Positions 1 through 55,187 of a DNA stretch of 55,187 nucleotides are shown here, piece after piece. The position numbers were made by a program, and so were the translations under genes. The notes under the pieces were generated by a model. It made no database searches. It was not told the origin of the DNA and saw nothing but the letters and a program-made list of their open reading frames with translations. Each line of letters opens with the position of its first letter. Positions within the stretch are counted from its first letter, which is position 1. This DNA comes from Acidimicrobiales bacterium (GTDB lineage: Bacteria > Actinomycetota > Acidimicrobiia > Acidimicrobiales > Ilumatobacteraceae): positions 1-55,187 of the forward strand of contig CANIBN010000001.1 of NCBI GenBank assembly GCA_947465505.1, in the 5' to 3' direction.

Positions 1-941
1 GAGTTGAAGAACCCGCGCAGGAACGGTGAGGCGTCTGCCGCCATGGCCTCCGACCCCGCTGCATAGGCCTCGTATCCCTTGATGTTCTTGAAGTGGTCGC
101 CGAGCAGTTCGTAGTGGCGCAGCGCGGAGTCCGAGTACTCCACCATGTACTGCTCTGCACCACGCCGTGCCTCTTCCTCGGTCTCGGCCACGTAGGTCCA
201 CAGCGCCAACTTGGTGTGCGTCGAGGAGCCATGACCGGCCTGATGGCGAAGGGCGGTGTAGGCCTGAGCGGTTTGGAGCGCCAGTTCGAGGCTCGTGGTG
301 GGGATGATGAGCGGACGCACGTTGTGCTTCGCGATCACCTCGACGGTCTCGGGCGTACCACCGGCGGACCACAGGTTGTGGCTGAGGTCTCGGTCTGGCT
401 GCGGGCGCAGGCGCAGTCCCTCGATGTTGTAGTGCTCGCCGTGGAAGTTGCACTCCCCCGTCGCCAGCAATTGCTTGAGCACCTGGATGCTCTCGTCATA
501 ACGACCACGAGCCTCGCCCTGGTCGATGGACAGTCCTGCGTACTCCCGGCGACCGAGGCCGCGCCCGACGCCGAGGATCACCTCTCGACCCTCGCCGAGG
601 AACGCATCGAGCATGTTGACGTCCTCCGCCACGCGCACGGGGTTGTGCCACGGCAGCACCGTGACCATCGTGCCGAGGTCCACCCGCTCGGTGATCCCGG
701 CGATGTACGTGAGGTACTGCAGTGGGTTCGTCACCATCGTGTACGGCGTGAAGTGGTGCTCGATCGTCCAGAGGGCATCGAATCCGGTCTGATCCGCGAT
801 GCGGGCGAGGTTGATCTCCTCAGCGAAGATCTCCCGGTCGGACTTTGCGGGCCGGCTCGGAACGGACTCGCCGCGTTCCTCCGCTTCGTACCGATCCCAG
901 TCCGTGTAGTTCTGGTTGAAGATGCAGGCTCCGACACGCAT
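1..941 (-). CDS. LLM-class (luciferase-like) flavin-dependent oxidoreductase; 3' end runs off the window
   Basis: Not in the ORF track because it has no stop in the window. My reverse-complement translation from ATG 941 gives MRVGACIFNQNYTDWDRYEAEERG...FDALWTIEHHFTPYTMVTNPLQYLTYIAG...LPWHNPVRVAEDVNMLDAFLGEGREVILGVGRG, which is typical of LLM monooxygenases. A GAGGGGG Shine-Dalgarno sits about 8 nt upstream. The listed + ORF 93..998 is its antisense shadow. Confidence 0.75.
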   Translation of the reverse strand, partial: MRVGACIFNQNYTDWDRYEAEERGESVPSRPAKSDREIFAEEINLARIADQTGFDALWTIEHHFTPYTMVTNPLQYLTYIAGITERVDLGTMVTVLPWHNPVRVAEDVNMLDAFLGEGREVILGVGRGLGRREYAGLSIDQGEARGRYDESIQVLKQLLATGECNFHGEHYNIEGLRLRPQPDRDLSHNLWSAGGTPETVEVIAKHNVRPLIIPTTSLELALQTAQAYTALRHQAGHGSSTHTKLALWTYVAETEEEARRGAEQYMVEYSDSALRHYELLGDHFKNIKGYEAYAAGSEAMAADASPFLRGFFN

Positions 942-1016
942 GACAGGTCCCCCTCGTTGCTCGGTCGTCCCCAACGACCGTTCGTAAGCAGACCCTAAGT
1001 CGCCGGCGCGAGCCGG

Positions 1017-4000
1017 TCAATGCTGCAGGCGCTGTACCCGGCCCCCCTCCTCGGGATGTGTCGCCTCGGGGCCGCCGATGTGCTCCCAGTCCCGCGTTCC
1101 CTCCTGCACCGCAGACCGCACGCGCCTCACCGCGGTGCGCCCCTGCTCGAAGAAGGCAGCAACGAGCAGTGCGAGCACACCAAGACCGATGAGCGTCAAC
1201 CACATCGCCACACCGCGCAGGTTCGGCACCTTGCGGGCGAGGGGAACCACCACCATGAGCACCACGGTGAGCACAATGGCCCCCGTGCCGGCTACAGCGC
1301 GCCGGAACACCCGGGTCGTTGCACCCCACACGGTGAGCATCACACCAACTCCGATGGCAAGCAACGAATAACCCAGCCTGCCCGCAACCGTCCGTTGAAT
1401 AGGCGGCCCGACCATCACCGCTGCGCCGATGAGTTCGAGCAGCGCGATGTCCCATGCCGTGACCTTTCCGCAGCGCTCCCGCCGGATCCAGCGCACCATC
1501 CCCACGACGACGAGCACCGTGACACCGGCCGGGAGGGTGAACCAGTTCGGATCTCCGTCCCACGCCGCCCTCGCCCAGACGATCCATGCCGAGCAAGCGA
1601 GGACCGGTGACGAGATCAGCGTGATTGGTCGCCGGCTGATTGTCCCTGCAGCACCCGCCTGCACCGCTGCGGCAAGGAGAATGACAGCCATCGGCCCGCG
1701 ATCGTGCAGTCGGTCAACCGCTCCGTAGAGACCGATGAACTCGGCGACCGCAGCGGCCCCCAGACAGGGACCGATCCAGAGCACGTCCGGACGCTTCGCC
1801 CACAGCCACAGGGATCCGATTGCGAGTCCGACACCAACGCCAGCCCCGACATGTGCAGTGAGCGCGCCCGCTACCTCGAAGGCACCGAGCAGTCGTGCAC
1901 CTGCCACCGCTGCGGTGAGCGAGGCGACCCAACGGCACCACTGGCCGAACCGTGTCGCAACGACTGCGCCGGCAACGGCTATGGCGGCGAGGTTGACCGC
2001 AGAGGCGACGCCTCCTGCAACTGTCGGCACGTCCTGGTGATTCGCGAGGACCTGCGACGCAATCGACCATCCCACGGCGGCACCGAGCCACACGAGGACA
2101 GCGTCCTGGGGCCCGAGTTGGAACCGGGTAGCGAGCGAACCGACAACGAGCAGCAGGCTCGCGAGCCCTGTCGTCCACACCGCTGTCGTCCGCATGCTCC
2201 AGTCCGCCCACACCGCCATCTGTGCCCAGCCGCCACCAAGCATCAGCGCACCGAGTACCAAGGCAGGCATGCGCACCCACGAGCGCAGCCGTAGACCGAG
2301 CGCGGTTGCGCCGAGACCGCCGAGCGCGAGCGCCAGCGTGAACCATCCCTGTCCTGCATCCTGCGCCGCAACGAGAAGAAGGGTGAGCCCGGCGGCGGGC
2401 CACCACACCGAACGGAGCACGAGGCCCACGAGCAGCAGGACCCCAGCAGCAGAGGCATAGGTAACGTCGACCGACTCGCGGATCGGCGCGAGTGCAAGTG
2501 CGATTGCCAGCACGAGGTGGGCCGCGACGAACGACGGGAGGTCCCATCGCCACCACCGGGTGGACCGGTCCTTCCCTTCGGGAACCGGGTGATCGAGGTG
2601 GCGCAGCGACCGCCCGTACGACGCGAAGGCAGCGAGCATCAGCGCTCCAGCGAATAGCACCAGTTGCCACGGGCGCCGGAGCGGCGCGCCATCCATCACG
2701 ACGACGACACCGAGCGAGGCCACGAGTTCGGCGATCGCAGTCAGTGCCGGCATCGGAGCGAGGAGCGCAGCGGTGAGGATCACGGCGGCGTAGGTGAGGA
2801 GCTGCCATCCAGCAACGGTGTGGTCCCAGAGCTCGTAGAACGAGACGAATGCGCCGATCATGAACCCGAGCGAGCCGAGCACGATCGGACCGGCCACCCA
2901 GTCGGTAGCGGACCTCACGCGACGCAGGGCAAGTGAGCCCAGCAGGAGGACGGTGCCCCAGGCCGCCAGCGCCCGACCCGTGCCGGGTGCCCCGACGCCT
3001 GCTTCCCGAACGAGGAGCACCACGAGCGGTGCGGTCTCCGCCCACGTCACCCAGTCGACGACGGCGAAGCGCGGGCGGCGCACCAGCAGTGCCACGCTGG
3101 TGCTCCCCACGATCGCGACGATGATCGGCCAGCGCCCGGATTCGTTCTCGGAGCCGACGGCGTTGAGCACTGCGACCACGGAGAGGGCCCAGGCGGCAAA
3201 CGACAGCACCCGGGGTTGCGCCCGCCGCAATCGAAACACGCGAACGACGGTGACGAGCAGGAGCGCGACGGCAGTGATGATGCATGCGGACCACGGGTCC
3301 GCGCTCAGCAGGAGCCCTACGCTGTCGAGGATCGTGGTCGCAGCGATGACGAGTCCGACCGAGGCCACCAGCGCCGGGACGTTCTCGACCCACGAGCGGT
3401 GCTCGCGGTCACCCGCAGCGAGGAAGCGGACCGCCGAGCGCACATGCGACGCACCTCGCAGTTCGTGCAACACGGTCACGAACAACCAACCGGCAACGGC
3501 GGCGGTGATCGCCGTGTCCTGCGCCCACCCACGATGAGCAGGGACTGCGATCGCCGCACCGCCAGCCAAGTGGCCGATGAACGCCAGTTGCACGAAGGCG
3601 CTGCTCTCGACCATCGATCCGGCGCAGACGAGGACGAGTGCGATCACTGCGAGGACCACTGCCTGCACCCGGCTGCTCGTGTTCGTCGCTGCAGCGAGGA
3701 GCACCAGAGACCACGCACTCGTACCAGCAGTCAGCCACACTCGGATCACGACGGGAAGTGCACAACCGGCGAGGCCGACCGATGCCAAGGCCACGGCGAT
3801 GGCGCACTCCCAGCGGTACTCGGCCCACGGAATACGCGCAGCCCACACCGACGCCGCAAGGGAAGCGGCCGGCACACCCAACCTCCACAGCAGGTCGCTG
3901 CGCAGGCTCGGGCGGGCAAGGGGACCGACTGCAGCGGCCGCGGCCAACGCGCCGAGAACCAGCATGGCGACAGCACCGGAGGTGAGCAGCGCCAACTCGG

Positions 4001-5561
4001 CCATCAGCGCGGCGAACACCACACCGCAGGACACGCCCCAGCCATCGTGCACCGGCAACCAGTCGGGCTGACGAGCGCGGCGCCACAGCGTCCAGGCGAG
4101 GAGCACCCCGAACGACGTGGTGCCTGCACCCGGCGCGCCCACCGAGAGCAGCGATGCCACCAAGGCGAGGGCCGCAATGCTGTCGATTCCGAGTGCCGTG
4201 GGCCGACGCAGTCCGGTGTATTCGAGCAACAGGACGAGGGCTATGGCGACGAATGCGAACAACCACGCCGGCTCAACTTCGGGGGCGAGCCGTGCTCCGG
4301 CGACAAAGACCGCCAGCGCTTGCACACTGGCGACGAGGCCCGTGGGCAACCGATCACTCAGGGCCTCGAGCAGCACCGCTGCCGCACCCATCGTGAGCAG
4401 ACCGCTGACCACCGGCCATCCGTGCGTCCCAGCGAGCACCGCTTCGACGATGACGAGCACACCTGTGAGCGGAGCCGCAACGGTGCGCGTCGCCCGCACG
4501 ATCGGCCGGGTGGATCGCGAGAGACGCAGCCCGACCACCGTGACTGCGATCGCCACGACCATCGCGGCGATCTGCGCGGCAACCGGGCGGGCGATGTCCT
4601 GGCCAACCGGAACCGGATCCCGAACGATTGCGGCGCCCACGCCCGCGCCGAGCCAGAGCGTGGCTCCGGCAAGGAAGCGCAGAGGGCTCTCCTCGTTGCG
4701 GCGGACGGTGACGGCATATGCCAGCGACAGGGCGGCGCACAGCGCGGCTGCGGTGATGGCGAGGGTGGTGCCGTCGAGGTCGGGCGGGAAGGCACTCCCG
4801 TCGGTCAGCGATGCGATGACCACGATCGGGAGCACGGCACCACCGAGGAAGACAAGTGCAGAGGCAACCGTGGCGGCCTGCCGCTTGCGAAGGAACCACG
4901 CCGCGAGGAAGAAGGCGAGCGGCGAGGCGGCCTCCGCAACGGGCCGCAAGGCGGGCTCCACATCACCGGTGGACACCGCCACGAGACCGACGACGCCGGC
5001 AAACATGAGCAGCACGCCGAGGTAGGACAGCCAGTGCACTGCAAGGTCGCTGGACACTGCATTGAGCGTCCGCCCCCACCAGAGCGATACCCGACCGGGC
5101 CTGCGCTCGATCGGCTTCGGCAAGTCGCGTGGCTGAAGCGGACGCTGAGCCACCTGCCGAGGTGCAGGCTGCGGGGCCGATACAAGTGCCTCCCCCGGGA
5201 CAGGGTGTACCTGGGCGCTCGGCTCGGGAGCGGGAAGCGGGACCCCCGCTGCGGCAGGGAGTGGCGAAACCAGCAAAGGTTCCGAGAGGTGTCGCTCGGC
5301 GACAACGCCCTCGAGATCGTTGCTCAGCACAGCCAGTGTCTCGGCTTCCAGGACGCTGCGACGCGCGGCATCGTCAAGATAGGCCCGGATGACATCGCGG
5401 TGGCGCTGAGCCTGGTGAGCGACGACGTTCGACAACGGCGTCGGGTCGATCACCCTGCGTTCGCCCCAAGCAACCTGGCTCGTCCACGCAAGCCCGTCCC
5501 AGTAGCGGGAGGCCCCCACGGTCACCGGATCCGGGTACCAGCCCGCCGGTGCGTGGATCAT
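1017..5561 (-). CDS. Giant (1514 aa) polytopic membrane protein with an N-terminal DUF2510 (GWYPDP) domain, a Pro-rich linker and dozens of hydrophobic helices; function unknown (resembles SCO7613/DUF2339-like proteins)
   Basis: The N-terminus is MIHAPAGWYPDPVTVGASRYWDGLAWT (DUF2510 signature). A Pro/Ala-rich spacer follows, then about 1300 aa of nearly continuous hydrophobic segments separated by short Arg/Trp-containing loops. Confidence 0.8.
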   Translation of the reverse strand: MIHAPAGWYPDPVTVGASRYWDGLAWTSQVAWGERRVIDPTPLSNVVAHQAQRHRDVIRAYLDDAARRSVLEAETLAVLSNDLEGVVAERHLSEPLLVSPLPAAAGVPLPAPEPSAQVHPVPGEALVSAPQPAPRQVAQRPLQPRDLPKPIERRPGRVSLWWGRTLNAVSSDLAVHWLSYLGVLLMFAGVVGLVAVSTGDVEPALRPVAEAASPLAFFLAAWFLRKRQAATVASALVFLGGAVLPIVVIASLTDGSAFPPDLDGTTLAITAAALCAALSLAYAVTVRRNEESPLRFLAGATLWLGAGVGAAIVRDPVPVGQDIARPVAAQIAAMVVAIAVTVVGLRLSRSTRPIVRATRTVAAPLTGVLVIVEAVLAGTHGWPVVSGLLTMGAAAVLLEALSDRLPTGLVASVQALAVFVAGARLAPEVEPAWLFAFVAIALVLLLEYTGLRRPTALGIDSIAALALVASLLSVGAPGAGTTSFGVLLAWTLWRRARQPDWLPVHDGWGVSCGVVFAALMAELALLTSGAVAMLVLGALAAAAAVGPLARPSLRSDLLWRLGVPAASLAASVWAARIPWAEYRWECAIAVALASVGLAGCALPVVIRVWLTAGTSAWSLVLLAAATNTSSRVQAVVLAVIALVLVCAGSMVESSAFVQLAFIGHLAGGAAIAVPAHRGWAQDTAITAAVAGWLFVTVLHELRGASHVRSAVRFLAAGDREHRSWVENVPALVASVGLVIAATTILDSVGLLLSADPWSACIITAVALLLVTVVRVFRLRRAQPRVLSFAAWALSVVAVLNAVGSENESGRWPIIVAIVGSTSVALLVRRPRFAVVDWVTWAETAPLVVLLVREAGVGAPGTGRALAAWGTVLLLGSLALRRVRSATDWVAGPIVLGSLGFMIGAFVSFYELWDHTVAGWQLLTYAAVILTAALLAPMPALTAIAELVASLGVVVVMDGAPLRRPWQLVLFAGALMLAAFASYGRSLRHLDHPVPEGKDRSTRWWRWDLPSFVAAHLVLAIALALAPIRESVDVTYASAAGVLLLVGLVLRSVWWPAAGLTLLLVAAQDAGQGWFTLALALGGLGATALGLRLRSWVRMPALVLGALMLGGGWAQMAVWADWSMRTTAVWTTGLASLLLVVGSLATRFQLGPQDAVLVWLGAAVGWSIASQVLANHQDVPTVAGGVASAVNLAAIAVAGAVVATRFGQWCRWVASLTAAVAGARLLGAFEVAGALTAHVGAGVGVGLAIGSLWLWAKRPDVLWIGPCLGAAAVAEFIGLYGAVDRLHDRGPMAVILLAAAVQAGAAGTISRRPITLISSPVLACSAWIVWARAAWDGDPNWFTLPAGVTVLVVVGMVRWIRRERCGKVTAWDIALLELIGAAVMVGPPIQRTVAGRLGYSLLAIGVGVMLTVWGATTRVFRRAVAGTGAIVLTVVLMVVVPLARKVPNLRGVAMWLTLIGLGVLALLVAAFFEQGRTAVRRVRSAVQEGTRDWEHIGGPEATHPEEGGRVQRLQH

Positions 5562-5671
5562 GTCGGCACTCTGACCGATTTCGAACCGGGCTGCTCAGGG
5601 CCACAAGTCCCGAGCGGTGGGGTCCGAGCGGGCTGATGGACCTACCGAACTCACCGGCCCAGGCCCGATCG

Positions 5672-6616
5672 CTAGAACGACGTGAGTGCTCGCAACCGAT
5701 CAGCGGCCGAGCGCCGGGACACCGCTACTTGCGGGGCCAGCGCCTCGAATGCGTGCGGGACACCCGGGTGCACATGTAGTTCCACGGAGACACCTGCCTG
5801 GGAGAGCCGTCGGGCGTAGGCGATGTTCTCGTCGCGGAATGCGTCGAGTTCGCCCACCTCGATATAGGCGGGTGCGAGACCCGACAGATTGGTCGCACGG
5901 GCCGGAGCGGCGTACGGCGACGCCTCGTCGGTTCGGTATGCGTCGCCGAGCAAGGCGCGCCAACCCGTCTCATTGTCCTCGTAGGTCCACATGAGGAACG
6001 GAACGAGTGCGGGGTCCACCTCGGTGCGATCGTCGATCATCGGGTAGACGAGGATCTGACGGGCCAGCGTGATGCCACGGTCCCGGGCGAGCAGTGCGGT
6101 GCCGGCAGCGAGCCCTCCCCCGGCACTGTCGCCGTACACGGCAATCCTCGATACGTCGATGCCAAGGGATGAGGCGTTCACACTGAGCCACGCGAGCGCA
6201 GCGAAACAGTCCTCCACCGGGGCCGGGTGCGGGTGTTCGGGCGCCAGGCGGTACTCGACAGCGAGTGTTGGTACACCGGACTTCGACACCGAGTTGCGGA
6301 CGAGGCTGTCGTAGATGTCGAGCGAGCCGCAGATCATGCCGCCACCGTGGAGGTAGAGAACCGCACTCGTGATCGGCGATCCCTGCTTGGTGTACCAGCG
6401 CATCTCGATCTCGGCCCCGTCGAACGAGACCGTTCGGTGAGTCACAACCTCCACGTCAGCAACGGCAGGTCGTCGGTCGCCGAAGGACGTCATCATCCCG
6501 TCGATCGCAGCGCGCCGCCCATGTGCATCGCCAACAGGAAGCCGTGGGGCTCGCTCCATGGCACGCAGCAGCGGAGCAACTGCCGCGGCCCATTCCTCGT
6601 CGAATCGATATGCCAT
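5672..6616 (-). CDS. Alpha/beta hydrolase, hormone-sensitive-lipase (Aes) family esterase
   Basis: Contains the oxyanion motif LHGGGMICGS, the nucleophile elbow GDSAGGG, and a C-terminal Asp...His (ELDAFRDE, PGVPHAF). Confidence 0.85.
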   Translation of the reverse strand: MAYRFDEEWAAAVAPLLRAMERAPRLPVGDAHGRRAAIDGMMTSFGDRRPAVADVEVVTHRTVSFDGAEIEMRWYTKQGSPITSAVLYLHGGGMICGSLDIYDSLVRNSVSKSGVPTLAVEYRLAPEHPHPAPVEDCFAALAWLSVNASSLGIDVSRIAVYGDSAGGGLAAGTALLARDRGITLARQILVYPMIDDRTEVDPALVPFLMWTYEDNETGWRALLGDAYRTDEASPYAAPARATNLSGLAPAYIEVGELDAFRDENIAYARRLSQAGVSVELHVHPGVPHAFEALAPQVAVSRRSAADRLRALTSF

Positions 6617-6680
6617 TACTTCCCCCTTTGCACCGTGCGCTCATCGTGCCACGCCCAATCACGGAGTTGTAGCCCGAACA

Positions 6681-7541
6681 GTGCCTCGGCCAGCATGGAC
6701 CACCGTGCATCCCCAACAGAGCGTCGAGACCCCCGCAGAGTTGCTCTTCGGCGTCGGCAAGACCGATTGGGACACGCTGAGCGTCGTGCAATCGTGCCCG
6801 CCACAGATCCTCGATGATCATGGCGCGCTGCCGCCGGGTGTGCTCTGCCTGTTGCTCGACCACGTCATCGGCAGCTCCATCAGCACTTACCTCGAGCACC
6901 ACCAGCGCATGGTGACGAGCCACATGCACCTCGAGTTCCTGCGACGCCTCACCCCGGACGTCACGAGTGTCACGGGGCGAATCGGCGAGGTGGACCTCGT
7001 TCCCGGCAGCGCATTCTGTACGGGTACGGCCTCGCTGCCGTCCGGCGAACTGCTCTCGCGCTACAGCGCGCGGTTCGCCGTGTTCTCGGGCGGGGAACAG
7101 GGAGGGGGTGTGGTGACCGATGAGGTGCCACCGCCGCTGCCCACCGCGCCGCCCGCGCCCCACGAGTGGACCGCCTCGCCCATTCACCAGGTACTCGGTA
7201 CGCAGGTGGTCGAGGGCGAGAAGGGACGGCTGCGACTCACGTTCCGTGCGAGCGAACAACTGGCCAATGAACGGGCAGGAATCCACGGCGGCGTGGGCGG
7301 CGTGGTGGGCGAGCGAGCGTGCGAGCTAGCGATTCGCAGCATTGCCGGAGGGGATCACCGCTATCGACCGGCAGAACTGCGAGTGCTCTTCGTGAGGCCG
7401 ATAGCTGCGTCGGGAACCGACCTCGCGATCGACACCGAAGTCGGATTTTTCGGCCGCACCACGGCCACGGCAACGGCACGCATCTACCGACCCGACGGCA
7501 AGCTCGCCGTGCAGGTCGACAGCGTGCACGTTGTCGACTAG
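6681..7541 (+). CDS. Tandem hotdog-fold (PaaI-like) thioesterase; start uncertain
   Basis: The ORF spans 6558..7541 and contains two hotdog-like halves (LLLDHVIGSS...TGRIGEV and NERAGIHGGVGGVVGERA...GFFGRTTATATARIY). The first 60 nt overlap the esterase gene, so I chose the in-frame GTG at 6681. Confidence 0.55.
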   Translation: MPRPAWTTVHPQQSVETPAELLFGVGKTDWDTLSVVQSCPPQILDDHGALPPGVLCLLLDHVIGSSISTYLEHHQRMVTSHMHLEFLRRLTPDVTSVTGRIGEVDLVPGSAFCTGTASLPSGELLSRYSARFAVFSGGEQGGGVVTDEVPPPLPTAPPAPHEWTASPIHQVLGTQVVEGEKGRLRLTFRASEQLANERAGIHGGVGGVVGERACELAIRSIAGGDHRYRPAELRVLFVRPIAASGTDLAIDTEVGFFGRTTATATARIYRPDGKLAVQVDSVHVVD

Positions 7542-9254
7542 TTACGACCCGATGAGTTCCTTGCGCAGTTCGCGCTTCAGAAACTTGCCGCTCGCGTTGC
7601 GCGGGATGGGTTCGTCGCGGAACCACACCTTTGCCGGGATCTTGTGCTTGGCGAGGCTTGCCGAGAGGAAGTCGCGCAACTGATCGTGCGTGAGTGTGTG
7701 GTCGGGGGCAAGCACGATGACCGCGGCAACTTCCTCACCCAGCCGCTCATCGGGGATGCCGAACACGGCGACCTCGGCAACGGCGTCGTGGTGGTAGATG
7801 GCGGTCTCGACCTCGCTGCAGTACACGTTCTCGCCACCGCGGATCACCATGTCCTTGGCACGGTCGACGATGTAGATGAAGCCGTCCTCGTCGATGCGGG
7901 CAATGTCACCGGTGTTCAGCCAGCCGTCCTTGATGCTGTCCGCAGTGGCCTCGGGGCGGTTGATGTAACCCTTGATGACCACGGCACCGCGCACGCAGAG
8001 CACACCGATGGTGTTCGGCCCGGCCGGGAGGTCGTTTCCTTCCTCGTCCACGAGCTTCACGTCGAGGGTCGGAACGTTCGGCCCACAGGACTCGGGCTTG
8101 TCGATGAAGAAGCGCGCCGAGTTGGCGGTGATGATGCCGTGGGTCTCGGTCATGCCGTAGCCCGTGGCCGGTGCGCCACCCTTCAGCGCGCCAGCAATCT
8201 TGTTGACGAGGTCGGGCTGCAGCGCAGCGCCGCCGCCACCCATGCCCTGGATGGACGAGGTGTCGCGCTTGGACCAGTCAGGATGCATGAGCAGCTCACG
8301 GCTCATGGTGGGCACGCCGGAGAAGTTCGTGACCTTCTCGCGCTCGATCAGCTCGAGTGCACGGCCCGGGTCCCACTTGTAGGTGAACACGATCTTTGCG
8401 CCAGCCGCCGTCGCGGGGTGCAGCAGACAGTTGCACGCGGTGACGTGGAACAGCGGCGTGGGGGCCATGAACACGATCGGACGAGGCGTCGGTGCCGCCG
8501 TGGGTGCCGGAACCTCGCCTGCCGCAATGCCCTTCTGCTCGGCAAGCGCCACGGTCGCCGACATGGCGCTGAGGTTCATGATGTTGTTGATCGAGCCGCG
8601 GTGCGTCAACTGAGCGCCCTTCGGGAAGCCGGTGGTGCCCGAGGTGTAGAAGATGGTTGCGTCGTCGTCTGGATCGATCTCGGCAGCGGGGAGGGTTCCC
8701 GGGTCCGGTGTGTTCATCACGTCGGCCCAACGAGCACCCTCACCGGGGATGGCTCGGTCGGTGCGCACGGCGATGAGGTGCATCGGCCGCTGTGCGGGCA
8801 TGTGAGACAGGCGCTCGAGGCGCTCGTCGTCGAGGATGATCACGCGCGGCTCGGCGTCGTTGAGGCCGTACTCCATCTCCGGCGGCGTCCACCAGGCGTT
8901 CATGCCCACCGCAGCAGCACCAAGTGACACTGTGGCCCAGTAGGCCACGACCCATTCGGGGTAGTTGCGCAGCGCGATGGCCACTCGACTGTTTCGAGTG
9001 ACCCCGTGGGCCACCAGGTAGGCGGCGAGGCGGCGCACTTGGCTGTGGATCTCGGCGTAGGTGTAACGCTCGTCCTCGTAGACGATGTAGTCCTTGTCGC
9101 CGTAGGCCGCCGAGGCCTCCCAGAGCACACGGAGGTTGGCCGGTGCGTTGGCGTAGGCCTTGAGCGGGATGCCCCGAACGTCCACGGTGGTCACCTCAAA
9201 GGGCCCGCCCTTCGAGGTCAGTTCGTTGCGTGCTGCGAGGTAGTGCTTGATCAC
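7542..9254 (-). CDS. AMP-forming acyl-CoA synthetase (class I adenylate-forming enzyme)
   Basis: Contains FYTSGTTGFPKGAQLTH (AMP-binding motif), TGYGMTE, GWLNTGDIARIDEDGFIYIVDRAKD, and a C-terminal SGKFLKREL. Confidence 0.9.
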   Translation of the reverse strand: MIKHYLAARNELTSKGGPFEVTTVDVRGIPLKAYANAPANLRVLWEASAAYGDKDYIVYEDERYTYAEIHSQVRRLAAYLVAHGVTRNSRVAIALRNYPEWVVAYWATVSLGAAAVGMNAWWTPPEMEYGLNDAEPRVIILDDERLERLSHMPAQRPMHLIAVRTDRAIPGEGARWADVMNTPDPGTLPAAEIDPDDDATIFYTSGTTGFPKGAQLTHRGSINNIMNLSAMSATVALAEQKGIAAGEVPAPTAAPTPRPIVFMAPTPLFHVTACNCLLHPATAAGAKIVFTYKWDPGRALELIEREKVTNFSGVPTMSRELLMHPDWSKRDTSSIQGMGGGGAALQPDLVNKIAGALKGGAPATGYGMTETHGIITANSARFFIDKPESCGPNVPTLDVKLVDEEGNDLPAGPNTIGVLCVRGAVVIKGYINRPEATADSIKDGWLNTGDIARIDEDGFIYIVDRAKDMVIRGGENVYCSEVETAIYHHDAVAEVAVFGIPDERLGEEVAAVIVLAPDHTLTHDQLRDFLSASLAKHKIPAKVWFRDEPIPRNASGKFLKRELRKELIGS

Positions 9255-9323
9255 ACCCCCATTGTGGCCGAAGTGTGACCGAGTTCACCAAGCGCGTGGG
9301 GGCCACCGATACCGTGACCGGCC

Positions 9324-10307
9324 ATGACGCGCCTTGGCTACCAGATCCCGAACTTCTCCTACCCCGGTGTCGGCCCCGCCGACCTCTTCGACACCATCGC
9401 CCGCCAGGCCAAGGAGGCCGACGGATCGGGGTTCGACACGGTCCTCGTCATGGACCACTTCTACCAATTGCCCTTCCTCGGTCCGCACGACGCCTACATG
9501 CTCGAGTGCTATTCGCTGCTCAGCGCACTGGCACGCGAGACCAAGGCGGTCCGCCTCAGTTCCCTCGTCACCGGCAACACCTACCGCAACCCTGCGGTGC
9601 TTGCCAAGACGGTCACCACCCTCGACATCGTGAGCAACGGCCGCGGCCAGTTGGGCATCGGCGCCGGCTGGTTCGAGCTGGAGCACACGGCGTTCGGCAT
9701 CGAGTTCGGCACGTTCACCGACCGGTTCGAGAAGCTGGAGGAGGCGCTGCAGATCGTCGTCCCGATGCTGCGCAACGAGCGCGTCAGCCTGAGCGGCAAG
9801 CACTACACCGCTGTCGACATCGTGAACTCTCCCCCGCCGGTGTCCCGCGTGCCCGTGATGATTGGTGGTGGCGGCGAGCGCAAGACGCTGCGCATGGTCG
9901 CCCAGTACGCCGACGAGTCGAACCTCATCTGCATGGCGAACGAGCTGTCCCGCAAGCTCGACGCGCTGGCCGGTCACTGCGACACGCTCGGCCGAGACCG
10001 TTCCACGGTCACGGTGTCCTGGCAGCGATCGGTCTGCATTGCACCAACGACGGCCGAGGCAGAGGCCGACCTCGCCGCAGGGATGCTTGCGCGCGGTGTC
10101 GACCTCTCGTCGATGAGTGCAGAGCAGCGCAACGCCATCCTCGACCGCTTCGTAATCGGCGACCCGGACACCGTGGGCGAGCGCCTCGCAGCGGACCTCG
10201 CGCTCGGCATCGACGGCTTCACGCTGAACCTGCCGCTCAACGGTCACATCCCCGGCCGTGTGGAACTGCTCGGCCGCACCGCCTCGAAGGCGGTCTTCGG
10301 GCGCTAG
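9324..10307 (+). CDS. LLM-class oxidoreductase, probably F420-dependent
   Basis: Reads MTRLGYQIPNFSYPGVGPADLF...EADGSGFDTVLVMDHFYQLP...GRGQLGIGAGWFELEH, the pattern of the Rv1855c-like F420 LLM family. Confidence 0.8.
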   Translation: MTRLGYQIPNFSYPGVGPADLFDTIARQAKEADGSGFDTVLVMDHFYQLPFLGPHDAYMLECYSLLSALARETKAVRLSSLVTGNTYRNPAVLAKTVTTLDIVSNGRGQLGIGAGWFELEHTAFGIEFGTFTDRFEKLEEALQIVVPMLRNERVSLSGKHYTAVDIVNSPPPVSRVPVMIGGGGERKTLRMVAQYADESNLICMANELSRKLDALAGHCDTLGRDRSTVTVSWQRSVCIAPTTAEAEADLAAGMLARGVDLSSMSAEQRNAILDRFVIGDPDTVGERLAADLALGIDGFTLNLPLNGHIPGRVELLGRTASKAVFGR

Positions 10308-11509
10308 TTGATGACCCGCTTCTCCTTGAGTTCGATGATTCGGTCCCAGTCCATGCCCAGTTCCACCAGGATTTCCTCGGTGTGCTGGCCCACCTCGGGA
10401 ACGGGAAGTTTCGGCTCCACCGTGTAGTCGAGGAAGGTCACCGGGGTGGCGGGCATGTCTCGCACGGAGCCGTCCTGTTGCGGAACCGGCACGAAGCATC
10501 CCGCCAGCTGCGCCTGCAGGTCGTTCACCAGTTCGTCCACACGGTTCACCGGCGCCCACCAGACGCCCTCGGCGTCGAATCGCGCTGCCCACTCGTCTCG
10601 GGTGCGCGTGGCGAACAGCTCGTCGAGCTCGGCAACGAGCTCACGCGTGTGTTCGGCGCGGGTGAACGTGTCGACGTAGCGCGGGTCCTCTGCCCACTCC
10701 GGCTTGTCGAACGCACGCAGCATCACCGGCCAGAGGCGATCGGGCTCCACGCCGAGCAGCACGAACTGACGACCGTCCTTGGCCATGTAGTAGTTGGTGA
10801 TCGGATTTGCCGGGGCGAATCGGTCAGCCGCAACGGTCTCGAGGCCGAACTTGATCGCGCAGGCAAGGTCGAACGACATCATGTAGCTGCCGAGCCGGAT
10901 GAGCGCCGTGGTGAGCACCTGACCCTTGCCGGTGCGTTCACGCTGGAACAGCGCCGCAGAGATGCCGGCAGCCGCGGCGACACCGGTCATGTGATCGCCC
11001 ATTCCGCCGCGCTGGCTCGCCACGTGCTGACCCGGCAGCGCAAGCGATGCCGCCACGCCGGACCGGGACCAGAACATGCCGACGTCGAACCCCGGCCGGT
11101 TGACCTCCGGTCCCTCCAGGCCGAGGGCAGTGAGGCAGGCGTAGACGAGCCGCGGGAAGCGCTTGCTCAGCGTCTCGTGGTCGAGTCCGTTGCGCAGGAG
11201 TGCATCCCGACGCACGTTGGTGACGAACACATCCGCGTCGGCGAGGAGGTCCATCAGGATCGCCTTGCCCTCCTCGGTGGTGTAGTCGAGGGCGATGCCG
11301 CGCTTGCCGCGGTTGTCCACCTCGAAGGGTGGATTCTCTGCACGACCGATGGTCACCTCGAAGTAGGTGCGAAAGCCGCGGTACGGGTCGCCGGTGAGCG
11401 GTTCCACCTTGATGACGTCGGCACCCCAGTCGCTGAGGATCGCTGCGGCGGCAGGTGCGGCCACCCAGAACCCCATCTCGACAACCTTGATTCCCTCCAT
11501 CGGACCCAT
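10304..11509 (-). CDS. CaiB/BaiF family (type III) CoA-transferase
   Basis: Reads MGPMEGIKVVEMGFWVAAPAAAAILSDWGADVIKVEP...GPEVNRPGFDV...GGMGDHMTG. The ORF extends to a GTG at 11527; I chose the ATG at 11509 by analogy with the paralogue next door. Confidence 0.9.
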   Translation of the reverse strand: MGPMEGIKVVEMGFWVAAPAAAAILSDWGADVIKVEPLTGDPYRGFRTYFEVTIGRAENPPFEVDNRGKRGIALDYTTEEGKAILMDLLADADVFVTNVRRDALLRNGLDHETLSKRFPRLVYACLTALGLEGPEVNRPGFDVGMFWSRSGVAASLALPGQHVASQRGGMGDHMTGVAAAAGISAALFQRERTGKGQVLTTALIRLGSYMMSFDLACAIKFGLETVAADRFAPANPITNYYMAKDGRQFVLLGVEPDRLWPVMLRAFDKPEWAEDPRYVDTFTRAEHTRELVAELDELFATRTRDEWAARFDAEGVWWAPVNRVDELVNDLQAQLAGCFVPVPQQDGSVRDMPATPVTFLDYTVEPKLPVPEVGQHTEEILVELGMDWDRIIELKEKRVIN

Positions 11510-11528
11510 GTGTCGATGGTAGGGCACC

Positions 11529-12734
11529 TCAGTTCACGGCGCCGGAGTCCTTCAGGGCGATGATGCGGTCCCAGTCGTAACCAAGGTCGAGCAGCACTTC
11601 CTCGGTGTGCTGGCCGAACTCCGGGCTCGGGATGGAGGGCAGGTGCTGGCTGCCGAGGAAGGTGACCGGGGACGACGGCATCTCGACGATCGAACCGTCC
11701 TGCGCCGGCACCGGGACGAAACAGCCCGCAGCGCGCGCCTGCGGGTCGTCGACAAGGTCGTGCACCTTGTTCACCGGGGCCCACCACACGTCATGCTCGT
11801 CGAACACCGCAGCCCATTCGGACCGTGACTTGGTCGCAAGAATTGCGTCCAGTTCCCTCACGAGCTCGGCGGCGTTGGTGGCCCGCACGAAGGTGTCGTG
11901 GAACCTCGGGTCGCCAATGAGGTCTGCGCGCCCGAGCGCGCCCATGATCACGGGCCAGTGCCGGTCGCCCTCGAGCCCAAGCAGGTACACCCATCGCCCG
12001 TCGGCGCAGCGGTAGGACGAGATGAGCGGATTAGGCGGAGCAGCACGATCGATGGCCACGGTGGGGAACCCGAAGCGCATCGCCAGGTTGAGGTCCCACG
12101 ACATCATGTAACTGCCGACGCGGATGAGCGACGTCGTCACCACCCCTCCCCTGCCCGTGTTGGACCGCTCGAACAACGATGCTGCTACTCCGGCTGCCGC
12201 GGTGAGTCCGGTCATGTGATCGCCCATACCGCCGCGTTGGTACGGGATCGGCGTTCCCTCCGGCGCGAGCGACGCCGCAACGCCGGCACGGGACCAGAAC
12301 ATCCCCACGTCGTACGAAGCCCGATCGGCCTCTGCACCCTCGAGGCCGAGCCCGGTGATGCTCGCGTACACAAGTCGGGGGAACAGTTCAGTGAGCGTCT
12401 CATGATCGAGTCCGGCGCGGCGAAGCGCGCCCGGGCGGAGGTTCGTGACGAACACATCCGCACCCCCGATCAGGTCGAGCAACACCTGCTTGCCATCCTG
12501 GGTGGAGTAGTCGATACCGATGGACCGCTTGCCACGGTTGTCCATCTCGAAGGGCGGGTTCTCGGGCCGGCCGGTGAGCATCTCGAAGAAGGACCCCATG
12601 CCACGGAAGGGGTCCCCGGTGAGGGCCTCCACCTTCACCACCTCGGCTCCCCAGTCGGCAAGCACGCCGCCGCAAGCCGGCCCGGCCACCCAGATTCCCA
12701 GTTCAACGACCTTGATCCCCTGCATCGGCCCCAT
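11529..12734 (-). CDS. CaiB/BaiF family (type III) CoA-transferase, tandem paralogue
   Basis: Reads MGPMQGIKVVELGIWVAGPACGGVLADWGAEVVKVE... and is collinear with the preceding gene. The ORF's upstream extension to 12953 is Arg/His-rich junk that overlaps the lipoprotein gene. Confidence 0.9.
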   Translation of the reverse strand: MGPMQGIKVVELGIWVAGPACGGVLADWGAEVVKVEALTGDPFRGMGSFFEMLTGRPENPPFEMDNRGKRSIGIDYSTQDGKQVLLDLIGGADVFVTNLRPGALRRAGLDHETLTELFPRLVYASITGLGLEGAEADRASYDVGMFWSRAGVAASLAPEGTPIPYQRGGMGDHMTGLTAAAGVAASLFERSNTGRGGVVTTSLIRVGSYMMSWDLNLAMRFGFPTVAIDRAAPPNPLISSYRCADGRWVYLLGLEGDRHWPVIMGALGRADLIGDPRFHDTFVRATNAAELVRELDAILATKSRSEWAAVFDEHDVWWAPVNKVHDLVDDPQARAAGCFVPVPAQDGSIVEMPSSPVTFLGSQHLPSIPSPEFGQHTEEVLLDLGYDWDRIIALKDSGAVN

Positions 12735-12745
12735 GCTGCCGAATG

Positions 12746-14029
12746 TTACGCAGACGTCGTCGTGGTCGTGGTCGCTGCCTCCTGCGCGAGAAGTGCCTCG
12801 GTTGCGGTGATGAGCCCTGCCACGTAGATCCCGATGTTCTCCTCGCACGCCCCGGTGCACTCCGGGTTGCTGTCGAACAGATAGGTCACACCGCCGAGTT
12901 CCCACACGTACGCCATCGTCTCGATGTCCCAGTCGAGGTGCCGCACCCTCCACACCTTCACGGTGCTGATGGTCTCGGTGGTCACCTCGAGTCGGTCTTC
13001 ATTCGACGCGACGGACTTGACCAATGCAGCAACGAAGGCCTTGATGGTCTTCGGGTTCTTCTTGAGGGAGTTGCGCAGCTCGAGCAGTTGGAGCAGGCCG
13101 AGGTTCGCCGTGTAGTCAGATGCTGCGAGGTCGCCACCGTGCACGACGTAGTGGAGCGAACCCCGTTCAAGGAACGGCACTCCCTTGAACGCTGCGTAGA
13201 ACCACACGGAGTACTCGTAGGCGGCGTCGACATACAGGAAGTCCTCGATGGGAACGAGTCGAGCAGCAAGCGAGAGATCCTCTGCCGCCAGACTCTTGTT
13301 GCCCGGCGGCGTCTTTACGGTCGCGGCCGGGATCGGCAGGCCCTGCAACTGGCTCACGTAGGCCGCGATGAAGTCCGTCGGGTAGGCCTCGTTGCCCGTG
13401 TAGGTGAGGTCCCACACCGTGTAGACGATCCCCGACTGAGTCCACATCCACAGCTGGAAGCCATCGCCAAGGACGTCGTACACGGTGATCGCGCCGATCG
13501 TCGAGGTACTCGTCGCGGTGAACGATGGGTCGAAGGTGTGCAGCTTCACGACGATGTCGACGAGGTCGCCGACGTTTGCAGCGGACCCGGCATCCCGCAG
13601 TGAGTACATCTGGAACATGGCGACGAGGTGACGCTGCTTGAGCACCATGTGTAGCGAGGTCGACGCGAACAGATCCTTGGCCTGCGGCACCCGGTTCAAG
13701 TCGTCTACCTGGAACTGGGCGTACGCCGGCGTGTAGTCGAAGTACTCGTAGCCCGGGACGGGCTTGAGGGACCGCGAGAGGAGGACTCCCTCGAGCTGTG
13801 TCTTTGGGGCGGTCGTGGTTGTCGAACTGGTCGTGGTGCTGCTCGTCGTCGTTGTCGACGAGGTCGTTGCGGCAGCAACGGTGGTCGTTGGGGCAGCAGT
13901 AGTGGCAGCGGCGGTAGTCGACGTAACCGCCGACCCGCTCCCACCGGAGCCACAGGCCCCCAAGAGGGCAGCCATCGCCACCCCAATCGACGCCCGTTGT
14001 CTTGCCTTCCACAGCCGGTTCAGTGCCAT
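12746..14029 (-). CDS. Lipoprotein of unknown function with a Thr/Ser-rich linker
   Basis: Internal start MALNRLWKARQRASIGVAMAALLGAC gives a signal peptide plus lipobox LLGAC. A TSTTAAATTAAPTTTVAAATTSSTTTTSSTTTSSTTTT linker follows, and the C-terminus has a TTTTTT tail. I recognised no family motif. Confidence 0.6.
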   Translation of the reverse strand: MALNRLWKARQRASIGVAMAALLGACGSGGSGSAVTSTTAAATTAAPTTTVAAATTSSTTTTSSTTTSSTTTTAPKTQLEGVLLSRSLKPVPGYEYFDYTPAYAQFQVDDLNRVPQAKDLFASTSLHMVLKQRHLVAMFQMYSLRDAGSAANVGDLVDIVVKLHTFDPSFTATSTSTIGAITVYDVLGDGFQLWMWTQSGIVYTVWDLTYTGNEAYPTDFIAAYVSQLQGLPIPAATVKTPPGNKSLAAEDLSLAARLVPIEDFLYVDAAYEYSVWFYAAFKGVPFLERGSLHYVVHGGDLAASDYTANLGLLQLLELRNSLKKNPKTIKAFVAALVKSVASNEDRLEVTTETISTVKVWRVRHLDWDIETMAYVWELGGVTYLFDSNPECTGACEENIGIYVAGLITATEALLAQEAATTTTTTSA

Positions 14030-14163
14030 GTGCGGAGGTTCGCCTTGTTCGGCGCTGGCGAGAAGGGACCTTGTTCCCGTTCCGCCGACCAAGGCATACC
14101 GACACAGGGCCGCGTGCCGCGGCCTGCGAGTTCGGCCAGAATGCTCGGGTGCTGTTCTTCCGG

Positions 14164-14955
14164 ATGAACACGTGGACACTCATCGCAGTGCTCGTAGCGA
14201 TGATCGGCGGGTCCTCTGCGATCGGCGTATTCGCCGGACGCCGCCTCCGCTCGCGCTCCGACTCCCTGCAAGGTCCACTCGGTGTCGTCCAGGGAACCCT
14301 GCTCGGACTCGTCGGCCTGCTGCTCGCCTTCGGGCTCACGATGGCGGTCGGGCGCTACGACGAACGCCGCGCGTTGGTGGTCCAGGAGGCCGACGACATC
14401 GGCACCGCGTACCTGCGAGCCCAGACGCTCGACGAACCGGCGCGCAGCACCTCGCTTGCGCTCTTCAAGCAGTATGCAGATGCTGCTGTTCGCCTGTCGC
14501 ACGAACCAACAGGCACCTCTGCGTTCGATGCAGCCCGCGCTGAACTCGCTCGCATTCAACAGCAGTTGTGGACGTCCGCAGGCCAGGCCCTTCGGGTTGA
14601 CCCGACCGGGAACGCCTCGCGGCTCTACGTCGAGGCGCTCAACCCCGTGTTCGATGTGCACACCGACCGCGTGTCGTCGCTGAGGAACCTTGTGCCAACG
14701 CCCGTGCTGCTCCTCGAGATCCTCGGCAGCGCAGTGGCACTGGCAGTCCTGGCTCTCTACCTCAGCATGATCGGCCGGGGACTCACCACCACCGTTGTCG
14801 CCGCCGCCATCGTGCTGTTCATCCTGTTCGTCTCCTTCGACCTCGACCGACCCGAGCGGGGATACATCCGAGTCCCCTCGACGCCGCTCGAGGACACCCG
14901 GGAACTCATGGACCTGCCACCTGCTGTCGCGGCACCGTCGCGAGCACAGGCATAA
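14164..14955 (+). CDS. DUF4239-like integral membrane protein
   Basis: Reads MNTWTLIAVLVAMIGGSSAIGVF..., with a second TM, a helical soluble region, two C-terminal TMs and FDLDRPERGYIRV. The family call is from memory of the DUF4239 pattern. Confidence 0.5.
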   Translation: MNTWTLIAVLVAMIGGSSAIGVFAGRRLRSRSDSLQGPLGVVQGTLLGLVGLLLAFGLTMAVGRYDERRALVVQEADDIGTAYLRAQTLDEPARSTSLALFKQYADAAVRLSHEPTGTSAFDAARAELARIQQQLWTSAGQALRVDPTGNASRLYVEALNPVFDVHTDRVSSLRNLVPTPVLLLEILGSAVALAVLALYLSMIGRGLTTTVVAAAIVLFILFVSFDLDRPERGYIRVPSTPLEDTRELMDLPPAVAAPSRAQA

Positions 14956-14983
14956 CCTGCACGGCATGGGGCGGAGGAACGTG

Positions 14984-15794
14984 ATGAGCGCAGGGATCAC
15001 GGTCGCCATGTGCGACTTCTGGCCCGGCGCAGAGCGGTATCCCCACCTGGTGGAGCCGTTCGTCACTCCGGACGACGAAGTGGTCAGCCGCAGCGCCGGG
15101 AACTGCACACTGGTACATCGACTGCCGTTACCGCCCGGAGGACAACCACCTGCGTTTCCCACCCTGGTGCGGTGCCGCAATGAATCACGCTGCGGCTTCG
15201 GTGCTCGACAGCCTCTCTGTGCCAGAGGCGCCCGACCGGAGGTTCTGCAACTTCATCTATTCCAACCCTCGCTGCTCGATGCGCAATGCGTTCTTTCAGG
15301 CGCTCAGCGTGCGGGACCACGACTCCTGGCAAACCTCCAAGCGAGCGGTGCTTGGCGACTACCGCTTCACCATCGCGTTCGAGAACGAGGAAGTTGTCGG
15401 ATACACCACCGAGAAGATGATCGATGCCTGGCTCGCCGACAGCGTGCCGATCTACTGGGGAAACCCTGCTGCGGACATCGAGTTCCCCGAGGGCTCATAC
15501 CTGTCCCTCTATGAGGCCGGCACGATGTCGCGACTCGTCGATCAGGTACTCGAGGCGCAACACAACCCCGAGCGCTACGCACAACTGCGCGCCGCCAACC
15601 CGTTCCGTACTGGACGTATGTCGCCACGTGTGGAGCAGTACCGTGCAGATCTGACTGCCTTTGGACAGCGGGTCCGCCAGGACGCTGTTGCCCACCGCGG
15701 CCGCTCGCGAACGAGCGTCGCACGACAAGCGGTCGCCATGGCGCGCGTTGCTCAGTCCGGGTTTCGACGACGGGTGAGCGCGTCCATTCGCTGA
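14984..15794 (+). pseudogene. Glycosyltransferase family 10 (alpha-1,3/4-fucosyltransferase-like), apparently disrupted by a frameshift/internal deletion near 15100-15120
   Basis: A GGAGGA Shine-Dalgarno precedes GTG/ATG 14981/14984, which opens MSAGITVAMCDFWPGAERYPHLVEPFVTPDDEVV (GT10 N-terminal pattern) in frame 2. The remainder, WYIDCRYRPEDNHLRFPPW...RRFCNFIYSNPRCSMRNAFFQAL...YRFTIAFENEEVVGYTTEKMIDAWLADSVPIYWGNP (the GT10 catalytic motif), is in frame 0. About 35 aa, including the usual TGEN segment, appear to be missing. Confidence 0.5.
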
Positions 15795-15881
15795 CTCGAT
15801 CCGTCTCGTGGACCTCGCTCGGGGAGGTGGCGCTCGGGCGCGTGGTAGAACACTCTTCTTCCCGACAGGAGGAGCACTGGG

Positions 15882-16724
15882 ATGAGACTGGCAACTGTGA
15901 GCGGACGCGCGACTGTCCTCGTGAATGGCGGGGGGATCGACGTCGAGCGGTCCTCGGACGGTCGTTTCTCGAGCAATACACAGTCGGTATACGAGCGCTG
16001 GGACGAGTTCCGGACCTTCGCTGCGTCGCTTGACCCCGCGCTCGCCGTACCGGTCGACGAGGCCACGCTCGGGTCACCCGTCCCGTTCCCCCGGCAGGTC
16101 TTCGCCATCGGGCTCAACTACCGGGCCCATGCCGAGGAGTCGGGGATGGAAGTCCCACGGATCCCTGCCACCTTCACCAAGTTCCCGGCGTGCCTCAGCG
16201 GCCCGTTCGACAGCGTCGAGCGGCCCGGCAAGACCATGGACTGGGAGGTCGAACTCGTCGCCGTCATCTCCAAGCGGGCGGACCGCGTCAGTGCAGCCGA
16301 TGCGTGGGGCTATATCGCCGGGCTGTCCGTTGGCCAGGACTTCTCGGAGCGCACCGTGCAGCGCGCTGCTGGCGCGCAGTTCTCGCTCGGAAAGTCGTTC
16401 CGCGGCTTTGGTCCCATCGGACCGTGGCTCGTGACACCCGACGAGTTCAGCGATCCGAGCAACCTCGAGATCGGCTGTCGGGTCAACGGTGTGCTGAAGC
16501 AGCAGTCACGCACCAACGACCTGATCTTCCCGATTCCGGCGATTGTCGAACAACTCTCGGCCATCCTGCCGCTGCTGCCGGGCGACGTCATCTTCACCGG
16601 CACACCTGCCGGTGTCGGCGCAGCGCGCAAGCCTCCGGAGTTCCTGCAGGAGGGTGACGTCGTCGAGTCCTGGATCGAGGGGATCGGCACAATCCGTAAC
16701 CGCGTCATCGCCCCGGCAGGCTGA
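15882..16724 (+). CDS. Fumarylacetoacetate hydrolase (FAH) family protein
   Basis: Contains VFAIGLNYRAHAEE, DWEVELVAVI and GDVIFTGTPAGVG. An AGGAGG Shine-Dalgarno lies upstream. Confidence 0.9.
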   Translation: MRLATVSGRATVLVNGGGIDVERSSDGRFSSNTQSVYERWDEFRTFAASLDPALAVPVDEATLGSPVPFPRQVFAIGLNYRAHAEESGMEVPRIPATFTKFPACLSGPFDSVERPGKTMDWEVELVAVISKRADRVSAADAWGYIAGLSVGQDFSERTVQRAAGAQFSLGKSFRGFGPIGPWLVTPDEFSDPSNLEIGCRVNGVLKQQSRTNDLIFPIPAIVEQLSAILPLLPGDVIFTGTPAGVGAARKPPEFLQEGDVVESWIEGIGTIRNRVIAPAG

Positions 16725-16726
16725 CC

Positions 16727-18268
16727 GTGAGCGCCACGCGCGTCACCCCCACACCGGCGCTTCGTACGGAAGTTGCCATTGTCGGGGCAGGCCCGACCGG
16801 CATCGTGCTTGCAATCCTCCTCGGGCAACTCGGCCATTCGGTGGTGGTTCTCGAACGTCAGCCCACCCCCTACCCATTGCCTCGCGCTGTTGCGGTCGAT
16901 TCCGAGATTGCACGTGTGCTGCAGGCCTGTGGCATCGGACCGGGGCTCCGGAGACACTCCGAACCCGCTGAGACCTACGAATGGCGCAATGCAACCGGAA
17001 CCACCCTGCTGAAGTTCGTCGGCAAGGGCGACGGACCGAGCGGATGGCCGCAGACGTTGATGGTCAACCAGCCACAACTCGAACAACTGCTCACCGAACG
17101 GCTCGCACAGCTCAACAACGTCACCGTGCTGCGAGGCCGGGACGTCGTGGGTATCGAAGAGACAGCCGGCGGCGTACGCGTTGCGTATCGAGACGCGTAC
17201 GAAGAGGTGCTCGAGGCCCGATACGTGGTGGGGTGCGACGGCGCCAACAGCGCCGTACGACTCATGCTCGACATCCCCTTCGAAGACCTCGGCTTCTTCT
17301 ACGACTGGCTCGTCGTCGACGTCATTCCGCATGAACAACGGGTGTACGACCCGATCAATCTGCAGATCTGCGACCCGAAACGTCCGACCACACTCGTGTC
17401 GGGCGGGCCTGGTCGGCGGCGCTGGGAGTTCATGCGACTCCCGCACGAGGATCCGGCTCTGCTCAGCGGCGCCGAGTCCGCATGGCGCCTCCTCGCTCCG
17501 TGGGACATCCACCCGGGCAACGCGACGCTCGAGCGGAGCGCGAACTACACCTTCCGCGCGCGTTGGGCAGAACGCTGGAGAGACGGGCGCGTGCTGCTTG
17601 CCGGCGATGCAGCGCACCAGATGCCACCCTTCGCAGGTCAGGGCATGTGTTCGGGCATCCGTGACGCCGCAAACCTCGCCTGGAAACTCGACCTCGTCCT
17701 CGAGGGCTTCGCCAAGGACGCTTTGCTCGACGCGTACGACGCCGAGCGCATGACCAACGTGAAGGCAGCCATCAATTTCTCGATCGAACTCGGAAAGGTG
17801 ATCTGCATTCCCGATGAGGCCGAGGCTGCAGCACGCGACGAACTCATGAGGGCGGCGCTCGACAGCGGACAACCGGGCACCACACCACCGATTCCCCGCA
17901 TGGAGGCGGGCATCGTTGATGGGTCTCCGTTGAGCGGAACGGTCTTCATCCAGGCCGCTGTCGGAGGCGCCGACTCGTCGCCCTTCGACGACGTATTCGG
18001 AGTCGGTTTCCGCCTCATCGCCTCATCGCCCGTTGCGCAGCGAATTGTTCCGTCGTTGCGCGAGTGGTTCGCCTTTCTTGGAGGCTCCATCGTTGAGTTC
18101 GGACCAGGTGGTAACGCCGAGGACACGGACGGCAAATACAGCCGTTGGTTCGAGAAGAACGGTGTCACGGCGGTGATCCAGCGCCCAGATTTCTACGTCT
18201 TCGGTACAGCCGCTGCGCCAATCGACGTGCCTGCGCTGCTCGAACGTCTGCGCTCACAACTGAACTAA
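16727..18268 (+). CDS. FAD-dependent aromatic-ring monooxygenase (MhpA / 3-hydroxyphenylpropionate hydroxylase-like)
   Basis: Contains VAIVGAGPTGIVLAILLGQLGHSVVVLER (GxGxxG), VGCDGANSAVR and LLAGDAAHQMPPFAGQGMCSGIRDAANLAWKL. It starts 3 nt after the FAH gene. Confidence 0.85.
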   Translation: MSATRVTPTPALRTEVAIVGAGPTGIVLAILLGQLGHSVVVLERQPTPYPLPRAVAVDSEIARVLQACGIGPGLRRHSEPAETYEWRNATGTTLLKFVGKGDGPSGWPQTLMVNQPQLEQLLTERLAQLNNVTVLRGRDVVGIEETAGGVRVAYRDAYEEVLEARYVVGCDGANSAVRLMLDIPFEDLGFFYDWLVVDVIPHEQRVYDPINLQICDPKRPTTLVSGGPGRRRWEFMRLPHEDPALLSGAESAWRLLAPWDIHPGNATLERSANYTFRARWAERWRDGRVLLAGDAAHQMPPFAGQGMCSGIRDAANLAWKLDLVLEGFAKDALLDAYDAERMTNVKAAINFSIELGKVICIPDEAEAAARDELMRAALDSGQPGTTPPIPRMEAGIVDGSPLSGTVFIQAAVGGADSSPFDDVFGVGFRLIASSPVAQRIVPSLREWFAFLGGSIVEFGPGGNAEDTDGKYSRWFEKNGVTAVIQRPDFYVFGTAAAPIDVPALLERLRSQLN

Positions 18269-18314
18269 CCGCCCGGTTCGCCGGCGAGTCGAGCGGTTTC
18301 AGTAGCCTCGTGCG

Positions 18315-20387
18315 GTGGACCAGCAGCAGGACTACGGCACCGCACCTGCGGCAACGAGTTCGTTCCGACCCGACATCCAAGGCCTCCGAGCGATCGCCGT
18401 GCTCATCGTGGTCCTCTACCACGTCGGACTCGTCACGGGCGGCTACATCGGGGTCGACGTCTTCTTCGTCATCTCGGGGTTCCTGATGGGGGGCCTCCTG
18501 ATGCGCGAGGCGACCGAGACCGGGCGCGTGCGGCTGTGGAACTTCTTCTCACGCCGCGGTAAACGACTGCTTCCGGCGCTGGCCCTGACCACCGTCGCCA
18601 CCCTGCTGCTCGCGTCGACGCTCGGCCCCTTCGGTGAGGTGCTCGATGCCACTACGAGCACCGCTCGCGCTACGTCGACGTTCTTCGCGAACCTCCGGCT
18701 CTACAACCTGTCGGGCAACTATTTCGCCGGGGCGACGGAGAGCAACCCGCTCCTGCATACCTGGTCGCTCTCCGTCGAGGAGCAGTTCTACTTCGGCCTT
18801 CCTGCCCTGCTCGGCGCCGTGTGCCTGCTGTGCATCGGTCGTCGTCGATTCATCAAGCCGTGGTTCGTCGCCGCGCTGTCGGCGGTCTCCATCGTTTCGC
18901 TTGTGGTGAACGTCCTCATGGTCAACGGGCACTGGCGCGTGCACGGGATCTGGCGGCCGCAACAGTTCGCGTTCTTCCACCCCATCGCTCGTGTCTGGGA
19001 GTTTGCAGCGGGCGTTCTCCTTGCGGCATGGGCGTCCCGTACCGTTCGGACTCAGGCGCCCCCCACCACCACCGCCGCCCGCAGGGTCGCTCCTGCGCTT
19101 GCCGGGATCGCGATCATCTCGCTCATCGTGGGGACCGTGATGTTCGGCAAGGGCACCGCGTTCCCCGGGTACGCAGCAGTGCTCCCCGTTGCAGCGGCTG
19201 TGCTGCTGCTGCAGTTCGGGCGAGAGCTCGCTCCACTGCGCTGGCTCCTCGAGTGCCGGCCGGCAGTCTGGCTCGGCAATCTCAGCTATGGCTGGTACCT
19301 CTGGCACTGGCCCCTCATCGTCATCGCTCGATACCGGTGGGGCAACAATCGGCTCGCGCTCTGCCTCGCAGCGATCGTCGCGCTCGCGCTTGCGCTCGGC
19401 ACCTACCACGGCGTCGAGGAACCCTTCCGCCGCAATAAGCGAATCCGCGGTGTGTGGGCAGCGACCCTGATCATCGTGTGTGTGGGAGTTCCGTTCGGCG
19501 TGGCCCGACTTGTCAGCCGCGCAAACCTCAGCGAATGGACCGAACAACACCGCACGTACCTGTTGGGCCCAAACCCCGCCGTTCAGCCGAACGAACCATC
19601 GGCAGCAGCGAACGGCGGTCGCCTCCAGGTGCACTACTCGCCCTCGGGACCCGACGCAGCGAACGCCCCGCGTGTCGTGCTGCTCGGGGATTCCCACGCT
19701 CGCGGCATGACGAAAGCGTTCGGTGACCTCTTCGCGCCCGGCGGCGTCGAATTTGAGTCCGCGTTCAAGAACGGGTGCAATTTTCTCATCGGCCCGACAT
19801 CGGACCCGGACGCCTGCCTTAGCTGGCAGAAGCGCAACCTCGAGAAGCTGCTCGCAGACCCACCGGACGCAGTGATTCTTGCCGGTTATGTCACCGGTCG
19901 AGTCACCGGCGTCAAGCGAGGGCTGCCCTCGTGGTTCGGCGTGCACGACGAGCAGGGCAACCGGGCTGAGACCCCCGAGAGGGCTATGGCGCTCTACGAA
20001 CTCGGGCTGCGCAACGTGGTCGAGACCCTCAACAAACTGGGCACCACCGTGATCGTGATTTCCTCCGAGCCCGATTACGTGCACGGCCCGTTCGACGACA
20101 CCTCTCTGCTCGATCAGCTCCGGAACTCCGTGCGCCCCGGCAACTTCCGACAGAGTCTCGAGGCGGCTCGCGAACGCACCGCCGGTGTGCTGGCGATCGA
20201 ACGACGGATCGCCAAGGCCGCCGAGCGCATGATCGTTATCGATCCGATCCCTCTGCTCTGCGGAGCCGACTGCTCCCAATGGGTAGACGGGGAGTTGCTC
20301 TACCTCGACAACGACCATCTCACCTATGCAGGCGCCAAACGTCTGGCCGAGGCGCTGCTTCCCGTCCTGCAGGGCCTCCGGCGCTGA
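18315..20387 (+). CDS. Acyltransferase-3 family membrane protein with a C-terminal SGNH domain (OafA/YrhL-type O-acyltransferase)
   Basis: Reads RPDIQGLRAIAVLIVVLYHV followed by multiple TMs. The C-terminal domain has VVLLGDSHARGM (GDS block) and LDNDHLTYAG (DxxH block). Confidence 0.85.
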   Translation: MDQQQDYGTAPAATSSFRPDIQGLRAIAVLIVVLYHVGLVTGGYIGVDVFFVISGFLMGGLLMREATETGRVRLWNFFSRRGKRLLPALALTTVATLLLASTLGPFGEVLDATTSTARATSTFFANLRLYNLSGNYFAGATESNPLLHTWSLSVEEQFYFGLPALLGAVCLLCIGRRRFIKPWFVAALSAVSIVSLVVNVLMVNGHWRVHGIWRPQQFAFFHPIARVWEFAAGVLLAAWASRTVRTQAPPTTTAARRVAPALAGIAIISLIVGTVMFGKGTAFPGYAAVLPVAAAVLLLQFGRELAPLRWLLECRPAVWLGNLSYGWYLWHWPLIVIARYRWGNNRLALCLAAIVALALALGTYHGVEEPFRRNKRIRGVWAATLIIVCVGVPFGVARLVSRANLSEWTEQHRTYLLGPNPAVQPNEPSAAANGGRLQVHYSPSGPDAANAPRVVLLGDSHARGMTKAFGDLFAPGGVEFESAFKNGCNFLIGPTSDPDACLSWQKRNLEKLLADPPDAVILAGYVTGRVTGVKRGLPSWFGVHDEQGNRAETPERAMALYELGLRNVVETLNKLGTTVIVISSEPDYVHGPFDDTSLLDQLRNSVRPGNFRQSLEAARERTAGVLAIERRIAKAAERMIVIDPIPLLCGADCSQWVDGELLYLDNDHLTYAGAKRLAEALLPVLQGLRR

Positions 20388-20400
20388 TTACAGTGAGGCT

Positions 20401-21267
20401 GTGCGCTCGTTCGTAGCCGTCCAGCAGACCACCCGCCGATTGCTGTTTGTTGCGACGGCTATCGCTCTCACCGTGTCAGCCTGCGGATCGTCGTCCGGTT
20501 CGTCGACAAGCACCTCGAGCAACTCGGCGCCAGACTCGAGCGCTGCGCCGACTGTCGCTCCCGAAACGACCAACGCACCGGGCCTGCCCAGCCTCAATGC
20601 GTTCCGGCAGAACCCCAGCGATCGCCTGCCTGTCGATTCGGCACTCATCCGGTCCGGCTTCCCCTTCAAGGGAAAGAACGCCGTCACACCGCACTCTGGC
20701 GCACACATCGTGTTTGGCTCGGACTACGAGGACTGGCCGCAGGGCGGCACCGCTCCGACCAACTACCCGCCCATCTACGCCGTTGCCGATGGCATCGTGA
20801 GCCGCGTTACGGCGTCACTCGCCGTCGGCGAGAACGATCGCTACGGGGTGAACCTCAGCATCGCGGCCGACGGCACCGCCACCTACGACTTCGAGTACAG
20901 CATCGAACCCATGGTCAAGGAACCGTCGCCCGGTTTCTACCAGACCTTCATCACCGTGAAGCAGGGCGACCGTGTGAAGAAGGGTGATGTGATCGCCTAC
21001 ATGTACCTGCCGAAGGGCAGCGACGGCGCCCACATCCACTTCGAATTGATCAACAGCGCAACGCAGGCCTTCATGGCACCAGCGATCTTCAGCAAGGAAA
21101 CCGTCGCCGAGTTCTACGGCACCTGGAAGACCCAGGGGTTCGACAGCGCCGAGGGCTTCACGAACCCCATCCCTCCCTGTATCGGCTGGAAGGTTGCAGC
21201 CGAGGAGAACCCCCTCGAGAACACCGCGGTCGATTGCCTCACCTATCCGGCCGAATCGGGTGCCTAA
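20401..21267 (+). CDS. Lipoprotein with an M23 (LytM)-like C-terminal barrel
   Basis: A GTG start gives VRSFVAVQQTTRRLLFVATAIALTVSAC (lipobox). VKQGDRVKKGDVIAYMYLPKGSDGAHIHFEL resembles the M23 HxH region. I did not find a clean HxxxD motif. Confidence 0.5.
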   Translation: MRSFVAVQQTTRRLLFVATAIALTVSACGSSSGSSTSTSSNSAPDSSAAPTVAPETTNAPGLPSLNAFRQNPSDRLPVDSALIRSGFPFKGKNAVTPHSGAHIVFGSDYEDWPQGGTAPTNYPPIYAVADGIVSRVTASLAVGENDRYGVNLSIAADGTATYDFEYSIEPMVKEPSPGFYQTFITVKQGDRVKKGDVIAYMYLPKGSDGAHIHFELINSATQAFMAPAIFSKETVAEFYGTWKTQGFDSAEGFTNPIPPCIGWKVAAEENPLENTAVDCLTYPAESGA

Positions 21268-21392
21268 CCACCGCTGAGTCGGCACCCCAGTGAAGTTCGG
21301 TCCGGAAATTCTTCGTGTATTACCGTAATGCTCGAACCGAAACGGCGTTGAGTAGTCGTTCAATCACGCAGAGCGAGTAATCGGGGGCAACC

Positions 21393-23894
21393 ATGGGGGC
21401 AAACAGGAGCACGGGCATCCGGACGCGTTGGGCGGCAGTGGCAGTTGGGGCCGCGTCCTTGCTCGGAGTCGTGCTGGCCGGTTCGGCTGATGCCACGGTG
21501 CCTTCCGGAACCCCGTCGTGGACGAAGCAGTTCGGCACGAATACCGACGACCGTTTCTACGCCGTCGCGACCAACGCCTCGGGCCAGGTCTCTGCCACCG
21601 GCACCACCACGGGCTCGTTGCACGGCACAAACCTCGGGCAGACCGACGGGATCCTGGTGAGATACGACCTCAATGGTCGGCGCAAGTGGGCCCGGCAGTT
21701 CGGCACACCGGAGTACGACTACTCAATGGCCGTTGCCACGACTCGTTCGGGCGATACCTACGTGACGGGCTACACCTACGGCGGCTTCGGTGCGGCCAAT
21801 GCGGGGCCACTCGGCACCGAGGACGTATTCCTCGCGAAGTTCGACCGCACTGGCAACCGCAAGTGGGTCCGCCAGTTCGGCACCGTGGGCGATGACGAGG
21901 GTCTCGGCGTGGCGGTCACCTCGTCGGGTGACGTGTACATCGCGGGCACCACCATGGGCGACATCACCCCGGGAGACTTCTTCGACCCGCTCGGCGGCAA
22001 GGACCTCTTCCTCGCCAAGTACGACCGCAACGGTGTGCGCCAGTGGATCCATCAGGGCGGCTCGGCCGACCACGACAACGTGGGCGGCCTCGCAGTATCA
22101 ACGCTCATGAACACCGCGTACGTAGCGGGTGACACCTCGGGCACGATGCCGGGAGCGGCTCGTGAAGGCGACTACGACGGGTACCTCACATGGTTCAACC
22201 TCACCACCGGGATGGACGTCCGGTACCGCCAGTTCGGCACCCCAATGGGAGAGGCAGTGCACGGTGTGGCTGTCAACTCGGCCGGAGCGGCCTACGTCGT
22301 GGGTGACACCACTGGCGATCTCGCCGGAACCTCCGCAGGCGCACGCGATGCCTTTGTCGTGAAGTACGACGCGACGGGCACCCTGCGCTCGACCAACCAG
22401 TTCGGCACCTCAGCGTTCGACAGCATCCAGTCCGTCGCCATCGGCCCGAACGACCTCCTGTACGTCACGGGCTCCACGAACGGGAGCCTCGGGTCCCCGG
22501 TTGCCGGCGAGGGAGACATCTTCACCGCGCAACTGGACATCAGCGGCAACCGCCGCTGGCTCCATCAGTTCGGATCCCCTGCCACAGACTGGTCCTACGG
22601 CATCTCTGTCACACCGGTCGGCGACGTGCTCGTTGCCGCAAATACCAACGGCAACCTCGTCGGCACGAACCTCGGGACCGACTTCGACCTGGTGCTCGCG
22701 AAGTTCGGCAAGAACAGCAACAAGAGCTGGGGCAGCCAGTTCGGCTCCGCCAGCCTCGACCGTGCGTCCAGCATCTCTGCTGCGAGCAACGGTCGGGTCT
22801 TCGTGGCAGGGAGCACATTGGGCGACTTCGCCGACTTCTCTGCCGGATTGAACGACGCGTACTACCGGGTGTACTCGACTGACGGCGCAGTACTGCTCGA
22901 GAGCCAGTTCGGTACCGCCGCCGGTGATGAGGCAGTCGCTATCGGGGCGGCCGGGAACGGCGACTTCTACGTGATCGGCACGACCGACGGAACGCTCGGG
23001 TCGCAGGCCTACGGGGCAACAGACGGATTCATCCGCAAGTCGAGCGCCGACGGCACCGTGCTGTGGACCCGTCAGTTCGGAACGGACGGCAACGATCAGG
23101 TCGCCGCAGCGGTCGTCGCCCGGAACGGCGACGTGTACGTCGCTGGCTCCACCACCTCGGCCTTCGAGGGGGCGAACCTGGGGAGCACCGATGCGTTCCT
23201 CGGACGGTTCGACAAGGACGGCAACATCGTCTGGTTCCGCCAGTTCGGCACGGCAACCGACGACGCGCTTTCCGGTATCGCCCTCACACCCAACGGCGAT
23301 GCCTACGTGGTGGGAACCACCGGCGGCGTGCTCGGCGCCGCGAACCTCGGTGGCAACGACGCCATCGCCGCCCGCTACACCAAGTCGGGCACCCGGAAGT
23401 GGTTGCGCCAGTTCGGGACTGCCGCCGCCGACAGTTCGTATTCAGCGTCCGTCACATCCGGCGGCGACCTCTACATCTCGGGGTTCACTGAGGGTGCCTA
23501 CAGCGGCCAGACCCAGGTCGGTACGGCGGACGGAACACTCGTGAAGCTCAACCGCAACGGCACGCTGAAGTGGGCCCGGCAGTTCGGTGCTCCCGGCGTC
23601 GGGACCGAGGCCCTCGGAGTGGCGGTCACACGGTCCGGGAAGGTGTCCGTCGTGGGTTACACCGACGGCGATCTCGCCGGCGCTATCGGCGGAACCGACA
23701 CCTACCTCCTCCAGTACGACCGCAATGGCCGGCGGACCCGCTCCCGGCAGTACGGCACGGCGGGCAGCGAGGACTTCACGGCGGTTGCGGTGTCGTCGAG
23801 CGGCAACGTCTTCGCCACCGGATCCACGGGGAGCGACTTTGCCGGCCCCGCTTCCGGGAGCGCTGACGTGGTGGTGTTCCGCATCAGTTTCTGA
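21393..23894 (+). CDS. Secreted SBBP (beta-propeller) repeat protein, 14 repeats
   Basis: The signal peptide is MGANRSTGIRTRWAAVAVGAASLLGVVLAGSADA. It is followed by 14 units of about 57 aa, each with W.RQFGT..D....VA....G.VYV.G.T.G.L.G.N.G..D.FL.K.D..G. Confidence 0.8.
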   Translation: MGANRSTGIRTRWAAVAVGAASLLGVVLAGSADATVPSGTPSWTKQFGTNTDDRFYAVATNASGQVSATGTTTGSLHGTNLGQTDGILVRYDLNGRRKWARQFGTPEYDYSMAVATTRSGDTYVTGYTYGGFGAANAGPLGTEDVFLAKFDRTGNRKWVRQFGTVGDDEGLGVAVTSSGDVYIAGTTMGDITPGDFFDPLGGKDLFLAKYDRNGVRQWIHQGGSADHDNVGGLAVSTLMNTAYVAGDTSGTMPGAAREGDYDGYLTWFNLTTGMDVRYRQFGTPMGEAVHGVAVNSAGAAYVVGDTTGDLAGTSAGARDAFVVKYDATGTLRSTNQFGTSAFDSIQSVAIGPNDLLYVTGSTNGSLGSPVAGEGDIFTAQLDISGNRRWLHQFGSPATDWSYGISVTPVGDVLVAANTNGNLVGTNLGTDFDLVLAKFGKNSNKSWGSQFGSASLDRASSISAASNGRVFVAGSTLGDFADFSAGLNDAYYRVYSTDGAVLLESQFGTAAGDEAVAIGAAGNGDFYVIGTTDGTLGSQAYGATDGFIRKSSADGTVLWTRQFGTDGNDQVAAAVVARNGDVYVAGSTTSAFEGANLGSTDAFLGRFDKDGNIVWFRQFGTATDDALSGIALTPNGDAYVVGTTGGVLGAANLGGNDAIAARYTKSGTRKWLRQFGTAAADSSYSASVTSGGDLYISGFTEGAYSGQTQVGTADGTLVKLNRNGTLKWARQFGAPGVGTEALGVAVTRSGKVSVVGYTDGDLAGAIGGTDTYLLQYDRNGRRTRSRQYGTAGSEDFTAVAVSSSGNVFATGSTGSDFAGPASGSADVVVFRISF

Positions 23895-24013
23895 TGCGAA
23901 ACCCCTCCCACGCAGCGACCCGACGCGACTAGCGGTGGGGCCACCCCCCTGTGAGAGACTCTGACCACTTGCCGGCCACGGGGGTGTGCCGGCCGAGAGT
24001 CAGGGGAATACAG

Positions 24014-26602
24014 ATGTCGAACAGTGGATCTCAGCGTGAACTGGACGTCGTGGTGGTGGGTGCGGGCTTTGCCGGCATGTACCTCCTCTACAAGCTGCGC
24101 CCGCTCGGTTTCTCGGTCAAGGTCCTCGAGGCCGGCACCGACGTCGGCGGCACCTGGTTCTGGAACCGTTACCCGGGTGCCCGGGTGGACATCCAGAGCG
24201 TCGAGTACTCGATGACCTTCGATCCGGAGCTTGAGAAGGACTGGAAGTGGACGGAGAAGTACTCCCCCCAGCCCGAGCTGCTCAAGTACGCACAGCACAT
24301 CTCGGAGCGTTACGACCTCCGCAAGGACATCGAGTTCACCACCAAGGTGGAGTCGGCCAAGTGGGACGACAAGTCGGAGCGCTGGACCATCAAGACGTCC
24401 AAGGGCGACACGATCACCGCCAAGTACTACGTGATGGCCTCGGGAACTCTGTCGGTGCCGAAGGAAGTCGACATCGAAGGGACGAGCCGCTTCAAGGGCG
24501 CTACCTACCTCACGAGCCGTTGGCCGCACGAGGGCGTGGACTTCACGGGCAAGCGCGTTGCCGTCATCGGTACCGGTTCGTCCGCCATCCAGTCCATCCC
24601 GATCATCGCCTCGCAGGCCAAGTCGCTCACGGTGTTCCAGCGCACGCCGAACTTCTCGATCCCGGCCTACAACGGTCCGGTGCCCAAGGAAGTGCTCGAC
24701 GAGTACTGGTCGGACCGTGATGGCTTCCGTCAGGCCCAGCGTGAATCTGCCGCCGGCGTGAAGCACACCCCCACCACGGTGAGCGCCCTGAGCGTCAGCG
24801 ACGAAGAGCGCAACCGCATCTACGAAGCAGCGTGGGCAAAGAGCGGCCTTGTGGAGTTCCTCGGCTGCTTCGCCGACCACATGACCAACCCGGTCGCGAA
24901 CGAGTACCTCGCCGAGTTCGTGCGCAACAAGATCCGCGCCACCGTCAAGAATCCTGAGACGGCCGAGGACCTCTGCCCGAAGACGTACCCCATCGGCACC
25001 AAGCGCCTCTGTGTCGACACGAACTACTACGCCACCTACAACCTGCCGCACGTGCGCCTGGTGAACATCCGCAAGAACCCGCTGAAGACCATCACCGAGA
25101 CCGGAATCGACACGCAGGACGAATCGTTCGAGTTCGACGCCATCGTGTTCGCCACCGGCTTCGACGCTATGACTGGCGCCATGGTGAGCGTGGACATCGA
25201 GGGCCGCAACGGCAACACGCTGAAGTCGGCGTGGGAGGCCGGTCCGCACACGTACCTCGGCCTCATGTCCAAGGACTTCCCGAACCTGTTCATGGTCACC
25301 GGTCCGCAGAGCCCGTCGGTGCTCTCGAACATGATCATCTCCATCGAGCAGCACGTCGACTGGATCACCGACTGCCTCGTGAACCTGCGCAGCGACGGCT
25401 TCAGCACCATCGAGCCCACGCAGACCGCACAGGACGCCTGGGTGCAGCACACCAACGACTACGGCGACATCTCGATGATGTTCAAGGCCAACTCGTGGTA
25501 CGTCGGCGCAAACGTGCCCGGCAAGCCGCGCGTGTTCATGCCCTACGCCGGCGGCGTCGGGCCGTACCGCGCCACCTGCGACGAGGTCGTGAAGCGCGGC
25601 TACCTCGGCTTCGAGCGCAAGGGCCCGAAGGGTGCTGCAGTAAACGACGGCAAGATCAAGCAACTCATGCCTGACGTCGAGTTGTTGCTCCAGGCCATGG
25701 CCACGATGGACATTCCGCTCTTTGAGAGCATGTCGGCAGCCGATGCGCGTGCGTTCGGTGACACCATGAACACGGGTCGGCCGGCCGGACCCGAGATTGG
25801 CGAGATGGTCGACGGAACGCTTCCCGGTGCCGACGGCAGCCCGCTCGAGTACCGGATCTACCGCCCGAAGAGCAAGGGCCCGCACCCGGTCGTCGTGTAC
25901 TACCACGGCGGCGGTTGGGTGCTCGGCAGCGCCACCTCGGACGAGCCAATGATCCGGGATCTCGTCGACCGATCGGACGCGCTCATCGTTTCGGTGAACT
26001 ACCGCCACGCGCCCGAGGCGAAATTCCCCGCTGCAGCTGACGACGCGTTCGCCGCGTTGAAGTGGGTTGCCGACCACGTCGCAGAGATCGGTGGCATCCC
26101 CGGCAAGTTGGCCGTGGCCGGCTGGAGTGCCGGGGCCAACCTCGCTGCCGTGGTGAGCCAAGGTGCCCGCGACAACGCTGGTCCGGCGCTCTCCGGGCAG
26201 TTGCTGCTCACACCGGTCACAGACGGCAGCAAGCAGTGGCCCTCCTACACGGGCAACGGTGAGGGATTCATCCTCACCGAGAACCTCATGGACTGGTTCT
26301 GGGATCACTACGCCACCAAGGAACAGCGTCTCGACCCCAAGGCATCGCCGCTCCTCGCGAAGAGCCTCGCCGGACTGCCGCCGGCAACGGTGATCACAGC
26401 GGAATTCGACCCGCTGCGCGACGAGGGCGATGCCTACGCCGAGGCGCTTGCCAAGGCTGGCGTGAAGGTCAAGCACATCCGTGCCCGCGGCCACATGCAC
26501 ACCTCGCCGTCGATGGTCGACGTGCTTCCGTCGGGCGCAGCAGTTCGTGCCGAGATGGCCGCAGCAATCCGCGGCTTCTTCGGCGCCACCGTGCCCGCCT
26601 GA
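24014..26602 (+). CDS. Fusion protein: type I Baeyer-Villiger (flavin-containing) monooxygenase N-terminal domain plus HSL-family alpha/beta-hydrolase (esterase) C-terminal domain
   Basis: BVMO part: VVVGAGFAGM, GGTWFWNRYPGARVD, FKGATYLTSRWP...VIGTGSSAIQ and DAIVFATGFDAMTG. Esterase part, from about 25800: YYHGGGWVLGS, GWSAGANLA, DPLRDEG and RGHMH. It is one uninterrupted frame. ATG 24014 is preceded by AGGGGAA. Confidence 0.85.
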   Translation: MSNSGSQRELDVVVVGAGFAGMYLLYKLRPLGFSVKVLEAGTDVGGTWFWNRYPGARVDIQSVEYSMTFDPELEKDWKWTEKYSPQPELLKYAQHISERYDLRKDIEFTTKVESAKWDDKSERWTIKTSKGDTITAKYYVMASGTLSVPKEVDIEGTSRFKGATYLTSRWPHEGVDFTGKRVAVIGTGSSAIQSIPIIASQAKSLTVFQRTPNFSIPAYNGPVPKEVLDEYWSDRDGFRQAQRESAAGVKHTPTTVSALSVSDEERNRIYEAAWAKSGLVEFLGCFADHMTNPVANEYLAEFVRNKIRATVKNPETAEDLCPKTYPIGTKRLCVDTNYYATYNLPHVRLVNIRKNPLKTITETGIDTQDESFEFDAIVFATGFDAMTGAMVSVDIEGRNGNTLKSAWEAGPHTYLGLMSKDFPNLFMVTGPQSPSVLSNMIISIEQHVDWITDCLVNLRSDGFSTIEPTQTAQDAWVQHTNDYGDISMMFKANSWYVGANVPGKPRVFMPYAGGVGPYRATCDEVVKRGYLGFERKGPKGAAVNDGKIKQLMPDVELLLQAMATMDIPLFESMSAADARAFGDTMNTGRPAGPEIGEMVDGTLPGADGSPLEYRIYRPKSKGPHPVVVYYHGGGWVLGSATSDEPMIRDLVDRSDALIVSVNYRHAPEAKFPAAADDAFAALKWVADHVAEIGGIPGKLAVAGWSAGANLAAVVSQGARDNAGPALSGQLLLTPVTDGSKQWPSYTGNGEGFILTENLMDWFWDHYATKEQRLDPKASPLLAKSLAGLPPATVITAEFDPLRDEGDAYAEALAKAGVKVKHIRARGHMHTSPSMVDVLPSGAAVRAEMAAAIRGFFGATVPA

Positions 26603-26633
26603 GGTAACACCTCGGCAAACACCTCGTGCTTGC

Positions 26634-26670
26634 GGTCTGACAACCTGACCACCCGTTAGGTTGTCAGACC
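26634..26670. promoter_or_regulatory. Perfect 13-bp inverted repeat (GGTCTGACAACCT-N11-AGGTTGTCAGACC) abutting the start codon of the next gene
   Basis: Read directly from the sequence. The arms are 26634-26646 and 26658-26670, and the loop is GACCACCCGTT. The 3' arm contains the only AGG that could serve as a Shine-Dalgarno for GTG 26671 / ATG 26674. No U-tract follows. Confidence 0.5.
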
Positions 26671-29469
26671 GTGATGCCAATCGACCCGGACGACGACCTC
26701 CAGTCGCCGAGCCTTGCGAGGCTGCACCCGCAGTTCAAGGGCGACGCCCGCGTCTCAGAAATGATCCGGTCGTTCTGGCCGTTCACACGCGGCACACGAT
26801 CGCTCGGAACCGTGCAGATCGTCTTGTCCGTCGCGTTCTTTGTCTGCACCGCCCTGCTGCCGCTACAGATCGGCAACCTGCTCTCGACTGCTCTCAGTTC
26901 GGCCCAGACGGACCGCCAGGTTCGCCAGTACGTCCTCGACCCCGCTGCCGTACAACGTTCCACTCAGACGATGCTGAAGCCCGAGCTAGCAACGCCCGAG
27001 GAGATCCGGGCCGCCGCGCTGGCAATCACGGCCACCGAGGACCAGATCCGTCTCAACGGCGCCGACGAATTGCTCGATGCGCTCTTTCCGCACGGGTTGA
27101 CCTACCGGACCAAGGACCTTGCCGGAATCGACGAGCCCACGACCGAGTGGGAACTCACGGTGAGCAAGTTGTTCAGCCTCCCAAGGCTGTCAAGAACCGA
27201 GGTTGAAGACCTCCGGGACTCCGCAATCAGTTCGAAGACCCGTTCGAGCACTCAGGCGTTTGCGTTCACGGTCAACACGTTGCTCGTCGACCAATCGGCG
27301 AAGAGCCAGCGAGAGGACTGGCGCAATCATCGATTCACCTTCGAACTCGCACGGTTCGGCGCGCTGGTCGGACTCATTGTCGTGCTCCGCGTTGTCGCAC
27401 TCCTGCTCGCCCAGCGCAGCACGCTGTCGAGTGCACGCCGCTTGCAGGATGCAATCTTCGCGAGGGTTCACGACACGGCGTTGGTGGACGCAGGCGCACT
27501 CGCCAGGCCAAGCATGGTGAGCCGGTGCTCCTCGTACGTCGACAACGTGCAAAAGGCATTGCTCAAGGCACAGACCGAGGGGGTCGCCGACCTGGCGGCA
27601 CTTGTGCTGTCGGTCGGCTTCCTCGTCTATATCGATCGCCCAGTTGCACTGTTGATGATCGGGGTCATTGCGCTCTTCGAGATCACACGCCACCTCATCT
27701 CCGGGCGTTGGTCCCGGACCGCCCACGAGCGTCTCGACCTCAACACCTCGCTGAGCGAGGTTGTCGACGGGGCGATTGCTGTCTCTGACGGCATACGCGC
27801 CACGCGCACCGAGGCGGCGGCCCGCGGCACGTTCTCGGGTCGGGCCCAGGCGGTCATGCGCAAGACGAAGCGACTCGAGATCTTCGGCGAGGCATTCCGG
27901 ATCTCGGCCTTCGGCCTCGGACAGTTCAGCGTTCTCACCGTGATCGCCATCGTGGGCTTCGCCCGGCGTGACATCACCCTTGCCCACGCCACTGCCGTGG
28001 TGCTCTACGTGCGTGAGGTTGCGTCGTCGCTCGAACGCCTGCCCGGGATGATTGTCCAACTCCAGGAAACCGCTCCCTACATGCGACGGCTTCGACGGGT
28101 CCTTGCGGCTCCGCTTCGCCGGGTGGAACCGGTGACTCCACAACCATTCCCGGTTGCTCCGGTAGCGCTGACCTTTGATCACGTCGGGAAGGTGTACCCG
28201 GACGACTCACCGGGTTGCGAGGACGTCTCGTTCACTGCACGACGAGGGTCATGGACCTACCTCGTCGGCACGAGCGGAAGCGGCATCTCCTCCGTTCTGG
28301 AACTCGCAACCGGCTTGGAGCATCCGAACCTCGGCACCGTAAGCATCGACGTCACCGACCTCAGCCGAATCCCGCATGCGACGCTCTCCGAGCACCTTGC
28401 CGTGCTCCCCGAGTTCCCGTCGGTGTTCGAGGGAACCGTTGCAGCGAACCTCACGGTGAACTGTGGGGTCGTCGATGAGGAGGAACTCGAACGAGTCGTC
28501 CGTGTCGTCGGACTAGAGCCTTGGGTAGGCACGCTCGAGAGCGGCCTCCAGACACTCATCGGTCTGCCGCGCCGAACCCTCGACATCGACATCCGAGTAC
28601 GCCTCACCCTTGCGAGGATGGTGCTGAGCCGGGCGGACGTCGTCATCTTGGTGGACCCGAGCCGCTATCTCGACCGCGAGGTCGCCGACGAACTCTGGGC
28701 GCTGATGCACCGGACGTTCGAGGACCGACTGGTTCTGGCCAGCACCGAGCGGCTCGACCGACTGTCTGACGAGGAAACAGTGCTGTGTTTCCGCAGCGGA
28801 ACCGTGCTCGAGCGGGGCACTGTCAAAGAACTCCGAGCGCGCGACGGTCTGTTCACGGCGCTCTGGAAACGCTTTGTCGATGGCGCCGAGCAGTACGAGG
28901 AACTCGCTGCCATTCCTGCCCTTGCCGGCCTGTCGGCCGAGTCCCTGCGCGACCTGTCCTCCCGACTCGTCACCGAACGCTTCGCGGCCGGTGAGACCGT
29001 CTTCAGCACCGGATCCCCTGCTGAACGCGTGTACGTCGTCGTAGATGGTGTGGTCGATGTCCTCGACGACGCGGGTCGTTCCGAGACCATACGGACGGGT
29101 TCGCACTTCGGCGACATGGACGCGCAATCCAACGACGTGAGGACCTCGACTGCCCGGGCGCGCACCGACCTCGTGGTCCGCAGTCTCCACCGGCTCAGCA
29201 TTTCGCGCGGGCTCTCTGGCATCCTCGACCGACCGGACGGCGAGCGGGTGCTCTTCACCTGGCTGACGCGGCACGGCTCTGCAACTCGCAGCGAACTCAA
29301 CCAACTCGACGACCGCATCGATGTGAACGAGGCGCTCACGGGTCTTCTGGCAAGCGGCATGCTCCTTTCCGGAACCGACGCGGGCGGGGAGACCACCTAT
29401 CGGGTGAGCGGCGCGCGCCGTCAGCGGGCGCGCTCGACAGCGCTGCTCGATTCGTTGTTCAACGACTAG
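26671..29469 (+). CDS. ABC-exporter-like membrane protein with a degenerate (non-catalytic) NBD, fused to a cyclic-nucleotide-binding domain and a winged-helix-like C-terminus
   Basis: The transmembrane domain is of the type I exporter kind, with an insert of about 150 aa after TM1. Walker A is GTSGSGISS (Lys to Ile). The signature is LDIDI instead of LSGGQ. Walker B is VVILVDP (no catalytic Glu). The H-loop is absent (ASTERL). The CNB domain reads GETVFSTGSPAERVYVVVDGVV...FGDMDAQSNDVRTSTARA. The tail is LTRHGSATRSELNQL...ALTGLLASGMLLS...TYRVS. Confidence 0.75.
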   Translation: MMPIDPDDDLQSPSLARLHPQFKGDARVSEMIRSFWPFTRGTRSLGTVQIVLSVAFFVCTALLPLQIGNLLSTALSSAQTDRQVRQYVLDPAAVQRSTQTMLKPELATPEEIRAAALAITATEDQIRLNGADELLDALFPHGLTYRTKDLAGIDEPTTEWELTVSKLFSLPRLSRTEVEDLRDSAISSKTRSSTQAFAFTVNTLLVDQSAKSQREDWRNHRFTFELARFGALVGLIVVLRVVALLLAQRSTLSSARRLQDAIFARVHDTALVDAGALARPSMVSRCSSYVDNVQKALLKAQTEGVADLAALVLSVGFLVYIDRPVALLMIGVIALFEITRHLISGRWSRTAHERLDLNTSLSEVVDGAIAVSDGIRATRTEAAARGTFSGRAQAVMRKTKRLEIFGEAFRISAFGLGQFSVLTVIAIVGFARRDITLAHATAVVLYVREVASSLERLPGMIVQLQETAPYMRRLRRVLAAPLRRVEPVTPQPFPVAPVALTFDHVGKVYPDDSPGCEDVSFTARRGSWTYLVGTSGSGISSVLELATGLEHPNLGTVSIDVTDLSRIPHATLSEHLAVLPEFPSVFEGTVAANLTVNCGVVDEEELERVVRVVGLEPWVGTLESGLQTLIGLPRRTLDIDIRVRLTLARMVLSRADVVILVDPSRYLDREVADELWALMHRTFEDRLVLASTERLDRLSDEETVLCFRSGTVLERGTVKELRARDGLFTALWKRFVDGAEQYEELAAIPALAGLSAESLRDLSSRLVTERFAAGETVFSTGSPAERVYVVVDGVVDVLDDAGRSETIRTGSHFGDMDAQSNDVRTSTARARTDLVVRSLHRLSISRGLSGILDRPDGERVLFTWLTRHGSATRSELNQLDDRIDVNEALTGLLASGMLLSGTDAGGETTYRVSGARRQRARSTALLDSLFND

Positions 29470-30194
29470 TGCAGGTTGCGGTCGAACAGCCCGAGCAACT
29501 CGCGCCAGTGGCGTCGATCGGCATTGCGGTCGTAGGCAGGGCGATCGTCGAAGGCAAAGCCGTGGTGCATTCCCCAATAACGCTCGACTCGTCCCCGAGC
29601 ATCAACAGCTTGCATGGCCGCCTCGTAGCGGTCGATCATCTCGAGGGGCACCCAGTCGTCAAACTCCGCAGCACCCACGTAGATCTCACCGTTGGTCTCG
29701 GTGAGGCGATGGTGCGGTGAGTCGCTCTTGTCGACGTGCAGCCGCACCCCGTAGAACGACGCCACAGCACGCACCTGAGTCGCGTACTCGGCGGCGCTCC
29801 AGAGTGCGAACGGACCGCTCATGCAGTAGCCGACGATGCCTACACGAGTGGCGTTCGCCATCGGATCGGTAGCGGCATGTGCGAGCAACGCTCCAACGTC
29901 ACGAGCCACCATTCGGTTGCCCACGTTCCTCATCAGCTCACCCATTCGGGCGAGCGAGTCCTCGCTGGACCAGTCGAGCTCGAAGGCTGGGGTGGTGCGG
30001 TAATACAGGTTGGGGAGCATCACGAAATAACCGTGACTTGCGATGCGGCACGCCATTGCGTGCAACAGAGGACGCTTCCCCGGGGCGTCCATCAAGAACA
30101 CCACCACCGGGTGCGGGCCGGCATCGTCTGGGTGCACCACGAAGGTGCCCATCGGACCCTCGCCGGTCTCGAGCAATCGTTCCTCTTCTGCCAT
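29466..30194 (-). CDS. Dienelactone hydrolase family protein
   Basis: Reads MAEEERLLETGEGPMGTFVVHPDDAGPHPVVVFLMDAPG...GIVGYCMSGPFAL...HGF. I chose the ATG at 30194; the ORF extends to 30236. Confidence 0.85.
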   Translation of the reverse strand: MAEEERLLETGEGPMGTFVVHPDDAGPHPVVVFLMDAPGKRPLLHAMACRIASHGYFVMLPNLYYRTTPAFELDWSSEDSLARMGELMRNVGNRMVARDVGALLAHAATDPMANATRVGIVGYCMSGPFALWSAAEYATQVRAVASFYGVRLHVDKSDSPHHRLTETNGEIYVGAAEFDDWVPLEMIDRYEAAMQAVDARGRVERYWGMHHGFAFDDRPAYDRNADRRHWRELLGLFDRNLH

Positions 30195-30300
30195 GGCGGC
30201 AACGTAGCCCGGGGCACCAAAACACCTTCGGACCACCTATTGTGTTCCTGTGCGCACTCGCAGTGAGTCCAGCATTTCGGGGGAGGAGCGACTGACCCGG

Positions 30301-32898
30301 ATGCTCCGTGCCCTGTGGACCGTCTGGCTTCTCGCAGCGGTGAGCACCACGTCCCTCCTCACCGTGCCGAGCAGGTCGGCATCTGCAGCACCGTCGGCGC
30401 CCCCGCCGGCGCGCCGCTCGCCCGTCCACCACCCACGGGGGACGAACCGTTTGATCGTGCGCTTGGGTGCCGGCACCGGCGGTTCCACGCTCGGCGCCGT
30501 GCACGCCGCTTCGGCCGCCGGCGTCAAGGTGGCGGGGGCCAGGGTTCTCAGCCGCACCACCAGCGTCGTGCTCACACTCCCCGAACGGCTTGAGGGCGAT
30601 GCACTCGACGCCGCGATCACGGCGGTCGCCGCCGAGCCCGGGGTTGTCTCGGTGGAACCGTCGCGTCGCATGTATGCGAGCTCTCTCCCCAACGATCCCT
30701 ATTACTCCGACCAGTGGAACCTGCGGGCCAACACCTCCAACAACTACGGGGCAAACGTCGCTCCTGGCTGGGATGTCACCACCGGCAGTGCCGAGGTGGT
30801 GGTTGCAGTCATCGATACCGGCATCACCGATCACCCCGACCTCGACGGGCGCGTGCTGCCCGGCTACGACTTCATCGGCGACGTTGATACGGCGAACGAC
30901 GGCGACGGCCGCGACAGCGATGCGCACGACCCCGGCGACTGGATCGCCCCGTACGAGACCGTTGCGGGTGCTGCATTCGCTGGCTGCGCATCCGATGACA
31001 GTTCATGGCACGGATCACACGTCGCAGGCATCATCGCCGCCACTGGCAACAATTCCATCGGCATTGCCGGTGTGGACTGGGGCGTGAAGATCCTCCCGCT
31101 GCGCGTCCTCGGCAAGTGCGGTGGTGATAACGGTGACGTGATCGACGCCATGCGCTGGGCCGTTGGCATCGACATCAGTGGAGTCCCGCACAACGCGAAC
31201 CCGGCCAAGGTGGTCAACATCAGCCTGGGCGGACGAACAGGTTCCTGCAGTTTCGCCATGCAACAGGCCATCAACGACGTCATTGCGGCCGGCGCCGTGG
31301 TGGTCACAGCGGCCGGAAACGATGGCGAGCCCGCGTCGACCAACGAACCGGGAAACTGCTCCGGAGTCATCAACGTGGCTGCCACCGGCAAGTACGGCGA
31401 ACGCGCTTCCTACAGCAACTACGGCAGCGCTGTCACTCTTGCGGCACCCGGCGGTGGCGATTTCGACTGGGGTATCCGCTCCACCGTCAATGCCAGCAAG
31501 ACCTCCCCCACTGTCGGCACCTACCGGAACTTTCAGGGCACCAGCATGGCGGCACCGCACGTCGCCGGCGCGGTGTCGCTCCTGCTGTCCCTTGCCCCCA
31601 CGCTGACGCCCAACCAGACCCGAACGGTGCTCACGTCCAGTGCTACCGCGTTCCCGACCACCGGCACCTACAGCACCTGCAGCGGCCGATGCGGGGCGGG
31701 GGTGTTGAACGTTCAGGCCGCGCTCATCGTGGCCGGCAACCTCCGCCCCCCCGGCGCGCCGACTGCGCTCCAAGCCATCCCCGCGCCGGGAAGTGTGACG
31801 CTCTCGTGGGAGGCGCCCGTCGATACCGGCGGCACCGACATCGTGGACTACCGAATCCAGCGATCGACCAACGGTGGGGTCTCGTGGGCAACCGTCCGGG
31901 ACAGCACGAGTCCGCTGACGGGGGCCACGATTACCGGCCTCACGAATGGCGCCACCTACACGTTCCGCGTCGCGGCGATCAACCGCGTCACCGTCGGCGA
32001 CTGGTCGCTCTCCGCCGCCGCTACGCCGGCAACCGTCCCGGGACGTGCACGATCGTTCGTCGCACGCCGAGGCGACCAGCGCGTCTCGCTGTCGTGGCGC
32101 AAGCCGGTCAGCACCGGTGGTGCGGCGATTCAGCATTACTCCATCGAGGAGTCAACAGACGGCGTGCAGTGGAACGAGATCGTCCAGGTACCCGGCACGT
32201 CAACTGCCACGACCGTGCTCGGCCTCATCAACGGTGTGCGATATCGCTTCCGCGTTACTGCCGTGAATCAGGCGGGGGCCGGCACGCGGTCCACGCTCGC
32301 ATCTGCCACTCCCCTGTCGGTTCCCGGTGTCCCCGGGAACCTCGATGGCACGCCAACAAATCGATCGGTGGCGCTCACCTGGACGGCGCCGCTCACCGAC
32401 GGGGGCACTCGAATCACGCGCTACATCGTTCAACGCTCTCGCGATGGTGGCAGCACCTGGACCACGCTCCTGCGGGGAACCTCGCTCAACCCGGCACAAC
32501 TGGTGAAGTACCTAGAGAACGGGCGTGACTACGTCTTCCGGGTTGCCGCTCGCAACTCGCTCGGTCGGGGGCCGTGGTCGATCCCGTTTACCGCGAGGCC
32601 GCGCACCACCGCCTCTGCGCCGCTTGCCGTCACCGTGACCGCCGGTAACAGTGAGGTGTTGGTGTCGTGGTCTGCGCCGAAGTCCACAGGCGGATCCGAG
32701 ATCACCGCCTACCAGATTGAGGTATCGACCGACGGTCTTACCTGGTCACCCGCCGGCACGACGGCCGACGGGGCCGCGCGCTCGTTCACCGCAAGCGCAC
32801 TTGTCAACGACGCGTCGTACCGGTTCCGCGTTGCCGCAGTGAATGCGGCGGGCACGGGGTCATTCAGCGACCCGCGCACCGCCACACCACACGTCTAA
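30301..32898 (+). CDS. Secreted S8 (subtilisin-like) serine peptidase with an I9 propeptide and four C-terminal fibronectin type III domains
   Basis: The signal is MLRALWTVWLLAAVSTTSLL. The catalytic residues are in VAVIDTGI, WHGSHVAGII and GTSMAAPHVAG. Four FN3-like units of about 95 aa follow (...LSWEAPVDTGGTDIVDYRIQ...YTFRVAAIN...). The alternative GTG start at 30250 cannot be excluded. Confidence 0.9.
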   Translation: MLRALWTVWLLAAVSTTSLLTVPSRSASAAPSAPPPARRSPVHHPRGTNRLIVRLGAGTGGSTLGAVHAASAAGVKVAGARVLSRTTSVVLTLPERLEGDALDAAITAVAAEPGVVSVEPSRRMYASSLPNDPYYSDQWNLRANTSNNYGANVAPGWDVTTGSAEVVVAVIDTGITDHPDLDGRVLPGYDFIGDVDTANDGDGRDSDAHDPGDWIAPYETVAGAAFAGCASDDSSWHGSHVAGIIAATGNNSIGIAGVDWGVKILPLRVLGKCGGDNGDVIDAMRWAVGIDISGVPHNANPAKVVNISLGGRTGSCSFAMQQAINDVIAAGAVVVTAAGNDGEPASTNEPGNCSGVINVAATGKYGERASYSNYGSAVTLAAPGGGDFDWGIRSTVNASKTSPTVGTYRNFQGTSMAAPHVAGAVSLLLSLAPTLTPNQTRTVLTSSATAFPTTGTYSTCSGRCGAGVLNVQAALIVAGNLRPPGAPTALQAIPAPGSVTLSWEAPVDTGGTDIVDYRIQRSTNGGVSWATVRDSTSPLTGATITGLTNGATYTFRVAAINRVTVGDWSLSAAATPATVPGRARSFVARRGDQRVSLSWRKPVSTGGAAIQHYSIEESTDGVQWNEIVQVPGTSTATTVLGLINGVRYRFRVTAVNQAGAGTRSTLASATPLSVPGVPGNLDGTPTNRSVALTWTAPLTDGGTRITRYIVQRSRDGGSTWTTLLRGTSLNPAQLVKYLENGRDYVFRVAARNSLGRGPWSIPFTARPRTTASAPLAVTVTAGNSEVLVSWSAPKSTGGSEITAYQIEVSTDGLTWSPAGTTADGAARSFTASALVNDASYRFRVAAVNAAGTGSFSDPRTATPHV

Positions 32899-32899
32899 C

Positions 32900-33667
32900 T
32901 CAGGAGCCCGACCACTCCGGTGCACGCTTCTCGGCGAATGCCTTCGGGCCTTCCTTCGCGTCGTTCGACGTGAAGACCGTCTTTTGCAGCGGCTCCTGGA
33001 TCTTGTAGAACTCGTCCTCGGTGATGCCAATGGCGGCACGCACGAGTTGCTTCGAGGCAGCAACGGCGAGCGGCGCGTTCTTCGCCACTCGCTGAGCGAG
33101 CTCCAGCGCAACATCGACGGCACTGCCCTTCGGCGCAACGCGGGCAACGAGACCGAGCGCGTTTGCCTCTTCGGCAAGGATCGGGTCGCCGGTAATTGCC
33201 ATCTCCATGGCACGACCGAAGCCGACACGGCTGGGAAGGCGCACGAGCCCACCGCCAGCGGCAAACAGACCGACCGCTACCTCAGGGATGCCGAGCTTGG
33301 CGCCCTCGGCGGCAACGAGCAGGTCACAGCTGAGCGCAAGCTCGAGACCACCGGCGAGGGCAAAGCCCTCGATGGCTCCGATAAGCGGCTTCTTCGAGCC
33401 GTTCTGGATGAACGTCATCATCGGGCCGATGTCCTCCCCGCGGGCAAAGGCCTTGAGGTCCATGCCGGCAGAGAAGCCACGACCTGCACCGGTGAGCACA
33501 CCAGCAGTCAGACCGGGATCGGAGTCGAGACGCTGCACAGCAGCCCACAGCCCGTGTGACAGGGCACCGTTGATCGAGTTCATCGCCTCAGGGCGGTTCA
33601 GGGTGATCAGCAGCACGCGTCCGCGCTGTTCGGTCAGGACGGCATCGTTCTGGGCAGCGTCGCTCAT
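32900..33667 (-). CDS. Enoyl-CoA hydratase/isomerase (crotonase) family
   Basis: Reads VLLITLNRPEAMNSI...LTGAGRGFSAGMDLK...AIEGFALAGGLELALSCDL. A GAGGAG Shine-Dalgarno lies 6 nt upstream of ATG 33667; the ORF extends to 33724. Confidence 0.9.
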   Translation of the reverse strand: MSDAAQNDAVLTEQRGRVLLITLNRPEAMNSINGALSHGLWAAVQRLDSDPGLTAGVLTGAGRGFSAGMDLKAFARGEDIGPMMTFIQNGSKKPLIGAIEGFALAGGLELALSCDLLVAAEGAKLGIPEVAVGLFAAGGGLVRLPSRVGFGRAMEMAITGDPILAEEANALGLVARVAPKGSAVDVALELAQRVAKNAPLAVAASKQLVRAAIGITEDEFYKIQEPLQKTVFTSNDAKEGPKAFAEKRAPEWSGS

Positions 33668-33755
33668 GACGTTCTCCTCGTGTGTCGGGCGCTGTGGAGC
33701 GTCCGGTCTGATGGGCTCGGCCACACGGCCGACGCAGGCACGCTAGCGTTCGGCC

Positions 33756-34799
33756 ATGCGAGCAGTCGTCCTCCAAGGCCATCGTTCCGTCTCCGTCGAG
33801 AACGTCCCCGATCCTGTCCTCCTGGGGCCCGACAGCGCCATCGTTGCGGTGGACCGCACCGCAATCTGCGGCAGCGACCTGCACCTGTACCACGGCGAGA
33901 TTGGCGGCCAGGGAATCCAGCTCGGTCACGAGTTCGTCGGCACGATCGTCGAGACCGGCCCCGAGGTGCGCCGGGTGAAGAAGGGCGACCGCGTCATCGT
34001 GTCTGCCGTGGTCGGGTGTGGCCACTGCAACGCATGCCTCAGTCGAGACCCTGTGCTGTGTACCGGTGGTGGCCCCCGTGTGTTTGGCACCACGCTCGAG
34101 TTCCACGGCGGCCAGTCCGAACTGTGCGCGGTTCCTGGTGCCGACGCGTTCTGTCTGCCGATCCCCGAGAACGTCACCGTCGACCAGTCGGTGCTCCTCA
34201 CCGACATTTTGCCCACGGGATTCACCGGAGCGATGAACGCCAACATCACCCCCGGCTCCACCGTTGCAGTGTTCGGCCTCGGACCCGTCGGCGTGTTCGC
34301 GTTGCAGACGGCCAAGCTCTACGGACCGTCTCGAATCCTCGCCGTCGACCGACTGCCACAGCGTCTTGCCCGTGCCGCCGAACTCGGCGCAGAGCCCATC
34401 GACGCGTCGGACGGTCAGGCAGTGGCGAAGATTCTCGAGGCCACCAAGGGCATCGGCGTGAACTCGGCCATCGAGGCTGTTGGTGCCGATGCCACCATCA
34501 CCGACGCCATCATGTCCGTCGCGGCCGGCGGCACCGTCTCGGTCATCGGCGTGAACATGAACATGGAGTTCCCGTACCCCATGCCCCTTGCGTTCATGAA
34601 GCGACTCACGCTCAAGGCAGCGCTCGTGTCGGTTCCCGGCACGTGGGACCATCTCGTCCCGCTCATTGCGAGCGGCAAACTGCACCCCGAGCAGGTGTTC
34701 ACGCACCAACTCGGTCTGTCGCAGGCCGCCGAGGGCTACCGCATCTTCGACAACCGTGAAGACGGTGTGCTCAAGGTGCTGCTGGATCCGTCGAAGTAG
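33756..34799 (+). CDS. Zinc-dependent alcohol dehydrogenase (MDR superfamily)
   Basis: Contains AICGSDLHLYHG, GHEFVGTIVETG, CGHCNACLS and VFGLGPVGV. Confidence 0.9.
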   Translation: MRAVVLQGHRSVSVENVPDPVLLGPDSAIVAVDRTAICGSDLHLYHGEIGGQGIQLGHEFVGTIVETGPEVRRVKKGDRVIVSAVVGCGHCNACLSRDPVLCTGGGPRVFGTTLEFHGGQSELCAVPGADAFCLPIPENVTVDQSVLLTDILPTGFTGAMNANITPGSTVAVFGLGPVGVFALQTAKLYGPSRILAVDRLPQRLARAAELGAEPIDASDGQAVAKILEATKGIGVNSAIEAVGADATITDAIMSVAAGGTVSVIGVNMNMEFPYPMPLAFMKRLTLKAALVSVPGTWDHLVPLIASGKLHPEQVFTHQLGLSQAAEGYRIFDNREDGVLKVLLDPSK

Positions 34800-35589
34800 T
34801 CGACTGCGTGTCCTGCCATCGGCGCAGGATCCCCGAGCCCTGCGCATAGGCAAGTTCGTAACAACGACGCGCACGGTCGAGGTCGAACAGGTTCATCGGC
34901 AAACGGGCGAGGCCGGCGATCGCACGGTTCGGACGGATCAGCCAGAATCGACCGGAGGGATTCGCCGCCTGCCAGTGCTTCACCTCTCTGCGCAGCACGC
35001 GTTCGGCGAGTGCGCCAGCGGGGCCAAACATCGGACCGGCTATGGGTGCGAGGACGAGCAGATTGTCGGCCGCATCGGCGCGATCGGCAGACACCATCGA
35101 GCGCAGACCGCCGTCGACGTAGAGGGTGCCGCCCACACGGTGGGGGGCCAGCAGGCCGGGCACCGCAGACGACGCAGCGATGAGGTCCGCCGCCGGGTAC
35201 TGCGCGCCGCTCAACACGACTCGCTGAAGTTTCGGTAGCGAGCAGACCACGGCCCGCATGCCCGGTACTCGGCGTTCGCCGAAGATCTCGGCGGCGACGG
35301 AACGCAGACGTCCCGCGCGGGGATCCGGCAGTCGGGGAACGTCGCCACCGATCACCTCAACCGCCTGTTCCCAACGAATGCCGAGTTCGAGCGCCGCAGC
35401 CGCCCAGGTACCGGCAGACGTAGCGATCGCGGGTGCGGGGCCGATCTTCACGCCGCCGTCCTCGAGGGCTTCCGACACTCCCAGCAGGTACGCGATGCCG
35501 AACAGTCCGCCACCGCCGAAACACAGCGCGAGAGGTTGACGCCCGTTCACCATCCCATTGTCCACCTCTTCACTGCTCCTACCCACCAC
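34771..35589 (-). CDS. Patatin-like phospholipase family protein
   Basis: Contains FGGGGLFGIAYLLG (oxyanion Gly-rich loop), ATSAGTW (a GxSxG-type serine elbow with Ala in first position) and LYVDGGLRS (the catalytic Asp motif). The start is 35589 or 35553. The gene overlaps the ADH 3' end by 29 nt. Confidence 0.8.
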   Translation of the reverse strand: MVGRSSEEVDNGMVNGRQPLALCFGGGGLFGIAYLLGVSEALEDGGVKIGPAPAIATSAGTWAAAALELGIRWEQAVEVIGGDVPRLPDPRAGRLRSVAAEIFGERRVPGMRAVVCSLPKLQRVVLSGAQYPAADLIAASSAVPGLLAPHRVGGTLYVDGGLRSMVSADRADAADNLLVLAPIAGPMFGPAGALAERVLRREVKHWQAANPSGRFWLIRPNRAIAGLARLPMNLFDLDRARRCYELAYAQGSGILRRWQDTQSTTSTDPAAP

Positions 35590-35630
35590 ATTGACTCAAT
35601 TCCCGCGTGAACACGCAGCGCTCGCACACA

Positions 35631-35696
35631 CTTACTCTCCGTGTGCTTTTACCTGAAGCAACCGCCGTGAGCAGCGGTTCCTCAAGTAAGAGTAAG
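35631..35696. promoter_or_regulatory. Imperfect extended hairpin in the lower-GC divergent intergenic region (possible leader or regulatory RNA structure)
   Basis: CTTACTCT (35631-38) pairs with AGAGTAAG (35689-96). Inside, AACCGC-CGTGAGCA-GCGGTT forms a nested stem, and TACCTGAAG pairs with CCTCAAGTA at 7 of 9 positions. The function and the transcribed strand are unknown. Confidence 0.3.
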
Positions 35697-35733
35697 GTAA
35701 GAAGGGCGCGAGCCCCCAGATATATAGACACAA

Positions 35734-35750
35734 AGTGACCCCTTGTCACT
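35734..35750. promoter_or_regulatory. Operator-like palindrome AGTGAC-N5-GTCACT, 30 nt upstream of the FtsH-like start and next to a TATATA box
   Basis: The inverted repeat is read directly from the sequence. TATATAG at 35721-35727 could be a -10 element. There is no experimental or comparative support. Confidence 0.25.
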
Positions 35751-35779
35751 CTGGGCGATATTCCTGTAGCGTCGTCGGT

Positions 35780-37519
35780 ATGGACATCACGCAATTGCGT
35801 TACGGGGCCGTCGTCCGGGGCCGTGAGGCCGACACCACCTCTACTCGGGAGCGCCAGCGCCGCCGTCGCCTGCGCCGACTCTTCGTCGCGATCATGATCC
35901 CGCTCGCCTGGGTCTGGTATCGCATCATCACCGGCAACCCCATCAAGTTCGGGATTCCCCGCGTGGTTGCCGAGTCGCCCGAGATCTGGATCTCGGTCGG
36001 CCTGATGCTCTTCCTCTGTCTGCTGATTGGCATCCCGCTCCTCGGCGCCGGGCGCTCGCCGCACACGCTGCTTCGTCCTTCCGACTCCAACGTGCGTCTG
36101 GCCGATGTGGTGGGTGCAACCGCTACCAAACGCGAAGCCGTCGACACGCTCAACCTGTTCCTCAAGCACCAGACCTTCGCCGACGAACTCGGTGGGTCAC
36201 CGCGACGTGGCGTGCTGTTCGAGGGTCCCCCTGGCACCGGCAAGACCTACCTCGCCAAGGCGCTCGCCGCCGAGGCCGGCGTGCCGTTCCTCTTCGTGTC
36301 TGCATCGTCGTTCCAGTCGATGTACTACGGCCAGACCAACCGCAAAATCCGCACCTACTTCAAGGCACTGCGAAAAGCCGCACGCGCCGAGGGCGGCGCT
36401 ATCGGCTTCATCGAGGAGTTCGACGCGATCGGTGGCGCCCGCAGCGGTATGGGTGGCGGCGGCATGCGTGAAGGTATCGCCGGCATCGTCAACGAGTTGC
36501 TCGTGCAGATGCAGTCCTTCGACCTCCCCACGGGGAGCGACAAGGTGAAGTCGAAGTTCATCGACGCGCTCAACTCCCTGCTCCCGCTCAACCTCGAGAT
36601 CGCTCGTCCGAAGACACCGACCGCAAACATCCTCGTGGTGGCGGCGACGAACCGCGCGGCAGACCTCGACCCTGCGCTGCTGCGTCCCGGCCGGTTCGAC
36701 CGGATTATCCACTTCGACCTTCCGCCCCGCGCCGACCGCCTCGAGATTGCGGCGTACTACCTCGGCAAGAAGTCGCACGACGACTCGGTTCGCGCCGAGC
36801 AGATCGCAGACCTCACCGCCGGCTACAGCCCGGTGCGCATCGAGCGTCTGCTCGATGAGGCCCTCATCATCGCCGTGCGCAACGGACGACGCGCTCTCTC
36901 CTACGACGATGTCGTGCAGGCGCAGTTGGTTACCGAGGTCGGCCTCGCACACGAGGTTGGCTACCACCCCGACGAGCGCAAGCGCGTCGCCACGCACGAG
37001 GCGGGTCACGCACTCGCTGCGGCGCTGCTCGGCCGCGAAGTTCGCGTTGCGTCGATCCTGCGCCGTGGTGCATCGCTCGGCCTCGTAGCCCACGACGACG
37101 CCGAGGAACGCCACCTCAAGACCCCGAGCGAACTGAAGGACCTCATCGTCATTGCCATGGCCGGCCGTGCAGCGGAGATCCAGGAGTTCGGCGAGGCATC
37201 GAGCGGAATCGCCTCCGATCTCGCCGCAGCAACCACCATGGCGTCACAGCTCGTCGGTCTGCTCGGTGCAGCCGACAGCCTGCTGAGCCTCGAGGCAGCC
37301 ATCATGCCTGGCGCCGGCAACCTGGTTGCCAAGGTGCTGAGCCACGATGTCTCCCGTGAGCAGGCCGACAACATGGTGAAGGCTGCCGCGGACCGCGCTG
37401 CGTGCATGCTCATCGAGCATCGTCTCACGCTCATCACGCTTGCCCAGGCGCTCTGCGACCGTGACGAGCTCACCAGCGAGGAAGTGCACAACCTCGTGGA
37501 CTCGGCGAAGGTTTCCTGA
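35780..37519 (+). CDS. FtsH-family AAA+ zinc metalloprotease paralogue (atypical)
   Basis: Two N-terminal TMs are separated by only about 16 aa. Contains Walker A GPPGTGKTY, Walker B IGFIEEFDA (EE rather than DE), SRH VVAATNRAADLDPALLRPGRFDR, and the Zn motif HEAGHA at 36995-37009. Confidence 0.85.
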   Translation: MDITQLRYGAVVRGREADTTSTRERQRRRRLRRLFVAIMIPLAWVWYRIITGNPIKFGIPRVVAESPEIWISVGLMLFLCLLIGIPLLGAGRSPHTLLRPSDSNVRLADVVGATATKREAVDTLNLFLKHQTFADELGGSPRRGVLFEGPPGTGKTYLAKALAAEAGVPFLFVSASSFQSMYYGQTNRKIRTYFKALRKAARAEGGAIGFIEEFDAIGGARSGMGGGGMREGIAGIVNELLVQMQSFDLPTGSDKVKSKFIDALNSLLPLNLEIARPKTPTANILVVAATNRAADLDPALLRPGRFDRIIHFDLPPRADRLEIAAYYLGKKSHDDSVRAEQIADLTAGYSPVRIERLLDEALIIAVRNGRRALSYDDVVQAQLVTEVGLAHEVGYHPDERKRVATHEAGHALAAALLGREVRVASILRRGASLGLVAHDDAEERHLKTPSELKDLIVIAMAGRAAEIQEFGEASSGIASDLAAATTMASQLVGLLGAADSLLSLEAAIMPGAGNLVAKVLSHDVSREQADNMVKAAADRAACMLIEHRLTLITLAQALCDRDELTSEEVHNLVDSAKVS

Positions 37520-37534
37520 CTCCCGTACTTGGGC

Positions 37535-38737
37535 TTACATGAAGTTGCGTGTGTGCAACGACGAGAGCACGTCGGATTCGTCCGGCGTGAAACCGAGACG
37601 ATTCAGTCGGGCGCGTCGGCTGTCGGCCATCTCGCGCTGCAGGACCTGCACCCGCTGCCAGCCGAGTGCAACACCCTCGGGGGTAGGCGCTCCACCGGCA
37701 AGGAGAACGAGCGCGTCGAACACGTCGTCATTGAGCCCAGCAGTTCCCTGCAGTGCACGGTGTCGCTGCTCGACGGCACGCGCAAGGCGTGCGCGTAGTT
37801 CTGGCTCGACGCCCACATGGCGTTCGAGATGAGCGAGCGAGAAGGCAACATGTCGCGCCTCGTCCTGACAGGTGAGCCGGGCAACTCGTCGGGTAACGGG
37901 GTCCGGAGCGTGACGCTCGAGAAAGCCGAGGAGCGACACGAACGTGCCCTCCCCCATCACCGAGAGCAGGAAACTTGCGGTGGCGAAATCCGGCTCGTCG
38001 AGGAGTGTCTGTAGGGACGCCCGGCCACCCGCCGTGGACAGCGCAAGTTCGGAGCCCGTCAGTGTCGCACGTCGGGTGAACACCTCGATGTGTCGCGCCT
38101 CGTCGGCCACGGTGACGGCGAGCATCTGCTGGATCTCGCGGAAGTGTGGGTGCACCTGTCCGAGGAAGCGTGCTGGCACCACGAGCGCGGCCTCCTCGTT
38201 CTCCACGAGGAAGGTCATCACCTGCACCACGGCCCGCTCGATCTGGGCACCGTGATGGATCGTCTCCGTCCAGTCGATTGCTACAGCAGGGTCCCACTGG
38301 CCGGCGAGCGCCTGCGCATAGAGGGCGCCTGCACGATCTGTCCACAATTCGTCTCGCAGGTCGAGCCGAAACTCGGGCTCTGGGCCACCGGGCTCGACTA
38401 CCGCGCCGCGGGCAGCGAGTCCCCACGATGCAGGGGGCCGTGCCGCTATTGCTCCCTCGGCCCGCGCATCGGGCTCTCCGCTGCGCTCGGCACCCCGCCA
38501 TGCCGACCACGACGCGGCACCGCGGCGTATCACTGCCACGCAGTCGCTCTCCCCGCGTGAGACGCACTGGTGCCCCTGCATGCGGCACCAGGTGACGAGG
38601 TCTGCGGCGAGGTCGGGGTGCGTACCGCGCACCCCGACCTCGTCGCCCGGCTTGTGCTCGTCGAGCGCGAGTCTCACGAGTACGTGCGCTCCCCCGTCGA
38701 GACCGAGGGCACCAACATCGACCACCGGCAGTGTCAT
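37535..38737 (-). CDS. Fusion of a TusA-like domain (lacking the catalytic Cys) and a ferritin-like diiron-carboxylate domain
   Basis: The N-terminal ~75 aa align by eye to TusA (LD..GL.CP.P...PGE...), but CP is replaced by DG. The C-terminal part has two E...(D/E)ExRH pairs: VENEEAA...ADEARHIEVF and MGEGTF...QDEARHVAFS. Confidence 0.65.
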   Translation of the reverse strand: MTLPVVDVGALGLDGGAHVLVRLALDEHKPGDEVGVRGTHPDLAADLVTWCRMQGHQCVSRGESDCVAVIRRGAASWSAWRGAERSGEPDARAEGAIAARPPASWGLAARGAVVEPGGPEPEFRLDLRDELWTDRAGALYAQALAGQWDPAVAIDWTETIHHGAQIERAVVQVMTFLVENEEAALVVPARFLGQVHPHFREIQQMLAVTVADEARHIEVFTRRATLTGSELALSTAGGRASLQTLLDEPDFATASFLLSVMGEGTFVSLLGFLERHAPDPVTRRVARLTCQDEARHVAFSLAHLERHVGVEPELRARLARAVEQRHRALQGTAGLNDDVFDALVLLAGGAPTPEGVALGWQRVQVLQREMADSRRARLNRLGFTPDESDVLSSLHTRNFM

Positions 38738-39606
38738 GTGCCGAGGATGCTCCGGTAGTCATCGTTGAGGATGGAACCGTCGGGGCCGTAGAACGACAGA
38801 CGGTCAACCGCCGACTCGAGGGGCACGTATCCGGTCGTTCGACCGACCCGCCATTGCTTCAGGCCCTCGAGCTTGAGCAGCGGCCGCACCACCGGGTCAT
38901 CGAACGACATGGAGAGCAGCAACTGGACGAAACGATCCGCAGTGGCGCGATCAACTCCATCCAGCACCGTCATCGTGCAGTGGTCGAACGGTGCGGTGCG
39001 CGTGAGCACCCGTACCGCACCCGCCGCGATGGTTCCCTCCTTGGCGAACACGAGATGATTGCCGTCGATGACGCAGGCAGCGTCCACCTCGCCAGCGACG
39101 AGTGCCTTCACGGCGTCACGCTCGCCGCCAACATGGTCCCCGTGCTTGTTCACCATCACGTCAAAGCGCCGCACGGTGAAGTCTGACCCGGGTTCGAGTC
39201 CGAGCCCGGCAAGGTGAGCGAGCGGCAGCAGTGTCGCCTGCGGCGAGTCCACCGCACCGACAGCCACCGTGCGACCACGCAGTTGCGAGACCTCGGTGAG
39301 GTTGCTGTCTGCACGCACCAGTACCAGCGAGGTGAGGTCCTGGTCCGAGTCCCGCATGGCGATGGCGTGGGCGCGGGTTCCCCCGGCCTCAGCGAGGCGC
39401 CGCGTGCGCACCCAGCACAGGGGGGAGTCCCAGGTGACGTCCACGTGTCCGGCGAGGTGGGCCTCAGCCTGGGCCTCGTATCCGGAGTAGAGGACGTAGT
39501 CGAAGGCAAAGCCTTGGTCCGCGAACCACTGCTTGAACCCTTCCCAGATCGTCACCACCTTTGGGTCGTAGGCGACAGCCCCCAGGACAAACGGTCGGTT
39601 GCTCAT
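38734..39606 (-). CDS. PhnD/SsuA-type periplasmic-binding-protein fold without a signal peptide
   Basis: Reads MSNRPFVLGAVAYDPKVVTIWEGFKQWFADQGFAFDYVLYSGYEAQAEAHLAGHVDVTW...LRGRTVAVGAVDSPQATLLP...GEVDAACV. It has no hydrophobic N-terminus. Its stop overlaps the start of the downstream gene (ATGA). Confidence 0.7.
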   Translation of the reverse strand: MSNRPFVLGAVAYDPKVVTIWEGFKQWFADQGFAFDYVLYSGYEAQAEAHLAGHVDVTWDSPLCWVRTRRLAEAGGTRAHAIAMRDSDQDLTSLVLVRADSNLTEVSQLRGRTVAVGAVDSPQATLLPLAHLAGLGLEPGSDFTVRRFDVMVNKHGDHVGGERDAVKALVAGEVDAACVIDGNHLVFAKEGTIAAGAVRVLTRTAPFDHCTMTVLDGVDRATADRFVQLLLSMSFDDPVVRPLLKLEGLKQWRVGRTTGYVPLESAVDRLSFYGPDGSILNDDYRSILGT

Positions 39607-39667
39607 GAGCGCCCATCTTCCCAGACGCCCTTCGCCCCTCCGGGGCATCCCGGCTACGGTTCGCCCC

Positions 39668-40882
39668 ATGAGCGAACCGCGTCCGATTCTCGAGGGCCTC
39701 AAGGTCGTCGACATGACCCAGTACCTGGCCGGGCCCACCGTGACCCGCTTGCTTGCCGAGGCCGGCGCCAGTGTCGTGAAGATCGAGCAGCCACCGTACG
39801 GCGACCCAACGAGGGCGCTGGCCGTGCAGAGCGACGGACGCTCCGGTTACTTCATCCAGCAGAACCACGGCAAGCGCAGTCTGTGTGTGGACTTCGACGA
39901 CCCGCGTGGACGCGAGGTGCTCGACAAGCTCATCGCCGAGGCGGACGTGTTCGTGGAGAACTACGGCCCCGGCGTGCTGGCGCGGCGCGGCCTCGACCAC
40001 GACTCACTGCTCAAGAAGCATCCACGTCTCATCGTCGCCACGGTGTCCGGGTTCGGTCGCGACAGCGCGTTCTCCGAGAAGGTCGCCTTCGACCTCATCG
40101 CCATGGCCTACAGCGGCATGCTCCACATCACGGGCGAACCGAACGGCTCCCCGATGCTCGTCGGAACGTCGATCGCTGACGTGATGTCCGGTGTGCACAC
40201 CGTTGCTGGCATCGGCTTAGCGCTCTACCACCGCGAGCGCACCGGTCGCGGCCAGCACATCGACATCTCGATGGTGGACTCCATGTTCCACGCACACGAG
40301 ATGGCCATCCAGGGCAACTCCATCACCAAGGGCAAGTGGCGCCAGAAGCGGAGCGGCGCCAAGTCTGCGCTCAACTCCCCGCAGGGCATCTACAAAGCAC
40401 CCGAGGGCTACATCGTCCTGCAGGTCATGCCCTCGCAGTGGCCCTCGATCTGCCGCGTCATGGACATGCCCGACCTCGAGACTGACGAACGCTTCGCAGA
40501 TCTCCGTAGCCGATACAAGAACCGTGACGAACTCAACGCCATCGTCGAGGAGTGGCTGGCGACACACACCACCGACGCCGAGGTACTGGCGAAACTTGAG
40601 GCAGGGCGCGTGCCCTGTGCACCGGTGCTCGACCCGGCGGACGCCATCGGGCATCCGTACTTCGAGTCGCGCCGAGCCATCCGCCGGATCAACGACCCGA
40701 TCATCGGTGAGGTGGTCATTCCCGGCAACCCACTGCGCTTCTCGGAGTTCCCCTTCGACCTCGACCAGTACGCGCCGCTCCTTGGCGAGCACAACGCCGA
40801 GGTGCTCGGCGAACTCGGTTATGCGAGCGACACCATTGCCTCGCTGGCCGAAGCAGGCGTCCTGCGCTCCGCAGACCGCTGA
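39668..40882 (+). CDS. CaiB/BaiF family (type III) CoA-transferase
   Basis: Reads MSEPRPILEGLKVVDMTQYLAGPTVTRLLAEAGASVVKIEQP...VSGFGRDSAF...ADVMSG. Confidence 0.9.
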   Translation: MSEPRPILEGLKVVDMTQYLAGPTVTRLLAEAGASVVKIEQPPYGDPTRALAVQSDGRSGYFIQQNHGKRSLCVDFDDPRGREVLDKLIAEADVFVENYGPGVLARRGLDHDSLLKKHPRLIVATVSGFGRDSAFSEKVAFDLIAMAYSGMLHITGEPNGSPMLVGTSIADVMSGVHTVAGIGLALYHRERTGRGQHIDISMVDSMFHAHEMAIQGNSITKGKWRQKRSGAKSALNSPQGIYKAPEGYIVLQVMPSQWPSICRVMDMPDLETDERFADLRSRYKNRDELNAIVEEWLATHTTDAEVLAKLEAGRVPCAPVLDPADAIGHPYFESRRAIRRINDPIIGEVVIPGNPLRFSEFPFDLDQYAPLLGEHNAEVLGELGYASDTIASLAEAGVLRSADR

Positions 40883-40936
40883 CTTTTCTGGCCGACCGGC
40901 CGGTCCCGTAGAGTTCTCACCCGGGAGGATCCATCC

Positions 40937-41332
40937 ATGCAATACCGTCCAACCGCAGCGGAACTGCTGCACGACATCTCGGCGTTGCTGAGCGACGAGG
41001 TACTCGACCAGGTGAGTGTCGAGGTGCAGCACAAAGTTCGAGTAGCCGCCAACATCGCGCAGATCCTCGAACGGGAGGTGGCCTTGGCTGGCCCCAATGC
41101 CGAGCGCGAACTCGCTGCAACACGAGACCTCCTCGCGATCCCGGCTGGCGACACTGCTCCCCTGTCGGAACTGCGTGGCCGGTTGGCCGACGCACTTCGA
41201 GCGGGCGACCTGCCCGGACGCAGCGATGACGAGGTGTGGAACGCTCTCGTGCAGATCGCCCGCGACGACCTCGCGATCTCCAAGCCCGGCCACGACGGCT
41301 GGACCGGCGACGACTGGAGCCGCCTCGCATGA
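40937..41332 (+). CDS. DUF6285-like small protein
   Basis: Reads MQYRPTAAELLHDISALLSDEVLDQV...VRVAANIAQILEREV. It is coupled through an ATGA overlap to the downstream phosphotransferase, which is the usual context for this family as I remember it. Confidence 0.55.
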   Translation: MQYRPTAAELLHDISALLSDEVLDQVSVEVQHKVRVAANIAQILEREVALAGPNAERELAATRDLLAIPAGDTAPLSELRGRLADALRAGDLPGRSDDEVWNALVQIARDDLAISKPGHDGWTGDDWSRLA

Positions 41333-42333
41333 GCGCCAACTCCATCGAGACAGGAATCGGCCGCTGGCTGAGCGAGCACTACGGCAAGCCCGTGACCGTC
41401 GTGGGCCTCGAGCGGGTGACGGCAGGAGCACGACGTATCAACGCGTTGTTCGACGCTGTCGACGCCGACGGCAAGGTACTTGACCGTCTCGCACTCACTG
41501 CGCTCCCGAACCTCGACATCCAGATCCAGCCGATGACCGTCGAAGCGGCCGTTCGCACGCTGGCACATGACGCTGGTGTGCCCACGCCGCGCATCCTCGG
41601 CGCCACCGAGGATCAGTCATACATGGGCGGACCCTTCTTCATCAGCGAACGCATCGACGGCGAGACCATCCCCCGTCGCGTGCTGCGACTCGTCGACCAG
41701 CACGGCATCGGCACCAAGGTGACGAGCCAGTTGGGCGAGGCGTTCGCACGCCTCCACCAGATCAACCCGGCGCTCGCACCTGCCGGCCTCATGCGCCCGC
41801 CGGACGACAACGTCATCGAGGCGGCTCTGACCGGCACCGAGGCACAACTGCGCGAACTGCTGCAGCCGTCACCAACCTTCTCGTACGGACTCCGCTGGCT
41901 CGAGCGCAACCGCCCCGCCGAACCCGAGCGACTGACGATCGTGCACAGCGACGTTCGCAACGGCAACCTCATCATCAGCGAGGAGGGCCTGCGTGCCATT
42001 CTCGACTGGGAGGGCACCCGCATCGGTGACCCCGCCGAGGATGTGGCGTGGCCAATGGTGCGCATGTGGCGCTTCCGCAACGACCACCTGCCAGTCGGCG
42101 GATTCTCCGCCATTGCGCCCTACCGCGCCGCCTACGAGGCGGCCGGTGGAGAGTGGGACGACGACCGTGTGCGCTGGTGGCTCACCCTCGGAACGTTGCG
42201 CTGGGGTCTGGGTCTTGCCAAGCAGTCGCACCAGCACCTGCGCGGCGAGTACGTCACCATCGTCATGGCCGCGAGTGGACGTCGGGTCTCTGAGTTGGAG
42301 TACGACACGCTGATGTGCCTGCGTGGCCTCTGA
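41329..42333 (+). CDS. Phosphotransferase family protein (APH / choline-kinase-like fold)
   Basis: Contains LTIVHSDVRNGNLII (Brenner-type HxDxxxxN) and ILDWEGTRIGDPAEDVAW (DxE/D motif). Confidence 0.8.
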   Translation: MSANSIETGIGRWLSEHYGKPVTVVGLERVTAGARRINALFDAVDADGKVLDRLALTALPNLDIQIQPMTVEAAVRTLAHDAGVPTPRILGATEDQSYMGGPFFISERIDGETIPRRVLRLVDQHGIGTKVTSQLGEAFARLHQINPALAPAGLMRPPDDNVIEAALTGTEAQLRELLQPSPTFSYGLRWLERNRPAEPERLTIVHSDVRNGNLIISEEGLRAILDWEGTRIGDPAEDVAWPMVRMWRFRNDHLPVGGFSAIAPYRAAYEAAGGEWDDDRVRWWLTLGTLRWGLGLAKQSHQHLRGEYVTIVMAASGRRVSELEYDTLMCLRGL

Positions 42334-42365
42334 CAGAACCCCTCGCGTCGGGTACGGTCCATCCC

Positions 42366-43142
42366 ATGGGCCAGTACTGCACCACTGAACGCGACGGACA
42401 CCTCCTCATCGTCACCATCAACCGACCGGAGCGGATGAACGCGCTCCACCCGCCGGCAAACGCCGAGCTGGCTCAGGTGTTCGACGACTTCGCAGCGGAC
42501 CCCGAACTGTGGGTGGCGATCATCACCGGAGCAGGTGACCGCGCCTTCAGTGCAGGCAACGACCTGAAGTACCAGGCGAGTGGCGCGGACATGAGCGGTC
42601 AGCCCGCTGCGGGTTTCGGTGGCCTCTCCGCACGCTGGGACCTCGACAAGCCTGTCATCGCTGCCGTCAACGGAGTCGCCATGGGCGGCGGCTTCGAGAT
42701 CGCTCTTGCGTGTGACCTCATCATCGCTGCGGAGAACGCCCTGTTCGCCCTGCCCGAGGTGCGTGTCGGCCTTGCGGCGCTGGCCGGCGGACTGTTGCGT
42801 CTGCCGCGCACCATCGGCACGAAGCGAGCAATGGGGATGATCCTCACCGGACGCCACGTCCCTGCCGCCGAGGGCTACGAACTCGGCTTCGTCACCGAGG
42901 TGGTGCCGGAGGGTCAGGCGCTCGAGGCCGCGAAGCGTTGGGCTTCCATGATCCTGGAGGTGTCGCCCATGTCGGTGCGCGCATCGAAGCAGGTCGTCTA
43001 CGAGTCCTTCGAGCACGGCGGCATTCGTGCCGCTACCGATGCCCGCTATGCGGCCGTCGATGCGATGCGCAAGAGCGAGGACTTCATCGAGGGACCGCTC
43101 GCCTTCTCCGAGAAGCGCAAGCCGAACTGGAAGGGGCGCTAA
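42366..43142 (+). CDS. Enoyl-CoA hydratase/isomerase family
   Basis: Reads LLIVTINRPERMNAL...ITGAGDRAFSAGNDLK...AVNGVAMGGGFEIALACDL. Confidence 0.9.
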   Translation: MGQYCTTERDGHLLIVTINRPERMNALHPPANAELAQVFDDFAADPELWVAIITGAGDRAFSAGNDLKYQASGADMSGQPAAGFGGLSARWDLDKPVIAAVNGVAMGGGFEIALACDLIIAAENALFALPEVRVGLAALAGGLLRLPRTIGTKRAMGMILTGRHVPAAEGYELGFVTEVVPEGQALEAAKRWASMILEVSPMSVRASKQVVYESFEHGGIRAATDARYAAVDAMRKSEDFIEGPLAFSEKRKPNWKGR

Positions 43143-44206
43143 GGCGCAACCTCGGCAGTTACCGATGAGTCGTCTCTGCCACCGGCATCGAGCCACGCAA
43201 TGAGGTACACCAGTCCCCCGGCGCCGTACATCGCGCCACCGATGCCGTAGAGCTCGTAGCCGAGCAGGGCAACGATGGCGGGAAGCGCTGGCCCGACATG
43301 CACGCTGGCGCGGTCGACGCGCTTGCGGATCACGAACACCTCGATGATCTGCAGCGCGATCACCACCGCAACGATGATTGTGGCGTCCTGCCATCGTTTG
43401 AGGCCGGCCGCGAGCAGGAGCGCAGGCAGACCACCCACGGCGATACCGAGCGTGGGAATGAGACCCACCGTGCCTGCCAGGGCACCGAGCACGAAGGGCG
43501 CCGGAAGGGCAAGCGCCCACGAGGTCAGCCCCACGGCTGCCGCCACCACGATGGTCTGGGCGATCGATGCGACGATGTAGCGACGGCCGTTCTGCAGCGC
43601 CTCCATCGTGCGATTCTCGATCCGGGCACGACGCGTCAGGTCGTTCACCTGAGCAAAGGCTCCACGGAGGATTCGGGGGCCATAGATCAGGAAGAACAGC
43701 GTGAGGATTCCGCACACGAAGTAGGTGCCCGCCGCACCAACTGCGTTACCTACCGTGCTCGACTGCGACGAACTGCGCAGATTGTCGATGAGCGAATTGA
43801 CCCGCTCGACGAGCCGGAATTCCCTCGCCACGGCAGAACGCTTCTCGAGGCTCGAGGCCGCGAGGGGAGCCTCCTTGCTGAGTGTGGAGAGACCGTCCTG
43901 CAGGTTCACGATGATGGACGCCCACACCACCACCGTCATCACGGCAAGGCTGAGCATCGTGACGAGCAGCGCCAACCAGCGCGGCATCCGCTTGTCGAGC
44001 AGGTCGGCAAGCGGCCCGAGCAGTGCTGCGACGAAGATGCAGGCGAACGCCCAACCGATCTGGCGGTGGGCGGCAACGAATGCGTTGCGGAAGAGCAACG
44101 CGAGCACGCAGCCACCGAGGACGATCGCCACTGAGCCCGGGGTCACCCGAACACGGAACAGCCGGAATCCCTGCGGAACCCGGGGAGCACCACTCGGCTC
44201 TGCCAC
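43139..44206 (-). CDS. AI-2E (PerM/UPF0118) family transporter
   Basis: An eight-TM-like profile. The C-terminal block reads ALAGTVGLIPTLGIAVGGLPALLLA...IEVFVIRKRV. Confidence 0.75.
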   Translation of the reverse strand: MAEPSGAPRVPQGFRLFRVRVTPGSVAIVLGGCVLALLFRNAFVAAHRQIGWAFACIFVAALLGPLADLLDKRMPRWLALLVTMLSLAVMTVVVWASIIVNLQDGLSTLSKEAPLAASSLEKRSAVAREFRLVERVNSLIDNLRSSSQSSTVGNAVGAAGTYFVCGILTLFFLIYGPRILRGAFAQVNDLTRRARIENRTMEALQNGRRYIVASIAQTIVVAAAVGLTSWALALPAPFVLGALAGTVGLIPTLGIAVGGLPALLLAAGLKRWQDATIIVAVVIALQIIEVFVIRKRVDRASVHVGPALPAIVALLGYELYGIGGAMYGAGGLVYLIAWLDAGGRDDSSVTAEVAP

Positions 44207-44224
44207 GCCCGTAAGGTACCTGCT

Positions 44225-45487
44225 GTGGCGGACCCGATGAGCGATCCAGAGCCGACACCGGGCAGCCCGGCCAGTTCAGGTGGCGGCGCGTCAGCGATCG
44301 TCCAGATCGAGTACCGAACCGCCGCTTGGGTCCTGCTCGGTCTGGTGGTCGGTTTCGGGATCTTTGCAGTAGCCCGGAACACCGAGGGCATGCTCACGCT
44401 TGTCGTCATCGGCATCGTGCTGGCACTCGCCCTCGACGGTGTCGTGCAGGCGCTGCGTAACCGATTCAATCTCACCAGGAGCGTGGCCGTCGGCATCGTG
44501 GGTGTCAGTCTGCTGGCCCTTGCGGGGCTCATCCTGCTGGTGCTCGGCCCGCCTGCGGTCTCACAGGCCCGGCAGTTCAGCCGGGAGATCCCCCAGACCG
44601 TCGAGAAGTTCTACGACCTACCCGTGATCGGCAACACCCTTCGGGATCGTGACGCCGCAGGCAAGGTCCAACGCTGGATCAACGAACTGCCGGCCAATGT
44701 GAGCGACAAGGCCATCGCGGATACGGCCAACCGGGTACTCGGCGGCGTGTTCTCGATGGTGGTCGTCATCTTCACCACGTTTGCGCTCCTGCTCGATGGC
44801 GAACGACTCGTCAATCGCGGCCGAAGACTGCTCCCCGTGCGCGCCCGCGACGACGCCGACCGCATCGCCCGGGTGTTCCACCGCACGATCGGCCGTTACT
44901 TCGGCGGTTCGCTCACCGTCGCTGCGCTCATGGGGCTGTTCGTACTCACGATCGGACTCATCTTCAACGTGCCGCTCGCACCGCTCGCAGCGATCTGGGC
45001 GATGTTCACGAACCTCATCCCCCAGATCGGCGGCTTCCTCAGCGCGTCGTTCCTGTTCGTCCTTGCGGTGAGCAACAGCGTCCCCACGGCAATCATCGTG
45101 CTCGTCCTCTTTGTCATCTACATGAACATTGAGAACCACATCATCCAGCCCACCATCGTGGGTGGCGCGGTGAACCTCACGCCACCGAGCACGATGCTCG
45201 CCGCCTTTGTCGGCGGTGCCGTGGCCGGGGTGCCCGGCGCAATCATCGCCACGCCGCTCATCGGCACCGTGAAGCAGCTGTACCTCGAGTTCCGCTTCGG
45301 CGGAGGTCCGCCGCCCAAGAAGCGTGGTGCAGGTGTGCTTCGGCGTATCAAATCGCTACTGCGGATCGGCCCCGAGTTCCGCCCGCTGCGAGATGAGACC
45401 GAGGCGATTCGGATCGACCCGATCCTGCACGCGCATCTCGAGGAACCGGAGCCCGGTGATCCAGAGCCCGGTGATCCCGCCGCCTAG
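44225..45487 (+). CDS. AI-2E (PerM/UPF0118) family transporter
   Basis: Reads FTNLIPQIGGFLSASFLFVLA...IENHIIQPTIVGGAVNLTP...GAIIATPL. The tail is a Pro/Glu-rich repeat, EPEPGDPEPGDP. The start is GTG 44225 or ATG 44237. Confidence 0.8.
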   Translation: MADPMSDPEPTPGSPASSGGGASAIVQIEYRTAAWVLLGLVVGFGIFAVARNTEGMLTLVVIGIVLALALDGVVQALRNRFNLTRSVAVGIVGVSLLALAGLILLVLGPPAVSQARQFSREIPQTVEKFYDLPVIGNTLRDRDAAGKVQRWINELPANVSDKAIADTANRVLGGVFSMVVVIFTTFALLLDGERLVNRGRRLLPVRARDDADRIARVFHRTIGRYFGGSLTVAALMGLFVLTIGLIFNVPLAPLAAIWAMFTNLIPQIGGFLSASFLFVLAVSNSVPTAIIVLVLFVIYMNIENHIIQPTIVGGAVNLTPPSTMLAAFVGGAVAGVPGAIIATPLIGTVKQLYLEFRFGGGPPPKKRGAGVLRRIKSLLRIGPEFRPLRDETEAIRIDPILHAHLEEPEPGDPEPGDPAA

Positions 45488-46026
45488 GCCGTCAGTTCGT
45501 CGAGATACGACTCCGCAAGGTCGATCTGCCCATACCACTGCTTGAGCAGCGTCCCGTCGGCCCGATAGAGCGCGACAGCCGGCTGAACGCTGATCCCCAT
45601 CTCTGCCCAACTCTGACCGGTGCTGTCCCAGAGGAGCGGGAAGGAGAACGGTCCGAAGTTCTCGAAGAACGACCTGGCTTGGCTGGCGCTGTCCTGGGTG
45701 CCAAGCCCGACGACCCGGAGCGTGGCTGCGTGCTGTCGAGCGAACTGCTCGACGCCGGGCGCCTCAGCCCGGCAGGCGGTTCAATGTGGCGCCCAGAACC
45801 AGACCAGCAACGGTTTGGGGTCCGGGAAGAGGGAGCTGAGGCTCACCGGCTCACCCGAACCGATGTCCGACACCGTGACGTCGGGAAGGTCGCTCTGGCC
45901 CGCACTGCCGGTCGACTGCCGACCCGTGGTGGCGGTCGTCCCGCCTGCATCAGAGGCGCAACTGACCAACGAGAGGCCGGACAGGACGAGGAGGGGGGCC
46001 GAAACCGCACGCAGCACGCGTTTCAC
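45484..46026 (-). CDS. TlpA/ResA-like thioredoxin-fold lipoprotein with an in-frame TGA at the first redox position (UxxC): candidate selenoprotein, or a nonsense pseudogene
   Basis: My translation reads (V)KRVLRAVSAPLLVLSGLSLVSC (lipobox) ...KPLLVWFWAPH-TGA-TACRAEAPGVEQFARQHAATLRVVGLGTQDSASQARSFFENFGPFSFPLLWDSTGQSWAEMGISVQPAVALYRADGTLLKQWY...*. The TGA is at 45781-45783. The same frame stays open for 99 codons to a TAG at 45484-45486, with high GC3. The start is uncertain; the ORF track begins at 46152. Confidence 0.6.
45753..45774 (-). promoter_or_regulatory. Hairpin 7 nt downstream of the in-frame UGA (possible bacterial SECIS element)
   Basis: The mRNA reads UGA ACCGCC UGCCGGGC UGAGGC GCCCGGCG. 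That is an 8-bp stem (7 Watson-Crick pairs plus 1 G-U) with a 6-nt G-containing loop beginning 17 nt from the U of UGA. GC-rich stems are common by chance in this genome. Confidence 0.35.
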
Positions 46027-46057
46027 AGAGGCGACGTTACCGGCGTAGGTTTCTCCC

Positions 46058-47284
46058 ATGACTCGTGAAGCTTGGATCATCGACGCCGTCCGCTCCCCCC
46101 GTGGAAAGGGCAAGGAGAACGGTGCCCTCCACAACGTGCACCCGCAGCGCATCCTCGCTCAAGTGCTGAACGCACTGCGTGACCGTGTCGGGTTCGACAC
46201 CTCCGAGGTCGACGACGTCATCATGGGTTGCGGTGCCGGAAGCGGCGACCATGCCATGGACATCGCACGTATGGCCGCACTGGATGCCGGCTGGTCGCTC
46301 GACGCCCCGGGCGTCACGCTGAACCGCTTCTGCGGCTCGGGACAGCAGGCAGTCATGTTCGCCGCCCAGGGTGTCCTCTCCGGGTTCCAGGACATCGTGG
46401 TTGCTGGCGGCATCGAGTCGATGTCTCGCCCCGCCCCGCTGCACGTGGATGGATTCACGGCGAACAACGATCACCTCTTCGACCAGTACCCGATGGTGGC
46501 GCAGGGCATCTCTGCAGATCTCATTGCGTCGGTCGAGGGATTCAGCCGAGAGGAGTGCGACCGCATCGCCTTCGACAGCCAGACCCGAGCAGCCGCATCG
46601 CTTGCTGAGGGTCGCTTCGACGGCAGCCTCGTCCCGATCTTCCACGACGACGGAACCCTCGCCCTCGACCACGAAGAGTTCCCGCGGGCCGGAACCACCA
46701 TGGACAGCCTGGCCAAGCTCACACCGTCGTTCGAGGCCATGGGCGCCAAGACGTTCAAGAACAACCTCACGATCGACCAGACCGCCTTGCTCACCTACCC
46801 GCAGGTGTCCGAACTGCGCCACGTGCACCACGCCGGCAACTCGTCCGGTGTCGTCGACGGCGCCTCGGCCGTTCTCGTGGTGTCGAGTGACTATGCCAAG
46901 GCGCACGGTCTCAAGCCGCGAGCGAAGATCACCATGACGGCGCTCGCCGGCACCGACCCGGTCATCATGCTCACGGCTCCCGGGCCGGCCACGCTGCGCT
47001 GCCTGAAGAAGGCCGGCATGACCATCAACGACATCGATCACATCGAGGTCAACGAGGCGTTCGCCGCAGTCGTGCTCAAGTTCCTCCGTGACACCGGTGC
47101 TGACTGGAACAAGTGCAACACCAACGGTGGAGCCATCGCCCTCGGCCACCCGATCGGCGCAACCGGCGGCATGCTCATCGGTACGGCCGTAGACGAACTC
47201 GAGCGCAGCGACAAGCAAACTGCACTGGTCACCATGTGCACCGGCGGCGGCATGGCCACCGCCACCATCCTCGAGCGCATCTGA
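46058..47284 (+). CDS. Acetyl-CoA C-acyltransferase (thiolase)
   Basis: Contains [11 protein letters not shown] (active-site Cys), [22 protein letters not shown] and [10 protein letters not shown]. Confidence 0.92.
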
Positions 47285-47289
47285 TCGTC

Positions 47290-48087
47290 ATGGGCGATTC
47301 TGACACCCGGCTCGCTGATCGCTATGGCGACGTGCGCGTCGATGTCGGGGCCGACTTCGTCGTAACGGTCACCATCTGCCGGGCACCGGACAACTACTTC
47401 GACCACGCGCTCATTGCGTCGATCGCCGACGCCTACGAGGCGATCGACGCAGACGAACGTTGCCGCTGCATCGTCCTCACCGCGGAGGGCAAGAACTTCT
47501 GTGCTGGCGCAGCACTGGCCCGTCGTGCCGAACCCGGCGAACAACCTCCTGCCACACACCTGTACGACGAAGCGGTGCGCATCTTCGCGGCACGCACGCC
47601 TGTCGTCGCCGCAGTGCGGGGCGCAGCGGTCGGCGGCGGACTCGGTCTTGCGATGTCGGCAGACTTCCGGGTCGGGGCACCAGAGACACGAATGACCGCC
47701 AACTTCGCTCGACTCGGCTTTCACCAAGGCTTCGGGCTCAGCGTCACCCTTCCCCAAGTGGTGGGCCACCAGCGCGCCATCGAACTGCTCTACACAGGCG
47801 CCCGCATCGGTGGCGAGGAAGCGCTTCGCATCGGGATGCTCGACCGTCTCGCCCCTCTCGCAGAACTCGATGCCGAAGCACGCAGTCTCGCTGTGGAGAT
47901 CGCGCGGTCCGCTCCCCTCGCGGTCGAGTCGATCCGCGAGACCATGCGCGGAGACCTCGCTGCACGGATCCGCGCCGCCACCGATCGCGAGAAGGCCGAG
48001 CAGGACCGTCTCACGCAGACAGCCGACTTCGCTGAAGGCGTGCGCGCAATGGCCGAGCGCCGCTTACCAGACTTCCAACGCCGCTAA
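47290..48087 (+). CDS. Enoyl-CoA hydratase/isomerase family
   Basis: Reads [16 protein letters not shown]...[12 protein letters not shown]...[22 protein letters not shown] 47290 lies 3 nt after the thiolase stop. Confidence 0.85.
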
Positions 48088-48096
48088 CCCCCCCCT

Positions 48097-48208
48097 GTTC
48101 TCGGTCCCCAAACTGCACGTTTTCAGCGTTTTCGGGACCGAGAACGCAGAGGACCCAGGGTTCTCGGTCCCCAAACTGCACGTTTTCAGCGTTTTCGGGA
48201 CCGAGAAC
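48097..48208. repeat. Two tandem copies of a 49-bp palindromic unit (GTTCTCGGTCCC-N25-GGGACCGAGAAC) separated by 14 bp; REP/MITE-like or a bidirectional terminator
   Basis: The copies at 48097-48145 and 48160-48208 are identical. Each has a perfect 12-bp inverted repeat around a T-rich 25-nt loop. The flanks CTAACCCCC (48084-92) and GGGGGTTAG (48213-21) form an outer inverted repeat that includes both convergent stop codons. Confidence 0.9.
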
Positions 48209-48217
48209 AACCGGGGG

Positions 48218-48769
48218 TTAGGGGGTGGAGAGGGCGGCGAGGAGATTCGCGAGACGCTGAGTCATCAGTTCCTCCACGGACACATCGGTGCTCACGCCTT
48301 CGGCAGAGAGGTACTCGGCGCCCTTCTTCAGTTCGATCACCGGTTCGGCCACCACGGTGTTGCCGAAGAAGGGCAGCACCGTGTTGAGGTACTTGAGCAC
48401 TGAACCGCCGCCACCACCGCCGGCAGACGACATCGAAGTGACCACCTTGCCGGTGAGGGCATGTGCACCATTGGGCTTGGACACCCAGTCGAAGGCGTTC
48501 TTCAACACAGCAGGAAGATGTCCGTTGTACTCAGGTGTCGCGAAGAGCACGGCATCGGTGTCGCGAACCTTCTGACGGAACCGCGCGATCGATTCGGGTT
48601 CGGCACCTGGTTGGTCGAGGTCGGCGTTGTAGTACGGGAGCACTGCGATGTCTGGGAAGTACTCGATCTGCAGACCTGCCGGCGCAAGTCGCTGCGCCAT
48701 CATGATGAGCCCAGTGTTCGAGGAACCGGAGCGCAGGCTCCCGGACAGTGCAAGTACGTGGAAAGTCAT
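48218..48769 (-). CDS. NADPH-dependent FMN reductase family protein
   Basis: Reads MTFHVLALSGSLRSGSSNTGL...LFATPEYNGHLPAVLKNAFDWVS. Confidence 0.85.
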   Translation of the reverse strand: MTFHVLALSGSLRSGSSNTGLIMMAQRLAPAGLQIEYFPDIAVLPYYNADLDQPGAEPESIARFRQKVRDTDAVLFATPEYNGHLPAVLKNAFDWVSKPNGAHALTGKVVTSMSSAGGGGGGSVLKYLNTVLPFFGNTVVAEPVIELKKGAEYLSAEGVSTDVSVEELMTQRLANLLAALSTP

Positions 48770-48806
48770 GTCGAGGGGCCCCTCTGTGATGAATGAAACC
48801 TAGTGA

Positions 48807-49958
48807 TCAGTATGAGCGCGGAAGCCCGAGCGAGTGTTGCGAGACGAAGTTGAGGATCATCTCTCGGCTCACCGGAGCGATGCGCAGCAGGCGGGTCATT
48901 CCCCACAGCGTGGCGAGTCCATAGTCCGTCGTCATGCCGTTGCCGCCGTGGATCTGTATTGCCTGGTCGAGTGCCGCAAGCCCAGCGTCGGTTGCGGCAA
49001 GCTTTGCCATGTTGGAGGACTCCGCGGCATCGAGGTCGTTGTCGTACTCCCAGCAGGCCTTTGCGGTCATGAGACGTGCGAGTTCGACATCGACCTTTGC
49101 CTTCGCAAGCGGGTGCGACAGCCCTTGGTGGGTACCGATGGGGACGCCCCACACCTGTCGCTCACGCGCATAGTCGGCCGCCTTGTCGAGGGCGTACCGG
49201 GCGATGCCGTTGACGATGGCGGCCGTGAGAATGCGCTCGGGGTTGAGGCCTGCAAACAGCGGCCGCAGGCCCTCGCCCTCCGTGCCGATGAGTCGATCGG
49301 GACCGACCTCGACATTGTCGAAGTACACAGTGAACTGCTTCTCGGGTTCGAGGATCTGCATATCGATGGTCTCCTTGGAGAGACCGGGAGAGTCGGTATC
49401 CACGACGAAGAGGCTCATCTTGCCCCGCCCCGTTCGCTCGTCGACGCCGGTGCGGGTAACCACGAGAATTGCGTCGGCCTCGTCGACACCGGAGATGTAG
49501 TACTTCTGGCCGTTGATGCGGTAGCCGTCGCCGTGAACCGTTGCGGTGGTGCCGATCTTGTGGCTGTTCGAACCGGCGTCGGGCTCGGTAATGGCGAACA
49601 CCATCTTGCGGCCGGCGGAGAGTCCGGGCAACCAGCGCTGTTGCTGTTCGACCGATCCGAACTTCGCAATGATCGAGCCACAGATCGCGGGAGACACGAG
49701 CATGAGCAGCATCGGGCAGCCCGCAGCAGCGACCTCTTCGCAGATCACCGCGAGTTCGGTCATCCCGCCGCCACCGCCGCCGTACGCCTCGGGCAGGTTG
49801 ACGCCCATGAAGCCGGCCGCGGAAAGCTCGTCCCAGAGGGCTTGCGTGGGTTCCTTCGCGCGTGACTGCTGCACGTAGTACGAGTGGCCGTACTTGCGAG
49901 CGATACCCGCAACCGCCTCTCGGAGCAGCCCGATTTCGTCAGTCTCGCGGAAGTCCAT
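48807..49958 (-). CDS. Acyl-CoA dehydrogenase
   Basis: Reads MDFRETDEIGLLREAV...FAITEPDAGSN...QIHGGNGMTTDYGLA..., showing the typical ACAD N-terminal, middle and C-terminal blocks. Confidence 0.92.
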   Translation of the reverse strand: MDFRETDEIGLLREAVAGIARKYGHSYYVQQSRAKEPTQALWDELSAAGFMGVNLPEAYGGGGGGMTELAVICEEVAAAGCPMLLMLVSPAICGSIIAKFGSVEQQQRWLPGLSAGRKMVFAITEPDAGSNSHKIGTTATVHGDGYRINGQKYYISGVDEADAILVVTRTGVDERTGRGKMSLFVVDTDSPGLSKETIDMQILEPEKQFTVYFDNVEVGPDRLIGTEGEGLRPLFAGLNPERILTAAIVNGIARYALDKAADYARERQVWGVPIGTHQGLSHPLAKAKVDVELARLMTAKACWEYDNDLDAAESSNMAKLAATDAGLAALDQAIQIHGGNGMTTDYGLATLWGMTRLLRIAPVSREMILNFVSQHSLGLPRSY

Positions 49959-49976
49959 GGGACAACTGTAGGGCGG

Positions 49977-50687
49977 TCAGCCACCCAGATAGGCAGACGA
50001 GAGGTGTTCCTCTACCTCAGCCGGCGTGCCCTGGTGTACCACTCGACCCGACACCATGATGGCTGCGCGGTCTGCCATGCCGAGCACCGCACGTGCGAAC
50101 TGCTCGACGACAAGCACCGACACACCGTCGGCTGCGATGGCGCGCACCGAGTCGTAGAGCGAGTCAACGAGCTGCGGGGCAAGACCCATCGACAGTTCGT
50201 CAACGAGGAGCACCTTCGGCCGCACGATGACTGCTCGTGCGAGCGCCAGCATCTGTTGCTCCCCACCCGACAGCGTTCCCGCCATCTGGTCGCGTCGCTC
50301 GCCGAGTCGGGGAAAGCGAGCAAAGGCAATCTCCTCAGCGGTGGCCCGCGTGACACCGAGGTGTGTGGACATCCAGAGGTTTTCGCGCACGGTGAGTCGA
50401 GGGAACACTCCCCGACCCTCGGGGATCAGACACAGACCGTGTCGTGCCAAACGATCAGGTGACCAGTTCGCCACACGTCTTCCGTCGAGCAGCACCGAGC
50501 CGCTGCCGAGTGGGTGCAGACCTGCCGCGACTCGCAGCAGGGTGGACTTGCCGGCGCCGTTCGAACCCAGAACTGCAAGCACCGAGCCACGACGAAGAGA
50601 CAAGTCGACCTCGTGGAGCACCTCGACCGATCCGTAGCCCGCACGGATGCCCTTCAGTTCGAGAACTGCCTCAGCCATGTGCTGCAC
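49977..50687 (-). CDS. livF: Branched-chain amino acid-type ABC transporter ATP-binding protein (LivF-like)
   Basis: Contains GSNGAGKSTLL, LSGGEQQMLALARA and LLVDELSMGLAP. Confidence 0.88.
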   Translation of the reverse strand: MQHMAEAVLELKGIRAGYGSVEVLHEVDLSLRRGSVLAVLGSNGAGKSTLLRVAAGLHPLGSGSVLLDGRRVANWSPDRLARHGLCLIPEGRGVFPRLTVRENLWMSTHLGVTRATAEEIAFARFPRLGERRDQMAGTLSGGEQQMLALARAVIVRPKVLLVDELSMGLAPQLVDSLYDSVRAIAADGVSVLVVEQFARAVLGMADRAAIMVSGRVVHQGTPAEVEEHLSSAYLGG

Positions 50688-51405
50688 CCGTTCCGAGATA
50701 GGCGGCCATCACCGCAGGATTCGTGCGCACGGCAGCAGGGGTGTCGTCTGCGATCACACGCCCGAAGTTGAGCACCACAATGCGCTGGCACACGGACATG
50801 ACGAGATCCATATCGTGCTCAACGAGCAGGATGCCGAGGCCATCATCGGCGAGATCCCGCAGCAGGCGGGAGAATTGCTCTCGCTCGGTATCGCTCTGGC
50901 CCGATGCCGGTTCGTCGAGCAACAGGACCTGTGGGTTGGTGGCCAGTGCCCGCGCCACCTCGACGAGACGGGCCTGACCGGTGGGCAGGAGGCCAGCGCG
51001 CACGTGGGCAACAGGCCCGAGCCCGACACGTGCAACGAGCGGGGCAGCGATGCGACTTGCTGCTGCGGCGCGGCCACGGACGCCGAGCGCCATGCCTGCA
51101 GCGCACTCGACGTTCTCGAGCACGGTGAGTGCACCGAAGAGTTCGAGCCGCTGGAACGTACGCGCAACACCGAGTCGGGCGCGACGGTGCGGGGCGACGC
51201 GTGTGACGTTTCGACCGGCAACGGTGACCGTGCCCGCATCAACGGGCGTGAGGCCGGTGAGCACGTCGAACATGGTGGTCTTGCCGGCACCGTTGGGGCC
51301 GATGAGCCCCGTGACGCTTCCCGACTCCACCGAGAGCGATGCACCGTCGAGGGCGGTGATGCCGCCGAAGCGAACGGTGATGTCAGTGGCCTCGAGCACC
51401 GGCAC
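50671..51405 (-). CDS. livG: Branched-chain amino acid-type ABC transporter ATP-binding protein (LivG-like)
   Basis: Contains GPNGAGKTTMFDVLTG, ARTFQRLELF and LLLDEPASG. Confidence 0.88.
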   Translation of the reverse strand: MPVLEATDITVRFGGITALDGASLSVESGSVTGLIGPNGAGKTTMFDVLTGLTPVDAGTVTVAGRNVTRVAPHRRARLGVARTFQRLELFGALTVLENVECAAGMALGVRGRAAAASRIAAPLVARVGLGPVAHVRAGLLPTGQARLVEVARALATNPQVLLLDEPASGQSDTEREQFSRLLRDLADDGLGILLVEHDMDLVMSVCQRIVVLNFGRVIADDTPAAVRTNPAVMAAYLGTGAAHG

Positions 51406-53530
51406 GGATCATCACCTCCTCGCCATCGTCGGCCAGACCGTGTTCAGCAGAGTGTTTCGGTCGCGGAACGATGGCCGCTGGCACCACGGTGAGCACAATG
51501 ATCGCGGCAATCGCGAACAGCCAGTTGTTGATGAGACCGGCGATGCGCACGAGATAGGCCACGACAAGCGTTCCGCCGATTCCGAGCAACGCATGGGGTC
51601 GGGCGAGGATCTGGTCCCACCGCGGTCGGAGCCTGGTGGCGACGAAACCATCGGGATGCCTGCCGAGCGACAGCCCGGCGAGACCCACCACAATGAGCGT
51701 GTTGCTGCCGAGCTTGTCGAAGAAGTGCTCGGCCCAGCCGAGACGATCGGGTACGAAGTCTGCGATCTTCCCAAAGATCACGTTGTTCAGGCCGAAGCCG
51801 AGGAACACTCCGGCGAACAGCGCAGCGCCGGGCGAGCTGAGACCGGCAACCACCATCACCATGAGCAGGGTGAGGCTGCTGACGAACTGCACCGACTCGG
51901 TGGTTGCGGACTGCATGCCCTGGCCATAGAGCGCACCGCCGAGGCCAGCGAGACCGGCAGACACCGCGAACACCCCGAGCTTTGCCACCTTGATGTTCAT
52001 GCCCAGCGTTGCGCACGCAGCAGGGCTGTCTTTCAGCGCGAGGAGCCGCTGGCCGTAGTTGCTCCGCCGGATCCCCACCACGGCAACGCTGACCAGCGCG
52101 AACACCGCAGCGCCGTAGATGAAGAAGACACGGTTGCCCTCCATCGACAGGCCAAAGAATCGAGTGCGGCGCAGGTCGAGGCTTCCCCCGTTGAAGATGT
52201 CCCAGTCGAGTCCGAGGAACCGGAACCGTGGCAGGAGGAATATCCATCGATCCATCAGGACCGCGAAGGCAGCGGTGCTCAGCGCGAAGTAGATCCCGGA
52301 GAGCCTGAACGAGGGAAGTGCGACGATCATCCCGAGCAGCGCCGGCACCACGATGGCGGCAACCAGGGCGAGCGGGTTTCCCTGCGAGCCGAGGTGCTGC
52401 ACCATGACCATGCCCACACCAGCAAAGCTCATCTGGCAGAGAGACAGTTGGCCGCCGTAGCCGACGACCGGGATGAGCGAAAGCGCGATGATCCCGAGGC
52501 CCCACACCCTGCCGAGCGTGAACAGGTCGGTGCGCGGAATCACGTCGCTGAGCAGTGCCGCCACGAGCACGACACCGACAGCCATGCCTGCAGAACCGGC
52601 CCACGTGGGTCGTTGCACCGTCTCACGCACGCGTGTGATGGCGTGGCCGCGCAGGGGCGACCGGCCCAGCACGAGCACGAGCAGGAGGACGATGACGGGA
52701 ACCGAGGCGAGGAACCCGGGGACGAACTTGTCTGAGAACGGAAGCGAACTCTGGTAGCCACGGAAGTACTCCGTGGCAAGGCCGAGCACCAGGGCGCCGA
52801 GGAAGGTAAGCGGCAGGTTCTTCAGCTTGCCCATCACCGCCGCCGCGTAGGCATTGACGACGAGGAGTGTGAGCGGGAGCGCCGACAGTTTGAGTGTCGG
52901 GGCGATGAGCACGCCGGCGGTTGCGGCCAGCACGGTGCCAACCGACCACGAGGCCATCGAGATGACGTGGGGGCGAGCGCCGTTCAGCGCAACGAGCGAG
53001 CGGTCGTCGACGACGGCTCGCATCGACACACCGAAGCGCGTCCGCTTGAGCACCAGCCACAGGCCGAGTGCCACAAGGAGTGTCACCGCAAGCGTGGCAA
53101 CCACGTGGTACGGAATGCGCACGCCAGCGAGGGTGAGAACGTCGCCCTCCCAGAACCTCGGGAAGGGGCGAGAACGCGACGGGTTCCACAGCCAGAGCGA
53201 CAGGCCGAGTAGTCCAAGCATGAGGCTGATGGTGGTGACCACCTTGGTGGTCTCTGATGAATTGTCGAGGTGCCGCATGACCCCTCGCTCGAGCAGGATG
53301 CCGAACAAGGGCGCAAGGACACCGAGACAGACGATGAGGGCGACCGGGGCCGGCCAGTGCCAGGCGAAGCGCATCTCCCAATAGGTGAACGCGCCGAGCA
53401 TGCTCGTTGCTCCGTGGGCGAAGTTGAAGACGCCGGTGGTGGTGTAGGTCAGCACAAGTCCGGCCGCGGCGATCGCATAGATCGCCGCAGTGCCCAGACC
53501 ACTGACCGTGTAACTGAAGAACTGCTGCAC
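51383..53530 (-). CDS. Fused LivH-LivM type ABC permease (715 aa)
   Basis: The N-terminal half reads MQQFFSYTVSGLGTAAIYAIAAAGLVLTYTTTGVFNFAHGA (LivH pattern). The C-terminal half reads GYGGQLSLCQMSFAGVG... (LivM pattern). It is one uninterrupted frame. Confidence 0.85.
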   Translation of the reverse strand: MQQFFSYTVSGLGTAAIYAIAAAGLVLTYTTTGVFNFAHGATSMLGAFTYWEMRFAWHWPAPVALIVCLGVLAPLFGILLERGVMRHLDNSSETTKVVTTISLMLGLLGLSLWLWNPSRSRPFPRFWEGDVLTLAGVRIPYHVVATLAVTLLVALGLWLVLKRTRFGVSMRAVVDDRSLVALNGARPHVISMASWSVGTVLAATAGVLIAPTLKLSALPLTLLVVNAYAAAVMGKLKNLPLTFLGALVLGLATEYFRGYQSSLPFSDKFVPGFLASVPVIVLLLVLVLGRSPLRGHAITRVRETVQRPTWAGSAGMAVGVVLVAALLSDVIPRTDLFTLGRVWGLGIIALSLIPVVGYGGQLSLCQMSFAGVGMVMVQHLGSQGNPLALVAAIVVPALLGMIVALPSFRLSGIYFALSTAAFAVLMDRWIFLLPRFRFLGLDWDIFNGGSLDLRRTRFFGLSMEGNRVFFIYGAAVFALVSVAVVGIRRSNYGQRLLALKDSPAACATLGMNIKVAKLGVFAVSAGLAGLGGALYGQGMQSATTESVQFVSSLTLLMVMVVAGLSSPGAALFAGVFLGFGLNNVIFGKIADFVPDRLGWAEHFFDKLGSNTLIVVGLAGLSLGRHPDGFVATRLRPRWDQILARPHALLGIGGTLVVAYLVRIAGLINNWLFAIAAIIVLTVVPAAIVPRPKHSAEHGLADDGEEVMIRAGARGH

Positions 53531-53559
53531 CGGCTACTCCCGGCCAGCATTCTCGCAGA

Positions 53560-54945
53560 TCAGGGGGTAAACCCGCTCACTGTGGCCACGTTCTTCGGAT
53601 CACAGTTGAACAGGCCTTTTGTGGCGTTCGTGAAGTCCGAATTGACCACAAACCCCTTGCTCGTTGCCTGCAGCGAGAGGAAACAAGCACTGTCCGTGCC
53701 GCCTCCGTTACCCGGAGTCTCCGGAGCGTGGAGTCCGCCCGCCGTCCAGTTCGTCGTGGACGACGCCTTGCCCATCACACACGCCCTCGTGAGGTTGTCT
53801 CCACAACCCTTGGCGGCGACTGCCCAGAGCAGCCAAGCCGAGAAGGCGTTGATCGCCAGAGCCTTCGGCTCCGCCTTCGCGTACTGCTGAAGCAGATCGA
53901 TCAACTGCTGCGTTGCCGGGTAATCGGCACCTGCCAGTTCGAATGGCACCTGCCCGGTGTTGATGAGCACGGTCGTCTGGTCGAGGGCTGTGCCCGCCTC
54001 CTCGACGAACTTCACGTTGTAGTGGTTTGCCTCCATCACGAGGTACTTGGGGAAGTACCCGACGTCGCCGAGTGCCTTCAGCAGCGATGCAGTGTTCTCG
54101 GGCGTGTCCTCCATCGCGAGCACCTGCACTCCCGCCTTCTTGATGTTCTCGGCATACGTCCGCCAGTTGTCGACCGCCAACGGAGTCTCCTCGTAGTACA
54201 CCTGCGTGAATCCGAGGTCGACAGCGGCCTGCGCATTGCGCTTGCCCGAAGTGTTCAGCGCCGGCAACTGGCTGTTCAGCTCACCGAAGAACGGCACGAC
54301 CGCCGGATCCTTCGCCTGGATCTGGCGATAGATGCCCGTGAGGTGGCTCTGATAGTCCGAATTCACAATTGCGAGGATCGAGTTCTCCGCCCGACCGGCG
54401 CGGGTGGACACGGTGTACGCAGCGATCTCGGCAAGCCCACAGGACGTGCGCGGCTTCACCGTGGTGTCGTCGAGTGCCTCACCGTTGCCCACGAGCATGA
54501 AATCGGACTGGCAGGCCTCGACCATGCGCGGGCCGGCCTCCATGAGCTTTGCATCACGCTTGTTCAGCACGATCTTGCGACCGAGGATTCCACCCGCCTC
54601 GTTGCACCAGCCGACGAAGGCGTCCGCCGCGTCGAACAACTCCTGGTTGAGGCCCGGGATGACGGTGTTCCCGGGGTCGGAGATCGTGCCGACGACGATC
54701 TGGCTGTCGGTGACTCCCTGTTCGGTGGCGCCCTTCGCAGATCCCGGTCCGCATACGCCGACGAGGTCGCCGAAGTCACCTGCACCGCCGCTCGCTGCGA
54801 CGGTCGAGTCGGCCCCCGGCACTGCGGTGGTCTCGGCGGAGGAAGCAACCGTGGTGGTGGAAGCATCGTTCTTGGATCCGCCACAGGCGGTGCCGGCGAG
54901 TGCGGCAAGTAACAACACGCCTACGGCGCGACGGGCAGTGCTCAC
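53560..54945 (-). CDS. Type-1 periplasmic binding protein (LivK-like) lipoprotein, the substrate-binding component of the ABC operon
   Basis: A GTG start gives MSTARRAVGVLLLAALAGTAC (lipobox). A GGGAGAG Shine-Dalgarno lies upstream. It is the first gene of the liv-like operon. Confidence 0.85.
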   Translation of the reverse strand: MSTARRAVGVLLLAALAGTACGGSKNDASTTTVASSAETTAVPGADSTVAASGGAGDFGDLVGVCGPGSAKGATEQGVTDSQIVVGTISDPGNTVIPGLNQELFDAADAFVGWCNEAGGILGRKIVLNKRDAKLMEAGPRMVEACQSDFMLVGNGEALDDTTVKPRTSCGLAEIAAYTVSTRAGRAENSILAIVNSDYQSHLTGIYRQIQAKDPAVVPFFGELNSQLPALNTSGKRNAQAAVDLGFTQVYYEETPLAVDNWRTYAENIKKAGVQVLAMEDTPENTASLLKALGDVGYFPKYLVMEANHYNVKFVEEAGTALDQTTVLINTGQVPFELAGADYPATQQLIDLLQQYAKAEPKALAINAFSAWLLWAVAAKGCGDNLTRACVMGKASSTTNWTAGGLHAPETPGNGGGTDSACFLSLQATSKGFVVNSDFTNATKGLFNCDPKNVATVSGFTP

Positions 54946-55020
54946 GGCGCTCTCCCTTGAGTCGGGGTTACGGACCCCTGAACGCTACCGCCGTCGCTCG
55001 ACCGGCGCCGTCCTCGCTGC

Positions 55021-55187
55021 TCAGACGGGTCGACGGCCGATGCCACCGGACTCGAGCAGCATCCCGGTGAGGGTTCGGTCGAGGTGTCGCGAGCGCCACA
55101 CGAGCATGTCCTGTGCCTCCGCCAGCACCGTGTGCGGATCGGTCTCCTGGGTGCACCAGGTGGGGTCCTTGGCAAGGTCGAAACATC
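55021..55187 (-). CDS. C-terminal fragment of an unidentified protein (the gene starts beyond the window)
   Basis: This frame is not in the ORF track because it has no start in the window. It reads ...CFDLAKDPTWCTQETDPHTVLAEAQDMLVWRSRHLDRTLTGMLLESGGIGRRPV*, with about 85% G/C at third positions. The two listed ORFs in this region are Arg/Pro-rich shadows. Confidence 0.35.
   Translation of the reverse strand, partial: CFDLAKDPTWCTQETDPHTVLAEAQDMLVWRSRHLDRTLTGMLLESGGIGRRPV

Follow-up and report, generated by a model that had tools for sequence, protein, structure and literature searches.

The window, a 55,187-nucleotide stretch from an Acidimicrobiales bacterium, is an entire 55-kb contig. Its forward strand carries a gene for a 932-aa homologue of ABC type I half-exporters in which the NBD is dead and is followed by a CNB domain and a winged-helix tail (Table 1). 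The gene callers behind public collections begin the gene with the ATG at 26674, which yields 931 aa. GC content at codon positions 1, 2 and 3 is 0.67, 0.47 and 0.78, which is normal for this 65% GC contig. The coordinates given in a first-pass annotation for the reading frame, its motifs and its insert all translate exactly as claimed there. In JGI automatic annotation, members of the family carry names such as 'ABC-type multidrug transport system fused ATPase/permease' and 'branched-chain amino acid transport ATPase component'. Such names mislead metabolic reconstructions of abundant freshwater Acidimicrobiia.

The hairpin directly upstream (dG -36.5 kcal/mol, z -7.0) occurs once in the window and matches no Rfam family. 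It is retained in L034 with one compensatory change (T-A to C-G), and conservation of this palindrome, which resembles an RNA hairpin, stops at the closest orthologue. It could serve the upstream gene as a terminator lacking a U-tract, or it could mask the start codon.

Table 1. Features of the gene and its protein product (positions in the window)
Feature	Coordinates	Strand	Evidence or remarks
Whole gene	26671..29469	+	932-aa ABC type I half-exporter homologue: dead NBD, CNB domain, winged-helix tail
Hairpin (inverted repeat, 17-bp arms)	26633..26671	+	Within the 68-nt intergenic spacer; terminates on the GTG start codon
N-terminal cytoplasmic segment and elbow helix, then TM1 (about aa 46-73)	26671..26889	+	Hydropathy, AF2 helices, conserved motif LHPxxPGEAxVxEMxRxFWPF
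Insert of ~150 aa between TM1 and TM2 (aa 76-225)	26896..27345	+	AF2, family alignment
TM2-TM6, long intracellular loops, coupling helices (RPSMVSRCSSYVD; RLDLNT), post-TM6 motif PYMRRLRRVL	27346..28110	+	Profiles, alignment, hydropathy, AF2, Foldseek
NBD-like domain (aa 498-736)	28162..28878	+	Pfam ABC_tran, ABCB4 alignment, AF2, Foldseek; fold retained, catalytic motifs gone
Walker A remnant GTSGSGISS	28267..28293	+	Lys to Ile (Ile539) at 28285-28287
Q-loop remnant VLPEF	28402..28416	+	Gln to Glu
Signature remnant LDIDI, replacing LSGGQ	28579..28593	+	ABCB4 alignment
Walker B remnant VVILVDP (28639-28659) and D-loop RYLD	28639..28674	+	Asp retained; catalytic Glu to Pro
H-loop remnant STERL	28741..28755	+	His to Glu
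CNB beta-roll domain (aa 769-841)	28975..29193	+	Pfam PF00027, profile matches, AF2
Phosphate-binding cassette FGDMDAQSNDVRTSTARA	29107..29160	+	Gly, Asp, Arg-Thr, Ala retained; hydrophobic helix lost
Winged-helix domain (H-beta-H-H-beta-beta)	29236..29406	+	AF2; follows the CNB-lid helix SLHRLxIS and a short unstructured linker (LDRP)
Arg-rich C-terminal tail with short amphipathic end (SGARRQRARSTALLDSLFND)	29407..29466	+	Conserved in clades A, B and C; low pLDDT

The region from TM2 to TM6 shows the highest conservation in the protein, and dN/dS for the membrane domain is 0.06. Residues 215-733 align with the full-length NCBIfam models for CydC, MsbA and CydD (E 1e-49 to 1e-33), with scores for the NCBIfam exporter models all far under the family cut-offs. 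Pfam PF00664 is unreported for the window protein and is on record for many family members. Foldseek searches with the full-length AF2 model (pLDDT 83.8, pTM 0.70) match ABC exporters best, with target-normalised TM-scores of 0.72-0.82 to solved exporters. Profiles and predicted structure together place the protein in the type I (ABCB/CydC/MsbA-like) exporter fold. Little or no variation is seen in the motifs RPSMxSR (intracellular loop 1), RLDLNT (loop 2) and PYMRRLR (following TM6). Five charged or polar residues in or beside the transmembrane helices and extracellular turns (R239, E336, R339, D321 and R431) are invariant.

The insert claimed after TM1 is present and conserved across the family, with F138, R174 and R213 invariant. 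The AF2 model shows only helices here (block-mean pLDDT 71-92), and the segment is acidic (net charge -3 to -17). It is predicted to form an extracytoplasmic all-helical domain seated on extensions of TM1 and TM2. The insert is missing in clades A, B and D, and searches of Pfam and the PDB found no homologue.

The NBD-like domain retains its fold. Pfam ABC_tran matches residues 517-663 with 51 bits (cut-off 25), AF2 models the domain with pLDDT 85-94, its Foldseek matches are ABC exporters, and dN/dS is 0.21. The register of the motifs was fixed by a residue-by-residue HMMER alignment to human ABCB4, in which Walker A GSSGCGKS corresponds to GTSGSGIS, Q-loop VSQEP to LPEFP, signature LSGGQKQR to LDIDIRVR, Walker B/D-loop LLLDEATSALD to ILVDPSRYLD, and H-loop IAHRL to STERL. 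The alignment bears out the first-pass claim that all five catalytic motifs are degenerate; the register is correct and a canonical Lys/Glu/His set is absent. The Asp residues of Walker B and of the D-loop survive, and both are invariant in the family alignment, where the signature position is variable and the A-loop aromatic residue unconserved. The degeneracy is common to the 25 aligned members (the Lys lost in 24, and the Gln, LSGGQ, Glu and His in every one), so it is not private decay of a single copy. Since the signature is lost in addition to Walker A, Walker B and the H-loop, even heterodimerisation would leave both composite ATP sites defective. No composite ATP site could then be formed and an ATP-driven transport cycle would be impossible for this protein. 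The sequence predicts that ATP-dependent export has been lost, and the suggestion that the protein is not a pump is well supported.

Pfam cNMP_binding (PF00027) matches residues 769-841 with 45.1 bits (cut-off 27.5), the profile of the region matches the CNB domains of PKG, PKA-R and CRP, and AF2 predicts a beta-roll. The proposed CNB domain is thus detected above threshold, and by its sequence and modelled fold it appears to be a genuine member of the cyclic-nucleotide-binding superfamily. The phosphate-binding cassette had been called largely intact. It does carry the Gly, Asp, Arg-Thr and Ala of the canonical form (G-E-[LIM]-A-L ... R-[STA]-A-[ST]), but its hydrophobic helix is lost, reading DMDAQS against E-L-A-L-L, so that it is only partly canonical. 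Family members likewise retain the Gly, Asp/Glu, Arg-Thr and Ala, with the Arg absent in 4 of 25 tabulated representatives. Because of the lost helix and these missing Arg residues, cAMP or cGMP is not assured as the ligand. In Pycsar-type CNB effectors the CNB domain is fused to a TM or TIR effector and the gene adjoins a pyrimidine cyclase. PADLOC matches to the window protein are weak, generic and restricted to the CNB region (E 1e-4 to 1e-5), and the neighbourhood holds no cyclase. Assignment as an anti-phage effector of this type was rejected on both counts.

After the CNB lid, whose helix SLHRLxIS is conserved, AF2 predicts a winged-helix fold (block-mean pLDDT ~81-91). In this respect the earlier description of the tail as a MarR/ArsR-type wHTH holds, but the specific type is not supported at family level. 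No MarR/ArsR profile (HTH_5, HTH_20, MarR) matches at threshold level, the core is acidic, and the presumptive recognition helix (DVDxALxxLxADG) is acidic and hydrophobic instead of basic. Among 25 tails, Pfam wHTH families give only scattered sub-threshold matches (AlkZ-like in 5, TrmB in 4, and Penicillinase_R), and HTH_20 is touched by just one (E 0.07). Weak profile matches to AspA, Z-alpha, histone H5 and MarR were obtained, and a Tyr-Arg pair in the wing is retained in most members. The net charge of the core ranges from 0 to -4 and is negative in 24 of the 25, and the loop between helices 2 and 3 differs in length by up to 9 residues among family members. The C-terminal 197 aa find MtbCRP (3i54) and GlxR (4byy) as top Foldseek matches (~225 columns, probability 1.0). 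However, Pfam searches found no HTH_Crp match, hhalign detected no similarity between the winged helix and the MtbCRP DNA-binding domain, and the helix linking CNB and winged helix is only ~12 residues long in the AF2 model, the long CRP dimerisation helix being absent. With these features the protein does not qualify as a CRP/FNR transcription factor.

The family comprises about 27 sequence clusters that are 33-100% identical, full-length (900-960 aa) and of the same architecture. A search of 1.84 billion proteins gives ~17 representatives before the score falls sharply. The family is confined to uncultured Actinomycetota/Acidimicrobiia MAGs. Its carriers are a small group of uncultured freshwater actinobacteria in which the gene is kept by selection; against an orthologue 82% identical, overall dN/dS is 0.12. 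Purifying selection maintains the membrane domain with its six helices, both coupling helices, the fold of the NBD and the D-loop contact between NBDs. The CNB/winged-helix/basic-tail module also occurs in a second dead-NBD clade of shorter proteins (750-785 aa) and on canonical-NBD relatives in clade A (P0143, P0171, P0187, P0152, P0160 and P0136). Clade A and clade D (P0038, P0052 and others) consist of uncharacterised metagenomic relatives with intact NBDs. They share with the window protein the domain order TMD-NBD-CNB(-winged helix-basic tail) and clearly homologous tail motifs (LxxWLxRHxxAT..., the wing YR and an RRxR tail). They differ in having canonical forms of all five NBD motifs (Walker A, Q-loop, LSGGQ, Walker B, H-loop) and of the phosphate-binding cassette (FGE[MIV]AL...R[TA]AT), and in lacking the ECL1 insert; clade A adds an N-terminal domain of ~250-350 aa. 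Because intact-NBD relatives carry the module, it is better seen as an ancestral regulatory module of the exporter clade than as the output of a transcription factor. The CNB domain, winged helix and Arg-rich tail were inherited from that clade, where they presumably regulate the pump.

The absence of an adjacent partner, as first proposed, holds throughout the 55-kb window, which encodes no other exporter-type membrane domain; its sole other ABC ATPases are LivG/LivF importer subunits (49977-51405, reverse strand). The flanks of about 20 related loci also lack a partner half-transporter. Gene neighbourhoods vary among sub-clades, and substrate-related genes are not consistently adjacent. The recurrent neighbours in other sub-clades and sister lineages encode signalling or positioning proteins (a MinD/ParA-type ATPase and a HAMP-only membrane protein), not metabolic ones. 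In heterodimeric exporters with one degenerate site (TM287/288, TmrAB, MsRv1273c/72c) the partner gene is adjacent and the canonical signature of the degenerate chain preserves one consensus site. With no adjacent partner and LDIDI in place of a canonical signature, the window protein does not belong to this class.

The best structural match is nonetheless the degenerate chain of such a pair, MsRv1272c (PDB 9iqg_B, 8wcx_B; Foldseek E 4e-27, target-normalised TM-score 0.82, ~720 columns), from the mycobacterial heterodimeric exporter MsRv1273c/72c (PMC12038006). Both have the actinobacterial type I exporter fold and an extracytoplasmic helical element in ECL1 (TM1-TM2), and MsRv1272c contributes to a degenerate ATP site. 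However, the gene for MsRv1272c lies beside that of its partner, and the pair is left with one consensus ATP site, which powers isoniazid efflux. The ECL1 domain of MsRv1272c spans ~48 aa as against ~150 aa here, a CNB/winged-helix tail is missing, and the two sequences are only ~17% identical. Fusion of a type I ABC exporter to a cNMP-binding-type domain is also seen in the peptidase ABC exporter HetC of Nostoc PCC 7120, where the CNB-type domain serves as a regulatory ligand sensor: it is needed in vivo and has been shown to bind ppGpp in vitro (PMC10986499). In HetC, however, the CNB domain lies at the N-terminus, ahead of a C39 peptidase, the ATPase catalytic residue is present and essential, and neither a winged-helix tail nor a large ECL1 domain is found. 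CFTR and SUR1/2 are ABC exporter folds reused as a channel and a channel regulator, CFTR being derived from an ABCC pump. They set a precedent for putting an exporter scaffold to work in gating or regulation rather than pumping, with nucleotide sites that have degenerated and a regulatory domain added. Those proteins are eukaryotic full-length ABCC proteins that retain a single competent ATP site and continue to make use of ATP binding or hydrolysis, whereas no site is competent here. MtbCRP and GlxR share with the window protein a CNB beta-roll followed by a winged helix, but in the window protein the module is attached to a membrane protein and lacks the long dimerisation C-helix, and the rmsd of 17-18 A over the full alignment shows that the domains are arranged differently.

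A role as a sensor or regulator, as the first-pass annotation proposed, is a reasonable inference from the sequence. The protein is a catalytically dead type I half-exporter paralogue that most likely forms a homodimer. Our tentative reading, held with a little less than even confidence, is that this homodimer, rather than pumping, works as an ATP-independent transmembrane switch or regulator under ligand control, with the CNB module driving it. The CNB/winged-helix module would be the sole cytoplasmic switch left in the dead-NBD family. A small ligand, perhaps a cyclic nucleotide or another nucleotide-like molecule, would bind the CNB domain and displace its lid helix together with the winged helix that follows. 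This shift would in turn alter the association of the two NBD-like domains, and the resulting signal would reach the membrane domain and the lineage-specific extracytoplasmic helical domain by way of the conserved coupling helices, or would run in reverse.

The same data fit a ligand-gated passive conduit equally well. Here the dead exporter would have become a channel or facilitator, gated by the CNB/winged-helix module in place of ATP, with the helical domain capping the exit. The strongest constraint does fall on the membrane domain, with its invariant charged and polar residues, the intact-NBD relatives are presumably true exporters, and the ECL1 helical hairpin of MsRv1272c overlies the substrate exit (PMC12038006). 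Without an energy input, however, such a conduit would permit only downhill flux, and both the lack of consistently adjacent substrate-related genes and the signalling or positioning character of the recurrent neighbours speak against it; we consider it unlikely. Participation in a working transporter, as the regulatory, non-hydrolysing subunit of a heterodimer with an unlinked competent half-exporter, seems very improbable. Heterodimeric exporters in which one chain is degenerate are well known from actinobacteria (PMC7756269), the closest solved structure is such a chain with an ECL1 helical domain of its own, and intact-NBD clade A relatives are present in metagenomes. Yet the degenerate chains of known pairs keep the signature that is lost here, leaving both sites defective, and known pairs are adjacent, which is not the case at this locus or at the related loci.

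The order of CNB domain and winged helix, which is that of CRP/FNR proteins, raises the prospect of a membrane-tethered transcription factor resembling ToxR or CadC, in which the winged helix would bind DNA under control of the CNB domain while the dead ABC scaffold anchors and dimerises it. The Foldseek matches to MtbCRP and GlxR, the wing Tyr-Arg, the Arg-rich tail and the weak profile matches to DNA-binding winged helices agree with this. Against it stand the acidic core and recognition helix, the variable helix 2-3 loop, the lack of a threshold-level Pfam HTH or an hhalign match, the absence of the dimerisation helix, and the presence of the same tail on active exporters. The lone upstream palindrome, RNA-hairpin-like and unconserved past the closest orthologue, adds nothing in its favour, and we regard this reading as distinctly improbable. 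The loss of every catalytic residue might also point to a decaying pseudogene or a mis-called ORF. That reading retains next to no probability; it is refuted by the ~27 full-length clusters, the dead motifs shared at 33-100% identity and the dN/dS of 0.12, and it is at odds with a frame intact over 932 codons, normal GC3 bias and a confident AF2 model.

That an ABC exporter can have one degenerate ATP site is textbook knowledge. A term search of a review of degenerate sites (PMC7756269) found no description of a conserved, selected half-exporter family without a competent ATP site. Beyond the switch itself, it is possible, if rather doubtful, that the family represents a new receptor class among bacterial transmembrane proteins, with the ABC exporter fold as its framework. 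In such a receptor the ligand of the CNB/winged-helix module would replace ATP in opening and closing the NBD-like dimer, coupling an extracytoplasmic helical sensor to a cytoplasmic output that may include the MinD/ParA-type ATPase and the HAMP-only membrane protein. If this were true, the alternating-access machinery would have been converted wholesale into an ATP-independent signalling device. The family and its relatives also provide a natural series for probing the roles of the NBD dimer beyond hydrolysis, running from intact NBD with CNB alone, through intact NBD with CNB and winged helix, and dead NBD with CNB and winged helix, to dead NBD with CNB, winged helix and extracytoplasmic domain. 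Conservation indicates that the family is functional; if so, it shows that an alternating-access scaffold can be retained for an ATP-independent job.

The target gene encodes a homologue of type I ABC half-exporters, and its GC content by codon position (0.67/0.47/0.78) is normal for genes of this ~65% GC contig. The coordinates assigned to it in the first-pass annotation all proved exact on translation. Both ABC_tran (residues 517-663) and cNMP_binding (769-841) score above the Pfam gathering threshold, the latter in agreement with the CNB domain proposed earlier. Full-length NCBIfam models of CydC, MsbA, CydD and type I secretion ABC proteins match residues ~215-735 (E 1e-49 to 1e-30), with every score far under the family cut-off. 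The motif register of the nucleotide-binding domain (NBD) was set by residue-level alignment to human ABCB4, in which Walker A changes from GSSGCGKS to GTSGSGIS, the Q-loop from VSQEP to LPEFP, the signature from LSGGQKQR to LDIDIRVR, the Walker B/D-loop from LLLDEATSALD to ILVDPSRYLD and the H-loop from IAHRL to STERL. In this register the catalytic Lys, Gln, Glu and His are gone, as is the signature Ser-Gly-Gly, so that the degeneracy claimed for every catalytic motif is borne out; the Walker B Asp and D-loop Asp are still present. Mis-registration is ruled out by this alignment together with a 47-sequence MAFFT table.

A search of 5.8 billion proteins identified ~27 clusters that are 33-100% identical to the target, almost all of 900-960 aa with the same architecture, beyond which scores fall sharply (E 1e-126 to 1e-42) to generic ABC proteins. 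When 1.84 billion representatives were searched exhaustively with a profile, ~17 from the family preceded a similar fall. The family occurs in 15 of 185,579 species genomes; all 15 are metagenome-assembled genomes from uncultured organisms, bacteria that with few exceptions bear the label Actinomycetota, and carriers with finer labels belong to the Acidimicrobiia (Acidimicrobiaceae, Ilumatobacteraceae and 'Ferrithrix'-labelled assemblies). The evidence for the family is computational throughout. Some members carry the automatic JGI name 'ABC-type multidrug transport system fused ATPase/permease subunit/CRP-like cAMP-binding protein' and others 'ABC-type branched-subunit amino acid transport system ATPase component'; both names imply an ATPase activity that, judging from the sequences, these proteins should be unable to have.

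Motifs were counted in alignments of a 25-member set. The Walker A Lys is absent from 24 members (the exception, P0004, reads GSGKAG); none of the 25 retains the Q-loop Gln, LSGGQ, Walker B Glu or H-loop His, and the A-loop aromatic residue is unconserved. Conservation is instead structural, and covers RPSMxSR and RLDLNT in the coupling helices, PYMRRLR following TM6, the Asp residues of Walker B and the D-loop, and a set of core glycines. Between the target and its 82%-identical orthologue on contig L034, dN/dS (Nei-Gojobori) is 0.12 for the whole protein, 0.06 for TM2-TM6, 0.21 for the NBD-like domain, 0.13 for the CNB domain, 0.13 for the winged helix and 0.12 for the extracytoplasmic insert. 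Motif loss is a family trait under selection, not private decay, and the membrane domain, coupling helices, NBD fold and D-loop are under purifying selection despite it.

Hydropathy and an AF2 model (mean pLDDT 83.8, pTM 0.70) indicate six standard TM helices. Type I exporter topology places the ~150-aa insert (aa 76-225), which separates TM1 from TM2, on the outside face, and it is predicted to be all-helical (block-mean pLDDT 71-92) atop extensions of these two helices. It is acidic, with a net charge of -3 to -17, and F138, R174 and R213 are invariant in the family alignment. No homologue of the insert was found in Pfam or the PDB. The nearest solved structure to the target is MsRv1272c, the degenerate chain of the mycobacterial isoniazid pump MsRv1273c/72c, which also carries a helical ECL1 domain above the substrate exit, although a far smaller one of ~48 aa (PMC12038006).

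The C-terminal 197 residues (AF2 pLDDT 80) consist of a CNB beta-roll, a short helix with a strongly conserved SLHRLxIS, and a winged helix of the classic H-beta-H-H-beta-beta order, beyond which an Arg-rich tail, modelled with low confidence, ends in LLDSLF. The top Foldseek matches are the full-length CRP-family regulators MtbCRP and GlxR (probability 1.0), but at an rmsd of 17-18 A; the domain order is therefore CRP-like and the arrangement is not. Against MtbCRP (approximate sequence), hhalign matched the lid region alone, at 0.9% probability, and left the DNA-binding domain unaligned. The winged-helix fold proposed earlier is predicted by AF2, but its assignment to a MarR/ArsR-type family is not upheld, as no Pfam wHTH family reaches threshold among the 25 members. 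The commonest sub-threshold Pfam matches are AlkZ-like (5/25), TrmB (4/25) and Penicillinase_R (2/25), and the equally weak profile matches in the PDB (AspA, Z-alpha, histone H5 and MarR-type proteins) lie at E 0.02-1. A profile of the tail, searched for in other protein contexts, matched just three short, uninformative fragments. As to the CNB domain, the phosphate-binding cassette had been described as largely intact. Its Gly, Asp/Glu, Arg-Thr and Ala positions are indeed retained, but the hydrophobic E-[LIM]-A-L-L of its helix is exchanged for a D-x-D-P/A-S-like sequence and the Arg is absent in 4 of 25 representatives. HetC, the sole characterised CNB/ABC exporter fusion found in the literature searched, binds ppGpp through its CNB domain (PMC10986499). 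Given this precedent and the altered cassette, no ligand identity is presumed for the family.

Exhaustive profile search and sequence inspection place the family within four related exporter architectures. Clade A, with a canonical NBD and cassette, has a ~300-aa N-terminal domain followed by the membrane domain (TMD), NBD, CNB domain, winged helix and basic tail. Clade B (TMD-NBD-CNB-winged helix-tail, 750-785 aa) has a dead NBD, further eroded than that of clade C, and a non-canonical cassette. Clade C, the target family, resembles B with the addition of the ECL1 domain, and likewise has a dead NBD and non-canonical cassette. Clade D is TMD-NBD-CNB alone, with both NBD and cassette canonical. 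Clades A, B and C have recognisably the same tail motifs (LxxWLxRHGxAT, a YR within the wing, and RRxR...L), which argues that the CNB/winged-helix module is older than the catalytic loss.

Genes for lipid and CoA metabolism abound in the window, which is chromosomal (see table). Upstream of the target, across a 68-nt spacer, lies a BVMO-esterase fusion gene, whose product would form an ester and cleave it in turn, all in one polypeptide; downstream, a dienelactone hydrolase gene is convergent with a 4-nt overlap. This three-gene arrangement, with the fusion gene adjoining the target homologue, is common to loci L007, L009 and L010 only. A secreted subtilase gene also follows the homologue in the same synteny group. 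In the remaining sub-clades the homologue lies elsewhere, in several unrelated synteny groups, and no universal neighbour or conserved operon partner was found across the compared loci. Membership of a Pycsar-type defence system was rejected. The acyl-CoA genes comprise three family III CoA-transferases, two enoyl-CoA hydratases, a thiolase, an acyl-CoA dehydrogenase, an AMP-binding ligase and two luciferase-like monooxygenases, a density that hints at a catabolic island for lipids or steroid-like compounds. The ATPases of a Liv-type importer operon are canonical, an internal control showing that this genome does maintain normal NBD motifs.

Coordinates of features in the window and at related loci
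Feature	Locus	Position	Strand
Target gene, 932 aa	window	26671-29469	+
Hairpin in spacer	window	26633-26671	
Counterpart hairpin	L034	1293-1335	
BVMO-esterase fusion, 883 aa (Baeyer-Villiger/flavin monooxygenase N-terminal half, Abhydrolase_3 esterase C-terminal half)	window	23951-26602	+
Secreted subtilase (Peptidase_S8), then four fibronectin type III repeats, 882 aa	window	30250-32898	+
1514-aa ORF in region of strong AT skew; N-terminal DUF2510 motif the sole Pfam match	window	1017-5561	-
Acyl-CoA genes	window	10304-12953, 32900-33724, 48807-49958	-
Acyl-CoA genes	window	39599-40882, 42315-43142, 46058-47284	+
AI-2E family (PerM-like) transporter genes, adjacent divergent pair	window	43139-45487	
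Liv-type importer operon	window	49977-54945	-
LivF-like ATPase	window	49977-50687	-
LivG-like ATPase	window	50671-51405	-
Fused double permease, 715 aa	window	51383-53530	-
Liv-type binding protein	window	53560-54945	-
MinD/ParA-HAMP neighbourhood	L001	2617-8295	
MinD/ParA-HAMP neighbourhood	L005	6473-12107	
MinD/ParA-HAMP neighbourhood	L029	2-2703	
MinD/ParA-HAMP neighbourhood	L031	10465-12708	

The spacer contains a hairpin that ends on the GTG start codon of the target. Its arms are 17-20 bp, with dG values (kcal/mol) of -36.5 for the window and -43 for L034 (z-scores -7 and -8.5), and one compensatory T-A to C-G change is present in L034. There is no U-tract, and no Rfam family matched. 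Its strong RNA fold, single occurrence in the window and conservation in the closest orthologue only led to its rejection as a candidate operator; it may be a terminator lacking a U-tract or a translational occluder.

In sister sub-clades and the short clade B, genes for a MinD/ParA-type ATPase (~250 aa, Walker A FRGGTGKS, 65-78% identity between loci) and a HAMP-only membrane protein (~360-420 aa), often with a polytopic membrane protein of 487-580 aa, lie 0-8 kb from the exporter homologue. Loci L008, L011, L013 and L015 share these neighbours with those tabulated. A MinD/ParA-type gene also adjoins the intact-NBD relative P0143; of the three clade A contexts that were informative, just one has such neighbours. 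These genes are absent from the window and from L007, L009 and L010, its nearest syntenic relatives. The recurrence, a lead at most, could reflect a functional partnership, the Arg-rich tail as a ParA-partner peptide, or lineage synteny only.

A pseudogene is effectively ruled out, because the dead motifs are family-wide and dN/dS is low; the case of a decaying copy among intact orthologues, raised in the first-pass annotation, does not apply. Because the Walker/H-loop half and the signature half are both defective, a canonical ATP site would be unable to assemble, either in a homodimer or with a canonical partner. The earlier proposal of a repurposed sensor or regulator in place of a pump is therefore reasonable, but a transcription-factor output is disfavoured, since the same module is borne by intact-NBD clade A. 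A membrane-tethered, CRP-like DNA binder is rather improbable: a basic patch is formed by the RRxR tail and a wing with Tyr-Arg in most members, but the lack of a Pfam wHTH match, the winged-helix core (net charge 0 to -4, negative in 24/25), the presumptive recognition helix DVDxALxxLxADG and the preceding loop, which differs by up to 9 residues among members, speak against a conventional DNA-reading head.

It is improbable that the target is the regulatory subunit of an unlinked active partner. As first claimed, no second half-exporter is adjacent; none was found nearby either, in the 55-kb window or at the related loci, and a second NBD match in L013 and L015 proved to be a PotA-type importer ATPase. 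ABC folds re-used for gating or regulation were known before (CFTR, SUR), as were degenerate single sites and CNB-fused exporters; a CFTR-like gated passive conduit is an unlikely reading of the target. The literature searched yielded no description of a conserved family that lacks any competent ATP site and bears both a large orphan ECL1 domain and a tail of the CNB/winged-helix type, in keeping with the novelty first suggested for this arrangement, and the wider four-architecture clade is the main addition to that picture.

Clade A exporters bearing the CNB/winged-helix module are presumably active pumps, so a regulatory role for the module is more parsimonious than a transcription-factor output. 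Such a role would resemble, in its logic, what the regulatory C-terminal domains do in MalK, MetN and ModC. The point of the protein would still be to couple the conformations of its NBD-like dimer and its membrane domain, and the CNB domain, together with the winged helix linked to its lid, probably the sole cytoplasmic ligand-binding element left, would drive or read that coupling. On the favoured though tentative reading, the target would be an ATP-independent, ligand-controlled transmembrane switch or regulator.

Follow-up and report, generated by a model that had tools for sequence, protein, structure and literature searches.

A predicted selenocysteine-containing TlpA/DsbE-like lipoprotein of Acidimicrobiia and the two hairpins that follow its in-frame UGA

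The analysed stretch of DNA, here called the window, comprises 55,187 nucleotides of contig CANIBN010000001.1 (assembly GCA_947465505.1) from an Acidimicrobiales bacterium of the family Ilumatobacteraceae. On its minus strand, a 123-aa open reading frame (ORF; 45781..46152) terminates with ...LLVWFWAPH at a TGA (45781-45783). Read-through in the same frame yields T-A-C-RAEAPGVEQF..., and 99 sense codons follow before a TAG at 45484-45486. The predicted selenoprotein gene (45484..46026, minus strand) spans 180 codons from a GTG at 46026 to this TAG, with the UGA as codon 82; an ATG at 46059 on the same strand is an alternative start. The TGA is the first codon of a putative redox motif, U-T-A-C (TGA ACC GCC TGC; 45772..45783, minus strand), in which selenocysteine (Sec, U) would replace the first cysteine of a CxxC motif. 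The first ATG, GTG or TTG after the TGA does not occur before codon 61 of the downstream part. TGA closes 11 of the 19 long ORFs of the window and is a normal stop there, so the codon is not reassigned genome-wide. Scans for sigma-70 promoters and intrinsic terminators between 45300 and 46300 gave no match.

The read-through protein, searched against Pfam with Cys in place of Sec, matches AhpC-TSA (41.9 bits, cut-off 26; 1.1e-10), Redoxin (38.7 bits, cut-off 26.6; 1.1e-09) and Thioredoxin_8 (30.5 bits, cut-off 27), and Thioredoxin also scores above its gathering score. Its N-terminus, read by eye from the translation, shows a basic n-region, a hydrophobic core and a lipobox, LVS-C. This putative signal peptide with lipobox (VKRVLRAVSAPLLVLSGLSLVS-C; 45958..46026, minus strand) leads up to Cys23 (codon 45958-45960, minus strand), the residue that would be lipid-modified. 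Of 98 family genes, 88 encode a lipobox-like sequence, [LVIAM][ASTVIGL][GAS]C, ahead of the Sec codon. Among the solved structures of the PDB, two proteins of Mycobacterium tuberculosis match best: MPT53/DsbE (Rv2878c, 1LU4; 2e-15) and DsbF (Rv1677, 3IOS; 1.5e-13). In these alignments the TGA falls on the first Cys of the CPFC motif of MPT53 and of the CPTC motif of DsbF. WFWAPH-U-TA-C is matched by WFWTPW-C-PF-C of 1LU4 and the downstream QP by its QP, and both the (C/U)xxC motif and the cis-proline are present. The Gln-Pro of the cis-proline loop (ISVQPAV) is encoded at 45580..45585 on the minus strand and matches WQPAF of MPT53. The product of 45484-46026 is, judged by these similarities, a thioredoxin-fold protein of the TlpA/ResA/DsbE family with about 180 residues, probably a lipoprotein. 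The initial annotation had already placed the TGA at the first-Cys site of CxxC, read the frame through U-T-A-C to the TAG, proposed a thioredoxin fold downstream and taken ISVQPAV for the cis-Pro region. The translation, the Pfam matches and the alignment of ISVQPAV with WQPAFV of MPT53 bear out each of these proposals.

The same TGA is present on an independent metagenome scaffold that is 99.9% identical to the window across 16.4 kb. Searches of the GTDB species genomes returned 228 relatives; 80 loci were fetched, nearly all of them from Acidimicrobiia. Complete chromosomes with a family gene include OZ242194.1, OZ220687.1, NZ_OZ241977.1 and OX638344.1. The genome of the window lies outside the GTDB collection, in which the best match is 57%. 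Across 106 family genes from about 80 loci, which are 40-65% identical to the window protein at the amino acid level, the codon at the TGA site is TGA in 99, TGC or TGT in six and TGG in one (L003). Beyond these 106, three further family genes carry a WFYAPH-TGA motif. One protein, P0166, has Arg at the Sec site. Full-length Cys homologues (WFWAPHCPxC) are common: CxxC is found in 86 of 150 representatives, Cys occupies the Sec site in 42 of the best 120 profile-search matches, and Cys paralogues occur in the same loci as Sec genes. After the TGA, the C-terminal part measures 94-107 residues in 93 of 98 genes. In the family alignment, the invariant thioredoxin-fold residues are kept downstream of the TGA, and the Q and P of the cis-Pro loop are nearly invariant. 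The comparison thereby shows that the UGA at 45781-45783 is conserved in the family, as is the coding sequence beyond it, which cannot be translated independently. In 71% of genes, a C comes directly after the UGA.

Gene context is variable. Clustering of the neighbourhoods (±4.5 kb of 79 sites), from which the selenoprotein gene itself and its shadow ORFs were excluded, yielded no gene family in more than 17 loci and no conserved neighbour hinting at a redox partner. A scan for other TGA-interrupted ORFs with Cys, Ser or Thr motifs and hairpins returned the same family plus off-frame noise only. Such noise is typical of high-G+C DNA.

Two hairpins follow the UGA on the minus strand. The first, H1 (GCCGGGC-UGAGGC-GCCCGGC; 45754..45773), starts 8 nt past the UGA and consists of seven G+C-rich pairs, eight with a U-G pair, closed by the 6-nt loop UGAGGC. 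The second, H2 (GUCGAGC-AGUUC-GCUCGAC; 45735..45753), follows directly, its stem lying 28-46 nt and its loop 35-39 nt past the UGA. For the 61-nt hairpin region the predicted fold has -28.8 kcal/mol, with z = -2.4 relative to dinucleotide shuffles. H1 has a folding energy of -13.4 kcal/mol versus -8.9 kcal/mol for resamplings with synonymous codons and is more stable than these in 99% of 77 genes. Both hairpins beat the synonymous resamplings in 99% of genes, whereas control regions do not. Within H1, a change from G to A at relative position 17 or 14 is always accompanied by a change from C to U at relative position 27.

Conservation of H2 is tighter still. Standard pairs make up 91.8% of its cells, compared with 23-37% in slid controls, and at least five of its seven pairs form in all 99 Sec genes versus one to five pairs in Cys genes. 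Its loop reads AGUU(C/U/G) in 97 of the 99 Sec genes, and compensatory C-G to U-A changes occur in three loci (L013, L081 and L062). Codon choice is biased in the same region, with Ala encoded by GCU in 94% of cases versus 6% elsewhere and Arg by CGA in 82% versus 14%. The peptide VEQFAR is found in 86 of the 99 TGA genes. H2 and VEQFAR are absent from the same-locus Cys paralogues and occur in only 2 of 86 Cys homologues. The hairpin that the initial annotation had marked at 45753-45774 as SECIS-like does fold, with 7-8 pairs and a 6-nt loop, and H1 is real; the element most tightly linked to the TGA is H2, which had been missed. H2 is, with moderate confidence, the most probable candidate for the SelB-binding element of the SECIS.

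General RNA searches gave little beyond this. Rfam, which holds few bacterial SECIS elements, returned no SECIS family at the gathering threshold for the whole window and, at E-values up to 10, only chance sRNA matches and no SECIS model for 45680-45830. The consensus that RNAalifold computed from an alignment of 77 sequences did not contain the two hairpins. It was a weak and implausible long-range structure (-2.6 kcal/mol) and was set aside in favour of pair counts for the named structures. A search for H2-like hairpins behind in-frame TGAs of other genes gave no convincing case.

Selenoproteins with a UxxC motif, described as TlpA-like or "thiol-disulfide isomerase-like", form a class that has been predicted before (Zhang, Fomenko and Gladyshev 2005, PMC1088965; the GOS survey, PMC2398784; Table 1 of the review PMC13188914), as the initial annotation had indicated. 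The window gene is a new, mis-annotated member of this class. It shares with the known members the thioredoxin fold, the AhpC-TSA and Redoxin matches, Sec for the first Cys of CxxC, abundant Cys homologues, and a downstream stem-loop whose small apical loop contains a G. Both the Acidimicrobiia family and the published proteins are known from sequence analysis alone. The Acidimicrobiia family may be identical with one of the published families, represented by MGB1650493.1 (thiol-disulfide isomerase-like) and HEU0032618.1 (redoxin family, UxxC), or may form a separate clade. In contrast to the published class, the clade described here is restricted to Acidimicrobiia, consists of predicted lipoproteins, has a two-hairpin downstream element and carries the motif WFWAPH-U-PxC-R-x-EAPGVEQFAR. 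No NCBIfam model scored above its cut-off for the window protein.

The likeness to MPT53 and DsbF rests on the PDB sequence matches, and no gene context is common to these and the window gene. They share the WFW(A/T)P-x-C-P-x-C-x-x-EAP block, the cis-Pro QPA, a secreted or lipoprotein location (predicted in the case of the window protein) and an actinobacterial origin. MPT53 and DsbF differ in having Cys, preceded by Trp rather than His, and in lacking VEQFAR and the hairpins. Oxidase-like behaviour has been reported for them and may or may not hold for the window protein. The window protein also resembles CcmG/DsbE, ResA and TlpA, which act in the maturation of cytochrome c and copper centres and with which it has the fold family and, by prediction, the extracytoplasmic anchor in common. 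The NCBIfam matches to these are weak and all far below the curated cut-offs (TIGR00385 dsbE, 5.7e-12; ResA, 2e-07; TlpA, 1e-04). Assignment to the CcmG/DsbE cytochrome c maturation subfamily was rejected at 45.6 bits for TIGR00385 against a cut-off of 123.15, and neither ccdA, resB/C nor ccm is a conserved neighbour within ±4.5 kb of the 79 sites.

With the SECIS of the E. coli fdhF type, which bSECISearch models, the downstream element shares its place in the coding region directly past the UGA, a stable stem, a small apical loop with G-U and a sequence constraint on the encoded peptide. E. coli fdhF has a single hairpin with the loop G about 20 nt past the UGA. In the Acidimicrobiia genes, by contrast, the invariant loop of H2 lies 35-39 nt past the UGA and is preceded by H1, a conserved hairpin of its own, and binding by SelB is a prediction.

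The window is free of Sec machinery genes, as the initial annotation had noted: it contains no tRNA gene and no selA-, selB- or selD-like sequence. ARAGORN detected no tRNA-Sec in the window or in 60 related loci, and tblastn with E. coli SelA, SelB and SelD as queries gave nothing below E = 0.08 in the window and all loci. Since neither selA, selB, selD nor tRNA-Sec turned up in the window or in the 1.27 Mb that the related loci comprise, the machinery is taken to be unlinked to the selenoprotein gene. According to a preprint (bioRxiv 10.64898/2026.04.03.716425), every one of the 84 complete genomes of Actinomarina, which belongs to the class Acidimicrobiia, carries selA, selB, selC and selD. 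Apart from this preprint, literature searches that paired selenocysteine with Acidimicrobiales, Ilumatobacter, Microthrix or Iamia found nothing relevant.

The observed TGA may have explanations other than selenocysteine. The initial annotation had raised the possibility of recent inactivation by a single-base TGC-to-TGA mutation or of a sequencing or assembly error in the contig. TGC is one substitution away from TGA, Cys forms exist, and gene callers split the gene. However, the same base appears in the second assembly, and an identical TGA is found in 99 of 106 diverged homologues of other species. The downstream decay that would accompany a dying gene is not seen: this half is intact and conserved, with its length and invariant residues kept. 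The RNA structure past the TGA is specifically conserved: in the relatives, constrained synonymous sites and compensatory substitutions maintain the stem-loops. Within the reach of sequence comparison this reading is refuted, and its probability is close to nil. A UGA acting as a true stop would leave a lipoprotein stub of about 81 residues, the downstream sequence being conserved as a separately initiated protein or an RNA element. Public annotations do call C-terminal proteins of about 95 aa that begin just past the TGA, but their starts sit within the UxxC motif, at codons that the family does not conserve (positions 4-9), and the window lacks a start codon from the TGA to codon 61. Each half alone would be an incomplete thioredoxin fold cut at the active site, and the conservation of frame and amino acids runs on across the TGA, which makes a true stop highly improbable.

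Programmed recoding of the UGA without Sec is likewise improbable. It could occur by SECIS/SelB-like delivery of Cys or by near-cognate read-through with Trp or Cys stimulated by a hairpin. Some bacteria are known to possess tRNA-Sec-like tRNAs that are charged with Cys, and the frequent C after the UGA creates a leaky termination context. The lack of visible Sec machinery in the window and the related loci, the single TGG member and the single Arg protein may be counted in its favour too. Against it stands the site itself, the catalytic Cys of CxxC and as such a classic Sec/Cys pair, at which Trp would leave the protein without redox activity. For Cys an ordinary Cys codon would do, as it does in the same-locus paralogues, and Actinomarina, a relative of the same class, has the complete Sec machinery.

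Selenocysteine is by far the most probable reading: the in-frame TGA very likely is the Sec codon of a membrane-anchored thiol-disulfide oxidoreductase. The accepted computational criteria for new bacterial selenoproteins comprise conservation of the TGA in two or more sequences, the existence of homologues with Cys, and a stem-loop whose small apical loop contains a G (PMC1088965). Here, the TGA recurs in at least two homologous sequences with conserved coding sequence beyond it, it aligns with the Cys of homologues (MPT53/DsbF, the 86 representatives and the 42 profile matches), and two stable stem-loops, H1 and H2, each with a G in its small loop, lie soon after the UGA. The proposal of a UxxC selenoprotein of the TlpA/ResA type, made from the window alone, is supported by the family as a whole.

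In the proposed mechanism, the UGA would be recoded by the bacterial Sec pathway through SelB·GTP·Sec-tRNASec. The signal would lie in the mRNA just past the UGA, where the G+C-rich H1 is followed directly by the nearly invariant H2 with the G-U of its loop about 36 nt past the UGA. If H2 binds SelB, H1 may serve as a spacer or structural helper. The Sec forms probably carry VEQFAR in otherwise rare codons because H2 must be kept. Export and lipidation at Cys23 would place the protein on the outer face of the membrane, where it may act as a thiol-disulfide oxidoreductase: U82 would attack a substrate disulfide or oxidised thiol with its selenolate, and C85 would resolve the mixed selenylsulfide.

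A broader reading can be offered tentatively, as a possibility that currently falls short of probable: the genes may represent an uncatalogued, class-wide clade of Acidimicrobiia selenolipoproteins, often in two tandem copies, that receive Sec via a lineage-specific two-hairpin element. Its members would be DsbE/DsbF-like cell-surface proteins with WFWAPH-U-PxC...VEQFAR, and SelB would bind to an invariant loop some 35 nt past the UGA. If true, the spread across at least 80 species-level genomes would imply near-universal Sec decoding in Acidimicrobiia, so far reported within this class only for Actinomarina. The family could serve as a simple marker of selenium use in Acidimicrobiia; this class, found in soil, seawater, sponges and sludge, is abundant but has rarely been cultured.

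GenBank, RefSeq and JGI list the family as fragments of 95-100 aa named "TlpA family protein disulfide reductase" or "peroxiredoxin", and some public entries translate the TGA as Trp. The Sec reading would correct this systematic annotation error for about 100 relatives in Acidimicrobiia genomes. The nearly invariant H2 and the VEQFAR it appears to force would be a clean case of an RNA signal dictating protein sequence, and H2 is a possible template for modelling the SECIS of high-G+C Gram-positive bacteria. In some genomes, Sec and Cys paralogues adjoin, which offers a natural comparison of the benefit of selenium in an extracytoplasmic thiol-disulfide oxidoreductase exposed to oxygen.

The ORF listed on the minus strand at 45781..46152 (123 aa) ends in ...PLLVWFWAPH at an in-frame TGA (45781-45783), visible in both the sequence and the ORF listing. 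The initial annotation placed this TGA at the first Cys of the redoxin motif, and translation confirms that the frame remains open beyond it (T-A-C-R-A-E-A-P-G-V-E-Q-F-A-R...) for 99 sense codons, down to the TAG at 45484-45486. When the stop is replaced by Cys, the read-through protein exceeds the Pfam gathering scores of AhpC-TSA, Redoxin, Thioredoxin_8 and Thioredoxin. Among solved structures it is matched best by the Mycobacterium tuberculosis proteins MPT53/DsbE (PDB 1LU4, E = 2e-15) and DsbF (PDB 3IOS, 1.5e-13). In these alignments, the first Cys of CPFC/CPTC lies opposite the TGA and the cis-Pro loop WQPA opposite ISVQPA, which bears out the cis-Pro region (ISVQPAV) proposed earlier. 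Translation likely starts at GTG 46026, giving VKRVLRAVSAPLLVLSGLSLVS-C, in which a basic n-region, a hydrophobic core and a lipobox can be read. Judged from its sequence, the product would be a 180-codon lipoprotein with the motif U82-T-A-C85.

The flanking genes leave this gene hardly any space for leaders. Two divergent genes of the AI-2E transporter family are adjacent (43139-44206, minus strand; 44225-45487, plus strand; the Pfam assignment comes from L085, a near-identical metagenome scaffold). The plus-strand gene runs towards the selenoprotein gene, with a 4-nt overlap at the latter's stop codon, and a thiolase gene on the opposite strand begins 32 nt from the GTG. Further along, at 48097-48208, just past the 48087 end of an enoyl-CoA hydratase-like ORF, a 49-nt direct repeat (GTTCTCGGTCCCCAAACTGCACGTTTTCAGCGTTTTCGGGACCGAGAAC) is present in two perfect copies 63 nt apart, both with 12-nt inverted ends (GTTCTCGGTCCC / GGGACCGAGAAC). 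TRF did not list the copies, which could represent a REP-/MITE-like element or paired terminator hairpins.

A first protein search yielded four relatives (P0001-P0004), whose DNA was more telling than their protein entries. P0004 covers only the C-terminal portion of a gene with TGA at the same codon (locus L001: ...WFWAPH*PVCRAEAPGVEQFAR). P0001 (L002:589-975) shows Trp in the JGI protein where the DNA has TGA, which implies that the JGI gene was translated with a code reading TGA as Trp. At the Sec codon position, P0003 has TGC and P0002 (L003:190-588) has TGG, and P0166 has Arg at the Sec position; the last two, from very short contigs, may reflect loss of Sec or errors in base calling. Scanning one genome per GTDB species for the motifs L[VI]WFWAPH and EAP[GAH]V[EV][QE]FA returned 228 relatives. 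The best 80 loci are nearly all Acidimicrobiia MAGs (Acidimicrobiales, Ilumatobacteraceae, Iamiaceae, Microthrixaceae and Ca. Poriferisocius). The closest relative in the scan table is 57% identical to the window protein, so the window's own genome is absent from that collection. Typical family members also occur in MAGs labelled Acidobacteriota (L016, L072), Gammaproteobacteria (L042) and Bifidobacteriaceae (L080), probably through binning or labelling errors rather than horizontal transfer.

The TGA is kept across this family. In 106 genes counted with a relaxed motif (loci plus window), the codon after WxW(A/S)Px is TGA in 99, TGC/TGT in 6 and TGG in 1, and WFYAPH-TGA occurs in three more genes. 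The window protein is 40-65% identical to other members. The length after the Sec codon is 94-107 residues in 93 of 98 genes, and downstream columns such as C(+3), A, P, G-x-G, F, W-D, Q-P and G show full or almost full conservation. At least two family genes are present in 24 loci, often in tandem, with the second copy 0.6-1.6 kb from the first in L014, L022, L026, L032, L038, L040, L046, L063, L065, L071, L076, L082 and L083. In many Acidimicrobiia genomes, tandem Sec paralogues carry both the TGA and the second hairpin (H2, described below) in each copy. In L001:1744-2679, in P0243, P0248 and P0249, and in five of the 98 genes, the Trx domain is followed by some 125 additional C-terminal residues (221-255 aa after Sec, '...FCRYVDRFARAQ...'), for which no Pfam hit is on record.

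The initial annotation had named a recent nonsense mutation or a sequencing error as the alternative. The neighbouring thiolase has an identical protein on a 36-kb ENA metagenome scaffold (MEHR18-2 scaffold_2728), which matches window positions 36058-52420 at 99.9% identity with 16 mismatches and carries the same TGA, as do 99 of the 106 family genes. The conserved length and columns downstream point to purifying selection on a translated product, not to decay. True termination at the UGA is contradicted by the downstream part, in which no ATG, GTG or TTG precedes codon 61, so that the C-terminal half cannot be made alone. Nonsense mutation, sequencing error and true termination are all thereby excluded as far as sequence comparison can exclude them. 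TGA is also the commonest ordinary stop in the window, ending 11 of 19 long high-GC3 ORFs, and the genome therefore does not read it as sense in general. Beyond the matching part, the scaffold L085 and the window part ways at a segment that is replaced or carries an indel (L085 16363-16464, about 100 nt; window 52420-52644, about 224 nt), past which identity falls from 99.9% to 98.4%; this looks like a strain-variable spot.

Recoding of the UGA without selenium is a further reading. As the initial annotation noted, the window holds no Sec machinery: it contains no tRNA genes, tRNA-Sec was absent from 60 loci, and tblastn with E. coli queries found no SelA/SelB/SelD similarity in 1.27 Mb of loci. 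These negative searches indicate only a lack of linkage to the gene. The genes selA, selB, selC and selD are reported in 84/84 complete genomes of Actinomarina (Actinomarinales, Acidimicrobiia; bioRxiv 10.64898/2026.04.03.716425), and this preprint is the one source of class-level support for the machinery. Because the machinery was not seen in the loci and its class-level support comes from that single source, selenium-free recoding keeps a small probability. The conserved TGA, the Cys homologues, the conserved downstream coding sequence and the TGA-linked RNA structure support the interpretation as a UxxC selenoprotein, and we consider it very probable that translation continues through the UGA and that this codon specifies selenocysteine.

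When the Cys homologue P0003 was compared with 1.8 billion representatives in an exhaustive phmmer search, 248 matches fell below 1e-10. Among the 150 matches listed, together with P0001-P0004, 86 proteins have CxxC at the aligned position, typically as WFWAPHCPxC or WFWAPWCPTC, and many of the others are short and begin just past the Sec position. The best 120 matches of a profile search (35 family members) include 42 full-length Cys proteins, the Arg-at-site protein P0166 and over 60 clusters of fragments 79-100 aa long, which mostly begin with M/V-C-R-R-E-A-P-G-V-E-Q-F-A-R. The Sec forms are thus present in databases, but truncated. NCBI names the fragments "TlpA family protein disulfide reductase", e.g. 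RefSeq WP_419851468.1 (Ca. Poriferisocius), and JGI "peroxiredoxin". In GenBank, RefSeq and JGI, the Sec genes appear as such 79-100-aa proteins (P0199-P0263, e.g. WP_419851468.1 and MDH4144645.1), some as 'hypothetical protein', with called starts inside or just past the UxxC motif; this is systematic mis-annotation. At five sites (L030:4199, L037:8480, L052:5570, L067:6963 and L068:1562), the Sec gene has, 0.7-3.8 kb away, a Cys paralogue (WFWAPW-C-V[IT]-C-RGEAPDV...) without VEQFAR and without H2, so that each of these loci offers a natural Sec/Cys pair inside a single genome.

Two hairpins follow the UGA on the minus strand. The one noticed initially, H1 (GCCGGGC-UGAGGC-GCCCGGC, 45754-45773), is real by its fold, and H2 (GUCGAGC-AGUUC-GCUCGAC, 45735-45753) abuts it with no gap. 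Against synonymous-codon resamplings, native folds reach -13.4 versus -8.9 kcal/mol for H1 and -11.4 versus -6.6 kcal/mol for H2, each being more stable in 99% of genes, a difference not seen in three control regions further downstream. In 77 aligned Sec genes, third-codon positions within H2 are almost fixed (GUC 95%, GAG 95%, CAG 100%, GCU 94%, CGA 82%), whereas those just outside are free (commonest base 34-44%); GCU and CGA are rare elsewhere in the same genes (6% and 14%). The H2 structure as named gives 91.8% standard pairs, against 23-37% with the 3' arm slid by 1-3 nt. Six cells of the alignment are changed on both sides. L013, L081 and L062 have GUUGAGC...GCUCAAC, a C-G to U-A exchange at the cost of Arg-to-Gln. 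Where the first stem position is C, as in four genes, the opposite base is always G. The register of H1 varies with the residues after the second Cys (R-A, R-R, N-R or N-G), and G-to-A in its 5' arm (L010, L058, L079, L059) is always accompanied by C-to-U at the paired Pro codon. H2 keeps at least five of seven pairs in 99/99 Sec genes and at least six in 96, with the loop AGUU(C/U/G) in 97; only 1-5 pairs form in the five Cys paralogues and in L004. The peptide VEQFAR is found in 86/99 Sec genes versus 2/86 Cys homologues. The RNA structure is under selection and tied to the TGA. No Rfam covariance model matches the hairpin region, as is usual for bacterial SECIS elements. The Actinomarina preprint reports the same failure (bioRxiv 10.64898/2026.04.03.716425). 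The structure here has what the literature takes as the mark of a bacterial SECIS, namely a stem-loop conserved within the coding region whose small apical loop contains a G (PMC1088965; PMC1794560).

The conserved TGA, the Cys/Sec pairs and the conserved downstream coding sequence are established by comparison, and a mechanism can be proposed. SelB·GTP·Sec-tRNASec would bind the mRNA and deliver Sec at the UGA. H2 is the favoured candidate for the SelB-binding hairpin, since its A-G-U-U loop and stem are nearly invariant and the element is lost in Cys forms. Its loop starts 34 nt after the UGA, inside the bSECISearch window of 16-37 nt, whereas the hairpin loop of E. coli fdhF is nearer the UGA. 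H1 starts 8 nt after the UGA and would thus sit at the ribosome edge when the A site is occupied by the UGA. Its role could be that of a spacer, a pausing signal or one component of a composite SECIS, although this division of labour is a guess. The mature protein would be lipid-anchored at the outer face of the membrane and may exchange disulfides, either as reductant or as oxidant, via a U82-C85 selenylsulfide, by analogy with TlpA/ResA/DsbE proteins, which use two cysteines. The neighbourhood comparison of the loci revealed no conserved gene, including ccdA and resBC, beside the family gene.

UxxC selenoproteins with a TlpA-like/peroxiredoxin-like Trx fold have been predicted since 2004-2005, and current tables list a "Prx-like thiol:disulfide oxidoreductase" (PF00578) and a "redoxin family protein" (PF08534) (PMC1088965, PMC2398784, PMC13188914). 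Compared by their published descriptions, the present gene agrees with them in every feature tested. No NCBIfam model reaches its cut-off (best dsbE TIGR00385, 45.6 bits vs 123), and beyond the Actinomarina preprint, no paper in the library searched ties selenoproteins to Acidimicrobiales, Ilumatobacter or relatives. One more UxxC redoxin would not surprise a specialist; the worth of the finding lies in how broadly the family is spread in Acidimicrobiia, in its systematic mis-annotation, in the adjacent Sec/Cys paralogues and in a very clean two-hairpin signal.
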